Below, in pieces: positions 1 through 64,000 of a stretch of DNA of 64,000 nucleotides (its first letter is position 1; the number at the start of each line of letters is the position of its first letter). This DNA is from Auanema rhodensis. Its lineage: Eukaryota > Animalia > Nematoda. The notes beneath the pieces were generated by a model. That model searched no databases. It was not told the origin of the DNA and was given only the letters and a program-made list of their open reading frames with translations. Position numbers and translations under genes: made by a program. The stretch is from positions 10,354,001 through 10,418,000 of the forward strand of contig OZ059898.1 of the NCBI GenBank assembly GCA_964057225.1, in the 5' to 3' direction.

Positions 1-3000
1 AACGGGAAATCACGCATAGCACCCAAAAATAAAACTACAATTCCACGATTAGAGTTACTAGCCATTCGTTTAGCTGTACGAATGGCATTATCTATCGTCA
101 CCATATGTCCGAAAATAGCGAAAGTTAACATTGTGAGCGATAGCAACATCGCACTATCATGGATTGTCTCACAAAAATCTCTCCCACTGTTCATTAATAA
201 TCAAACAAATACTATAAAGAAACAACTCAAGCAAATCGAACAAATATGTTGCAATATAGAACTATATCACGTACAAACCTCGTTCAACACAGCAGACATC
301 GGATCTCGAGGTGCAGACATGGAAAAACTACAAGTTTCCGACTGGATTGAAGGCCCACATTGGTTAACTAAACTTTCCGTGCATAACCCTCTGACATCAC
401 TCGGCTCACCTAACAACTCGAGCAGGAATAACGCAGAATTAAAATCGGAGCATCACAATGTTGTCCACATAATCATAGACAATCCTCCAACCCATGATAT
501 TTGGAACATTCGTGAAAACTATGATGACGTGATCAAAACAATGACAACCGTAGGGAAATTATTCAAGAAATGGTTTTTCACAGTCCATCCTAACGACGCC
601 AACAAGTTGCAAAAAATAAAACATCTCACATCAACAGACACGCACACTGTTGAAGACATCAACATTATTGAAAAAATTTTGATCAGTAACAGTCAATCTA
701 ATATGAGCCTTGATGACTTACAGCAAAGACATATAAATCTAAAATTCTTCAAAGATACATGGGATATTTATCGCGTAAGAAGCCGTTTACAAAATACTCT
801 TCTTCCCGAAGAGACGAAAAACCCTATATTCCTTCTTAAAACAAACCCCATAGTTAAAAAACTGATCAACAAAATACACAAAGACAATAATCATCAAGGC
901 AAACATTTCACGCTTATTCAACTCAGACAAAAGTTCTATATACCAAAAACAACCGGAGTCATTAAGCAAACATTGAAAAACTGTGTGACATGTAAAAGAT
1001 TTCAATCACACCCTTATGAATTACCAGATATGCCATCGCTACCAAAAGATAGAACGATTCTTACAAGAGCATTCTTTTCAACAGGGTGTGATCTTATGGG
1101 CCCCTTCACCCTTCGAAATGGGTCTAAAGTCCATATCTGTCTGTTTACATGCATGACAACTAGAGCAATTCACTTAGAGGTAGTCACCAATCAATCCACA
1201 GTTGCTTTTATGAATGCATTCACTAGATTTATATCACGCAGAGGTACTCCAGAAATTATGCGTAGTGACTGCGCAGGAAACTTTATATTGAGCTCAAAAA
1301 TATTAGAAACCCTTGAAAAAACATCGGATTACAACGAAAGAAGCTTACTAAACACACTAGCACAACAAAAAATTAAATGGATATACAACACTCCATTATC
1401 ACCCTGGAAAGGTGGATGTTGGGAACGTTTAGTAGGTGTAACCAAAGCTTCACTCAAAAAATGTTTCATTCCTAGTCGAATGTCCCTGGATGACTTACAC
1501 ACAGCCATTGTAAAAATAGAAGCTATAATTAATACACGCCCACTCACCCATCCACACCCAGATAATTTAGATACTCTACCCATAAGGCCAATTGACTTTT
1601 TAACATCAGCCATAAAGTTTTCATTACCTGAAAACAACGCGGATACTCATATATTTGATATCCTTAGCGATATTCAAACGATTCAATCAACAGAGCAAGC
1701 GCTAGAAGCGCTTCAATTATCAGAAGACTCAGCATCTAAATTTTGGAAACGATTTCAAGAAGAATATCTAACAAGCTTAAAAGATATATTTAAGCATAAA
1801 CACCATAGAAAAAATCACACAAACATCTTCCCCCAACCAGATGAAATAGTATTGATACAAAACGACATGTTGCCACGAGGAACATGGAAACTAGGTCGCA
1901 TCATTGAAACAATCACTAGTTCAGATGGCAACATACGTTCAGCAAAAGTTGCAACAAGCAACGGAAACATAATTACTCGATCTATCAATCAGCTCTATCC
2001 ACTAGAGATAAGATGCAACACTAGCAACAACAAAATCATAGAAGACAACTCACACATAGTCCAAGAAAATAATAGCTCAACAGATAGAATACCACATACT
2101 GATACCGTATTAGACAACATACACTCCGATCATCCTATAGAACATACAGATGAAACAATACATGAGAACAATAACATAAATGATAGCAACCATAATTACG
2201 ATATTGCATATGAATCAGATAACTCTCAACATGATAATACATACACTCCAGAAACAGAGAATAATGAGGATGCAACAAATGATCGACCTCAAAATAAAAC
2301 AAAGCTATCATCAGTAAAAACAGCAAAATATACAGAACAAGATGAGGTCACTGAGAAGGAAAATATAAAAGCCTTCCCACTAAAAATGTCCTATGCCACA
2401 CACCAAAGAAAAAATAAAATAAACCCAAAAATAGCAGCTGACATAATGAAAGCCCTTTCATTACCGATTATAATTACTTCGACGTATGCCGAAGAAATCA
2501 ATAGTTGCAAGGACTCTAACATGTTCACCACAAAACTTATAGCGAATCCTCATTGCTCCCCAGAAATGGCAACATGGACAGTGATAATAACCATTATGGC
2601 AGTTACCCTCATAGTCTCTTGTCTATGCCGCATGGGTTACAGCCAATATAGATATAAGACATGGTCCAGAAACACTCAAACCATGCTCAACATCATGAAA
2701 TTAAAACATAAAACAATCTCCGAACAAGAAGATCATGAAACTGATCAAAAAATAACAGAAGACCACAATGATACGTTGCAATTAAAACAAACGAACACAC
2801 AAGACGCTAATATTGTGGATCATGAAACCTTTCAAAAGCATATTTACCCTATTTTAAACCATACGAGAAAGCCACCAAAATTCTCTCTCTTTACTAGAGG
2901 GTCGCAAACATCTTTACCATCGTTACTGGCAATCATCTTGGCTTTATGTATTGGAAGCTGCAGTTCATGTTCCGATGTTCATGTTCAACACTTCGTTAAC

Positions 3001-4458
3001 ATACGATGCGATGACAACTTAGCTTGTTATCACGAATACAGTCAAGATATCATATTTTCTCCCGGAACAAAACAATTATGCATTACCATAACGCATTCTA
3101 ATCATGAAATTGGTCAATTTAAAATAACTAAACTATATACTGAACATGTCTGCCAGAAGAATACTAGATACTTCACTAGACAGACAACCGTCAACATATT
3201 GAGCATATTACGATGCCGTCACCGGGGCTCGTGTGACGGAACATGTGAAACTAACTCGCTTCATAATAAAATCGAGGAACTACAACCATATACGTTCCCT
3301 TCACAATCAGGTTGCTTCACATCGTCAGCAAGATTTTACACATGTCCTATGATTTGGACAGATCCGTGCCTTTTCTACAAAATAGAGCATATACCCGTCA
3401 CTGAGGAAGTATACGAAGTCTATACTTGTGATAGTTGGTCCACCCAAACCGTATTTAATATAGAAACAACATTACTCCAGCAGAAAAATAATTACAATAT
3501 CACTCTACAACCTTACACGAAAAATCGTGAACAACTTTTCAATATAACAACGTTATCACAATCACAACCTCCTCCAGAAATGTACACAAAATTATTTTTT
3601 TCCTCCAAAGAAAACACGTACATTACGGATATACACACAAAGGGAATAATTCAATGTGGAACAGAGGAAGCCGCATTAAAACATTTTAATAACTGTACAG
3701 TATCCTCATTCTGCCCTTGCACATTCAATAGATTTGATGACATAAAATGTAGGTGTGATACCCCTACTTTTGAAAAAATGTCCAATACATCAGACATAAA
3801 ATCTCCTAACCAAAACTTTAAAACTAAAGATAACACGTTATCATTCTCTACGAATTTAGACGAAAATTTAGTTACGGTCGATTCATCCCTATTCTTAAAC
3901 TCAGTGATCTTCTCCAACAATTTGCCCTGCGCACCTGCCCTGACAAAACTATCAGGTTGCTACTCCTGCGGGCAGGGTGCATTCGCAGAATTCCAATGCC
4001 TTACGGCAGAAGAAACATGGATTTCTATCGAATGTCAAAAAGAAGTATTCATGATAAAATGCTCTCCAAAAGTAGCAATCACAAAAGTAACAATGAAAAG
4101 AGAAAATTCTCAGATTGATGAATTATGCTATACCACATGCGACAATAAAAAAATTAAGATCATTATTAAAGGAATATTACATCACATAGCAAGCATAGAT
4201 GAAATAAACGAAAGTGACTCAAGTAAGGGTACAGAATCCAAATCCATTGACTTTGCTCCAATCTTCAAGTTAATTTTATCAAAGTTGGGAATCATATTGA
4301 TAGGTGTTGCAATAACCGCCACCATAGGATATGTGGCATGTACACCCATCATGTACTGTGTAGTTTTGAATACAGTCTTAACCACACAATGGATAGCTAC
4401 CAGGATATTCACACTGTGGATAAAATCAAAAGCCTTATTTCGGGATCAAAGATTTTAA
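1..4458 (+). CDS. Polyprotein, partial (RNase H C-term, integrase, DUF5641-like, Gn remnant, phlebovirus Gc-like envelope)
   Basis: Frame is open from base 1 (NGKSRIAPK...TIPRLELLA). Motifs: NTADIGSRG; HHCC (IHKDNNH...CVTC); DDE (DLMGP, RSD, WERLVG); FWKRFQEEYL...WKLGRII; Cys-rich ectodomain with SGCYSCGQGA and C-terminal TM. The ATG at 82 is internal. Confidence 0.95.
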   Translation, partial: NGKSRIAPKNKTTIPRLELLAIRLAVRMALSIVTICPKIAKVNIVSDSNIALSWIVSQKSLPLFINNQTNTIKKQLKQIEQICCNIELYHVQTSFNTADIGSRGADMEKLQVSDWIEGPHWLTKLSVHNPLTSLGSPNNSSRNNAELKSEHHNVVHIIIDNPPTHDIWNIRENYDDVIKTMTTVGKLFKKWFFTVHPNDANKLQKIKHLTSTDTHTVEDINIIEKILISNSQSNMSLDDLQQRHINLKFFKDTWDIYRVRSRLQNTLLPEETKNPIFLLKTNPIVKKLINKIHKDNNHQGKHFTLIQLRQKFYIPKTTGVIKQTLKNCVTCKRFQSHPYELPDMPSLPKDRTILTRAFFSTGCDLMGPFTLRNGSKVHICLFTCMTTRAIHLEVVTNQSTVAFMNAFTRFISRRGTPEIMRSDCAGNFILSSKILETLEKTSDYNERSLLNTLAQQKIKWIYNTPLSPWKGGCWERLVGVTKASLKKCFIPSRMSLDDLHTAIVKIEAIINTRPLTHPHPDNLDTLPIRPIDFLTSAIKFSLPENNADTHIFDILSDIQTIQSTEQALEALQLSEDSASKFWKRFQEEYLTSLKDIFKHKHHRKNHTNIFPQPDEIVLIQNDMLPRGTWKLGRIIETITSSDGNIRSAKVATSNGNIITRSINQLYPLEIRCNTSNNKIIEDNSHIVQENNSSTDRIPHTDTVLDNIHSDHPIEHTDETIHENNNINDSNHNYDIAYESDNSQHDNTYTPETENNEDATNDRPQNKTKLSSVKTAKYTEQDEVTEKENIKAFPLKMSYATHQRKNKINPKIAADIMKALSLPIIITSTYAEEINSCKDSNMFTTKLIANPHCSPEMATWTVIITIMAVTLIVSCLCRMGYSQYRYKTWSRNTQTMLNIMKLKHKTISEQEDHETDQKITEDHNDTLQLKQTNTQDANIVDHETFQKHIYPILNHTRKPPKFSLFTRGSQTSLPSLLAIILALCIGSCSSCSDVHVQHFVNIRCDDNLACYHEYSQDIIFSPGTKQLCITITHSNHEIGQFKITKLYTEHVCQKNTRYFTRQTTVNILSILRCRHRGSCDGTCETNSLHNKIEELQPYTFPSQSGCFTSSARFYTCPMIWTDPCLFYKIEHIPVTEEVYEVYTCDSWSTQTVFNIETTLLQQKNNYNITLQPYTKNREQLFNITTLSQSQPPPEMYTKLFFSSKENTYITDIHTKGIIQCGTEEAALKHFNNCTVSSFCPCTFNRFDDIKCRCDTPTFEKMSNTSDIKSPNQNFKTKDNTLSFSTNLDENLVTVDSSLFLNSVIFSNNLPCAPALTKLSGCYSCGQGAFAEFQCLTAEETWISIECQKEVFMIKCSPKVAITKVTMKRENSQIDELCYTTCDNKKIKIIIKGILHHIASIDEINESDSSKGTESKSIDFAPIFKLILSKLGIILIGVAITATIGYVACTPIMYCVVLNTVLTTQWIATRIFTLWIKSKALFRDQRF

Positions 4459-4760
4459 AAGCATAAGAGAAGAATTTCTTGTGGAGATAAAATTTAAAAT
4501 TAAAAATTGAAATAATAATGAAACAAAAGAAAAAGAAAGCATTATGTACGAATATAACCATTGTAATAAAACAATATCATTGTTTTTCTTTCTTTTCAAT
4601 TTATGGTAGTATCAAGTTTCTTTTATCCAACTCAGTTACATAACACATAACCTTTTGTACAGGCTCTAAAATTCATTGTATCTGTAACAAGATAACCTAA
4701 ACACACCATTGTACAATGAACTAATAGATGTTAATCAGCGTTTAAAGTCCAGATGTGAAC

Positions 4761-5267
4761 ATGTATATAAGGATGCAGATCATGTCTTTCCTATATTCCA
4801 TGAAAATGGAAGATATTGTCTCGAATATAATTGAGAATGCTTCCTTTGAGGAAGAGCTCAAAAAATATTCCCATCTACCTAACACTGCTGCCAATCTGAG
4901 GCAACTAATTGTGCTTGAAAAGAGGCTCTACGAGCACCTAGCTAGCGCGGTGAACCATCTATCCGAACGACTGGACAATATTCAACATTCGTTAAATCTG
5001 AAACTAGACAATTTGACCATTCAGACTGCTCCTAAAGCTTCATGTGTATTCTGCAATAAACCGACAGCTGATGGGCACCGTACTGCGGCCTGTCCGATTT
5101 ATCCTTCCTCACCGGAACGCACTCTCCGTCTTCATGAACTGGGGTTATGCATCAGATGTTTGAATCAAAAACATCCAGCGATATGCGAGGTATCCTGCTA
5201 TAGATGTAAGGCGGATACGCATCATGGAGTGGTTTGTGGAGATATAAAACGTAAAAGACCTTTGTAG
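4761..5267 (+). CDS. Accessory ORF: predicted helical/coiled-coil region plus three CCHC zinc knuckles (nucleocapsid-like)
   Basis: ORF track starts at GTG 4755, first ATG 4761. CVFC-x7-H-x4-C, CIRC-x4-H-x3-C, CYRC-x4-H-x4-C, ending in basic KRKRPL. Same translation in copy 2. True start uncertain, may be spliced. Confidence 0.8.
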   Translation: MYIRMQIMSFLYSMKMEDIVSNIIENASFEEELKKYSHLPNTAANLRQLIVLEKRLYEHLASAVNHLSERLDNIQHSLNLKLDNLTIQTAPKASCVFCNKPTADGHRTAACPIYPSSPERTLRLHELGLCIRCLNQKHPAICEVSCYRCKADTHHGVVCGDIKRKRPL

Positions 5268-5361
5268 GCCTTCTTCTCATTCCCGAATTGCCGGGAGTGT
5301 CGCGATAAGCGAGTGAGTTTGTATAATTTTTTTATCTTCAACAATTGTTTTATTTGTTTCT

Positions 5362-5364
<3 letters not shown>

Positions 5365-5420
<56 letters not shown>
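5365..5420. repeat. (TC)28 microsatellite in LTR
   Basis: Direct count. Confidence 0.9.
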
Positions 5421-5424
<4 letters not shown>

Positions 5425-5594
5425 TTCTTCTAACTTCCTAAGTAATTTTTATCCATACCACATGTTGTGTTATACATGTGGCATGACTAACTCTTTGTTT
5501 CAGGCTGACGACCGCCCACGAGAAGAGATCAGTCTTACATTTTTTAACGTTCGCAGTCAGTGATTCTATTCCGTGCTTGTCTTGTTAATTCATC

Positions 5595-5600
5595 AATAAA
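5595..5600 (+). promoter_or_regulatory. Probable polyadenylation signal in LTR
   Basis: AATAAA followed by T/GT-rich tract (CTTTGTGTTTTATTT). Confidence 0.6.
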
Positions 5601-6868
5601 CCCTTTTCTACATATTCGCTTTGTGTTTTATTTCCAACCATACTATACACTTGCGGTATAACGCCACAAAGAGATTTGTAAGTTTTAGAAAAGAATTAAA
5701 GTTCAGCTATCTCTACTATTAACTGATTATCGGCTAAAATAAGGTAACAGTTTTTATTGAAAGTTTCCATGATTAAGATTAAACAAAGAAAAAAAATCAA
5801 AGAGAAACACTTCTTGTTTACTTATTTGATTATAACACTTGAAATTCCAACAAAAGTAAAGTAAAACTGTTAAAGCGAGTAAAACTGTTGAACGATTTGA
5901 AGACAATTGTAAGTTGAAGAAAAAAATTAAAGTTCAGCTATCTCTACTATTAACTGATTATCGGCTAAAATAAGGTAACAGTTTTTATTGAAAGTTTCCA
6001 TGATTAAGATTAAACAAAGAAAAAAAATCAAAGAGAAACACTTCTTGTTTACTTATTTGATTATAATACTTGAAATTCCAAAAACAGTAGAATAAAATAG
6101 AGAAAGCGACGAAAAAAGTTGAACGATTTGAAGAGAATTGTAAGTTTCAGAAAAGAATCAAAGTTCAGCTATCTCTACTATTAACTGATTATCGGCTGAA
6201 ATAAGGTAACAGTTTTTATTGAAAGTTTCCGTGATTAATATTAAACAAAGAAAAAAAAATCAAAGAAAAACACTTCTTGTTTACTTATTTGATTATAACA
6301 CTTGAAATTCCAACAAAAGTAAAGTAAAACTGTTAAAGCGAGTAAAACTGTTGAACGATTTGAAGACAATTGTAAGTTGAAGAAAAAAATTAAAGTTTAG
6401 CTCTCTCTACTATTAACTGAATGTCGGCTGAAATAAGGTAACAGTTTTTATTAAAAGTTTCCATGATTAAGATTAAACAAAGAAAAAAAATCAAAGAGAA
6501 ACACTTCTTGTTTACTAATTTGATTATAACACTTGAAAATCCAACAAAAGTAAAGTAAAACTGTTAAAGCGAGTAAAACAGTTGAACGATTTGAAGAGAA
6601 TTGTAAGTTTTAGAAAAGAATTAAAGTTCAGCTCTCTCTACTATTAACTGAATGTCGGCTAAAATATAGTAACAGTTTTTATTAAAAGTTTCCATGATTA
6701 AGATTAAACAAAGAAAAAAAATCAAAGAGAAACACTTCTTGTTTACTAATTTGATTATAACACTTGAAAATCCAACAAAAGTAAAATAAAACTGTGAAAG
6801 CGGGTAAAACTGTTGAACTAAAACAGTCTTTATAAAATATAAATGATATTTTTTTATAAAAGTGAAGT

Positions 6869-6939
6869 TGCATCGGCCGGGAATCGAACCCGGGTCGCCC
6901 GCGTGGCAGGCGAGCATTCTACCACTGAACCACCGATGC
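6869..6939 (-). tRNA. tRNA-Gly(GCC), consensus
   Basis: 71 nt GCATCGGTGGTTCAGTGGTAGAATGCTCGCCTGCCACGCGGGCGACCCGGGTTCGATTCCCGGCCGATGCA. Full cloverleaf, A and B boxes, no encoded CCA, T4 downstream. Confidence 0.95.
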
Positions 6940-7964
6940 TTCTAAAATGTTAGATTGTTTCCGAAAAATTATGAAAAGTCAAGTTCTACTGATTTGAAGA
7001 GAATTGTAAGTTTTTGAAAATAATTAAAAATTAGTTCTCTCTACTATTAACTGATTGTCGGCTAAAATATGGTAACAGTTTTTATAAAAAATTTCCATGA
7101 TTAGGATTAAACAAAGAAAAAAAATCAAAGAGAAACACTTCTTGTTTACTTACTTGATTATACTACTTGAAATTCCAACAAAAGTAAAGTAAAACTGTTA
7201 AAGCGAGTAAAACTGTTGAACGATTTGAAGACAATTGTAAGTTTTAGAAAAGAATTAAAGTTCAGCTATCTCTACTATTAACTGATTATCGGCTAAAATA
7301 AGGTAACAGTTTTTATTGAAAGTTTCCATGATTAAGATTAAACAAAGAAAAAAAATCAAAGAGAAACACTTCTTGTTTACTTATTTGATTATAACACTTG
7401 AAATTCCAACAAAAGTAAAGTAAAACTGTTAAAGCGAGTAAAACTGTTGAACGATTTGAAGACAATTGTAAGTTGAAGAAAAAAATTAAAGTTTAGCTCT
7501 CTCTACTATTAACTGAATGTCGGCTGAAATAAGGTAACAGTTTTTATTAAAAGTTTCCATGATTAAGATTAAACAAAGAAAAAAAATCAAAGAGAAACAC
7601 TTCTTGTTTACTAATTTGATTATAACACTTGAAAATCCAACAAAAGTAAAGTAAAACTGTTAAAGCGAGTAAAACAGTTGAACGATTTGAAGAGAATTGT
7701 AAGTTTTAGAAAAGAATTAAAGTTCAGCTCTCTCTACTATTAACTGAATGTCGGCTAAAATATAGTAACAGTTTTTATTAAAAGTTTCCATGATTAAGAT
7801 TAAACAAAGAAAAAAAATCAAAGAGAAACACTTCTTGTTTACTAATTTGATTATAACACTTGAAAATCCAACAAAAGTAAAATAAAACTGTGAAAGCGGG
7901 TAAAACTGTTGAACTAAAACAGTCTTTATAAAATATAAATGATATTTTTTTATAAAAGTGAAGT

Positions 7965-8035
7965 TGCATCGGCCGGGAATCGAACCCGGGTCGCCCGCGT
8001 GGCAGGCGAGCATTCTACCACTGAACCACCGATGC
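7965..8035 (-). tRNA. tRNA-Gly(GCC), consensus
   Basis: Same as consensus. Confidence 0.95.
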
Positions 8036-9985
8036 TTCTAAAATGTTAGATTGTTTCCGAAAAATTATGAAAAGTCAAGTTCTACTGATTTGAAGAGAAT
8101 TGTAAGTTTTTGAAAATAATTAAAAATTAGTTCTCTCTACTATTAACTGATTGTCGGCTAAAATATGGTAACAGTTTTTATAAAAAATTTCCATGATTAG
8201 GATTAAACAAAGAAAAAAAATCAAAGAGAAACACTTCTTGTTTACTTACTTGATTATACTACTTGAAATTCCAACAAAAGTAAAGTAAAACTGTTAAAGC
8301 GAGTAAAACTGTTGAACGATTTGAAGACAATTGTAAGTTTTAGAAAAGAATTAAAGTTCAGCTATCTCTACTATTAACTGATTATCGGCTAAAATAAGGT
8401 AACAGTTTTTATTGAAAGTTTCCATGATTAAGATTAAACAAAGAAAAAAAATCAAAGAGAAACACTTCTTGTTTACTTACTTGATTATACTACTTGAAAT
8501 TCCAACAAAAGTAAAGTAAAACTGTTAAAGCGAGTAAAACTGTTGAACGATTTGAAGACAATTGTAAGTTTTAGAAAAGAATTAAAGTTCAGCTATCTCT
8601 ACTATTAACTGATTATCGGCTAAAATAAGGTAACCGTTTTTATTGAAAGTTTCCATGATTAAGATTAAACAAAAAAAAAATCAAAGAGAAACACTTCTTG
8701 TTTACTTACTTGATTATACTACTTGAAATACGAAAAAAAGTAAAGAACAATTGAGAAAGCGACATAAACAGTTGAACGATTTGAAGAGAATTGTAAGTTT
8801 AAGAAAAGAACTAAAGTTTAGCTTTGTCTACTATTAACTGATTATCGGCTGAAATATGGTAACAGTTTTTTATTAAAAGTTTCCATGATTAAGATTAAAC
8901 AAAGAAAAAAAAATCAAAGAGAAACACTTCTTGTTTACTAATTTGATTATAACACTTGAAATTCCAACAAAAGTAAAGTAAAACTGTTAAAGCGAGTAAA
9001 ACTGTTGAACGATTTGAAGACAATTGTAAGTTGAAGAAAAAAATTAAAGTTCAGCTATCTCTACTATTAACTGATTATCGGCTAAAATAAGGTAACAGTT
9101 TTTATTGAAAGTTTCCATGATTAAGATTAAACAAAGAAAAAAAATCAAAGAGAAACACTTCTTGTTTACTTATTTGATTATAATACTTGAAATTCCAAAA
9201 ACAGTAGAATAAAATAGAGAAAGCGACGAAAAAAGTTGAACGATTTGAAGAGAATTGTAAGTTTCAGAAAAGAATCAAAGTTCAGCTATCTCTACTATTA
9301 ACTGATTATCGGCTGAAATAAGGTAACAGTTTTTATTGAAAGTTTCCGTGATTAATATTAAACAAAGAAAAAAAAATCAAAGAGAAACACTTCTTGTTTA
9401 CTTATTTGATTATAACACTTGAAATTCCAACAAAAGTAAAGTAAAACTGTTAAAGCGAGTAAAACTGTTGAACGATTTGAAGACAATTGTAAGTTGAAGA
9501 AAAAAATTAAAGTTTAGCTCTCTCTACTATTAACTGAATGTCGGCTGAAATAAGGTAACAGTTTTTATTAAAAGTTTCCATGATTAAGATTAAACAAAGA
9601 AAAAAAATCAAAGAGAAACACTTCTTGTTTACTAATTTGATTATAACACTTGAAAATCCAACAAAAGTAAAGTAAAACTGTTAAAGCGAGTAAAACAGTT
9701 GAACGATTTGAAGAGAATTGTAAGTTTTAGAAAAGAATTAAAGTTCAGCTCTCTCTACTATTAACTGAATGTCGGCTAAAATATAGTAACAGTTTTTATT
9801 AAAAGTTTCCATGATTAAGATTAAACAAAGAAAAAAAATCAAAGAGAAACACTTCTTGTTTACTAATTTGATTATAACACTTGAAAATCCAACAAAAGTA
9901 AAATAAAACTGTGAAAGCGGGTAAAACTGTTGAACTAAAACAGTCTTTATAAAATATAAATGATATTTTTTTATAAAAGTGAAGT

Positions 9986-10056
9986 TGCATCGGCCGGGAA
10001 TCGAACCCGGGTCGCCCGCGTGGCAGGCGAGCATTCTACCACTGAACCACCGATGC
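9986..10056 (-). tRNA. tRNA-Gly(GCC), consensus
   Basis: Same as consensus. Confidence 0.95.
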
Positions 10057-11079
10057 TTCTAAAATGTTAGATTGTTTCCGAAAAATTATGAAAAGTCAAG
10101 TTCTACTGATTTGAAGAGAATTGTAAGTTTTTGAAAATAATTAAAAATTAGTTCTCTCTACTATTAACTGATTGTCGGCTAAAATATGGTAACAGTTTTT
10201 ATAAAAAATTTCCATGATTAGGATTAAACAAAGAAAAAAAATCAAAGAGAAACACTTCTTGTTTACTTACTTGATTATACTACTTGAAATTCCAACAAAA
10301 GTAAAGTAAAACTGTTAAAGCGAGTAAAACTGTTGAACGATTTGAAGACAATTGTAAGTTTTAGAAAAGAATTAAAGTTCAGCTATCTCTACTATTAACT
10401 GATTATCGGCTAAAATAAGGTAACAGTTTTTATTGAAAGTTTCCATGATTAAGATTAAACAAAGAAAAAAAATCAAAGAGAAACACTTCTTGTTTACTTA
10501 CTTGATTATACTACTTGAAATTCCAACAAAAGTAAAGTAAAACTGTTAAAGCGAGTAAAACTGTTGAACGATTTGAAGACAATTGTAAGTTTTAGAAAAG
10601 AATTAAAGTTCAGCTATCTCTACTATTAACTGATTATCGGCTAAAATAAGGTAACCGTTTTTATTGAAAGTTTCCATGATTAAGATTAAACAAAAAAAAA
10701 ATCAAAGAGAAACACTTCTTGTTTACTTACTTGATTATACTACTTGAATTTCCAAAAACAGTAGAATAAAATAGAGAAAGCGACGAAAAAAGTTGAACGA
10801 TTTGAAGAGAATTGTAAGTTTCAGAAAAGAATTAAAGTTCAGCTATCTCTACTATTAACTGATTATCGGCTGAAATAAGGTAACAGTTTTTATTAAAAGT
10901 TTCCATGATTAAGATTAAACAAAGAAAAAAAATCAAAGAGAAACATTTCTTGTTAACTAATTTGATTATAACACTTGAAAATCCAACAAAAGTAAAATAA
11001 AACTGTGAAAGCGGGTAAAACTGTTGAACTAAAACAGTCTTTATAAAATATAAATGATATATTTTTATAAAAGTGAAGT

Positions 11080-11150
11080 TGCATCGGCCGGGAATCTAAC
11101 CCGGGTCGCCCGCGTGGCAGGCGAGCATTCTACCACTGAACCACCGATGC
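11080..11150 (-). pseudogene. tRNA-Gly(GCC) C56A variant, probable pseudogene
   Basis: T-loop TTCGA to TTAGA (B box). Confidence 0.75.
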
Positions 11151-11712
11151 TTCGAAAATGTTAGATTGTTTCCGAAAAATTATGAAAAGTCAAGTTCTAC
11201 TGATTTGAAGAGAATTGTAAGTTTTAGAAAATAATTAAAAATTAGTTCTCTCTACTATTAACTGATTGTCGGCTAAAATATGGTAACAGTTTTTATAAAA
11301 AGTTTCCATGATTAGGATTAAACAAAAAAAAGAATTAAAGAGAAACACTTTTTGTTTACTTATTTGATTATAATACTTGAAATTCCAAAAACAGTAGAAT
11401 AAAATTGAGAAAGCGACAAAAACAGTTGAACGATTTGAAGAGAATTGTAAGTTTTAGAAAAGAATTAAAGTTCAGCTCTCTCTACTATTAACTGAATGTC
11501 GGCTAAAATATAGTAACAGTTTTTATTAAAAGTTTCCATGATTAAGATTAAACAAAGAAAAAAAATCAAAGAGAAGCACTTCTTGTTTACTAATTTGATT
11601 ATAACACTTGAAAATCCAACAAAAGTAAAATAAAACTGTGAAAGCGGGTAAAACTGTTGAACTAAAACAGTCTTTATAAAATATAAATGATATTTTTTTA
11701 TAAAAGTGAAGT

Positions 11713-11783
11713 TGCATCGGCCGGGAATCGAACCCGGGTCGCCCGCGTGGCAGGCGAGCATTCTACCACTGAACCACCGATGC
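11713..11783 (-). tRNA. tRNA-Gly(GCC), consensus
   Basis: Same as consensus. Confidence 0.95.
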
Positions 11784-14652
11784 TTCTAAAATGTTAGATT
11801 GTTTCCGAAAAATTATGAAAAGTCAAGTTCTACTGATTTAAAGAGAATTGTAAGTTTTTGAAAATAATTAAAAATTAGTTCTCTCTACTATTAACTGATT
11901 GTCGGCTAAAATATGGTAACAGTTTTTATAAAAAATTTCCATGATTAGGATTAAACAAAGAAAAAAAATCAAAGAGAAACACTTCTTGTTTACTTACTTG
12001 ATTATACTACTTGAAATTCCAACAAAAGTAAAGTAAAACTGTTAAAGCGAGTAAAACTGTTGAACGATTTGAAGACAATTGTAAGTTTTAGAAAAGAATT
12101 AAAGTTCAGCTATCTCTACTATTAACTGATTATCGGCTAAAATAAGGTAACAGTTTTTATTGAAAGTTTCCATGATTAAGATTAAACAAAGAAAAAAAAT
12201 CAAAGAGAAACACTTCTTGTTTACTTACTTGATTATACTACTTGAAATTCCAACAAAAGTAAAGTAAAACTGTTAAAGCGAGTAAAACTGTTGAACGATT
12301 TGAAGACAATTGTAAGTTTTAGAAAAGAATTAAAGTTCAGCTATCTCTACTATTAACTGATTATCGGCTAAAATAAGGTAACAGTTTTTATTGAAAGTTT
12401 CCATGATTAAGATTAAACAAAGAAAAAAAATCAAAGAGAAACACTTCTTGTTTACTTACTTGATTATACTACTTGAAATTCCAACAAAAGTAAAGTAAAA
12501 CTGTTAAAGCGAGTAAAACTGTTGAACGATTTGAAGACAATTGTAAGTTTTAGAAAAGAATTAAAGTTCAGCTATCTCTACTATTAACTGATTATCGGCT
12601 AAAATAAGGTAACAGTTTTTATTGAAAGTTTCCATGATTAAGATTAAACAAAAAAAAAATCAAAGAGAAACACTTCTTGTTTACTTACTTGATTATACTA
12701 CTTGAAATTCCAACAAAAGTAAAGTAAAACTGTTAAAGCGAGTAAAACTGTTGAACGATTTGAAGACAATTGTAAGTTTTAGAAAAGAATTAAAGTTCAG
12801 CTATCTCTACTATTAACTGATTGTCGGCTAAAATATGGTAACAGTTTTTATGAAAAATTTCCATGATTAGGATTAAACAAAGAAAAAAATCAAAGAGAAA
12901 CACTTCTTGTTTACTTACTTGATTATACTACTTGAAATTCCAACAAAAGTAAAGTAAAACTGTTAAAGCGAGTAAAACTGTTGAACGATTTGAAGACAAT
13001 TGTAAGTTTTAGAAAAGAATTAAAGTTCAGCTATCTCTACTATTAACTGATTATCGGCTAAAATATAGTAACAGTTTTTATTAAAAGTTTCCATGATTAA
13101 GATTAAACAAAGAAAAAAAATCAAAGAGAAACACTTCTTGTTTACTAATTTGATTATAACACTTGAAAATCCAACAAAAGTAAAATAAAACTGTGAAAGC
13201 GGGTAAAACTGTTGAACGATTTGAAGACAATTGTAAGTTTTAGAAAAGAATTAAAGTTCAGCTATCTCTACTATTAACTGATTATCGGCTAAAATAAGGT
13301 AACAGTTTTTATTGAAAGTTTCCATGATTAAGATTAAACAAAGAAAAAAAATCAAAGAGAAACACTTCTTGTTTACTTACTTGATTATACTACTTGAAAT
13401 TCCAACAAAAGTAAAGTAAAACTGTTAAAGCGAGTAAAACTGTTGAACGATTTGAAGACAATTGTAAGTTTTAGAAAAGAATTAAAGTTCAGCTATCTCT
13501 ACTATTAACTGATTATCGGCTAAAATAAGGTAACAGTTTTTATTGAAAGTTTCCATGATTAAGATTAAACAAAAAAAAAAATCAAAGAGAAACACTTCTT
13601 GTTTACTTACTTGATTATACTATTTGAAATTCCAACAAAAGTAAAGTAAAACTGTTAAAGCGAGTAAAACTGTTGAACGATTTGAAGACAATTGTAAGTT
13701 TTAGAAAAGAATTAAAGTTCAGCTATCTCTACTATTAACTGATTGTCGGCTAAAATATGGTAACAGTTTTTATGAAAAATTTCCATGATTAGGATTAAAC
13801 AAAGAAAAAAAATCAAAGAGAAACACTTCTTGTTTACTTACTTGATTATACTACTTGAAATTCCAACAAAAGTAAAGTAAAACTGTTAAAGCGAGTAAAA
13901 CTGTTGAACGATTTGAAGACAATTGTAAGTTTTAGAAAAGAATTAAAGTTCAGCTATCTCTACTATTAACTGATTATCGGCTAAAATAAGGTAACAGTTT
14001 TTATTGAAAGTTTCCATGATTAAGATTAAACAAAGAAAAAAAATCAAAGAGAAACACTTCTTGTTTACTTATTTGATTATAACACTTGAAATTCCAACAA
14101 AAGTAAAGTAAAACGGTTAAAGCGAGTAAAACTGTTGAACGATTTGAAGACAATTGTAAGTTGAAGAAAAAAATTAAAGTTCAGCTATCTCTACTATTAA
14201 CTGATTATCGGCTAAAATAAGGTAACAGTTTTTATTGAAAGTTTCCATGATTAAGATTAAACAAAGAAAAAAAATCAAAGAGAAACACTTCTTGTTTACT
14301 TATTTGATTATAACACTTGAAATTCCAACAAAAGTAAAGTAAAACGGTTAAAGCGAGTAAAACTGTTGAACGATTTGAAGACAATTGTAAGTTGAAGAAA
14401 AAAATTAAAGTTTAGCTCTCTCTACTATTAACTGAATGTCGGCTGAAATAAGGTAACAGTTTTTATTAAAAGTTTCCATGATTAAGATTAAACAAAGAAA
14501 AAAAATCAAAGAGAAACATTTCTTGTTTACTAATTTGATTATAACACTTGAAAATCCAACAAAAGTAAAATAAAACTGTGAAAGCGGGTAAAACTGTTGA
14601 ACTAAAACAGTCTTTATAAAATATAAATGATATATTTTTATAAAAGTGAAGT

Positions 14653-14723
14653 TGCATCGGCCGGGAATCTAACCCGGGTCGCCCGCGTGGCAGGCGAGCA
14701 TTCTACCACTAAACCACCGATGC
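14653..14723 (-). pseudogene. tRNA-Gly(GCC) C56A plus D-stem C13T variant
   Basis: TTAGA T-loop; GTTC to GTTT. Confidence 0.8.
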
Positions 14724-15287
14724 TTCGAAAATGTTAGATTGTTTCCGAAAAATTATGAAAAGTCAAGTTCTACTGATTTGAAGAGAATTGTAAGTTTTAG
14801 AAAATAATTAAAAATTAGTTCTCTCTACTATTAACTGATTGTCGGCTAAAATATGGTAACAGTTTTTATAAAAAGTTTCCATGATTAGGATTAAACAAAA
14901 AAAAGAATTAAAGAGAAACACTTTTTGTTTACTTATTTGATTATAATACTTGAAATTCCAAAAACAGTAGAATAAAATTGAGAAAGCGACAAAAACAGTT
15001 GAACGATTTGAAGAGAATTGTAAGTTTTAGAAAAGAATTAAAGTTCAGCTCTCTCTACTATTAACTGAATGTCGGCTAAAATATAGTAACAGTTTTTATA
15101 AAAAGTTTCCATGATTAAGATTAAACAAAGAAAAAAAAAATCAAAGAGAAACACTTCTTGTTTACTAATTTGATTATAACACTTGAAAATCCAACAAAAG
15201 TAAAATAAAACTGTGAAAGCGGGTAAAACTGTTGAACTAAAACAGTCTTTATAAAATATAAATGATATTTTTTTATAAAAGTGAAGT

Positions 15288-15358
15288 TGCATCGGCCGGG
15301 AATCGAACCCGGGTCGCCCGCGTGGCAGGCGAGCATTCTACCACTGAACCACCGATGC
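15288..15358 (-). tRNA. tRNA-Gly(GCC), consensus
   Basis: Same as consensus. Confidence 0.95.
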
Positions 15359-15921
15359 TTCTAAAATGTTAGATTGTTTCCGAAAAATTATGAAAAGTCA
15401 AGTTCTACTGATTTGAAGAGAATTGTAAGTTTTTGAAAATAATTAAAAATTAGTTCTCTCTACTATTAACTGATTGTCGGCTAAAATATGGTAACAGTTT
15501 TCATAAAAAATTTCCATGATTAGGATTAAACAAAAAAAAGAATTAAAGAGAAACACTTTTTGTTTACTTATTTGATTATAATACTTGAAATTCCAAAAAC
15601 AGTAGAATAAAATTGAGAAAGCGACAAAAACAGTTGAACGATTTGAAGAGAATTGTAAGTTTTAGAAAAGAATTAAAGTTCAGCTCTCTCTACTATTAAC
15701 TGAATGTCGGCTAAAATATAGTAACAGTTTTTATAAAAAGTTTCCATGATTAAGATTAAACAAAGAAAAAAAAATCAAAGAGAAACACTTCTTGTTTACT
15801 AATTTGATTATAACACTTGAAAATCCAACAAAAGTAAAATAAAACTGTGAAAGCGGGTAAAACTGTTGAACTAAAACAGTCTTTATAAAATATAAATGAT
15901 ATATTTTCATAAAAGTGAAGT

Positions 15922-15992
15922 TGCATCGGCCGGGAATCTAACCCGGGTCGCCCGCGTGGCAGGCGAGCATTCTACCACTGAACCACCGATGC
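15922..15992 (-). pseudogene. tRNA-Gly(GCC) C56A variant
   Basis: TTAGA T-loop. Confidence 0.75.
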
Positions 15993-17939
15993 TTCTAAAA
16001 TGTTAGATTGTTTCCGAAAAATTATGAAAAGTCAAGTTCTACTGATTTGAAGAGAATTGTAAGTTTTTGAAAATAATTAAAAATTAGTTCTCTCTACTAT
16101 TAACTGATTGTCGGCTAAAATATGGTAACAGTTTTTATAAAAAATTTCCATGATTAGGATTAAACAAAGAAAAAAAATCAAAGAGAAACACTTCTTGTTT
16201 ACTTACTTGATTATACTACTTGAAATTCCAACAAAAGTAAAGTAAAACTGTTAAAGCGAGTAAAACTGTTGAACGATTTGAAGACAATTGTAAGTTTTAG
16301 AAAAGAATTAAAGTTCAGCTATCTCTACTATTAACTGATTATCGGCTAAAATATAGTAACAGTTTTTATTAAAAGTTTCCATGATTAAGATTAAACAAAG
16401 AAAAAAAATCAAAGAGAAACACTTCTTGTTTACTAATTTGATTATAACACTTGAAAATCCAACAAAAGTAAAATAAAACTGTGAAAGCGGGTAAAACTGT
16501 TGAACGATTTGAAGACAATTGTATGTTTTAGAAAAGAATTAAAGTTCAGCTATCTCTACTATTAACTGATTATCGGCTAAAATAAGGTAACAGTTTTTAT
16601 TGAAAGTTTTCATGATTAAGATTAAACAAAGAAAAAAAATCAAAGAGAAACACTTCTTGTTTACTTACTTGATTATACTACTTGAAATTCCAACAAAAGT
16701 AAAGTAAAACTGTTAAAGCGAGTAAAACTGTTGAACGATTTGAAGACAATTGTAAGTTTTAGAAAAGAATTAAAGTTCAGCTATCTCTACTATTAACTGA
16801 TTATCGGCTAAAATAAGGTAACAGTTTTTATTGAAAGTTTCCATGATTAAGATTAAACAAAAAAAAAATCAAAGAGAAACACTTCTTGTTTACTTACTTG
16901 ATTATACTACTTGAAATTCCAACAAAAGTAAAGTAAAACTGTTAAAGCGAGTAAAACTGTTGAACGATTTGAAGACAATTGTAAGTTTTAGAAAAGAATT
17001 AAAGTTCAGCTATCTCTACTATTAACTGATTGTCGGCTAAAATATGGTAACAGTTTTTATGAAAAATTTCCATGATTAGGATTAAACAAAGAAAAAAAAT
17101 CAAAGAGAAACACTTCTTGTTTACTTACTTGATTATACTACTTGAAATTCCAACAAAAGTAAAGTAAAACTGTTAAAGCGAGTAAAACTGTTGAACGATT
17201 TGAAGACAATTGTAAGTTTTAGAAAAGAATTAAAGTTCAGCTATCTCTACTATTAACTGATTATCGGCTAAAATAAGGTAACAGTTTTTATTGAAAGTTT
17301 CCATGATTAAGATTAAACAAAGAAAAAAAATCAAAGAGAAACACTTCTTGTTTACTTATTTGATTATAACACTTGAAATTCCAACAAAAGTAAAGTAAAA
17401 CGGTTAAAGCGAGTAAAACTGTTGAACGATTTGAAGACAATTGTAAGTTGAAGAAAAAAATTAAAGTTCAGCTATCTCTACTATTAACTGATTATCGGCT
17501 AAAATAAGGTAACAGTTTTTATTGAAAGTTTCCATGATTAAGATTAAACAAAGAAAAAAAATCAAAGAGAAACACTTCTTGTTTACTTATTTGATTATAA
17601 CACTTGAAATTCCAACAAAAGTAAAGTAAAACGGTTAAAGCGAGTAAAACTGTTGAACGATTTGAAGACAATTGTAAGTTGAAGAAAAAAATTAAAGTTT
17701 AGCTCTCTCTACTATTAACTGAATGTCGGCTGAAATAAGGTAACAGTTTTTATTAAAAGTTTCCATGATTAAGATTAAACAAAGAAAAAAAATCAAAGAG
17801 AAACATTTCTTGTTTACTAATTTGATTATAACACTTGAAAATCCAACAAAAGTAAAATAAAACTGTGAAAGCGGGTAAAACTGTTGAACTAAAACAGTCT
17901 TTATAAAATATAAATGATATATTTTTATAAAAGTGAAGT

Positions 17940-18010
17940 TGCATCGGCCGGGAATCTAACCCGGGTCGCCCGCGTGGCAGGCGAGCATTCTACCACTGAA
18001 CCACCGATGC
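17940..18010 (-). pseudogene. tRNA-Gly(GCC) C56A variant
   Basis: TTAGA T-loop. Confidence 0.75.
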
Positions 18011-18574
18011 TTCGAAAATGTTAGATTGTTTCCGAAAAATTATGAAAAGTCAAGTTCTACTGATTTGAAGAGATTTGTAAGTTTTAGAAAATAATTAAAA
18101 ATTAGTTCTCTCTACTATTAACTGATTGTCGGCTAAAATATGGTAACAGTTTTTATAAAAAGTTTCCATGATTAGGATTAAACAAAAAAAAGAATTAAAG
18201 AGAAACACTTTTTGTTTACTTATTTGATTATAATACTTGAAATTCCAAAAACAGTAGAATAAAATTGAGAAAGCGACAAAAACAGTTGAACGATTTGAAG
18301 AGAATTGTAAGTTTTAGAAAAGAATTAAAGTTCAGCTCTCTCTACTATTAACTGAATGTCGGCTAAAATATAGTAACAGTTTTTATAAAAAGTTTCCATG
18401 ATTAAGATTAAACAAAGAAAAAAAAAATCAAAGAGAAACACTTCTTGTTTACTAATTTGATTATAACACTTGAAAATCCAACAAAAGTAAAATAAAACTG
18501 TGAAAGCGGGTAAAACTGTTGAACTAAAACAGTCTTTATAAAATATAAATGATATTTTTTTATAAAAGTGAAGT

Positions 18575-18645
18575 TGCATCGGCCGGGAATCGAACCCGGG
18601 TCGCCCGCGTGGCAGGCGAGCATTCTACCACTGAACCACCGATGC
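18575..18645 (-). tRNA. tRNA-Gly(GCC), consensus
   Basis: Same as consensus. Confidence 0.95.
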
Positions 18646-19208
18646 TTCTAAAATGTTAGATTGTTTCCGAAAAATTATGAAAAGTCAAGTTCTACTGATT
18701 TGAAGAGAATTGTAAGTTTTTGAAAATAATTAAAAATTAGTTCTCTCTACTATTAACTGATTGTCGGCTAAAATATGGTAACAGTTTTCATAAAAAATTT
18801 CCATGATTAGGATTAAACAAAAAAAAGAATTAAAGAGAAACACTTTTTGTTTACTTATTTGATTATAATACTTGAAATTCCAAAAACAGTAGAATAAAAT
18901 TGAGAAAGCGACAAAAACAGTTGAACGATTTGAAGAGAATTGTAAGTTTTAGAAAAGAATTAAAGTTCAGCTCTCTCTACTATTAACTGAATGTCGGCTA
19001 AAATATAGTAACAGTTTTTATAAAAAGTTTCCATGATTAAGATTAAACAAAGAAAAAAAAATCAAAGAGAAACACTTCTTGTTTACTAATTTGATTATAA
19101 CACTTGAAAATCCAACAAAAGTAAAATAAAACTGTGAAAGCGGGTAAAACTGTTGAACTAAAACAGTCTTTATAAAATATAAATGATATATTTTTATAAA
19201 AGTGAAGT

Positions 19209-19279
19209 TGCATCGGCCGGGAATCTAACCCGGGTCGCCCGCGTGGCAGGCGAGCATTCTACCACTGAACCACCGATGC
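19209..19279 (-). pseudogene. tRNA-Gly(GCC) C56A variant
   Basis: TTAGA T-loop. Confidence 0.75.
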
Positions 19280-21227
19280 TTCTAAAATGTTAGATTGTTT
19301 CCGAAAAATTATGAAAAGTCAAGTTCTACTGATTTGAAGAGAATTGTAAGTTTTTGAAAATAATTAAAAATTAGTTCTCTCTACTATTAACTGATTGTCG
19401 GCTAAAATATGGTAACAGTTTTTATAAAAAATTTCCATGATTAGGATTAAACAAAGAAAAAAAATCAAAGAGAAACACTTCTTGTTTACTTACTTGATTA
19501 TACTACTTGAAATTCCAACAAAAGTAAAGTAAAACTGTTAAAGCGAGTAAAACTGTTGAACGATTTGAAGACAATTGTAAGTTTTAGAAAAGAATTAAAG
19601 TTCAGCTATCTCTACTATTAACTGATTATCGGCTAAAATATAGTAACAGTTTTTATTAAAAGTTTCCATGATTAAGATTAAACAAAGAAAAAAAATCAAA
19701 GAGAAACACTTCTTGTTTACTAATTTGATTATAACACTTGAAAATCCAACAAAAGTAAAATAAAACTGTGAAAGCGGGTAAAACTGTTGAACGATTTGAA
19801 GACAATTGTATGTTTTAGAAAAGAATTAAAGTTCAGCTATCTCTACTATTAACTGATTATCGGCTAAAATAAGGTAACAGTTTTTATTGAAAGTTTCCAT
19901 GATTAAGATTAAACAAAGAAAAAAAATCAAAGAGAAACACTTCTTGTTTACTTACTTGATAATACTACTTGAAATTCCAACAAAAGTAAAGTAAAACTGT
20001 TAAAGCGAGTAAAACTGTTGAACGATTTGAAGACAATTGTAAGTTTTAGAAAAGAATTAAAGTTCAGCTATCTCTACTATTAACTGATTATCGGCTAAAA
20101 TAAGGTAACAGTTTTTATTGAAAGTTTCCATGATTAAGATTAAACAAAAAAAAAAATCAAAGAGAAACACTTCTTGTTTACTTACTTGATTATACTACTT
20201 GAAATTCCAACAAAAGTAAAGTAAAACTGTTAAAGCGAGTAAAACTGTTGAACGATTTGAAGACAATTGTAAGTTTTAGAAAAGAATTAAAGTTCAGCTA
20301 TCTCTACTATTAACTGATTGTCGGCTAAAATATGGTAACAGTTTTTATGAAAAATTTCCATGATTAGGATTAAACAAAGAAAAAAAATCAAAGAGAAACA
20401 CTTCTTGTTTACTTACTTGATTATACTACTTGAAATTCCAACAAAAGTAAAGTAAAACTGTTAAAGCGAGTAAAACTGTTGAACGATTTGAAGACAATTG
20501 TAAGTTTTAGAAAAGAATTAAAGTTCAGCTATCTCTACTATTAACTGATTATCGGCTAAAATAAGGTAACAGTTTTTATTGAAAGTTTCCATGATTAAGA
20601 TTAAACAAAGAAAAAAAATCAAAGAGAAACACTTCTTGTTTACTTATTTGATTATAACACTTGAAATTCCAACAAAAGTAAAGTAAAACGGTTAAAGCGA
20701 GTAAAACTGTTGAACGATTTGAAGACAATTGTAAGTTGAAGAAAAAAATTAAAGTTCAGCTATCTCTACTATTAACTGATTATCGGCTAAAATAAGGTAA
20801 CAGTTTTTATTGAAAGTTTCCATGATTAAGATTAAACAAAGAAAAAAAATCAAAGAGAAACACTTCTTGTTTACTTATTTGATTATAACACTTGAAATTC
20901 CAACAAAAGTAAAGTAAAACGGTTAAAGCGAGTAAAACTGTTGAACGATTTGAAGACAATTGTAAGTTGAAGAAAAAAATTAAAGTTTAGCTCTCTCTAC
21001 TATTAACTGAATGTCGGCTGAAATAAGGTAACAGTTTTTATTAAAAGTTTCCATGATTAAGATTAAACAAAGAAAAAAAATCAAAGAGAAACATTTCTTG
21101 TTTACTAATTTGATTATAACACTTGAAAATCCAACAAAAGTAAAATAAAACTGTGAAAGCGGGTAAAACTGTTGAACTAAAACAGTCTTTATAAAATATA
21201 AATGATATATTTTTATAAAAGTGAAGT

Positions 21228-21298
21228 TGCATCGGCCGGGAATCTAACCCGGGTCGCCCGCGTGGCAGGCGAGCATTCTACCACTGAACCACCGATGC
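21228..21298 (-). pseudogene. tRNA-Gly(GCC) C56A variant
   Basis: TTAGA T-loop. Confidence 0.75.
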
Positions 21299-21862
21299 TT
21301 CGAAAATGTTAGATTGTTTCCGAAAAATTATGAAAAGTCAAGTTCTACTGATTTGAAGAGAATTGTAAGTTTTAGAAAATAATTAAAAATTAGTTCTCTC
21401 TACTATTAACTGATTGTCGGCTAAAATATGGTAACAGTTTTTATAAAAAGTTTCCATGATTAGGATTAAACAAAAAAAAGAATTAAAGAGAAACACTTTT
21501 TGTTTACTTATTTGATTATAATACTTGAAATTCCAAAAACAGTAGAATAAAATTGAGAAAGCGACAAAAACAGTTGAACGATTTGAAGAGAATTGTAAGT
21601 TTTAGAAAAGAATTAAAGTTCAGCTCTCTCTACTATTAACTGAATGTCGGCTAAAATATAGTAACAGTTTTTATAAAAAGTTTCCATGATTAAGATTAAA
21701 CAAAGAAAAAAAAAATCAAAGAGAAACACTTCTTGTTTACTAATTTGATTATAACACTTGAAAATCCAAGAAAAGTAAAATAAAACTGTGAAAGCGGGTA
21801 AAACTGTTGAACTAAAACAGTCTTTATAAAATATAAATGATATTTTTTTATAAAAGTGAAGT

Positions 21863-21933
21863 TGCATCGGCCGGGAATCGAACCCGGGTCGCCCGCGTGG
21901 CAGGCGAGCATTCTACCACTGAACCACCGATGC
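21863..21933 (-). tRNA. tRNA-Gly(GCC), consensus
   Basis: Same as consensus. Confidence 0.95.
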
Positions 21934-22496
21934 TTCTAAAATGTTAGATTGTTTCCGAAAAATTATGAAAAGTCAAGTTCTACTGATTTGAAGAGAATTG
22001 TAAGTTTTTGAAAATAATTAAAAATTAGTTCTCTCTACTATTAACTGATTGTCGGCTAAAATATGGTAACAGTTTTTATAAAAAATTTCCATGATTAGGA
22101 TTAAACAAAAAAAAGAATTAAAGAGAAACACTTTTTGTTTACTTATTTGATTATAATACTTGAAATTCCAAAAACAGTAGAATAAAATTGAGAAAGCGAC
22201 AAAAACAGTTGAACGATTTGAAGAGAATTGTAAGTTTTAGAAAAGAATTAAAGTTCAGCTCTCTCTACTATTAACTGAATGTCGGCTAAAATATAGTAAC
22301 AGTTTTTATAAAAAGTTTCCATGATTAAGATTAAACAAAGAAAAAAAAATCAAAGAGAAACACTTCTTGTTTACTAATTTGATTATAACACTTGAAAATC
22401 CAACAAAAGTAAAATAAAACTGTGAAAGCGGGTAAAACTGTTGAACTAAAACAGTCTTTATAAAATATAAATGATATATTTTTATAAAAGTGAAGT

Positions 22497-22567
22497 TGCA
22501 TCGGCCGGGAATCTAACCCGGGTCGCCCGCGTGGCAGGCGAGCATTCTACCACTGAACCACCGATGC
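22497..22567 (-). pseudogene. tRNA-Gly(GCC) C56A variant
   Basis: TTAGA T-loop. Confidence 0.75.
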
Positions 22568-23132
22568 TTCTAAAATGTTAGATTGTTTCCGAAAAATTAT
22601 GAAAAGTCAAGTTCTACTGATTTGAAGAGAATTGTAAGTTTTTGAAAATAATTAAAAATTAGTTCTCTCTACTATTAACTGATTGTCGGCTAAAATATGG
22701 TAACAGTTTTTATAAAAAATTTCCATGATTAGGATTAAACAAAGAAAAAAAATCAAAGAGAAACACTTCTTGTTTACTTACTTGATTATACTACTTGAAA
22801 TACGAAAAAAAGTAAAGAACAATTGAGAAAGCGACATAAACAGTTGAACGATTTGAAGAGAATTGTAAGTTTAAGAAAAGAACTAAAGTTTAGCTTTGTC
22901 TACTATTAACTGATTATCGGCTGAAATATGGTAATAGTTTTTTATTAAAAGTTTCCATGATTAAGATTAAACAAAGAAAAAAAAATCAAAGAGAAACACT
23001 TCTTGTTTACTAATTTGATTATAACACTTGAAAATCCAACAAAAGTAAAATAAAACCGTTAAAGCGAGTAAAACTGTTGAAATAAAACAGTTTTTATTAA
23101 ATATAAATGATATTTTTTTATAAAAATGAAGT

Positions 23133-23203
23133 TGCATCGGCCGGGAATCGAACCCGGGTCGCCCGCGTGGCAGGCGAGCATTCTACCACTGAACCACCGA
23201 TGC
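23133..23203 (-). tRNA. tRNA-Gly(GCC), consensus, subtype B flank
   Basis: Consensus body; T5 terminator. Confidence 0.95.
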
Positions 23204-23996
23204 TTCGAAAATGTTAGATTGTTTCCGAAAAATTATGAAAAGTCAAGTTCTACTGATTTGAAGAGATTTGTAAGTTTTAGAAAAGAATTAAAGTTCAGCT
23301 ATCTCTACTATTAACTGATTATCGGCCAAAATAAGGTAACAGTTTTTATTGAAAGTTTCCATGATTATGATTAAACAAAGAAAAAAATCAAAGAGAAACA
23401 CTTCTTGTTTACTTATTTGATTATAATACTTGAATTTCCAAAAACAGTAGAATAAAATAGAGAAAGCGACGAAAAAAGTTGAACGATTTGAAGAGAATTG
23501 TAAGTTTCAGAAAAGAATCAAAGTTCAGCTATCTCTACTATTAACTGATTATCGGCTGAAATAAGGTAACAGTTTTTATTGAAAGTTTCCATGACTATGA
23601 TTAAACAAAGAAAAAAAAATCAAAGAAAAACACTTCTTGTTTACTTATTTGATTATAACACTTGAAATTCCAACAAAAGTAAAGTAAAACTGTTAAAGCG
23701 AGTAAAACTGTTGAACGATTTGAAGACAATTGTAAGTTGAAGAAAAAAATTAAAGTTTAGCTCTCTCTACTATTAACTGAATGTCGGCTGAAATAAGGTA
23801 ACAGTTTTTATTAAAAGTTTCCATGATTAAGATTAAACAAAGAAAAAAAACAAAGAGAAACACTTCTTGTTTACTAATTTGATTATAACACTTGAAAATC
23901 CAACAAAAGTAAAATAAAACTGTTAAAGCGAGTAAAACTGTTGAAAAAAAACAGTTTTTATTAAATATAAATGATATTTTTTTATAAAAATGAAGT

Positions 23997-24067
23997 TGCA
24001 TCGGCCGGGAATCGAACCCGGGTCGCCCGCGTGGCAGGCGAGCATTCTACCACTGAACCACCGATGC
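23997..24067 (-). tRNA. tRNA-Gly(GCC), consensus, subtype B flank
   Basis: Consensus body; T5 terminator. Confidence 0.95.
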
Positions 24068-24631
24068 TTCGAAAATGTTAGATTGTTTCCGAAAAATTAT
24101 GAAAAGTCAAGTTCTACTGATTTGAAGAGATTTGTAAGTTTTAGAAAAGAATTAAAGTTCAGCTATCTCTACTATTAACTGATTATCGGCTAAAATAAGG
24201 TAACAGTTTTTATTGAAAGTTTCCATGATTAAGATTAAACAAAGAAAAAAAATCAAAGAGAAACACTTCTTGTTTACTTATTTGATTATAACACTTGAAA
24301 TTCCAACAAAAGTAAAGTAAAACTGTTAAAGCGAGTAAAACTGTTGAACGATTTGAAGACAATTGTAAGTTTTAGAAAAGAATTAAAGTTCAGCTATCTC
24401 TACTATTAACTGATTATCGGCTAAAATAAGGTAACAGTTTTTATAAAAAGTTTCCATGATTAAGATTAAACAAAGAAAAAAAAATCAAAGAGAAACACTT
24501 CTTGTTTACTAATTTGATTATAACACTTGAAAATCCAACAAAAGTAAAATAAAACTGTGAAAGCGGGTAAAACTGTTGAACTAAAACAGTCTTTATAAAA
24601 TATAAATGATATATTTTTATAAAAGTGAAGT

Positions 24632-24702
24632 TGCATCGGCCGGGAATCTAACCCGGGTCGCCCGCGTGGCAGGCGAGCATTCTACCACTGAACCACCGAT
24701 GC
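24632..24702 (-). pseudogene. tRNA-Gly(GCC) C56A variant
   Basis: TTAGA T-loop. Confidence 0.75.
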
Positions 24703-26650
24703 TTCTAAAATGTTAGATTGTTTCCGAAAAATTATGAAAAGTCAAGTTCTACTGATTTGAAGAGAATTGTAAGTTTTTGAAAATAATTAAAAATTAGTTC
24801 TCTCTACTATTAACTGATTGTCGGCTAAAATATGGTAACAGTTTTTATAAAAAATTTCCATGATTAGGATTAAACAAAGAAAAAAAATCAAAGAGAAACA
24901 CTTCTTGTTTACTTACTTGATTATACTACTTGAAATTCCAACAAAAGTAAAGTAAAACTGTTAAAGCGAGTAAAACTGTTGAACGATTTGAAGACAATTG
25001 TAAGTTTTAGAAAAGAATTAAAGTTCAGCTATCTCTACTATTAACTGATTATCGGCTAAAATATAGTAACAGTTTTTATTAAAAGTTTCCATGATTAAGA
25101 TTAAACAAAGAAAAAAAATCAAAGAGAAACACTTCTTGTTTACTAATTTGATTATAACACTTGAAAATCCAACAAAAGTAAAATAAAACTGTGAAAGCGG
25201 GTAAAACTGTTGAACGATTTGAAGACAATTGTATGTTTTAGAAAAGAATTAAAGTTCAGCTATCTCTACTATTAACTGATTATCGGCTAAAATAAGGTAA
25301 CAGTTTTTATTGAAAGTTTCCATGATTAAGATTAAACAAAGAAAAAAAATCAAAGAGAAACACTTCTTGTTTACTTACTTGATTATACTACTTGAAATTC
25401 CAACAAAAGTAAAGTAAAACTGTTAAAGCGAGTAAAACTGTTGAACGATTTGAAGACAATTGTAAGTTTTAGAAAAGAATTAAAGTTCAGCTATCTCTAC
25501 TATTAACTGATTATCCGCTAAAATAAGGTAACAGTTTTTATTGAAAGTTTCCATGATTAAGATTAAACAAAAAAAAAAATCAAAGAGAAACACTTCTTGT
25601 TTACTTACTTGATTATACTACTTGAAATTTCAACAAAAGTAAAGTAAAACTGTTAAAGCGAGTAAAACTGTTGAACGATTTGAAGACAATTGTAAGTTTT
25701 AGAAAAGAATTAAAGTTCAGCTATCTCTACTATTAACTGATTGTCGGCTAAAATATGGTAACAGTTTTTATGAAAAATTTCCATGATTAGGATTAAACAA
25801 AGAAAAAAAATCAAAGAGAAACACTTCTTGTTTACTTACTTGATTATACTACTTGAAAATCCAACAAAAGTAAAGTAAAACTGTTAAAGCGAGTAAAACT
25901 GTTGAACGATTTGAAGACAATCGTAAGTTTTAGAAAAGAATTAAAGTTCAGCTATCTCTACTATTAACTGATTATCGGCTAAAATAAGGTAACAGTTTTT
26001 ATTGAAAGTTTCCATGATTAAGATTAAACAAAGAAAAAAAATCAAAGAGAAACACTTCTTGTTTACTTATTTGATTATAACACTTGAAATTCCAACAAAA
26101 GTAAAGTAAAACGGTTAAAGCGAGTAAAACTGTTGAACGATTTGAAGACAATTGTAAGTTGAAGAAAAAAATTGAAGTTCAGCTATCTCTACTATTAACT
26201 GATTATCGGCTAAAATAAGGTAACAGTTTTTATTGAAAGTTTCCATGATTAAGATTAAACAAAGAAAAAAAATCAAAGAGAAACACTTCTTGTTTACTTA
26301 TTTGATTATAACACTTGAAATTCCAACAAAAGTAAAGTAAAACGGTTAAAGCGAGTAAAACTGTTGAACGATTTGAAGACAATTGTAAGTTGAAGAAAAA
26401 AATTAAAGTTTAGCTCTCTCTACTATTAACTGAATGTCGGCTGAAATAAGGTAACAGTTTTTATTAAAAGTTTCCATGATTAAGATTAAACAAAGAAAAA
26501 AAATCAAAGAGAAACATTTCTTGTTTACTAATTTGATTATAACACTTGAAAATCCAACAAAAGTAAAATAAAACTGTGAAAGCGGGTAAAACTGTTGAAC
26601 TAAAACAGTCTTTATAAAATATAAATGATATATTTTTATAAAAGTGAAGT

Positions 26651-26721
26651 TGCATCGGCCGGGAATCTAACCCGGGTCGCCCGCGTGGCAGGCGAGCATT
26701 CTACCACTGAACCACCGATGC
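26651..26721 (-). pseudogene. tRNA-Gly(GCC) C56A variant
   Basis: TTAGA T-loop. Confidence 0.75.
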
Positions 26722-27285
26722 TTCGAAAATGTTAGATTGTTTCCGAAAAATTATGAAAAGTCAAGTTCTACTGATTTGAAGAGAATTGTAAGTTTTAGAA
26801 AATAATTAAAAATTAGTTCTCTCTACTATTAACTGATTGTCGGCTAAAATATGGTAACAGTTTTTATAAAAAGTTTCCATGATTAGGATTAAACAAAAAA
26901 AAGAATTAAAGAGAAACACTTTTTGTTTACTTTTTTGATTATAATACTTGAAATTCCAAAAACAGTAGAATAAAATTGAGAAAGCGACAAAAACAGTTGA
27001 ACGATTTGAAGAGAATTGTAAGTTTTAGAAAAGAATTAAAGTTCAGCTCTCTCTACTATTAACTGAATGTCGGCTAAAATATAGTAACAGTTTTTATAAA
27101 AAGTTTCCATGATTAAGATTAAACAAAGAAAAAAAAAATCAAAGAGAAACACTTCTTGTTTACTAATTTGATTATAACACTTGAAAATCCAACAAAAGTA
27201 AAATAAAACTGTGAAAGCGGGTGAAACTGTTGAACTAAAACAGTCTTTATAAAATATAAATGATATTTTTTTATAAAAGTGAAGT

Positions 27286-27356
27286 TGCATCGGCCGGGAA
27301 TCGAACCCGGGTCGCCCGCGTGGCAGGCGAGCATTCTACCACTGAACCACCGATGC
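27286..27356 (-). tRNA. tRNA-Gly(GCC), consensus
   Basis: Same as consensus. Confidence 0.95.
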
Positions 27357-27919
27357 TTCTAAAATGTTAGATTGTTTCCGAAAAATTATGAAAAGTCAAG
27401 TTCTACTGATTTGAAGAGAATTGTAAGTTTTTGAAAATAATTAAAAATTAGTTCTCTCTACTATTAACTGATTGTCGGCTAAAATATGGTAACAGTTTTT
27501 ATAAAAAATTTCCATGATTAGGATTAAACAAAAAAAAGAATTAAAGAGAAACACTTTTTGTTTACTTATTTGATTATAATACTTGAAATTCCAAAAACAG
27601 TAGAATAAAATTGAGAAAGCGACAAAAACAGTTGAACGATTTGAAGAGAATTGTAAGTTTTAGAAAAGAATTAAAGTTCAGCTCTCTCTACTATTAACTG
27701 AATGTCGGCTAAAATATAGTAACAGTTTTTATAAAAAGTTTCCATGATTAAGATTAAACAAAGAAAAAAAAATCAAAGAGAAACACTTCTTGTTTACTAA
27801 TTTGATTATAACACTTGAAAATCCAACAAAAGTAAAATAAAACTGTGAAAGCGGGTAAAACTGTTGAACTAAAACAGTCTTTATAAAATATAAATGATAT
27901 ATTTTTATAAAAGTGAAGT

Positions 27920-27990
27920 TGCATCGGCCGGGAATCTAACCCGGGTCGCCCGCGTGGCAGGCGAGCATTCTACCACTGAACCACCGATGC
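27920..27990 (-). pseudogene. tRNA-Gly(GCC) C56A variant
   Basis: TTAGA T-loop. Confidence 0.75.
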
Positions 27991-28555
27991 TTCTAAAATG
28001 TTAGATTGTTTCCGAAAAATTATGAAAAGTCAAGTTCTACTGATTTGAAGAGAATTGTAAGTTTTTGAAAATAATTAAAAATTAGTTCTCTCTACTATTA
28101 ACTGATTGTCGGCTAAAATATGGTAACAGTTTTTATAAAAAATTTCCATGATTAGGATTAAACAAAGAAAAAAAATCAAAGAGAAACACTTCTTGTTTAC
28201 TTACTTGATTATACTACTTGAAATACGAAAAAAAGTAAAGAACAATTGAGAAAGCGACATAAACAGTTGAACGATTTGAAGAGAATTGTAAGTTTAAGAA
28301 AAGAACTAAAGTTTAGCTTTGTCTACTATTAACTGATTATCGGCTGAAATATGGTAATAGTTTTTTATTAAAAGTTTCCATGATTAAGATTAAACAAAGA
28401 AAAAAAAATCAAAGAGAAACACTTCTTGTTTACTAATTTGATTATAACACTTGAAAATCCAACAAAAGTAAAATAAAACTGTTAAAGCGAGTAAAACTGT
28501 TGAAATAAAACAGTTTTTATTAAATATAAATGATATTTTTTTATAAAAATGAAGT

Positions 28556-28626
28556 TGCATCGGCCGGGAATCGAACCCGGGTCGCCCGCGTGGCAGGCGA
28601 GCATTCTACCACTGAACCACCGATGC
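28556..28626 (-). tRNA. tRNA-Gly(GCC), consensus, subtype B flank
   Basis: Consensus body; T5 terminator. Confidence 0.95.
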
Positions 28627-29420
28627 TTCGAAAATGTTAGATTGTTTCCGAAAAATTATGAAAAGTCAAGTTCTACTGATTTGAAGAGATTTGTAAGTTT
28701 TAGAAAAGAATTAAAGTTCAGCTATCTCTACTATTAACTGATTATCGGCCAAAATAAGGTAACAGTTTTTATTGAAAGTTTCCATGATTATGATTAAACA
28801 AAGAAAAAAATCAAAGAGAAACACTTCTTGTTTACTTATTTGATTATAATACTTGAATTTCCAAAAACAGTAGAATAAAATAGAGAAAGCGACGAAAAAA
28901 GTTGAACGATTTGAAGAGAATTGTAAGTTTCAGAAAAGAATCAAAGTTCAGCTATCTCTACTATTAACTGATTATCGGCTGAAATAAGGTAACAGTTTTT
29001 ATTGAAAGTTTCCATGACTATGATTAAACAAAGAAAAAAAAATCAAAGAAAAACACTTCTTGTTTACTTATTTGATTATAACACTTGAAATTCCAACAAA
29101 AGTAAAGTAAAACTGTTAAAGCGAGTAAAACTGTTGAACGATTTGAAGACAATTGTAAGTTGAAGAAAAAAATTAAAGTTTAGCTCTCTCTACTATTAAC
29201 TGAATGTCGGCTGAAATAAGGTAACAGTTTTTATTAAAAGTTTCCATGATTAAGATTAAACAAAGAAAAAAAATCAAAGAGAAACACTTCTTGTTTACTA
29301 ATTTGATTATAACACTTGAAAATCCAACAAAAGTAAAATAAAACTGTTAAAGCGAGTAAAACTGTTGAAATAAAACAGTTTTTATTAAATATAAATGATA
29401 TTTTTTTATAAAAATGAAGT

Positions 29421-29491
29421 TGCATCGGCCGGGAATCGAACCCGGGTCGCCCGCGTGGCAGGCGAGCATTCTACCACTGAACCACCGATGC
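29421..29491 (-). tRNA. tRNA-Gly(GCC), consensus, subtype B flank
   Basis: Consensus body; T5 terminator. Confidence 0.95.
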
Positions 29492-30515
29492 TTCGAAAAT
29501 GTTAGATTGTTTCCGAAAAATTATGAAAAGTCAAGTTCTACTGATTTGAAGAGATTTGTAAGTTTTAGAAAAGAATTAAAGTTCAGCTATCTCTACTATT
29601 AACTGATTATCGGCTAAAATAAGGTAACAGTTTTTATTGAAAGTTTCCATGATTAAGATTAAACAAAGAAAAAAAATCAAAGAGAAACACTTCTTGTTTA
29701 CTTATTTGATTATAACACTTGAAATTCCAACAAAAGTAAAGTAAAACTGTTAAAGCGAGTAAAACTGTTGAACGATTTGAAGACAATTGTAAGTTTTAGA
29801 AAAGAATTAAAGTTCAGCTATCTCTACTATTAACTGATTATCGGCTAAAATAAGGTAACAGTTTTTATTGAAAGTTTCCATGATTATGATTAAACAAAGA
29901 AAAAAATCAAAGAGAAACACTTCTTGTTTACTTATTTGATTATAATACTTGAATTTCCAAAAACAGTAGAATAAAATAGAGAAAGCGACGAAAAAAGTTG
30001 AACGATTTGAAGAGAATTGTAAGTTTCAGAAAAGAATCAAAGTTCAGCTATCTCTACTATTAACTGATTATCGGCTGAAATAAGGTAACAGTTTTTATTG
30101 AAAGTTTCCGTGATTAATATTAAACAAAGAAAAAAAATCAAAGAAAAACACTTCTTGTTTACTTATTTGATTATAACACTTGAAATTCCAACAAAAGTAA
30201 AGTAAAACTGTTAAAGCGAGTAAAACTGTTGAACGATTTGAAGACAATTGTAAGTTGAAGAAAAAAATTAAAGTTTAGCTCTCTCTACTATTAACTGAAT
30301 GTCGGCTGAAATAAGGTAACAGTTTTTATTAAAAGTTTCCATGATTAAGATTAAACAAAGAAAAAAAATCAAAGAGAAACACTTCTTGTTTACTAATTTG
30401 ATTATAACACTTGAAAATCCAACAAAAGTAAAATAAAACTGTGAAAGCGGGTAAAACTGTTGAACTAAAACAGTCTTTATAAAATATAAATGATATTTTT
30501 TTATAAAAGTGAAGT

Positions 30516-30586
30516 TGCATCGGCCGGGAATCGAACCCGGGTCGCCCGCGTGGCAGGCGAGCATTCTACCACTGAACCACCGATGC
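30516..30586 (-). tRNA. tRNA-Gly(GCC), consensus
   Basis: Same as consensus. Confidence 0.95.
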
Positions 30587-32304
30587 TTCGAAAATGTTAG
30601 ATTGTTTCCGAAACATTATGAAAAGTCAAGTTCTACTGATTTGAAGAGAATTGTAAGTTTTAGAAAAGAATTAAAGTTCAGCTATCTCTACTATTAACTG
30701 ATTATCGGCTAAAATAAGGTAACAGTTTTTATTGAAAGTTTCCATGATTAAGATTAAACAAAGAAAAAAATCAAAGAGAAACACTTCTTGTTTACTTACT
30801 TGATTATAATACTTGAAATTCCAAAAACAGTAAAATAAAATTGAGAAAGCGACAAAAACAGTTGAACGATTTGAAGAGAATTGTAAGTTTAAGAAAAGAT
30901 TTAAAGTTTAGCTTTGTCTACTATTAACTGATTATCGGCTGAAATATGGTAACAGTTTTTATTGAAAGTTTCCGTGATTAAGATTAAACAAAGAAAAAAA
31001 AATCAAAGAGAAACACTTCTTGTTTACTTATTTGATTATAACACTTGAAATTCCAACAAAAGTAAAGTAAAATTGAGGAAGCGACAAAAACAGTTGAACG
31101 ATTTGAAGAGAATTGTAAGTTTAAGAAAAGATTTAAAGTTTAGCTTTGTCTACTATTAACTGATTATCGGCTGAAATATGGCAACAGTTTTTATTGAAAG
31201 TTTCCATGATTAAGATTAAACAAAGAAAAAAATCAAAGAGAAACACTTCTTGTTTACTTACTTGATTATAATACTTGAAATTCCAAAAACAGTAAAATAA
31301 AATTGAGAAAGCGACAAAAACAGTTGAACGATTTGAAGAGAATTGTAAGTTTAAGAAAAGATTTAAAGTTTAGCTTTGTCTACTATTAACTGATTATCGG
31401 CTGAAATATGGTAACAGTTTTTATTGAAAGTTTCCATGATTAAGATTAAACAAAGAAAAAAATCAAAGAGAAACACTTCTTGTTTACTTACTTGATTATA
31501 ATACTTGAAATTCCAAAAACAGTAAAATAAAATTGAGAAAGCGACAAAAACAGTTGAACGATTTGAAGAGAATTGTAAGTTTAAGAAAAGATTTAAAGTT
31601 TAGCTTTGTCTACTATTAACTGATTATCGGCTGAAATATGGTAACAGTTTTTATTGAAAGTTTCCGTGATTAAGATTAAACAAAGAAAAAAAAATCAAAG
31701 AGAAACACTTCTTGTTTACTTACTTGATTATAATACTTGAAATTCCAAAAACAGTAAAATAAAATTGAGAAAGCGACAAAAACAGTTGAACGATTTGAAG
31801 AGAATTGTAAGTTTAAGAAAAGATTTAAAGTTTAGCTTTGTCTACTATTAACTGATTATCGGCTGAAATATGGTAACAGTTTTTATTGAAAGTTTCCGTG
31901 ATTAAGATTAAACAAAGAAAAAAAAATCAAAGAGAAACACTTTTTGTTTACTTATTTGATTATAATACTTGAAATTCCAAAAACAGTAGAATAAAATTGA
32001 GAAAGCGACAAAAACAGTTGAACGATTTGAAGAGAATTGTAAGTTTTAGAAAAGAATTAAAGTTCAGCTCTCTCTACTATTAACTGAATGTCGGCTAAAA
32101 TATAGTAACAGTTTTTATTAAAAGTTTCCATGATTAAGTTTAAACAAAGAAAAAAAATCAAAGAGAAACACTTCTTGTTTACTAATTTGATTATAACACT
32201 TGAAAATCCAACAAAAGTAAAATAAAACTGTGAAAGCGGGTAAAACTGTTGAACTAAAACAGTATTTATAAAATATAAATGATATTTTTTTATAAAAGTG
32301 AAGT

Positions 32305-32375
32305 TGCATCGGCCGGGAATCGAACCCGGGTCGCCCGCGTGGCAGGCGAGCATTCTACCACTGAACCACCGATGC
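32305..32375 (-). tRNA. tRNA-Gly(GCC), consensus
   Basis: Same as consensus. Confidence 0.95.
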
Positions 32376-32939
32376 TTCTAAAATGTTAGATTGTTTCCGA
32401 AAAATTATGAAAAGTCAAGTTCTACTGATTTGAAGAGAATTCTAAGTTTTTGAAAATAATTAAAAATTAGTTCTCTCTACTATTAACTGATTGTCGGCTA
32501 AAATATGGTAACAGTTTTTATAAAAAATTTCCATGATTAGGATTAAACAAAGAAAAAAATCAAAGAGAAACACTTCTTGTTTACTCACTTGATTATACTA
32601 CTTGAAATACGAAAAAAAGTAAAGAACAATTGAGAAAGCGACATAAACAGTTGAACGATTTGAAGAGAATTGTAAGTTTAAGAAAAGAACTAAAGTTTAG
32701 CTTTGTCTACTATTAACTGATTATCGGCTGAAATATGGTAACAGTTTTTTATTAAAAGTTTCCATGATTAAGATTAAACAAAGAAAAAAAAATCAAAGAG
32801 AAACACTTCTTGTTTACTAATTTGATTATAACACTTGAAAATCCAACAAAAGTAAAATAAAACTGTTAAAGCGAGTAAAACTGTTGAAATAAAACAGTTT
32901 TTATTAAATATAAATGATATTTTTTTATAAAAATGAAGT

Positions 32940-33010
32940 TGCATCGGCCGGGAATCGAACCCGGGTCGCCCGCGTGGCAGGCGAGCATTCTACCACTGAA
33001 CCACCGATGC
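32940..33010 (-). tRNA. tRNA-Gly(GCC), consensus, subtype B flank
   Basis: Consensus body; T5 terminator. Confidence 0.95.
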
Positions 33011-34035
33011 TTCGAAAATGTTAGATTGTTTCCGAAAAATTATGAAAAGTCAAGTTCTACTGATTTGAAGAGATTTGTAAGTTTTAGAAAAAAATTAAAG
33101 TTCAGCTATCTCTACTATTAACTGATTATCGGCTAAAATAAGGTAACAGTTTTTATTGAAAGTTTCCATGATTATGATTAAACAAAGAAAAAAATCAATA
33201 AGAAACACTTCTTGTTTACTTATTTGATTATAATACTTGAATTTCCAAAAACAGTAGAATAAAATAGAGAAAGCGACGAAAAAAGTTGAACGATTTGAAG
33301 AGAATTGTAAGTTTCAGAAAAGAATCAAAGTTCAGCTATCTCTACTATTAACTGATTATCGGCTGAAATAAGGTAACAGTTTTTATTGAAAGTTTCCGTG
33401 ATTAATATTAAACAAAGAAAAAAAAATCAAAGAGAAACACTTCTTGTTTACTTATTTGATTATAACACTTGAAATTCCAACAAAAGTAAAGTAAAACTGT
33501 TAAAGCGAGTAAAACTGTTGAACGATTTGAAGACAATTGTAAGTTGAAGACAAAAATTAAAGTTTAGCTCTCTCTACTATTAACTGAATGTCGGCTGAAA
33601 TAAGGTAACAGTTTTTATTAAAAGTTTCCATGATTAAGATTAAACAAAGAAAAAAAATCAAAGAGAAACACTTCTTGTTTACTAATTTGATTATAACACT
33701 TGAAAATCCAACAAAAGTAAAGTAAAACTGTTAAAGCGAGTAAAACTGTTGAACAATTTGAAGACAATTGTAAGTTGAAAAAAAAAATTGAAGTTTTGCT
33801 CTCTCTACTATTAACTGAATGTCGGCTAAAATATGATAACAGTTTTTATTAAAAGTTTCCATGATTAAGATTAAACAAAGAAAAAAAATCAAAGAGAAAC
33901 ACTTCTTGTTTACTAATTTGATTATAACACTTGAAATTCCAACAAAAGTAAAATAAAACTGTGAAAGCGGGTAAAACTGTTGAACTAAAACAGTCTTTAT
34001 AAAATATAAATGATATTTTTTTATAAAAGTGAAGT

Positions 34036-34106
34036 TGCATCGGCCGGAAATCGAACCCGGGTCGCCCGCGTGGCAGGCGAGCATTCTACCACTGAACCAC
34101 CGATGC
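34036..34106 (-). tRNA. tRNA-Gly(GCC) C61T variant, possibly impaired
   Basis: + strand CCGGAAATCG; T-stem/B-box C61 changed. Confidence 0.7.
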
Positions 34107-35134
34107 TTCGAAAATGTTAGATTGTTTCCGAAAAATTATGAAAAGTCAAGTTCTACTGATTTGAAGAGAATTGTAAGTTTTAGAAAATAATTAAAAATAA
34201 GTTCTCTCTACTATTAACTGATTGTCGGCTAAAATATGGTAACAGTTTTTATAAAAAGTTTCCATGATTAGGATTAAACAAAAAAAAGAATTAAAAAGAA
34301 ACACTTCTTGTTTACTTACTTGATTATACTACTTGAAATTCGAAAAAAAGTAAAAAACAATTGAGAAAGCGACATAAACAGTTGAACGATTTGAAGAGAA
34401 TTGTAAGTTTAAGAAAAGAATTAAAGTTTAGCTTTGTCTACTATTAACTGATTATCGGCTGAAATATGGTGACAGTTTTTTATTAAAAGTTTCCATGATT
34501 AAGATTAAACAAAGAAGAAAAAATCAAAGAGAGACACTTCTTGTTTACTTATTTGATTATAATACTTGAAATTCCAAAAACAGTAAAATAAAATTGAGAA
34601 AGCGACAAAAACAGTTGAACGATTTGAAGAGAATTGTAAGTTTAAGAAAAGATTTAAAGTTTAGCTTTGTCTACTATTAACTGATTATCGGCTAAAACAT
34701 GGTGACAGTTTTTTATTAAAAGTTTCCATGATTAAGATTAAACAAAGAAAAAAAAATCAAAGAGAAACAGTTCTTGTTTACTAATTTGATTATAACACTT
34801 GAAATTCCAACAAAAGTAAAGTAAAACTGTTAAAGCGAGTAAAACTGTTGAACAATTTGAAGACAATTGTAAGTTGAAAAAAAAAATTAAAGTTTAGCTC
34901 TCTCTACTATTAACTGAATGTCGGCTAAAATATGATAACAGTTTTTATTAAAAGTTTCCATGATTAAGATTAAACAAAGAAAAAAATCAAAGAGAAACAC
35001 TTCTTGTTTACTAATTTGATTATAACACTTGAAATTCCAACAAAAGTAAAATAAAACTGTGAAAGCGGGTAAAACTGTTGAACTAAAACAGTCTTTATAA
35101 AATATAAATGATATTTTTTTTATAAAAGTGAAGT

Positions 35135-35205
35135 TGCATCGGCCGGGAATCGAACCCGGGTCGCCCGCGTGGCAGGCGAGCATTCTACCACTGAACCACC
35201 GATGC
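35135..35205 (-). tRNA. tRNA-Gly(GCC), consensus
   Basis: Same as consensus. Confidence 0.95.
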
Positions 35206-36412
35206 TTCGAAAATGTTAGATTGTTTCCGAAAAATTATGAAAAGTCAAGTTCTACTGATTTGAAGAGAATTGTAAGTTTTAGAAAATAATTAAAAATAAG
35301 TTCTCTCTACTATTAACTGATTGTCGGCTAAAATATGGTAACAGTTTTTATAAAAAGTTTCCATGATTAGGATTAAACAAAAAAAAGAATTAAAAAGAAA
35401 CACTTCTTGTTTACTTACTTGATTATACTACTTGAAATTCGAAAAAAAGTAAAAAACAATTGAGAAAGCGACATAAACAGTTGAACGATTTGAAGAGAAT
35501 TGTAAGTTTAAGAAAAGAATTAAAGTTTAGCTTTGTCTACTATTAACTGATTATCGGCTGAAATATGGTGACAGTTTTTTATTAAAAGTTTCCATGATTA
35601 AGATTAAAGAAAGAAGAAAAAATCAAAGAGAGACACTTCTTGTTTACTTATTTGAATATAATACTTGAAATTCCAAAAACAGTAGAATAAAATAGAGAAA
35701 GCGACGAAAAAAGTTGAACGATTTGAAGAGAATTGTAAGTTTTAGAAAAGAATTAAAGTTCAGCTATCTCTACTATTAACTGATTATCGGCTAAAATAAG
35801 ATAACAGTTCTTATTAAAAGTTTTCATGATTACGAATAAACAAAAAAAAGAATCAAAAAGAAACACTTCTTGTTTACGTATTTGATTATAATACTTGAAA
35901 TTCCAAAAACAGTAGAATAAAATAGAGAAAGCGACGAAAAAAGTTGAACGATTTGAAGAGAATTGTAAGTTTTAGAAAAGAATTAAAGTTCAGCTATCTC
36001 TACTATTAACTGATTATCGGCTAAAATAAGGTAACAGTTTTTATTAAAGCGAGTAAAACTGTTGAACGATTTGAAGACAATCGGCTAAAATAAGGTAACA
36101 GTTTTTATTAAAGCGAGTAAAACTGTTGAACGATTTGAAGACAATTGTAAGTTGAAGAAAAAAATTAAAGTTTAGCTCTCTCTACTATTAACTGAATGTC
36201 GGCTGAAATAAGGTAACAGTTTTTATTAAAAGTTTCCATGATTAAGATTAAACAAAGAAAAAAAATCAAAGAGAAACACTTCTTGTTTACTAATTTGATT
36301 ATAACACTTGAAAATCCAACAAAAGTAAAGTAAAACTGTTAAAGCGGGTAAAACTGTTGAACTAAAACAGTCTTTATAAAATATAAATGATATTTTTTTA
36401 TAAAAGTGAAGT

Positions 36413-36483
36413 TGCATCGGCCGGAAATCGAACCCGGGTCGCCCGCGTGGCAGGCGAGCATTCTACCACTGAACCACCGATGC
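36413..36483 (-). tRNA. tRNA-Gly(GCC) C61T variant, possibly impaired
   Basis: + strand CCGGAAATCG. Confidence 0.7.
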
Positions 36484-37511
36484 TTCGAAAATGTTAGATT
36501 GTTTCCGAAAAATAATGAAAAGTCAAGTTCTACTGATTTGAAGAGAATTGTAAGTTTTAGAAAATAATTAAAAATAAGTTCTCTCTACTATTAACTGATT
36601 GTCGGCTAAAATATGGTAACAGTTTTTATAAAAAGTTTCCATGATTAGGATTAAACAAAAAAAAGAATTAAAAAGAAACACTTCTTGTTTACTTACTTGA
36701 TTATACTACTTGAAATTCGAAAAAAAGTAAAAAACAATTGAGAAAGCGACATAAACAGTTGAACGATTTGAAGAGAATTGTAAGTTTAAGAAAAGAATTA
36801 AAGTTTAGCTTTGTCTACTATTAACTGATTATCGGCTGAAATATGGTGACAGTTTTTTATTAAAAGTTTCCATGATTAAGATTAAACAAAGAAGAAAAAA
36901 TCAAAGAGAGACACTTCTTGTTTACTTATTTGATTATAATACTTGAAATTCCAAAAACAGTAAAATAAAATTGAGAAAGCGACAAAAACAGTTGAACGAT
37001 TTGAAGAGAATTGTAAGTTTAAGAAAAGATTTAAAGTTTAGCTTTGTCTACTATTAACTGATTATCGGCTGAAATATGGTGACAGTTTTTTATTAAAAGT
37101 TTCCATGATTAAGATTAAACAAAGAAAAAAAAATCAAAGAGAAACAGTTCTTGTTTACTAATTTGATTATAACACTTGAAATTCCAACAAAAGTAAAGTA
37201 AAACTGTTAAAGCGAGTAAAACTGTTGAACAATTTGAAGACAATTGTAAGTTGAAAAAAAAAATTAAAGTTTAGCTCTCTCTACTATTAACTGAATGTCG
37301 GCTAAAATATGATAACAGTTTTTATTAAAAGTTTCCATGATTAAGATTAAACAAAGAAAAAAATCAAAGAGAAACACTTCTTGTTTACTAATTTGATTAT
37401 AACACTTGAAATTCCAACAAAAGTAAAATAAAACTGTGAAAGCGGGTAAAACTGTTGAACTAAAACAGTCTTTATAAAATATAAATGATATTTTTTTTAT
37501 AAAAGTGAAGT

Positions 37512-37582
37512 TGCATCGGCCGGGAATCGAACCCGGGTCGCCCGCGTGGCAGGCGAGCATTCTACCACTGAACCACCGATGC
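37512..37582 (-). tRNA. tRNA-Gly(GCC), consensus
   Basis: Same as consensus. Confidence 0.95.
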
Positions 37583-40500
37583 TTCGAAAATGTTAGATTG
37601 TTTCCGAAAAATTATGAAAAGTCAAGTTCTACTGATTTGAAGAGAATTGTAAGTTTTAGAAAATAATTAAAAATAAGTTCTCTCTACTATTAACTGATTG
37701 TCGGCTAAAATATGGTAACAGTTTTTATAAAAAGTTTCCATGATTAGGATTAAACAAAAAAAAGAATTAAAAAGAAACACTTCTTGTTTACTTACTTGAT
37801 TATACTACTTGAAATTCGAAAAAAAGTAAAAAACAATTGAGAAAGCGACATAAACAGTTGAACGATTTGAAGAGAATTGTAAGTTTAAGAAGAGAATTAA
37901 AGTTTAGCTTTGTCTACTATTAACTGATTATCGGCTGAAATATGGTGACAGTTTTTTATTAAAAGTTTCCATGATTAAGATTAAAGAAAGAAGAAAAAAT
38001 CAAAGAGAGACACTTCTTGTTTACTTATTTGAATATAATACTTGAAATTCCAAAAACAGTAGAATAAAATAGAGAAAGCGACGAAAAAAGTTGAACGATT
38101 TGAAGAGAATTGTAAGTTTTAGAAAAGAATTAAAGTTCAGCTATCTCTACTATTAACTGATTATCGGCTAAAATAAGATAACAGTTCTTATTAAAAGTTT
38201 TCATGATTACGAATAAACAAAAAAAAGAATCAAAAAGAAACACTTCTTGTTTACGTATTTGATTATAATACTTGAAATTCCAAAAACAGTAGAATAAAAT
38301 AGAGAAAGCGACGAAAAAAGTTGAACGATTTGAAGAGAATTGTAAGTTTTAGAAAAGAATTAAAGTTCAGCTATCTCTACTATTAACTGATTATCGGCTA
38401 AAATAAGGTAACAGTTTTTATTAAAGCGAGTAAAACTGTTGAACGATTTGAAGACAATCGGCTAAAATAAGGTAACAGTTTTTATTAAAGCGAGTAAAAC
38501 TGTTGAACGATTTGAAGACAATTGTAAGTTGAAGAAAAAAATTAAAGTTTAGCTCTCTCTACTATTTAATGATTGTCGGCTAAAATATGGTAACAGTTTT
38601 TATTAAAAGTTTCCATGATTAAGATTAAACAAAGAAAAAAAATCAAAGAGAAACACTTCTTGTTTACTTATTTGATTATAACACTTGAAATTCCAACAAA
38701 AGTAAAGTAAAACTGTTAAAGCGAGTAAAACTGTTGAACGATTTGAAGACAATTGTAAGTTTTAGAAAAGAATTAAAGTTCAGCTATCTCTACTATTAAC
38801 TGATTATCGGCTAAAATAAGGTAACAGTTTTTATTGAAAGTTTCCATGATTATGATTAAACAAAGAAAAAAATCAAAGAGAAACACTTCTTGTTTACTTA
38901 TTTCATTATAATACTTGAATTTCCAAAAACAGTAGAATAAAATAGAGAAAGCGACAAAAAAAGTTGAACGATTTGAAGAGAATTGTAAGTTTCAGAAAAG
39001 AATCAAAGTTCAGCTATCTCTACTATTAACTGATTATCGGCTGAAATAAGGTAACAGTTTTTATTGAAAGTTTCCGTGATTAATATTAAACAAAGAAAAA
39101 AAATCAAAGAGAAACACTTCTTGTTTACTTATTTGATTATAACACTTGAAATTCCAACAAAAGTAAAGTAAAACTGTTAAAGCGAGTAAAACTGTTGAAC
39201 GATTTGAAGACAATTGTAAGTTGAAGAAAAAAATTAAAGTTTAGCTCTCTCTACTATTTAATGATTGTCGGCTAAAATATGGTAACAGTTTTTATTGAAA
39301 GTTTCCATGATTATGATTAAACAAAGAAAAAAATCAAAGAGAAACACTTTTTGTTTACTTATTTGATTATAATACTTGAAATTCCAAAAACAGTAGAATA
39401 AAATTGAGAAAGCGACAAAAACAGTTGAACGATTTGAAGAGAATTGTAAGTTTTAGAAACGAATTAAAGTTCAGCTATCTCTACTATTAACTGATTATCG
39501 GCTAAAATAAGGTAACAGTTTTTATTGAAAGTTTCCATGATTAAGATTAAACAAAGAAAAAAATCAAAGAGAAACACTTCTTGTTTACTTACTTGATTAT
39601 AATACTTGAAATTCCAAAAACAGTAAAATAAAATTGAGAAAGCGACAAAAACAGTTGAACGATTTGAAGAGAATTGTAAGTTTAAGAAAAGATTTAAAGT
39701 TTAGCTTTGTCTACTATTAACTGATTATCGGCTGAAATAAGGTAACAGTTTTTATTAAAAGTTTCCATGATTAAGATTAAACAAAGAAAAAAAATCAAAG
39801 AGAAACACTTCTTGTTTACTTATTTGATTATAACACTTGAAATTCCAACAAAAGTAAAGTAAAACTGTTAAAGCGAGTAAAACTGTTGAACGATTTGAAG
39901 ACAATTGTAAGTTGAAGAAAAAAATTAAAGTTTAGCTCTCTCTACTATTTAATGATTGTCGGCTAAAATATGGTAACAGTTTTTATTGAAAGTTTCCATG
40001 ATTATGATTAAACAAAGAAAAAAATCAAAGAGAAACACTTTTTGTTTACTTATTTGATTATAATACTTGAAATTCCAAAAACAGTAGAATAAAATTGAGA
40101 AAGCGACAAAAACAGTTGAACGATTTGAAGAGAATTGTAAGTTTTAGAAACGAATTAAAGTTCAGCTATCTCTACTATTAACTGATTATCGGCTAAAATA
40201 AGGTAACAGTTTTTATTGAAAGTTTCCATGATTAAGATTAAACAAAGAAAAAAATCAAAGAGAAACACTTCTTGTTTACTTACTTGATTATAATACTTGA
40301 AATTCCAAAAACAGTAAAATAAAATTGAGAAAGCGACAAAAACAGTTGAACGATTTGAAGAGAATTGTAAGTTTAAGAAAAGATTTAAAGTTTAGCTTTG
40401 TCTACTATTAACTGATTATCGGCTGAAATAAGGTAACAGTTTTTATTAAAAGTTTCCATGATTAAGATTAAACAAAGAAAAAAAATCAAAGAGAAACACT

Positions 40501-40632
40501 TCTTGTTTACTAATTTGATTATAACACTTGAAAATCCAACAAAAGTAAAATAAAACTGTGAAAGCGGGTAAAACTGTTGAACTAAAACAGTCTTTAAAAA
40601 ATATAAATGATATTTTTTTATAAAAGTGAAGT

Positions 40633-40703
40633 TTCATCGGCCGGGAATCGAACCCGGGTCGCCCGCGTGGCAGGCGAGCATTCTACCACTGAACCACCGA
40701 TGC
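40633..40703 (-). tRNA. tRNA-Gly(GCC) C72A variant, G1:C72 pair broken
   Basis: + strand TTCATCGG instead of TGCATCGG. Confidence 0.7.
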
Positions 40704-41267
40704 TTCTAAAATGTTAGATTGTTTCCGAAAAATTATGAAAAATCAAGTTCTACTGATTTGAAGAGAATTGTAAGTTTTTGAAAATAATTAAAAATTAGTT
40801 CTCTCTACTATTAACTGATTGTCGGCTAAAATATGGTAACAGTTTTTATAAAAAATTTCCATGATTAGGATTAAACAAAGAAAAAAATCAAAGAGAAACA
40901 CTTCTTGTTTACTTACTTGATTATACTACTTGAAATACGAAAAAAAGTAAAGAACAATTGAGAAAGCGACATAAACAGTTGAACGATTTGAAGAGAATTG
41001 TAAGTTTAAGAAAAGAACTAAAGTTTAGCTTTGTCTACTATTAACTGATTATCGGCTGAAATATGGTAACAGTTTTTTATTAAAAGTTTCCATGATTAAG
41101 ATTAAACAAAGAAAAAAAAATCAAAGAGAAACACTTCTTGTTTACTAATTTGATTATAACACTTGAAAATCCAACAAAAGTAAAATAAAACTGTTAAAGC
41201 GAGTAAAACTGTTGAAATAAAACAGTTTTTATTAAATATAAATGATATTTTTTTATAAAAATGAAGT

Positions 41268-41338
41268 TGCATCGGCCGGGAATCGAACCCGGGTCGCCCG
41301 CGTGGCAGGCGAGCATTCTACCACTGAACCACCGATGC
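41268..41338 (-). tRNA. tRNA-Gly(GCC), consensus, subtype B flank
   Basis: Consensus body; T5 terminator. Confidence 0.95.
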
Positions 41339-41901
41339 TTCGAAAATGTTAGATTGTTTCCGAAAAATTATGAAAAGTCAAGTTCTACTGATTTGAAGAG
41401 ATTTGTAAGTTTTAGAAAAGAATTAAAGTTCAGCTATCTCTACTATTAACTGATTATCGGCTAAAATAAGGTAACAGTTTTTATTGAAAGTTTCCATGAT
41501 TAAGATTAAACAAAGAAAAAAAATCAAAGAGAAACACTTCTTGTTTACTTATTTGATTATAACACTTGAAATTCCAACAAAAGTAAAGTAAAACTGTTAA
41601 AGCGAGTAAAACTGTTGAACGATTTGAAGACAATTGTAAGTTGAAGAAAAAAATTAAAGTTTAGCTCTCTCTACTATTAACTGAATGTCGGCTGAAATAA
41701 GGTAACAGTTTTTATTAAAAGTTTCCATGATTAAGATTAAACAAAGAAAAAAAATCAAAGAGAAACATTTCTTGTTTACTAATTTGATTATAACACTTGA
41801 AAATCCAACAAAAGTAAAATAAAACTGTGAAAGCGGGTAAAACTGTTGAACTGAAACAGTCTTTATAAAATATAAATGATATATTTTTATAAAAGTGAAG
41901 T

Positions 41902-41972
41902 TGCATCGGCCGGGAATCTAACCCGGGTCGCCCGCGTGGCAGGCGAGCATTCTACCACTGAACCACCGATGC
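41902..41972 (-). pseudogene. tRNA-Gly(GCC) C56A variant
   Basis: TTAGA T-loop. Confidence 0.75.
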
Positions 41973-42535
41973 TTCGAAAATGTTAGATTGTTTCCGAAAA
42001 ATTATGAAAAGTCAAGTTCTACTGATTTGAAGAGAATTGTAAGTTTTTGAAAATAATTAAAAATTAGTTCTCTCTACTATTAACTGATTGTCGGCTAAAA
42101 TATGGTAACAGTTTTTATAGAAAATTTCCATGATTAGGATTAAACAAAAAAAAGAATTAAAGAGAAACACTTTTTGTTTACTTATTTGATTATAATACTT
42201 GAAATTCCAAAAACAGTAGAATAAAATTGAGAAAGCGACAAAAACAATTGAACGATTTGAAGAGAATTGTAAGTTTTAGAAAAGAATTAAAGTTCAGCTC
42301 TCTCTACTATTAACTGAATGTCGGCTAAAATATAGTAACAGTTTTTATAAAAAGTTTCCATGATTAAGATTAAACAAAGAAAAAAAAATCAAAGAGAAAC
42401 ACTTCTTGTTTACTAATTTGATTATAACACTTGAAAATCCAACAAAAGTAAAATAAAACTGTGAAAGCGGGTAAAACTGTTGAACTAAAACAGTCTTTAT
42501 AAAAAATAAATGATATATTTTTATAAAAGTGAAGT

Positions 42536-42606
42536 TGCATCGGCCGGGAATCTAACCCGGGTCGCCCGCGTGGCAGGCGAGCATTCTACCACTGAACCAC
42601 CGATGC
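42536..42606 (-). pseudogene. tRNA-Gly(GCC) C56A variant
   Basis: TTAGA T-loop. Confidence 0.75.
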
Positions 42607-43169
42607 TTCTAAAATGTTAGATTGTTTCCGAAAAATCATGAAAAGTCAAGTTCTACTGATTTGAAGAGAATTGTAAGTTTTTGAAAATAATTAAAAATTA
42701 GTTCTCTCTACTATTAACTGATTGTCGGCTAAAATATGGTAACAGTTTTTATAAAAAATTTCCATGATTAGGATTAAACAAAGAAAAAAAATCAAAGAGA
42801 AACACTTCTTGTTTACTTACTTGATTATACTACTTGAAATACGAAAAAAAGTAAAGAACAATTGAGAAAGCGACAAAAACAGTTGAACGATTTGAAGAGA
42901 ATTGTAAGTTTAAGAAAAGATTTAAAGTTTAGCTTTGTCTACTATTAACTGATTATCGGCTGAAATAAGGTAACAGTTTTTATTAAAAGTTTCCATGATT
43001 AAGATTAAACAAAGAAAAAAAATCAAAGAGAAACATTTCTTGTTTACTAATTTGATTATAACACTTGAAAATCCAACAAAAGTAAAATAAAACTGTGAAA
43101 GCGGGTAAAACTGTTGAACTGAAACAGTCTTTATAAAATATAAATGATATATTTTTATAAAAGTGAAGT

Positions 43170-43240
43170 TGCATCGGCCGGGAATCTAACCCGGGTCGCC
43201 CGCGTGGCAGGCGAGCATTCTACCACTGAACCACCGATGC
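43170..43240 (-). pseudogene. tRNA-Gly(GCC) C56A variant
   Basis: TTAGA T-loop. Confidence 0.75.
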
Positions 43241-43803
43241 TTCGAAAATGTTAGATTGTTTCCGAAAAATTATGAAAAGTCAAGTTCTACTGATTTGAAG
43301 AGAATTGTAAGTTTTTGAAAATAATTAAAAATTAGTTCTCTCTACTATTAACTGATTGTCGGCTAAAATATGGTAACAGTTTTTATAGAAAATTTCCATG
43401 ATTAGGATTAAACAAAAAAAAGAATTAAAGAGAAACACTTTTTGTTTACTTATTTGATTATAATACTTGAAATTCCAAAAACAGTAGAATAAAATTGAGA
43501 AAGCGACAAAAACAATTGAACGATTTGAAGAGAATTGTAAGTTTTAGAAAAGAATTAAAGTTCAGCTCTCTCTACTATTAACTGAATGTCGGCTAAAATA
43601 TAGTAACAGTTTTTATAAAAAGTTTCCATGATTAAGATTAAACAAAGAAAAAAAAATCAAAGAGAAACACTTCTTGTTTACTAATTTGATTATAACACTT
43701 GAAAATCCAACAAAAGTAAAATAAAACTGTGAAAGCGGGTAAAACTGTTGAACTAAAACAGTCTTTATAAAAAATAAATGATATATTTTTATAAAAGTGA
43801 AGT

Positions 43804-43874
43804 TGCATCGGCCGGGAATCTAACCCGGGTCGCCCGCGTGGCAGGCGAGCATTCTACCACTGAACCACCGATGC
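43804..43874 (-). pseudogene. tRNA-Gly(GCC) C56A variant
   Basis: TTAGA T-loop. Confidence 0.75.
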
Positions 43875-44439
43875 TTCTAAAATGTTAGATTGTTTCCGAA
43901 AAATCATGAAAAGTCAAGTTCTACTGATTTGAAGAGAATTGTAAGTTTTTGAAAATAATTAAAAATTAGTTCTCTCTACTATTAACTGATTGTCGGCTAA
44001 AATATGGTAACAGTTTTTATAAAAAATTTCCATGATTAGGATTAAACAAAGAAAAAAAATCAAAGAGAAACACTTCTTGTTTACTTACTTGATTATACTA
44101 CTTGAAATACGAAAAAAAGTAAAGAACAATTGAGAAAGCGACATAAACAGTTGAACGATTCGAAGAGAATTGTAAGTTTAAGAAAAGAACTAAAGTTTAG
44201 CTTTGTCTACTATTAACTGATTATCGGCTGAAATATGGTAATAGTTTTTTATTAAAAGTTTCCATGATTAAGATTAAACAAAGAAAAAAAAATCAAAGAG
44301 AAACACTTCTTGTTTACTAATTTGATTATAACACTTGAAAATCCAACAAAAGTAAAATAAAACTGTTAAAGCGAGTAAAACTGTTGAAATAAAACAGTTT
44401 TTATTAAATATAAATGATATTTTTTTATAAAAATGAATT

Positions 44440-44510
44440 TGCATCGGCCGGGAATCGAACCCGGGTCGCCCGCGTGGCAGGCGAGCATTCTACCACTGAA
44501 CCACCGATGC
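44440..44510 (-). tRNA. tRNA-Gly(GCC), consensus, subtype B flank
   Basis: Consensus body; T5 terminator. Confidence 0.95.
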
Positions 44511-45074
44511 TTCGAAAATGTTAGATTGTTTCCGAAAAATTATGAAAAGTCAAGTTCTACTGATTTGAAGAGATTTGTAAGTTTTAGAAAAGAATTAAAG
44601 TTCAGCTATCTCTACTATTAACTGATTATCGGCTAAAATAAGGTAACAGTTTTTATTGAAAGTTTCCATGATTAAGATTAAACAAAGAAAAAAAATCAAA
44701 GAGAAACACTTTTTGTTTACTTATTTGATTATAATACTTGAAATTCCAAAAACAGTAGAATAAAATTGAGAAAGCGACAAAAACAATTGAACGATTTGAA
44801 GAGAATTGTAAGTTTTAGAAAAGAATTAAAGTTCAGCTCTCTCTACTATTAACTGAATGTCGGCTAAAATATAGTAACAGTTTTTATAAAAAGTTTCCAT
44901 GATTAAGATTAAACAAAGAAAAAAAAATCAAAGAGAAACACTTCTTGTTTACTAATTTGATTATAACACTTGAAAATCCAACAAAAGTAAAATAAAACTG
45001 TGAAAGCGGGTAAAACTGTTGAACTAAAACAGTCTTTATAAAAAATAAATGATATATTTTTATAAAAGTGAAGT

Positions 45075-45145
45075 TGCATCGGCCGGGAATCTAACCCGGG
45101 TCGCCCGCGTGGCAGGCGAGCATTCTACCACTGAACCACCGATGC
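45075..45145 (-). pseudogene. tRNA-Gly(GCC) C56A variant
   Basis: TTAGA T-loop. Confidence 0.75.
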
Positions 45146-45710
45146 TTCTAAAATGTTAGATTGTTTCCGAAAAATCATGAAAAGTCAAGTTCTACTGATT
45201 TGAAGAGAATTGTAAGTTTTTGAAAATAATTAAAAATTAGTTCTCTCTACTATTAACTGATTGTCGGCTAAAATATGGTAACAGTTTTTATAAAAAATTT
45301 CCATGATTAGGATTAAACAAAGAAAAAAAATCAAAGAGAAACACTTCTTGTTTACTTACTTGATTATACTACTTGAAATACGAAAAAAAGTAAAGAACAA
45401 TTGAGAAAGCGACATAAACAGTTGAACGATTTGAAGAGAATTGTAAGTTTAAGAAAAGAACTAAAGTTTAGCTTTGTCTACTATTAACTGATTATCGGCT
45501 GAAATATGGTAATAGTTTTTTATTAAAAGTTTCCATGATTAAGATTAAACAAAGAAAAAAAAATCAAAGAGAAACACTTCTTGTTTACTAATTTGATTAT
45601 AACACTTGAAAATCCAACAAAAGTAAAATAAAACTGTTAAAGCGAGTAAAACTGTTGAAATAAAACAGTTTTTATTAAATATAAATGATATTTTTTTATA
45701 AAAATGAATT

Positions 45711-45781
45711 TGCATCGGCCGGGAATCGAACCCGGGTCGCCCGCGTGGCAGGCGAGCATTCTACCACTGAACCACCGATGC
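45711..45781 (-). tRNA. tRNA-Gly(GCC), consensus, subtype B flank
   Basis: Consensus body; T5 terminator. Confidence 0.95.
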
Positions 45782-46345
45782 TTCGAAAATGTTAGATTGT
45801 TTCCGAAAAATTATGAAAAGTCAAGTTCTACTGATTTGAAGAGATTTGTAAGTTTTAGAAAAGAATTAAAGTTCAGCTATCTCTACTATTAACTGATTAT
45901 CGGCTAAAATAAGGTAACAGTTTTTATTGAAAGTTTCCATGATTAAGATTAAACAAAGAAAAAAAATCAAAGAGAAACACTTTTTGTTTACTTATTTGAT
46001 TATAATACTTGAAATTCCAAAAACAGTAGAATAAAATTGAGAAAGCGACAAAAACAATTGAACGATTTGAAGAGAATTGTAAGTTTTAGAAAAGAATTAA
46101 AGTTCAGCTCTCTCTACTATTAACTGAATGTCGGCTAAAATATAGTAACAGTTTTTATAAAAAGTTTCCATGATTAAGATTAAACAAAGAAAAAAAAATC
46201 AAAGAGAAACACTTCATGTTTACTAATTTGATTATAACACTTGAAAATCCAACAAAAGTAAAATAAAACTGTGAAAGCGGGTAAAACTGTTGAACTAAAA
46301 CAGTCTTTATAAAAAATAAATGATATATTTTTATAAAAGTGAAGT

Positions 46346-46416
46346 TGCATCGGCCGGGAATCTAACCCGGGTCGCCCGCGTGGCAGGCGAGCATTCTACC
46401 ACTGAACCACCGATGC
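46346..46416 (-). pseudogene. tRNA-Gly(GCC) C56A variant
   Basis: TTAGA T-loop. Confidence 0.75.
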
Positions 46417-46981
46417 TTCTAAAATGTTAGATTGTTTCCGAAAAATCATGAAAAGTCAAGTTCTACTGATTTGAAGAGAATTGTAAGTTTTTGAAAATAA
46501 TTAAAAATTAGTTCTCTCTACTATTAACTGATTGTCGGCTAAAATATGGTAACAGTTTTTATAAAAAATTTCCATGATTAGGATTAAACAAAGAAAAAAA
46601 ATCAAAGAGAAACACTTCTTGTTTACTTACTTGATTATACTACTTGAAATACGAAAAAAAGTAAAGAACAATTGAGAAAGCGACATAAACAGTTGAACGA
46701 TTTGAAGAGAATTGTAAGTTTAAGAAAAGAACTAAAGTTTAGCTTTGTCTACTATTAACTGATTATCGGCTGAAATATGGTAATAGTTTTTTATTAAAAG
46801 TTTCCATGATTAAGATTAAACAAAGAAAAAAAAATCAAAGAGAAACACTTCTTGTTTAGTAATTTGATTATAACACTTGAAAATCCAACAAAAGTAAAAT
46901 AAAACTGTTAAAGCGAGTAAAACTGTTGAAATAAAACAGTTTTTATTAAATATAAATGATATTTTTTTATAAAAATGAATT

Positions 46982-47052
46982 TGCATCGGCCGGGAATCGA
47001 ACCCGGGTCGCCCGCGTGGCAGGCGAGCATTCTACCACTGAACCACCGATGC
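46982..47052 (-). tRNA. tRNA-Gly(GCC), consensus, subtype B flank
   Basis: Consensus body; T5 terminator. Confidence 0.95.
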
Positions 47053-47616
47053 TTCGAAAATGTTAGATTGTTTCCGAAAAATTATGAAAAGTCAAGTTCT
47101 ACTGATTTGAAGAGATTTGTAAGTTTTAGAAAAGAATTAAAGTTCAGCTATCTCTACTATTAACTGATTATCGGCTAAAATAAGGTAACAGTTTTTATTG
47201 AAAGTTTCCATGATTAAGATTAAACAAAGAAAAAAAATCAAAGAGAAACACTTTTTGTTTACTTATTTGATTATAATACTTGAAATTCCAAAAACAGTAG
47301 AATAAAATTGAGAAAGCGACAAAAACAATTGAACGATTTGAAGAGAATTGTAAGTTTTAGAAAAGAATTAAAGTTCAGCTCTCTCTACTATTAACTGAAT
47401 GTCGGCTAAAATATAGTAACAGTTTTTATAAAAAGTTTCCATGATTAAGATTAAACAAAGAAAAAAAAATCAAAGAGAAACACTTCTTGTTTACTAATTT
47501 GATTATAACACTTGAAAATCCAACAAAAGTAAAATAAAACTGTGAAAGCGGGTAAAACTGTTGAACTAAAACAGTCTTTATAAAAAATAAATGATATATT
47601 CTTATAAAAGTGAAGT

Positions 47617-47687
47617 TGCATCGGCCGGGAATCTAACCCGGGTCGCCCGCGTGGCAGGCGAGCATTCTACCACTGAACCACCGATGC
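47617..47687 (-). pseudogene. tRNA-Gly(GCC) C56A variant
   Basis: TTAGA T-loop. Confidence 0.75.
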
Positions 47688-48252
47688 TTCTAAAATGTTA
47701 GATTGTTTCCGAAAAATCATGAAAAGTCAAGTTCTACTGATTTGAAGAGAATTGTAAGTTTTTGAAAATAATTAAAAATTAGTTCTCTCTACTATTAACT
47801 GATTGTCGGCTAAAATATGGTAACAGTTTTTATAAAAAATTTCCATGATTAGGATTAAACAAAGAAAAAAAATCAAAGAGAAACACTTCTTGTTTACTTA
47901 CTTGATTATACTACTTGAAATACGAAAAAAAGTAAAGAACAATTGAGAAAGCGACATAAACAGTTGAACGATTTGAAGAGAATTGTAAGTTTAAGAAAAG
48001 AACTAAAGTTTAGCTTTGTCTACTATTAACTGATTATCGGCTGAAATATGGTAATAGTTTTTTATTAAAAGTTTCCATGATTAAGATTAAACAAAGAAAA
48101 AAAAATCAAAGAGAAACACTTCTTGTTTACTAATTTGATTATAACACTTGAAAATCCAACAAAAGTAAAATAAAACTGTTAAAGCGAGTAAAACTGTTGA
48201 AATAAAACAGTTTTTATTAAATATAAATGATATTTTTTTATAAAAATGAATT

Positions 48253-48323
48253 TGCATCGGCCGGGAATCGAACCCGGGTCGCCCGCGTGGCAGGCGAGCA
48301 TTCTACCACTGAACCACCGATGC
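48253..48323 (-). tRNA. tRNA-Gly(GCC), consensus, subtype B flank
   Basis: Consensus body; T5 terminator. Confidence 0.95.
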
Positions 48324-49348
48324 TTCGAAAATGTTAGATTGTTTCCGAAAAATTATGAAAAGTCAAGTTCTACTGATTTGAAGAGATTTGTAAGTTTTAG
48401 AAAAGAATTAAAGTTCAGCTATCTCTACTATTAACTGATTATCGGCTAAAATAAGGTAACAGTTTTTATTGAAAGTTTCCATGATTAAGATTAAACAAAG
48501 AAAAAAATTCAAAGAGAAACACTTCTTGCTTACTTATTTAATTATAACACTTGAAATTCCAACAAAAGTAAAGTAAAACTGTTAAAGCGAGTAAAACTGT
48601 TGAACGATTTGAAGACAATTGTAAGTTTTAGAAAAGAATTAAAGTTCAGCTATCTCTACTATTAACTGATTATCGGCTAAAATAAGGTAACAGTTTTTAT
48701 TGAAAGTTTCCATGATTATGATTAAACAAAGAAAAAAATCAAAGAGAAACACTTCTTGTTTACTTATTTGATTATAATACTTGAATTTCCAAAAACAGTA
48801 GAATAAAATAGAGAAAGCGACGAAAAAAGTTGAACGATTTGAAGAGAATTGTAAGTTTCAGAAAAGAATCAAAGTTCAGCTATCTCTACTATTAACTGAT
48901 TATCGGCTGAAATAAGGTAACAGTTTTTATTGAAAGTTTCCGTGATTAATATTAAACAAAGAAAAAAAAATCAAAGAAAAACACTTCTTGTTTACTTATT
49001 TGATTATAACACTTGAAATTCCAACAAAAGTAAAGTAAAACTGTTAAAGCGAGTAAAACTGTTGAACGATTTGAAGACAATTGTAAGTTGAAGAAAAAAA
49101 TTAAAGTTTAGCTCTCTCTACTATTAACTGAATGTCGGCTGAAATAAGGTAACAGTTTTTATTAAAAGTTTCCATGATTAAGATTAAACAAAGAAAAAAA
49201 ATCAAAGAGAAACACTTCTTGTTTACTAATTTGATTATAACACTTGAAAATCCAACAAAAGTAAAATAAAACTGTTAAAGCGAGTAAAACTGTTGAAATA
49301 AAACAGTTTTTATTAAATATAAATGATAATTTTTTATAAAAATGAATT

Positions 49349-49419
49349 TGCATCGGCCGGGAATCGAACCCGGGTCGCCCGCGTGGCAGGCGAGCATTCT
49401 ACCACTGAACCACCGATGC
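49349..49419 (-). tRNA. tRNA-Gly(GCC), consensus, subtype B flank
   Basis: Consensus body; T5 terminator. Confidence 0.95.
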
Positions 49420-50444
49420 TTCGAAAATGTTAGATTGTTTCCGAAAAATTATGAAAAGTCAAGTTCTACTGATTTGAAGAGATTTGTAAGTTTTAGAAAA
49501 GAATTAAAGTTCAGCTATCTCTACTATTAACTGATTATCGGCTAAAATAAGGTAACAGTTTTTATTGAAAGTTTCCATGATTAAGATTAAACAAAGAAAA
49601 AAAATCAAAGAGAAACACTTCTTGTTTACTTATTTAATTATAACACTTGAAATTCCAACAAAAGTAAAGTAAAACTGTTAAAGCGAGTAAAACTGTTGAA
49701 CGATTTGAAGACAATTGTAAGTTTTAGAAAAGAATTAAAGTTCAGCTATCTCTACTATTAACTAATTATCGGCTAAAATAAGGTAACAGTTTTTATTGAA
49801 AGTTTCCATGATTATGATTAAACAAAGAAAAAAATCAAAGAGAAACACTTCTTGTTTACTTATTTGATTATAATACTTGAATTTCCAAAAACAGTAGAAT
49901 AAAATAGAGAAAGCGACGAAAAAAGTTGAACGATTTGAAGAGAATTGTAAGTTTCAGAAAAGAATCAAAGTTCAGCTATCTCTACTATTAACTGATTATC
50001 GGCTGAAATAAGGTAACAGTTTTTATTGAAAGTTTCCGTGATAAATATTAAACAAAGAAAAAAAAATCAAAGAAAAACACTTCTTGTTTACTTATTTGAT
50101 TATAACACTTGAAATTCCAACAAAAGTAAAGTAAAACTGTTAAAGCGAGTAAAACTGTTGAACGATTTGAAGACAATTGTAAGTTGAAGAAAAAAATTAA
50201 AGTTTAGCTCTCTCTACTATTAACTGAATGTCGGCTGAAATAAGGTAACAGTTTTTATTAAAAGTTTCCATGATTAAGATTAAACAAAGAAAAAAAATCA
50301 AAGAGAAACACTTCTTGTTTACTAATTTGATTATAACACTTGAAAATCCAACAAAAGTAAAATAAAACTGTTAAAGCGAGTAAAACTGTTGAAATAAAAC
50401 AGTTTTTATTAAATATAAATGATATTTTTTTATAAAAATGAAGT

Positions 50445-50515
50445 TGCATCGGCCGGGAATCGAACACGGGTCGCCCGCGTGGCAGGCGAGCATTCTACCA
50501 CTGAACCACCGATGC
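50445..50515 (-). tRNA. tRNA-Gly(GCC) G52T T-stem variant, subtype B flank
   Basis: + strand GAACACGGG instead of GAACCCGGG. Confidence 0.7.
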
Positions 50516-51540
50516 TTCGAAAATGTTAGATTGTTTCCGAAAAATTATGAAAAGTCAAGTTCTACTGATTTGAAGAGATTTGTAAGTTTTAGAAAAGAAT
50601 TAAAGTTCAGCTATCTCTACTATTAACTGATTATCGGCTAAAATAAGGTAACAGTTTTTATTGAAAGTTTCCATGATTAAGATTAAACAAAGAAAAAAAA
50701 TCAAAGAGAAACACTTCTTGTTTACTTATTTGATTATAACACTTGAAATTCCAACAAAAGTAAAGTAAAACTGTTAAAGCGAGTAAAACTGTTGAACGAT
50801 TTGAAGATAATTGTAAGTTTTAGAAAAGAATTAAAGTTCAGCTATCTCTACTATTAACTGATTATCGGCTAAAATAAGGTAACAGTTTTTATTGAAAGTT
50901 TCCATGATTATGATTAAACAAAGAAAAAAATCAAAGAGAAACACTTCTTGTTTACTTATTTGATTATAATACTTGAATTTCCAAAAACAGTAGAATAAAA
51001 TAGAGAAAGCGACGAAAAAAGTTGAACGATTTGAAGAGAATTGTAAGTTTCAGAAAAGAATCAAAGTTCAGCTATCTCTACTATTAACTGATTATCGGCT
51101 GAAATAAGGTAACAGTTTTTATTAAAAGTTTCCGTGATTAATATTAAACAAAGAAAAAAAAATCAAAGAAAAACACTTCTTGTTTACTTATTTGATTATA
51201 ACACTTGAAATTCCAACAAAAGTAAAGTAAAACTGTTAAAGCGAGTAAAACTGTTGAACGATTTGAAGACAATTGTAAGTTGAAGAAAAAAATTAAAGTT
51301 TAGCTCTCTCTACTATTAACTGAATGTCGGCTGAAATAAGGTAACAGTTTTTATTAAAAGTTTCCATGATTAAGATTAAACAAAGAAAAAAAATCAAAGA
51401 GAAACACTTCTTGTTTACTAATTTGATTATAACACTTGAAAATCCAACAAAAGTAAAATAAAACTGTGAAAGCGGGTAAAACTGTTGAACTAAAACAGTC
51501 TTTATAAAATATAAATGATATTTTTTTATAAAAGTGAAGT

Positions 51541-51611
51541 TGCATCGGCCGGGAATCGAACCCGGGTCGCCCGCGTGGCAGGCGAGCATTCTACCACTGA
51601 ACCACCGATGC
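51541..51611 (-). tRNA. tRNA-Gly(GCC), consensus
   Basis: Same as consensus. Confidence 0.95.
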
Positions 51612-53329
51612 TTCGAAAATGTTAGATTGTTTCCGAAACATTATGAAAAGTCAAGTTCTACTGATTTGAAGAGAATTGTAAGTTTTAGAAAAGAATTAAA
51701 GTTCAGCTATCTCTACTATTAACTGATTATCGGCTAAAATAAGGTAACAGTTTTTATTGAAAGTTTCCATGATTAAGATTAAACAAAGAAAAAAATCAAA
51801 GAGAAACACTTCTTGTTTACTTACTTGATTATAATACTTGAAATTCCAAAAACAGTAAAATAAAATTGAGGAAGCGACAAAAACAGTTGAACGATTTGAA
51901 GAGAATTGTAAGTTTAAGAAAAGATTTAAAGTTTAGCTTTGTCTACTATTAACTGATTATCGGCTGAAATATGGTAACAGTTTTTATTGAAAGTTTCCGT
52001 GATTAAGATTAAACAAAGAAAAAAAAATCAAAGAGAAACACTTCTTGTTTACTTATTTGATTATAACACTTGAAATTCCAACAAAAGTAAAGTAAAATTG
52101 AGAAAGCGACAAAAACAGTTGAACGATTTGAAGAGAATTGTAAGTTTAAGAAAAGATTTAAAGTTTAGCTTTGTCTACTATTAACTGATTATCGGCTGAA
52201 ATATGGTAACAGTTTTTATTGAAAGTTTCCATGATTAAGATTAAACAAATTAAAAAATCAAAGAGAAACACTTCTTGTTTACTTACTTGATTATAATACT
52301 TGAAATTCCAAAAACAGTAAAATAAAATTGAGAAAGCGACAAAAACAGTTGAACGATTTGAAGAGAATTGTAAGTTTAAGAAAAGATTTAAAGTTTAGCT
52401 TTGTCTACTATTAACTGATTATCGGCTGAAATATGGTAACAGTTTTTATTGAAAGTTTCCATGATTAAGATTAAACAAAGAAAAAAATCAAAGAGAAACA
52501 CTTCTTGTTTACTTACTTGATTATAATACTTGAAATTCCAAAAACAGTAAAATAAAATTGAGAAAGCGACAAAAACAGTTGAACGATTTGAAGAGAATTG
52601 TAAGTTTAAGAAAAGATTTAAAGTTTAGCTTTGTCTACTATTAACTGATTATCGGCTGAAATATGGTAACAGTTTTTATTGAAAGTTTCCGTGATTAAGA
52701 TTAAACAAAGGAAAAAAAATCAAAGAGAAACACTTCTTGTTTACTTACTTGATTATAATACTTGAAATTCCAAAAACAGTAAAATAAAATTGAGAAAGCG
52801 ACAAAAACAGTTGAACGATTTGAAGAGAATTGTAAGTTTAAGAAAAGATTTAAAGTTTAGCTTTGTCTACTATTAACTGATTATCGGCTGAAATATGGTA
52901 ACAGTTTTTATTGAAAGTTTCCGTGATTAAGATTAAACAAAGAAAAAAAAATCAAAGAGAAACACTTTTTGTTTACTTATTTGATTATAATACTTGAAAT
53001 TCCAAAAACAGTAGAATAAAATTGAGAAAGCGACAAAAACAGTTGAACGATTTGAAGAGAATTGTAAGTTTTAGAAAAGAATTAAAGTTCAGCTCTCTCT
53101 ACTATTAACTGAATGTCGGCTAAAATATAGTAACAGTTTTTATTAAAAGTTTCCATGATTAAGTTTAAACAAAGAAAAAAAATCAAAGAGAAACACTTCT
53201 TGTTTACTAATTTGATTATAACACTTGAAAATCCAACAAAAGTAAAATAAAACTGTGAAAGCGGGTAAAACTGTTGAACTTAAACAGTATTTATAAAATA
53301 TAAATGATATTTTTTTATAAAAGTGAAGT

Positions 53330-53400
53330 TGCATCGGCCGGGAATCGAACCCGGGTCGCCCGCGTGGCAGGCGAGCATTCTACCACTGAACCACCGATGC
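53330..53400 (-). tRNA. tRNA-Gly(GCC), consensus
   Basis: Same as consensus. Confidence 0.95.
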
Positions 53401-53964
53401 TTCTAAAATGTTAGATTGTTTCCGAAAAATTATGAAAAGTCAAGTTCTACTGATTTGAAGAGAATTCTAAGTTTTTGAAAATAATTAAAAATTAGTTCTC
53501 TCTACTATTAACTGATTGTCGGCTAAAATATGGTAACAGTTTTTATAAAAAATTTCCATGATTAGGATTAAACAAAGAAAAAAATCAAAGAGAAACACTT
53601 CTTGTTTACTCACTTGATTATACTACTTGAAATACGAAAAAAAGTAAAGAACAATTGAGAAAGCGACATAAACAGTTGAACGATTTGAAGAGAATTGTAA
53701 GTTTAAGAAAAGAACTAAAGTTTAGCTTTGTCTACTATTAACTGATTATCGGCTGAAATATGGTAACAGTTTTTTATTAAAAGTTTCCATGATTAAGATT
53801 AAACAAAGAAAAAAAAATCAAAGAGAAACACTTCTTGTTTACTAATTTGATTATAACACTTGAAAATCCAACAAAAGTAAAATAAAACTGTTAAAGCGAG
53901 TAAAACTGTTGAAATAAAACAGTTTTTATTAAATATAAATGATATTTTTTTATAAAAATGAAGT

Positions 53965-54035
53965 TGCATCGGCCGGGAATCGAACCCGGGTCGCCCGCGT
54001 GGCAGGCGAGCATTCTACCACTGAACCACCGATGC
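53965..54035 (-). tRNA. tRNA-Gly(GCC), consensus, subtype B flank; retroelement inserted 68-72 bp upstream
   Basis: Consensus body; T5 terminator; LTR starts at 54108. Confidence 0.95.
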
Positions 54036-54102
54036 TTCGAAAATGTTAGATTGTTTCCGATAAATTATGAAAAGTCAAGTTCTACTGATTTGAAGAGATT
54101 TG

Positions 54103-54107
54103 TAAGT
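54103..54107. other. Left target-site duplication TAAGT
   Basis: Repeated at 63884-63888; single copy in the empty paralogous site 33078-33082. Confidence 0.92.
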
Positions 54108-54171
54108 TGTCGCGATAAGCGAGTGAGTTTGTATAATTTTTTTATCTTCAACAATTGTTTTATTTGTTTCT

Positions 54172-54238
<67 letters not shown>

Positions 54239-54482
54239 TTCTTCTAACTTCCTAAGTAATTTTTATCCATACCACATGTTGTGTTATACATGTGGCATGA
54301 CTAACTCTTTGTTTCAGGCTGACGACCGCCCACGAGAAGAGATCAGTCTTACATTTTTTAACGTTCGCAGTCAGTGATTCTATTCCGTGCTTGTCTTGTT
54401 AATTCATCAATAAACCCTTTTCTACATATTCGCTTTGTGTTTTATTTCCAACCATACTATACACTTGCGGTATAACGCCACA
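54108..54482 (+). repeat. 5' LTR of copy 2 (375 bp), contains (TC)30 at 54175-54234
   Basis: Direct repeat of 63535-63883; followed by AAT and the PBS. Confidence 0.97.
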
Positions 54483-54485
54483 AAT

Positions 54486-54497
54486 TGGTGCATCGGC
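54486..54497 (+). promoter_or_regulatory. Primer-binding site complementary to the 3' 12 nt (incl. CCA) of tRNA-Gly(GCC)
   Basis: TGGTGCATCGGC is the reverse complement of GCCGATGCA-CCA. Confidence 0.93.
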
Positions 54498-54523
54498 TAG
54501 TTCAGATCTTAGCCGCTTCAAGT

Positions 54524-54540
54524 CCCGCGTGGCAGGTGAG
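54524..54540 (+). promoter_or_regulatory. Second tRNA-Gly-complementary box (anticodon arm) overlapping a candidate splice donor CAG|GTGAG
   Basis: CCCGCGTGGCAGGTGAG vs tRNA complement CCCGCGTGGCAGGCGAG (16/17; the mismatch is a G:U pair). Confidence 0.8.
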
Positions 54541-54763
54541 ATACAGCTCAAACCAAGCGTGTTTGAGCAAAAAACATACTTAATAGAAATCGTGGCAACC
54601 ATTAGTCCACGTCAAGTCACACCAAAAAGACTTGAACCATAAGCAAACTCTGCAGACAGAAACAGAGATTCACTATCACATATACTGTGATCACCAAACA
54701 AACAAAAAAAAAAAAAGAGAAAGTAAAAGGAATATAAGCATTATTCCTACATCTACGACAAAA

Positions 54764-57700
54764 ATGTCACTCCTTTTTGTCAATCATATCAAACAGTCTA
54801 ACCAGTTTCTCGGAGAATTACTTACACGATACGAGATGGAAGTGAAGGACCTTCCTGGTATTCTGGTAGATTGCGACTTCCACACTGAGGAAGAAGAGGA
54901 AACCCTCTCTTGCCTTATCATTCGCTGGACAAAAGTCCAACACCAATTCAAAGAATCGTTGAAAAATCATCAAGATAACGAGAAAAAATTCCAAAAATTT
55001 TACGAAGCATCAGACAAAACGCTTCGTAAAGCATTAGACGAACAGTACATCGCCTTCACATCCGATGAAGACTTTGAACCCAACATTAAAAAGGTTCAAA
55101 ACGCCATTATTGAGCTTGACGAACACATCATGAAAGCCGAACGCATACTTAGAAAGCTGAGAAAAACGCTTCATAAGAATGAATCTGAGCACAACAGCAA
55201 TCGCTCAACAGAAAACAATGAAACAGAAAACAAATCGAATGATCAATTTCTGGAAATTATCAAGTCATTCCTACACATCCAACAAACTAGTATCCAAAAA
55301 CCAGCGATGTCGCTACCTACATTTGATGGCAAACCAGAGAACTTCAAATCATTCTGGGGCCGTTTTGATAGACTTGTTCATGATAATGAACAGTTTACAA
55401 CCTTAGAAAAGGTAAACCTACTCTGTGAAAGCCTCAAAGGCGATTCACAAATAGCAATCAGAGGAATAGAACCCTCTGCTCAAAATTATGAGCTTATGCG
55501 TGAAGCATTAGTTTCTGAATTTGGAGACTATTCGTCGGATATCAACTCTCTTTTGACACAACTACGTAATTTGAAATTTGCAAGCAATAATGCAAAAGCA
55601 TGCAAAGAAACATTTGGAGAAACCAAGGCACTTATCAGGCAAATTGAAGCAGCCGGAGCTACAGTATCCCGCGAAATGTGTACCGCGATGATTCTCAACA
55701 AATTCCCATACCACATCGTGGAAGACATTCTAATTCATCCAAACAACTACCATTCTACTAAAGAAATGCTGACAGCTGTAGACCACAAAATCTATTCCTT
55801 TTTTCTAAAAGAACAAACAAGAAATAGTCATGAACAAAAGTTTCGAAATCACAAAGACAATGTCACATCTGTTTCACATAAAGACAGCACTGCAGAACAA
55901 CGGAAAACCCAAACTTGGCCATGTGTCTTTTGCGACTCATCCGAGCATCGTTTTTATCAATGCACCACATTTGAAACACCAGAGAAAAGAAGGTACCGCA
56001 TTCGCGGAAAGGCCATCTGTTGGATTTGCTTTTCCGATAAACACAAAAGTTCGGAATGCAGAAAACAAAAATGTCGCAATTGCCAAGGAGATCATAATTC
56101 CGCCTTGTGCTCACAAGGAAGAAAAAGTGTACAAAATATCCAAAAAGATAAAGAAACTCCCACAATTAAAAAAGATCAGGCTTTACTGATCACCACAGAA
56201 GAATTATTGAATAAAAAAACAACAGAATATAAACAAGAATCTGACACTAATAATCGAATCCCTACTGAGGCACTTAATGCACCAGTATCGCTTAATCACA
56301 TTGCTGACACACATAATATTGAAGAAAGTCAAGTAATATTACGAACAGCAATGGCGAACATATACAACCACAATAGTAAAAAATATGAGCAAGTACGCAT
56401 GCTCATAGATGAAGGATCCATGAGATCTTTTATATCCAAGGACCTATCTACAAGATTAGGACTGCCCATTCTTGGTTCTCAGAAGAGAACCTTTTACGGC
56501 ATTGGAGCATTATCAGAAACACATGAAGTTGAAGATGTTAAGGTAATTATTGGAACCTCAACTGGATCCCTTATCGTAACAAAACTGTTCACAAAACCCA
56601 TGTTAACCACACCTATACGGTGTCCTAAACTATCTAATGAAGACTTAAAATTCATACAAAGAAGAAAAATTAAATTAGCCAATCCAAAAACAAACGGAGA
56701 ATCATTTACTCCGGATATACTGATAGGTATGGATAGATACAAACTATTCATGCACTTAAACGAAGAAACCGAACTCCCCTCACGTATGAGATTGAAAAAC
56801 TCGGTATTCGGCCACATGATACATGGGGAAGCTCCTCTTCCCGATGATAATACACAACAAGAAGTAATATTATGCTCTACATTAGAAGAGATAACAAAAG
56901 AAACCTCTCATAAAGAACTCCTCACTAATCTGTTTGAACTGGATTCTATCGGCATCAATACAGAAAATGCCAACGCAGACCGCACTATTGATTACTATGA
57001 AGAATACTCAAAAGATATAAAAATTGAGAACAACCGTATTATTGCACCGTTCCCGTTAAAAAATAACTTCAAAAATCTCAAAAACAACAAAATGCCCGCG
57101 TACCATAGATTCGTATCCCTATGGCGAAAGTTACTGCACAATCCAGAAATGCTCTCACACTATACTACAACCATTGAAAGTTACCTCAAAGATAACATTG
57201 TCGAACAAATTCCCAACAATCACCAGGAGCCTTTAGAGTTTTATATGCCCCACCATGGGGTTTGGAAGCCCAGCAAGGCTAACCCTCTCAGAATCGTTTT
57301 TGACGCCTCCGCTAAACAGAAGGATAGCCCATCGTTGAATGAGATAATACACACAGGACGATCATTTATCACATATATACACGACATCATGATCTCCTGC
57401 AGAACAAGACCAATAATAATAACATGCGATATTAAAGCCGCATTTCTACAAGTACAATTGACAGAAAATCACAAGAATTTATGCAAATTCTTTTGGATAA
57501 AAAACAAAGAATACCCAATATCACACAATAATATCATAACCCTTCGATTCAACAGATTACCATTCGGTATCACTGCATCCCCCAGCGTATTGAACATGGG
57601 CATAAAATGGTTCTTAGAATCAAAAGTAGACAACCCATTAGCTATGGAAATCCTGCACAACTTATACGTCGACAATATCATTCTTACAGCAAATACAACC

Positions 57701-60700
57701 GAAGAAGCTATAAAGAAATGTAAAGAAACCCAAACACTATTCTCAGAAATAAACATGCATGTTCGCGAATTCTTGTCAAACGATGAACAAGTAATACAGA
57801 ACCTTCCTGAAGAAGACAGATATCCGAACATGACAACCAAAATACTTGGCATATCTTTTAATAAAGAACACGACTCCTTCATTATCCCAATAAAAATAAC
57901 AACGACTCACACAAGTTACACCAAGAGAATTCTACTCAGTCAGTTACATTCAATATTTGATCCCATTGGATTATCAGCACCAATACTGTTACCCCTCAAA
58001 CTTATCTTGCGAGAAATCATTAGCACAAAATTATCATGGGACCAACCCATTGACTCAAACAGTATCAAGCAATGGGAACAACATATTACTCAGATTAACA
58101 ATAAGCAATTAACCATGAACAGATATTTTAAGTTTTCTGAACATGAAACACAGTTATGGGTCTTCGCTGACGCAAGCAACCAAGCAATGGCCGCTTGTTC
58201 ATATTTCCAAACAAATGGGAAGATTAGTTCTCTGCTCAACGGGAAATCACGCATAGCACCCAAAAATAAAACTACAATTCCACGATTAGAGTTACTAGCC
58301 ATTCGTTTAGCTGTACGAATGGCATTATCTATCGTCACCATATGTCCGAAAATAGCGAAAGTTAACATTGTGAGCGATAGCAACATCGCACTATCATGGA
58401 TTGTCTCACAAAAATCTCTCCCACTGTTCATTAATAATCAAACAAATACTATAAAGAAACAACTCAAGCAAATCGAACAAATATGTTGCAATATAGAACT
58501 ATATCACGTACAAACCTCGTTCAACACAGCAGACATCGGATCTCGAGGTGCAGACATGGAAAAACTACAAGTTTCCGACTGGATTGAAGGCCCACATTGG
58601 TTAACTAAACTTTCCGTGCATAACCCTCTGACATCACTCGGCTCACCTAACAACTCGAGCAGGAATAACGCAGAATTAAAATCGGAGCATCACAATGTTG
58701 TCCACATAATCATAGACAATCCTCCAACCCATGATATTTGGAACATTCGTGAAAACTATGATGACGTGATCAAAACAATGACAACCGTAGGGAAATTATT
58801 CAAGAAATGGTTTTTCACAGTCCATCCTAACGACGCCAACAAGTTGCAAAAAATAAAACATCTCACATCAACAGACACGCACACTGTTGAAGACATCAAC
58901 ATTATTGAAAAAATTTTGATCAGTAACAGTCAATCTAATATGAGCCTTGATGACTTACAGCAAAGACATATAAATCTAAAATTCTTCAAAGATACATGGG
59001 ATATTTATCGCGTAAGAAGCCGTTTACAAAATACTCTTCTTCCCGAAGAGACGAAAAACCCTATATTCCTTCTTAAAACAAACCCCATAGTTAAAAAACT
59101 GATCAACAAAATACACAAAGACAATAATCATCAAGGCAAACATTTCACGCTTATTCAACTCAGACAAAAGTTCTATATACCAAAAACAACCGGAGTCATT
59201 AAGCAAACATTGAAAAACTGTGTGACATGTAAAAGATTTCAATCACACCCTTATGAATTACCAGATATGCCATCGCTACCAAAAGATAGAACGATTCTTA
59301 CAAGAGCATTCTTTTCAACAGGGTGTGATCTTATGGGCCCCTTCACCCTTCGAAATGGGTCTAAAGTCCATATCTGTCTGTTTACATGCATGACAACTAG
59401 AGCAATTCACTTAGAGGTAGTCACCAATCAATCCACAGTTGCTTTTATGAATGCATTCACTAGATTTATATCACGCAGAGGTACTCCAGAAATTATGCGT
59501 AGTGACTGCGCAGGAAACTTTATATTGAGCTCAAAAATATTAGAAACCCTTGAAAAAACATCGGATTACAACGAAAGAAGCTTACTAAACACACTAGCAC
59601 AACAAAAAATTAAATGGATATACAACACTCCATTATCACCCTGGAAAGGTGGATGTTGGGAACGTTTAGTAGGTGTAACCAAAGCTTCACTCAAAAAATG
59701 TTTCATTCCTAGTCGAATGTCCCTGGATGACTTACACACAGCCATTGTAAAAATAGAAGCTATAATTAATACACGCCCACTCACCCATCCACACCCAGAT
59801 AATTTAGATACTCTACCCATAAGGCCAATTGACTTTTTAACATCAGCCATAAAGTTTTCATTACCTGAAAACAACGCGGATACTCATATATTTGATATCC
59901 ATAGCGATATTCAAACGATTCAATCAACAGAGCAAGCGCTAGAAGCGCTTCAATTATCAGAAGACTCAGCATCTAAATTTTGGAAACGATTTCAAGAAGA
60001 ATATCTAACAAGCTTAAAAGATATATTTAAGCATAAACACCATAGAAAAAATCACACAAACATCTTCCCCCAACCAGATGAAATAGTATTGATACAAAAC
60101 GACATGTTGCCACGAGGAACATGGAAACTAGGTCGCATCATTGAAACAATCACTAGTTCAGATGGCAACATACGTTCAGCAAAAGTTGCAACAAGCAACG
60201 GAAACATAATTACTCGATCTATCAATCAGCTCTATCCACTAGAGATAAGATGCAACACTAGCAACAACAAAATCATAGAAGACAACTCACACATAGTCCA
60301 AGAAAATAATAGCTCAACAGATAGAATACCACATACTGATACCGTATTAGACAACATACACTCCGATCATCCTATAGAACATACAGATGAAACAATACAT
60401 GAGAACAATAACATAAATGATAGCAACCATAATTACGATATTGCATATGAATCAGATAACTCTCAACATGATAATACATACACTCCAGAAACAGAGAATA
60501 ATGAGGATGCAACAAATGATCGACCTCAAAATAAAACAAAGCTATCATCAGTAAAAACAGCAAAATATACAGAACAAGATGAGGTCACTGAGAAGGAAAA
60601 TATAAAAGCCTTCCCACTAAAAATGTCCTATGCCACACACCAAAGAAAAAATAAAATAAACCCAAAAATAGCAGCTGACATAATGAAAGCCCTTTCATTA

Positions 60701-62695
60701 CCGATTATAATTACTTCGACGTATGCCGAAGAAATCAATAGTTGCAAGGACTCTAACATGTTCACCACAAAACTTATAGCGAATCCTCATTGCTCCCCAG
60801 AAATGGCAACATGGACAGTGATAATAACCATTATGGCAGTTACCCTCATAGTCTCTTGTCTATGCCGCATGGGTTACAGCCAATATAGATATAAGACATG
60901 GTCCAGAAACACTCAAACCATGCTCAACATCATGAAATTAAAACATAAAACAATCTCCGAACAAGAAGATCATGAAACTGATCAAAAAATAACAGAAGAC
61001 CACAATGATACGTTGCAATTAAAACAAACGAACACACAAGACGCTAATATTGTGGATCATGAAACCTTTCAAAAGCATATTTACCCTATTTTAAACCATA
61101 CGAGAAAGCCACCAAAATTCTCTCTCTTTACTAGAGGGTCGCAAACATCTTTACCATCGTTACTGGCAATCATCTTGGCTTTATGTATTGGAAGCTGCAG
61201 TTCATGTTCCGATGTTCATGTTCAACACTTCGTTAACATACGATGCGATGACAACTTAGCTTGTTATCACGAATACAGTCAAGATATCATATTTTCTCCC
61301 GGAACAAAACAATTATGCATTACCATAACGCATTCTAATCATGAAATTGGTCAATTTAAAATAACTAAACTATATACTGAACATGTCTGCCAGAAGAATA
61401 CTAGATACTTCACTAGACAGACAACCGTCAACATATTGAGCATATTACGATGCCGTCACCGGGGCTCGTGTGACGGAACATGTGAAACTAACTCGCTTCA
61501 TAATAAAATCGTGGAACTACAACCATATACGTTCCCTTCACAATCAGGTTGCTTCACATCGTCAGCAAGATTTTACACATGTCCTATGATTTGGACAGAT
61601 CCGTGCCTTTTCTACAAAATAGAGCATATACCCGTCACTGAGGAAGTATACGAAGTCTATACTTGTGATAGTTGGTCCACCCAAACCGTATTTAATATAG
61701 AAACAACATTACTCCAGCAGAAAAATAATTACAATATCACTCTACAACCTTACACGAAAAATCGTGAACAACTTTTCAATATAACAACGTTATCACAATC
61801 ACAACCTCCTCCAGAAATGTACACAAAATTATTTTTTTCCTCCAAAGAAAACACGTACATTACGGATATACACACAAAGGGAATAATTCAATGTGGAACA
61901 GAGGAAGCCGCATTAAAACATTTTAATAACTGTACAGTATCCTCATTCTGCCCTTGCACATTCAATAGATTTGATGACATAAAATGTAGGTGTGATACCC
62001 CTACTTTTGAAAAAATGTCCAATACATCAGACATAAAATCTCCTAACCAAAACTTTAAAACTAAAGATAACACGTTATCATTCTCTACGAATTTAGACGA
62101 AAATTTAGTTACGGTCGATTCATCCCTATTCTTAAACTCAGTGATCTTCTCCAACAATTTGCCCTGCGCACCTGCCCTGACAAAACTATCAGGTTGCTAC
62201 TCCTGCGGGCAGGGTGCATTCGCAGAATTCCAATGCCTTACGGCAGAAGAAACATGGATTTCTATCGAATGTCAAAAAGAAGTATTCATGATAAAATGCT
62301 CTCCAAAAGTAGCAATCACAAAAGTAACAATGAAAAGAGAAAATTCTCAGATTGATGAATTATGCTATACCACATGCGACAATAAAAAAATTAAGATCAT
62401 TATTAAAGGAATATTACATCACATAGCAAGCATAGATGAAATAAACGAAAGTGACTCAAGTAAGGGTACAGAATCCAAATCCATTGACTTTGCTCCAATC
62501 TTCAAGTTAATTTTATCAAAGTTGGGAATCATATTGATAGGTGTTGCAATAACCGCCACCATAGGATATGTGGCATGTACACCCATCATGTACTGTGTAG
62601 TTTTGAATACAGTCTTAACCACACAATGGATAGCTACCAGGATATTCACACTGTGGATAAAATCAAAAGCCTTATTTCGGGATCAAAGATTTTAA
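54764..62695 (+). CDS. Gag-Pol-Env polyprotein (2,643 aa from first ATG)
   Basis: AAAAATG start at 54764 (track start 54632 is TTG). DUF1759-like PTFDGKPENFKSFW; three CCHC knuckles ~55922-56110; protease LIDEGS...ILIGMD; RT YMPHH/RIVFDAS/DIKAAF/RLPFG/YVDN; Pao RNase H FADAS/TIPRLEL; integrase HHCC+DDE; Gc-like env from ~61205. Confidence 0.97.
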   Translation: MSLLFVNHIKQSNQFLGELLTRYEMEVKDLPGILVDCDFHTEEEEETLSCLIIRWTKVQHQFKESLKNHQDNEKKFQKFYEASDKTLRKALDEQYIAFTSDEDFEPNIKKVQNAIIELDEHIMKAERILRKLRKTLHKNESEHNSNRSTENNETENKSNDQFLEIIKSFLHIQQTSIQKPAMSLPTFDGKPENFKSFWGRFDRLVHDNEQFTTLEKVNLLCESLKGDSQIAIRGIEPSAQNYELMREALVSEFGDYSSDINSLLTQLRNLKFASNNAKACKETFGETKALIRQIEAAGATVSREMCTAMILNKFPYHIVEDILIHPNNYHSTKEMLTAVDHKIYSFFLKEQTRNSHEQKFRNHKDNVTSVSHKDSTAEQRKTQTWPCVFCDSSEHRFYQCTTFETPEKRRYRIRGKAICWICFSDKHKSSECRKQKCRNCQGDHNSALCSQGRKSVQNIQKDKETPTIKKDQALLITTEELLNKKTTEYKQESDTNNRIPTEALNAPVSLNHIADTHNIEESQVILRTAMANIYNHNSKKYEQVRMLIDEGSMRSFISKDLSTRLGLPILGSQKRTFYGIGALSETHEVEDVKVIIGTSTGSLIVTKLFTKPMLTTPIRCPKLSNEDLKFIQRRKIKLANPKTNGESFTPDILIGMDRYKLFMHLNEETELPSRMRLKNSVFGHMIHGEAPLPDDNTQQEVILCSTLEEITKETSHKELLTNLFELDSIGINTENANADRTIDYYEEYSKDIKIENNRIIAPFPLKNNFKNLKNNKMPAYHRFVSLWRKLLHNPEMLSHYTTTIESYLKDNIVEQIPNNHQEPLEFYMPHHGVWKPSKANPLRIVFDASAKQKDSPSLNEIIHTGRSFITYIHDIMISCRTRPIIITCDIKAAFLQVQLTENHKNLCKFFWIKNKEYPISHNNIITLRFNRLPFGITASPSVLNMGIKWFLESKVDNPLAMEILHNLYVDNIILTANTTEEAIKKCKETQTLFSEINMHVREFLSNDEQVIQNLPEEDRYPNMTTKILGISFNKEHDSFIIPIKITTTHTSYTKRILLSQLHSIFDPIGLSAPILLPLKLILREIISTKLSWDQPIDSNSIKQWEQHITQINNKQLTMNRYFKFSEHETQLWVFADASNQAMAACSYFQTNGKISSLLNGKSRIAPKNKTTIPRLELLAIRLAVRMALSIVTICPKIAKVNIVSDSNIALSWIVSQKSLPLFINNQTNTIKKQLKQIEQICCNIELYHVQTSFNTADIGSRGADMEKLQVSDWIEGPHWLTKLSVHNPLTSLGSPNNSSRNNAELKSEHHNVVHIIIDNPPTHDIWNIRENYDDVIKTMTTVGKLFKKWFFTVHPNDANKLQKIKHLTSTDTHTVEDINIIEKILISNSQSNMSLDDLQQRHINLKFFKDTWDIYRVRSRLQNTLLPEETKNPIFLLKTNPIVKKLINKIHKDNNHQGKHFTLIQLRQKFYIPKTTGVIKQTLKNCVTCKRFQSHPYELPDMPSLPKDRTILTRAFFSTGCDLMGPFTLRNGSKVHICLFTCMTTRAIHLEVVTNQSTVAFMNAFTRFISRRGTPEIMRSDCAGNFILSSKILETLEKTSDYNERSLLNTLAQQKIKWIYNTPLSPWKGGCWERLVGVTKASLKKCFIPSRMSLDDLHTAIVKIEAIINTRPLTHPHPDNLDTLPIRPIDFLTSAIKFSLPENNADTHIFDIHSDIQTIQSTEQALEALQLSEDSASKFWKRFQEEYLTSLKDIFKHKHHRKNHTNIFPQPDEIVLIQNDMLPRGTWKLGRIIETITSSDGNIRSAKVATSNGNIITRSINQLYPLEIRCNTSNNKIIEDNSHIVQENNSSTDRIPHTDTVLDNIHSDHPIEHTDETIHENNNINDSNHNYDIAYESDNSQHDNTYTPETENNEDATNDRPQNKTKLSSVKTAKYTEQDEVTEKENIKAFPLKMSYATHQRKNKINPKIAADIMKALSLPIIITSTYAEEINSCKDSNMFTTKLIANPHCSPEMATWTVIITIMAVTLIVSCLCRMGYSQYRYKTWSRNTQTMLNIMKLKHKTISEQEDHETDQKITEDHNDTLQLKQTNTQDANIVDHETFQKHIYPILNHTRKPPKFSLFTRGSQTSLPSLLAIILALCIGSCSSCSDVHVQHFVNIRCDDNLACYHEYSQDIIFSPGTKQLCITITHSNHEIGQFKITKLYTEHVCQKNTRYFTRQTTVNILSILRCRHRGSCDGTCETNSLHNKIVELQPYTFPSQSGCFTSSARFYTCPMIWTDPCLFYKIEHIPVTEEVYEVYTCDSWSTQTVFNIETTLLQQKNNYNITLQPYTKNREQLFNITTLSQSQPPPEMYTKLFFSSKENTYITDIHTKGIIQCGTEEAALKHFNNCTVSSFCPCTFNRFDDIKCRCDTPTFEKMSNTSDIKSPNQNFKTKDNTLSFSTNLDENLVTVDSSLFLNSVIFSNNLPCAPALTKLSGCYSCGQGAFAEFQCLTAEETWISIECQKEVFMIKCSPKVAITKVTMKRENSQIDELCYTTCDNKKIKIIIKGILHHIASIDEINESDSSKGTESKSIDFAPIFKLILSKLGIILIGVAITATIGYVACTPIMYCVVLNTVLTTQWIATRIFTLWIKSKALFRDQRF

Positions 62696-62997
62696 AAGCA
62701 TAAGAGAAGAATTTCTTGTGGAGATAAAATTTAAAATTAAAAATTGAAATAATAATGAAACAAAAGAAAAAGAAAGCATTATGTACGAATATAACCATTG
62801 TAATAAAACAATATCATTGTTTTTCTTTCTTTTCAATTTATGGTAGTATCAAGTTTCTTTTATCCAACTCAGTTACATAACACATAACCTTTTGTACAGG
62901 CTCTAAAATTCATTGTATCTGTAACAAGATAACCTAAACACACCATTGTACAATGAACTAATAGATGTTAATCAGCGTTTAAAGTCCAGATGTGAAC

Positions 62998-63504
62998 ATG
63001 TATATAAGGATGCAGATCATGTCTTTCCTATATTCCATGAAAATGGAAGATATTGTCTCGAATATAATTGAGAATGCTTCCTTTGAGGAAGAGCTCAAAA
63101 AATATTCCCATCTACCTAACACTGCTGCCAATCTGAGGCAACTAATTGTGCTTGAAAAGAGGCTCTACGAGCACCTAGCTAGCGCGGTGAACCATCTATC
63201 CGAACGACTGGACAATATTCAACATTCGTTAAATCTGAAACTAGACAATTTGACCATTCAGACTGCTCCTAAAGCTTCATGTGTATTCTGCAATAAACCG
63301 ACAGCTGATGGGCACCGTACTGCGGCCTGTCCGATTTATCCTTCCTCACCGGAACGCACTCTCCGTCTTCATGAACTGGGGTTATGCATCAGATGTTTGA
63401 ATCAAAAACATCCAGCGATATGCGAGGTATCCTGCTATAGATGTAAGGCGGATACGCATCATGGAGTGGTTTGTGGAGATATAAAACGTAAAAGACCTTT
63501 GTAG
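62998..63504 (+). CDS. Accessory ORF with three CCHC zinc knuckles (nucleocapsid-like)
   Basis: Same translation as 4761-5267; start uncertain. Confidence 0.8.
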   Translation: MYIRMQIMSFLYSMKMEDIVSNIIENASFEEELKKYSHLPNTAANLRQLIVLEKRLYEHLASAVNHLSERLDNIQHSLNLKLDNLTIQTAPKASCVFCNKPTADGHRTAACPIYPSSPERTLRLHELGLCIRCLNQKHPAICEVSCYRCKADTHHGVVCGDIKRKRPL

Positions 63505-63534
63505 GCCTTCTTCTCATTCCCGAATTGCCGGGAG

Positions 63535-63598
63535 TGTCGCGATAAGCGAGTGAGTTTGTATAATTTTTTTATCTTCAACAATTGTTTTATTTGTTTCT

Positions 63599-63639
<41 letters not shown>

Positions 63640-63883
63640 TTCTTCTAACTTCCTAAGTAATTTTTATCCATACCACATGTTGTGTTATACATGTGGCATG
63701 ACTAACTCTTTGTTTCAGGCTGACGACCGCCCACGAGAAGAGATCAGTCTTACATTTTTTAACGTTCGCAGTCAGTGATTCTATTCCGTGCTTGTCTTGT
63801 TAATTCATCAATAAACCCTTTTCTACATATTCGCTTTGTGTTTTATTTCCAACCATACTATACACTTGCGGTATAACGCCACA
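63535..63883 (+). repeat. 3' LTR of copy 2 (349 bp), contains (TC)17 at 63602-63635
   Basis: TGT...ACA; followed by TSD TAAGT. Confidence 0.97.
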
Positions 63884-64000
63884 TAAGTTTTAGAAAAAAA
63901 TTAAAGTTCAGCTGTCTCTACTATTAACTGATTATCGGCTAAAATAAGGTAACAGTTTTTATTAAAAGTTTCCGTGATTAATATTAAACAAAGAAAAAAA
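63884..64000. repeat. Right TSD (TAAGT) and resumption of the 231-bp satellite
   Basis: Satellite continues in register from 54107. Confidence 0.93.

What the first reader, a model, noticed from the sequence alone, without database searches (positions are those of the whole stretch)
53965..54110. Candidate tRNA-gene-targeting, envelope-bearing BEL/Pao element that integrates upstream of the gene for its own primer tRNA
Seen: copy 2 (TSD TAAGT 54103-54107) lies 68-72 bp 5' of the minus-strand tRNA-Gly at 53965-54035, divergently oriented. The right flank of copy 1 (5669: AAGAGATTTGTAAGTTTTAGAAAAGAATTAAAGTTCAG) carries the GAGATTTG variant, which I find only directly upstream of tRNA genes in this array. 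That places its site (putative TSD AAGAG) at -58 to -62, exactly 10 bp (about one helical turn) from the copy 2 site, in the same orientation. Different junctions imply two independent insertions. Most monomers lack tRNA, yet both hits fall in the same ~15-bp window. Established: integration near Pol III genes is known for Ty1, Ty3 and Dictyostelium DGLT-A/TRE elements; I know of no such case for a BEL/Pao element with env. Inference: Pol III/TFIIIB- or nucleosome-guided targeting into a multicopy safe harbour that also supplies the primer. Caveat: n=2, and the left flank of copy 1 is outside the window.
Basis: partly seen in the sequence, partly recalled or inferred. Interest (0 to 1): 0.92.

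Follow-up and report, generated by a model that had tools for sequence, protein, structure and literature searches.

The report
Worm retrovirus-like element beside tRNA genes
Two young copies of an envelope-carrying retrovirus-like element, one complete and one cut off by the window edge, sit about 60-70 bases upstream of glycine-tRNA genes in a tRNA/satellite array. This hints at tRNA-gene-directed integration in an animal, but two insertions cannot prove it.

Summary
The window is a 48.4-kb array of 231-bp satellite monomers with 47 minus-strand tRNA-Gly(GCC) genes. It is bracketed by two plus-strand copies of one LTR element.

Copy 2 (54108-63883) is complete. It has a clean 5-bp duplication (TAAGT) at -68 to -72 of the tRNA gene at 53965-54035 and points away from that gene. 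The flank of copy 1 carries GAGATTTG, which otherwise occurs only directly upstream of tRNA genes (14 of 14). Its first 200 bp match four such sites exactly. Copy 1 therefore very probably lies at -58 to -62 of another tRNA-Gly gene. The junctions differ, so these are two separate insertions.

The element is an intact BEL/Pao (belpaovirus) with one 2687-codon Gag-Pol-Env frame. Its envelope is phlebovirus Gc-like and closest to the hookworm Atlas virus, so an envelope-bearing BEL/Pao is already known. Its primer site matches tRNA-Gly, which is typical of the family.

Targeting of tRNA genes would be new for this family and for animals, but it is not shown. Among 170 homologous monomer junctions, two tRNA-adjacent hits have p about 0.08. 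Both sites also follow the same hexamer, GATTTG, so sequence preference remains a live rival. I did not fetch further copies; that step is referred.

The parts
1..5668 (+). Copy 1 of the element, cut by the left end of the window. It holds the 3' part of the polyprotein frame, the post-env ORF and the 3' LTR.
   Evidence: It aligns to the last 5.6 kb of copy 2 with 2 substitutions and one microsatellite-length gap. The visible 1485 codons have no stops and 2 amino-acid differences from copy 2.
5298..5668 (+). 3' LTR of copy 1 (371 bp)
   Evidence: Exact matches to both LTR ends. It differs from the other LTRs only in (CT)n length.
5669..5673 (+). AAGAG, the presumed right-hand target-site duplication of copy 1. 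In tRNA-adjacent units this pentamer lies at -58 to -62.
   Evidence: The duplication itself is unverified because the left flank is outside the window.
5669..54107 (.). Host array of 231-bp satellite monomers (about 172 junctions) with 47 tRNA-Gly(GCC) units of about 172 bp inserted between monomers
   Evidence: No other RNA family was found in the stretch searched, 22400-26800. No element-derived fragments lie inside the array.
53965..54035 (-). tRNA-Gly(GCC) gene next to copy 2. It has the commonest sequence (26 of 47 genes) and belongs to the 'type A' units.
54103..54107 (+). Left target-site duplication TAAGT of copy 2, at -68 to -72 of the tRNA gene
54108..63883 (+). Copy 2, a complete element of 9776 bp oriented away from the tRNA gene
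54108..54482 (+). 5' LTR of copy 2 (375 bp, TG...CA ends, (CT)n microsatellite inside)
54486..54497 (+). Primer-binding site: 12 nt complementary to the 3' end of tRNA-Gly(GCC) plus CCA, starting 3 nt after the LTR
54764..62695 (+). Single Gag-Pol-Env polyprotein frame, counted from the first ATG (the open frame itself starts at 54632 and has 2687 codons). Approximate domain bounds: Gag DUF1759 55322-55717; two CCHC knuckles 55922-56059; RT 57371-57763; Pao 'Peptidase_A17' 57920-58381; integrase zinc domain 59090-59245; DUF5641 59951-60241; Gc fusion domain 61205-62083; Gc C-terminal domain 62165-62605.
   Evidence: No stop codons.
62992..63504 (+). 170-codon ORF between env and the 3' LTR, with three zinc-knuckle-like motifs. 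It is identical in copy 1 (4755-5267).
   Evidence: No Pfam family.
63535..63883 (+). 3' LTR of copy 2 (349 bp)
   Evidence: It has no substitutions against the 5' LTR, only a 26-bp (CT)n length difference.
63884..63888 (+). Right target-site duplication TAAGT of copy 2

Best explanation
The element is a young, apparently intact, Atlas-like endogenous belpaovirus (a BEL/Pao LTR element with a phlebovirus-type Gn-Gc envelope), probably in a nematode. It inserted at least twice, independently, into a tRNA-Gly/satellite array. Each time it landed about 60-70 bp upstream of a tRNA-Gly(GCC) gene, with its 5' LTR facing that gene.

The most likely reading is position-specific integration. On this reading the integration complex is steered to the upstream edge of tRNA genes by something bound there: the Pol III initiation complex or the first upstream nucleosome. 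A local preference for the base step after GATTTG may add to this.

Shown:
- the anatomy of the element;
- that the two insertion events are independent;
- the exact site of copy 2;
- the diagnostic flank of copy 1.

Inferred:
- the tRNA gene to the left of copy 1;
- any role of Pol III factors.

The match between the primer-binding site and the neighbouring gene is best read as coincidence. tRNA-Gly priming is typical of the family, and this array offers only tRNA-Gly genes.
For: - Clean TAAGT duplication at -68 to -72 of a tRNA-Gly gene.
- The copy 1 flank carries the tRNA-unit-specific variant (14 of 14 elsewhere, 0 of about 123 tRNA-less junctions). It is 200/200 identical to four tRNA-adjacent sites.
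- The junctions differ and the flanking monomers differ, so the two events are independent.
- Both copies have the same orientation.
- The copies differ by 2 substitutions in 5.6 kb. The LTRs of copy 2 differ only in microsatellite length, and all frames are open, so the insertions are recent.
- The array holds no other insertions or element fragments.
- Uniform placement in the array gives p about 0.002 for both insertions lying within 100 bp upstream of a tRNA gene and within 10 bp of each other in register.
- The tight target specificities of LTR elements reviewed in PMC5911963 work by tethering to bound factors. From my own knowledge this holds for LTR elements generally. That makes a tether a more likely cause than pure sequence reading.
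Against: - There are only two insertions, and one tRNA neighbour is inferred rather than seen.
- Against the fairer null (170 homologous monomer junctions, 47 next to a tRNA), p is only 0.076.
- Both sites follow the same hexamer GATTTG, and both lie in the same 'type A' sequence variant. A sequence-driven choice fits the two data points at least as well.
- The window has no other Pol III gene type, so generality cannot be judged.
- No targeting domain was identified. The integrase region shows only the domains usual for the family, with no solved relative.
- Survivorship in a gene-free array could inflate the apparent preference.
Confidence: 0.45

Rival explanations
1. Sequence- or satellite-directed integration. 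The integration complex prefers a DNA motif of this array: the step after GATTTG, or the doubled motif found only in 'type A' units. Closeness to the tRNA gene is then a by-product, because that variant happens to sit next to tRNA genes.
For: - Both target pentamers are directly preceded by GATTTG.
- The second GATTTG exists only in the 14 type A units, all of them tRNA-adjacent. The 10-bp offset equals the spacing of this direct repeat.
- If tRNA units were chosen at random, both insertions falling in type A units would have p = 0.089. A type-A-specific motif explains this better.
Against: - GATTTG followed by a pentamer occurs 187 times on this strand of the array. If the hexamer alone sufficed, two hits in type A units would be unlikely (about 0.01-0.02; counts).
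- The shared hexamer lies on one side only and shows no two-fold symmetry (read). From my own knowledge, integrase target preferences are usually symmetric.
- From my own knowledge, strict sequence-specific targeting is very rare among LTR elements.
Confidence: 0.3
2. No real targeting. The element inserts broadly, and copies persist in this gene-free, recombination-poor array because they do no harm there. The shared position is chance.
For: - Only two events are known.
- p = 0.076 under the homologous-junction null.
- The window was picked out because it looked striking.
Against: - Two very young, independent insertions lie in one 48-kb array, in the same orientation and 10 bp apart in register. 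That has p about 0.002 for uniform placement in the array.
- The copies are too young for long-term filtering to have shaped their positions.
Confidence: 0.15
3. One insertion was later copied with part of the array by unequal crossing-over or segmental duplication.
For: The copies are nearly identical. The array shows higher-order repeats in its tRNA spacing.
Against: - The 3' junctions differ by 10 bp, and each reads straight into the uninterrupted array sequence.
- Copy 2 has a perfect duplication.
- The flanking monomers differ at 5 of 112 positions.
Confidence: 0.02

Closest known systems
Atlas virus and Atlas-like endogenous belpaoviruses of nematodes (PMC9094657; bioRxiv 10.64898/2026.03.22.711591); from my own knowledge also C. 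elegans Cer13
   Same: - An LTR element of about 9-10 kb.
- One uninterrupted Gag-Pol-Env polyprotein (2687 codons here, 2828 in Atlas).
- Pao-type Pol domains.
- A phlebovirus Gc-like class II fusion protein. The best solved relative is Atlas Gc, 7a4a, E = 3e-20.
- LTRs that are identical or nearly so.
   Different: - Pol is only about 41% identical to the nearest named proteins, from Ancylostoma and Haemonchus.
- Neither Atlas paper reports integration sites or tRNA neighbours.
- This element has an extra zinc-knuckle ORF after env. I did not check whether relatives have one.
Pol III-gene-targeting retrotransposons: Ty1, Ty3, Tj1, DGLT-A and TRE5-A (review PMC5911963)
   Same: Insertions lie in a narrow window upstream of tRNA genes, in a multicopy and dispensable target.
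   Different: - Those elements are Ty1/copia, Ty3/gypsy or non-LTR types, and all are from fungi or Dictyostelium. The review lists no BEL/Pao or animal case.
- The positions differ. The review gives 1-10 bp before the start site for Ty3 and Tj1, 13-33 bp for DGLT-A and a window of about 1 kb for Ty1. TRE5-A sits about 50 bp upstream (from my own knowledge; the abstract is cut off before the figure). Here the sites are 58-72 bp upstream.
- Here n = 2, and no host factor is known.
Satellite- or repeat-specific insertion of mobile elements (rDNA-, microsatellite- or snRNA-gene-specific non-LTR elements, e.g. Utopia, PMC4640811)
   Same: Repeated insertion at one position of a tandem repeat unit.
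   Different: Those elements use a sequence-specific endonuclease and insert at one exact base step. This is an integrase element with two different 5-bp duplications 10 bp apart.

Membership tests
BEL/Pao LTR retrotransposons (Belpaoviridae) | LTRs with TG...CA ends flanking the element, and a short target-site duplication | tested here: met
   The LTRs are 375 and 349 bp and differ only in (CT)n length. The duplication is 5 bp, TAAGT.
BEL/Pao LTR retrotransposons (Belpaoviridae) | Pao-type Gag and Pol domains, with the integrase after the reverse transcriptase | tested here: met
   DUF1759, RVT_1, Peptidase_A17 (E = 8e-40), Integrase_H2C2 and DUF5641 occur in that order. Relatives carry the same set.
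BEL/Pao LTR retrotransposons (Belpaoviridae) | Primer-binding site complementary to tRNA-Gly or tRNA-Arg (ICTV profile, PMC8742986) | tested here: met
   12 contiguous nt match tRNA-Gly(GCC) plus CCA, starting 3 nt after the LTR. The profile speaks of 18 nt; here the match stops at 12.
Atlas-like viruses of nematodes | Single Gag-Pol-Env polyprotein with a phlebovirus Gn-Gc-like envelope | tested here: met
   One open frame of 2687 codons. Phlebovirus_G2 E = 1.6e-41 and Phlebo_G2_C E = 1e-5. Atlas Gc 7a4a E = 3e-20. The Gn part has no family match.
Atlas-like viruses of nematodes | Capsid core more than 50% identical to the Atlas capsid core (criterion of the 2026 preprint) | not tested
   No Atlas capsid sequence came back from the solved-structure search with this Gag, and I fetched no comparator.
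Atlas-like viruses of nematodes | Nematode host | not testable with these tools
   The source of the window is unknown. The nearest named relatives are strongylid nematode proteins at about 41% identity.
Pol III-gene-targeting retrotransposons | Insertions concentrated at a fixed distance upstream of Pol III genes across many independent copies | tested here: inconclusive
   Two insertions, at -68 to -72 (seen) and -58 to -62 (inferred), in the same orientation.
Pol III-gene-targeting retrotransposons | Homologous DNA without a Pol III gene is not used | tested here: inconclusive
   0 of about 123 tRNA-less junctions are occupied, against 2 of 48 tRNA-adjacent ones. p is about 0.08.
Pol III-gene-targeting retrotransposons | Several kinds of Pol III genes are used (different tRNAs, 5S) | not testable with these tools
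   The window holds only tRNA-Gly(GCC) genes.
Pol III-gene-targeting retrotransposons | An element protein binds a Pol III or TFIIIB/TFIIIC subunit | not testable with these tools
   No candidate domain was found beyond those usual for the family.

The most novel reading that the evidence does not exclude
This would be the first retrovirus-like LTR element of an animal, and the first member of Belpaoviridae, whose integration is directed to the upstream edge of Pol III-transcribed tRNA genes, in one orientation and about 60-70 bp from the gene. That would be a third independent origin of the strategy known from yeast Ty elements and Dictyostelium elements, here in an element that also carries a complete viral fusion envelope.
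Probability: 0.4. Interest if true: 0.8.

Novelty: new variant of a known kind. Interest (0 to 1): 0.58.

Why it matters
tRNA-gene targeting is the textbook example of a mobile element choosing a harmless landing site. So far it is known only from compact fungal and amoebal genomes. Finding it in an animal, in a different retroelement family, would show that the strategy evolves repeatedly. It would also give a natural system for comparing how integrases read Pol III chromatin. The element belongs to a group of nematode endogenous viruses whose integration behaviour has not been described in the papers I could read. The tRNA/satellite array, with its 17 B-box variant genes, also allows an internal comparison between likely active and inactive targets.

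Tried and rejected
- I looked for further insertions or solo LTRs inside the array with sensitive blastn (word size 7). There were none, so the window gives only two events.
- I tested whether the tRNA-less monomers hide another RNA gene, using an Rfam E-value search of 22400-26800. Only the tRNA genes were found.
- I searched solved structures with the Gag and integrase regions. There were no hits. One search was a frame slip that I corrected.
- The bacterial promoter/terminator scan does not apply to this organism, and I ignored it.
- Six of the seven literature searches looked for a BEL/Pao or other animal LTR element targeting tRNA genes, tRNA-Gly satellite arrays in nematodes, or Cer7/Cer13 insertion sites. 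Nothing relevant came up. The library lacks most subscription journals, so this is weak evidence of absence.
- I rejected the single-insertion-plus-duplication idea on the junction evidence.
- I rejected a causal link between the primer tRNA and its neighbouring gene. The primer tRNA is taken up as RNA, and I know of no mechanism by which the position of its gene would matter.
- I considered searching a host-only satellite pattern in metagenome contigs to name the host. I left it out: the gain was small, and it might have pulled in more copies of the element.

Full report
**What is in the window**

ARAGORN finds 47 tRNA-Gly(GCC) genes, all on the minus strand, between 6869 and 54035. Tandem Repeats Finder shows that they are embedded in a 231-bp satellite. 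The array (5669-54107) has about 172 monomer junctions. At 47 of them a tRNA unit of about 172 bp precedes the monomer.

An Rfam search of 22400-26800 finds nothing but the tRNA genes. The tRNA-less monomers in that stretch therefore carry no recognisable Pol III gene.

The array is AT-rich (26-30% G+C). It is bracketed by two blocks of 33-39% G+C.

**The element**

Exact LTR-end matches define three LTRs.

- Copy 2 runs from 54108 to 63883 (9776 bp), with LTRs of 375 and 349 bp.
- Copy 1 is cut by the window's left end and finishes at 5668.
- The two LTRs of copy 2 have no substitutions and differ only in the length of an internal (CT)n run.
- The copies differ by 2 substitutions over 5.6 kb.

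Copy 2 carries one open frame of 2687 codons with no stop. The 1485 codons visible in copy 1 are also open. No gene of the element is broken in either copy.

Pfam gives these domains, in order:

- DUF1759 (Gag);
- two CCHC knuckles (from the motif scan);
- RVT_1;
- Peptidase_A17, the Pao signature (E = 8e-40);
- Integrase_H2C2;
- DUF5641;
- Phlebovirus_G2 (E = 1.6e-41);
- Phlebo_G2_C.

The best solved relative of the envelope part is 7a4a (E = 3e-20). This is the Gc protein of the Atlas virus of the hookworm Ancylostoma ceylanicum (PMC9094657). [quoted passage not shown]

The nearest named Pol relatives come from Ancylostoma and Haemonchus, at about 41% identity. The element is therefore a fairly distant new member of the nematode 'Atlas-like' belpaoviruses. 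The host is probably a nematode, but that is not proven.

The primer-binding site (54486-54497) pairs with 12 nt of tRNA-Gly(GCC) plus CCA. The ICTV profile states that belpaoviruses use tRNA-Gly or tRNA-Arg, so this is typical of the family.

**The insertion sites**

Copy 2 is flanked by TAAGT on both sides. Taking the element out restores the uninterrupted array sequence. The left TAAGT lies 68-72 bp from the 5' end of the tRNA gene at 53965-54035, and the element points away from that gene.

Copy 1 is followed by AAGAGATTTGTAAGT.... Its junction is 10 bp nearer to where a tRNA gene would be.

- The octamer GAGATTTG occurs 15 times in the window. Fourteen are at the same offset from a tRNA 5' end, and the fifteenth is this flank.
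- The 33 other tRNA-adjacent junctions and all of the roughly 123 tRNA-less junctions have a different base there.
- The first 200 bp of the copy 1 flank are identical to four tRNA-adjacent sites. The best tRNA-less monomer has 2 mismatches.

A simple Bayes estimate gives 0.88-0.97 that copy 1 is tRNA-adjacent. I use about 0.9, because the 14 units are related through higher-order repeats (see the spacing pattern).

The two 3' junctions differ, and the neighbouring monomers differ at 5 of 112 positions. These are two separate integration events, not one duplicated insertion.

**How much this proves**

Under uniform placement in the array, p is about 0.002 for both insertions lying within 100 bp upstream of a tRNA gene and within 10 bp of each other in register. 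Some positional preference is therefore likely.

The fairer question is whether the tRNA gene matters or only the repeated sequence does. Every monomer offers the homologous junction, and 47 of 170 junctions are tRNA-adjacent, which gives p = 0.076. That is suggestive and no more.

Both target pentamers are directly preceded by the same hexamer: GATTTG|AAGAG and GATTTG|TAAGT. The second GATTTG exists only in the 14 units I call 'type A'. In those units the two hexamers form a 10-bp direct repeat. Type A units mostly carry:

- the commonest tRNA sequence (12 of the 14);
- TTCG just before the gene;
- a five-T run after it.

The 10-bp offset therefore fits a sequence preference as well as it fits helical phasing.

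The hexamer alone cannot be sufficient, because it occurs 187 times on this strand of the array. It is also one-sided, which is not what a two-fold symmetric integration complex would normally read.

**Weighing the explanations**

- Guidance by something bound at the tRNA gene: 0.45.
- Motif or satellite preference: 0.30.
- Chance plus tolerance in a gene-free array: 0.15.
- One insertion later duplicated: 0.02.

**Comparison with what is known**

The review of Pol III-targeting retrotransposons (PMC5911963) lists only fungal and Dictyostelium elements of the copia, gypsy and non-LTR kinds. It does not mention BEL/Pao, nematodes or animals. The two Atlas papers do not mention tRNA or integration sites. 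My other literature searches found no such report.

If the targeting is real, it would be a new variant of a known strategy in a new family and kingdom. The envelope and the tRNA-Gly primer are not new. The idea that the array 'supplies the primer' has no mechanistic basis that I can see.

The decisive evidence would be more independent copies, and those could only come from outside the window. I did not try, and I list the step as referred.

One slip: in private reasoning I wrote two tRNA-Gly sequences and a B-box consensus from memory.

The statement that the changed base in 17 genes is the invariant C at position 56 of the T loop, which is important for TFIIIC binding, rests on my own knowledge of tRNA promoters. 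No tool result supports it.

Noticed in passing
window 62992-63504 (copy 2) and 4755-5267 (copy 1): A 170-codon ORF lies between the env stop and the 3' LTR and is identical in both copies. Its C-terminal half has three zinc-knuckle-like motifs and resembles the nucleocapsid part of the element's own Gag (28% identity over 79 residues, pairwise E = 3e-7). It has no Pfam family. It could be an accessory gene or a relic of a Gag duplication.
   Followed up: partly
17 of the 47 tRNA genes, e.g. window 11080-11150, 14653-14723 and 15922-15992: These genes share one substitution (plus-strand base 18, G to T). It changes the C at T-loop position 56 inside the B box, and the Rfam score drops from 66.6 to 64.4 bits. 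They are likely weakened or inactive Pol III templates kept within the array. Both element copies sit beside units of the type that mostly has the unchanged gene.
   Followed up: partly
window 54175-54232, 5364-5417 and 63602-63633 (inside the three LTRs): A (CT)n microsatellite in the LTR differs in length among the three LTRs, which total 375, 371 and 349 bp and are otherwise identical. Even the two LTRs of one copy differ. This points to slippage during or after reverse transcription.
   Followed up: no
window 36016-36145 and 38393-38522: Two perfect 64-bp tandem duplications that fuse parts of a monomer recur 2377 bp apart. This marks a rearranged monomer that was itself copied as part of a higher-order repeat.
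   Followed up: no
window 21228-24702 versus 26651-30586: The spacing of tRNA genes (635, 634, 636, 864/865 bp, ...) repeats with a period of about 5.4 kb. Other runs have periods of 1096 and 1271 bp. The array has grown by higher-order duplications, so its units are not independent samples.
   Followed up: partly
window 54060-54069 and the same offset in other units: An A/T-rich, TATA-like stretch lies 25-34 bp upstream of each tRNA gene. The insertion sites are two to four helical turns further upstream, outside where a TFIIIB-type footprint would be expected.
   Followed up: no
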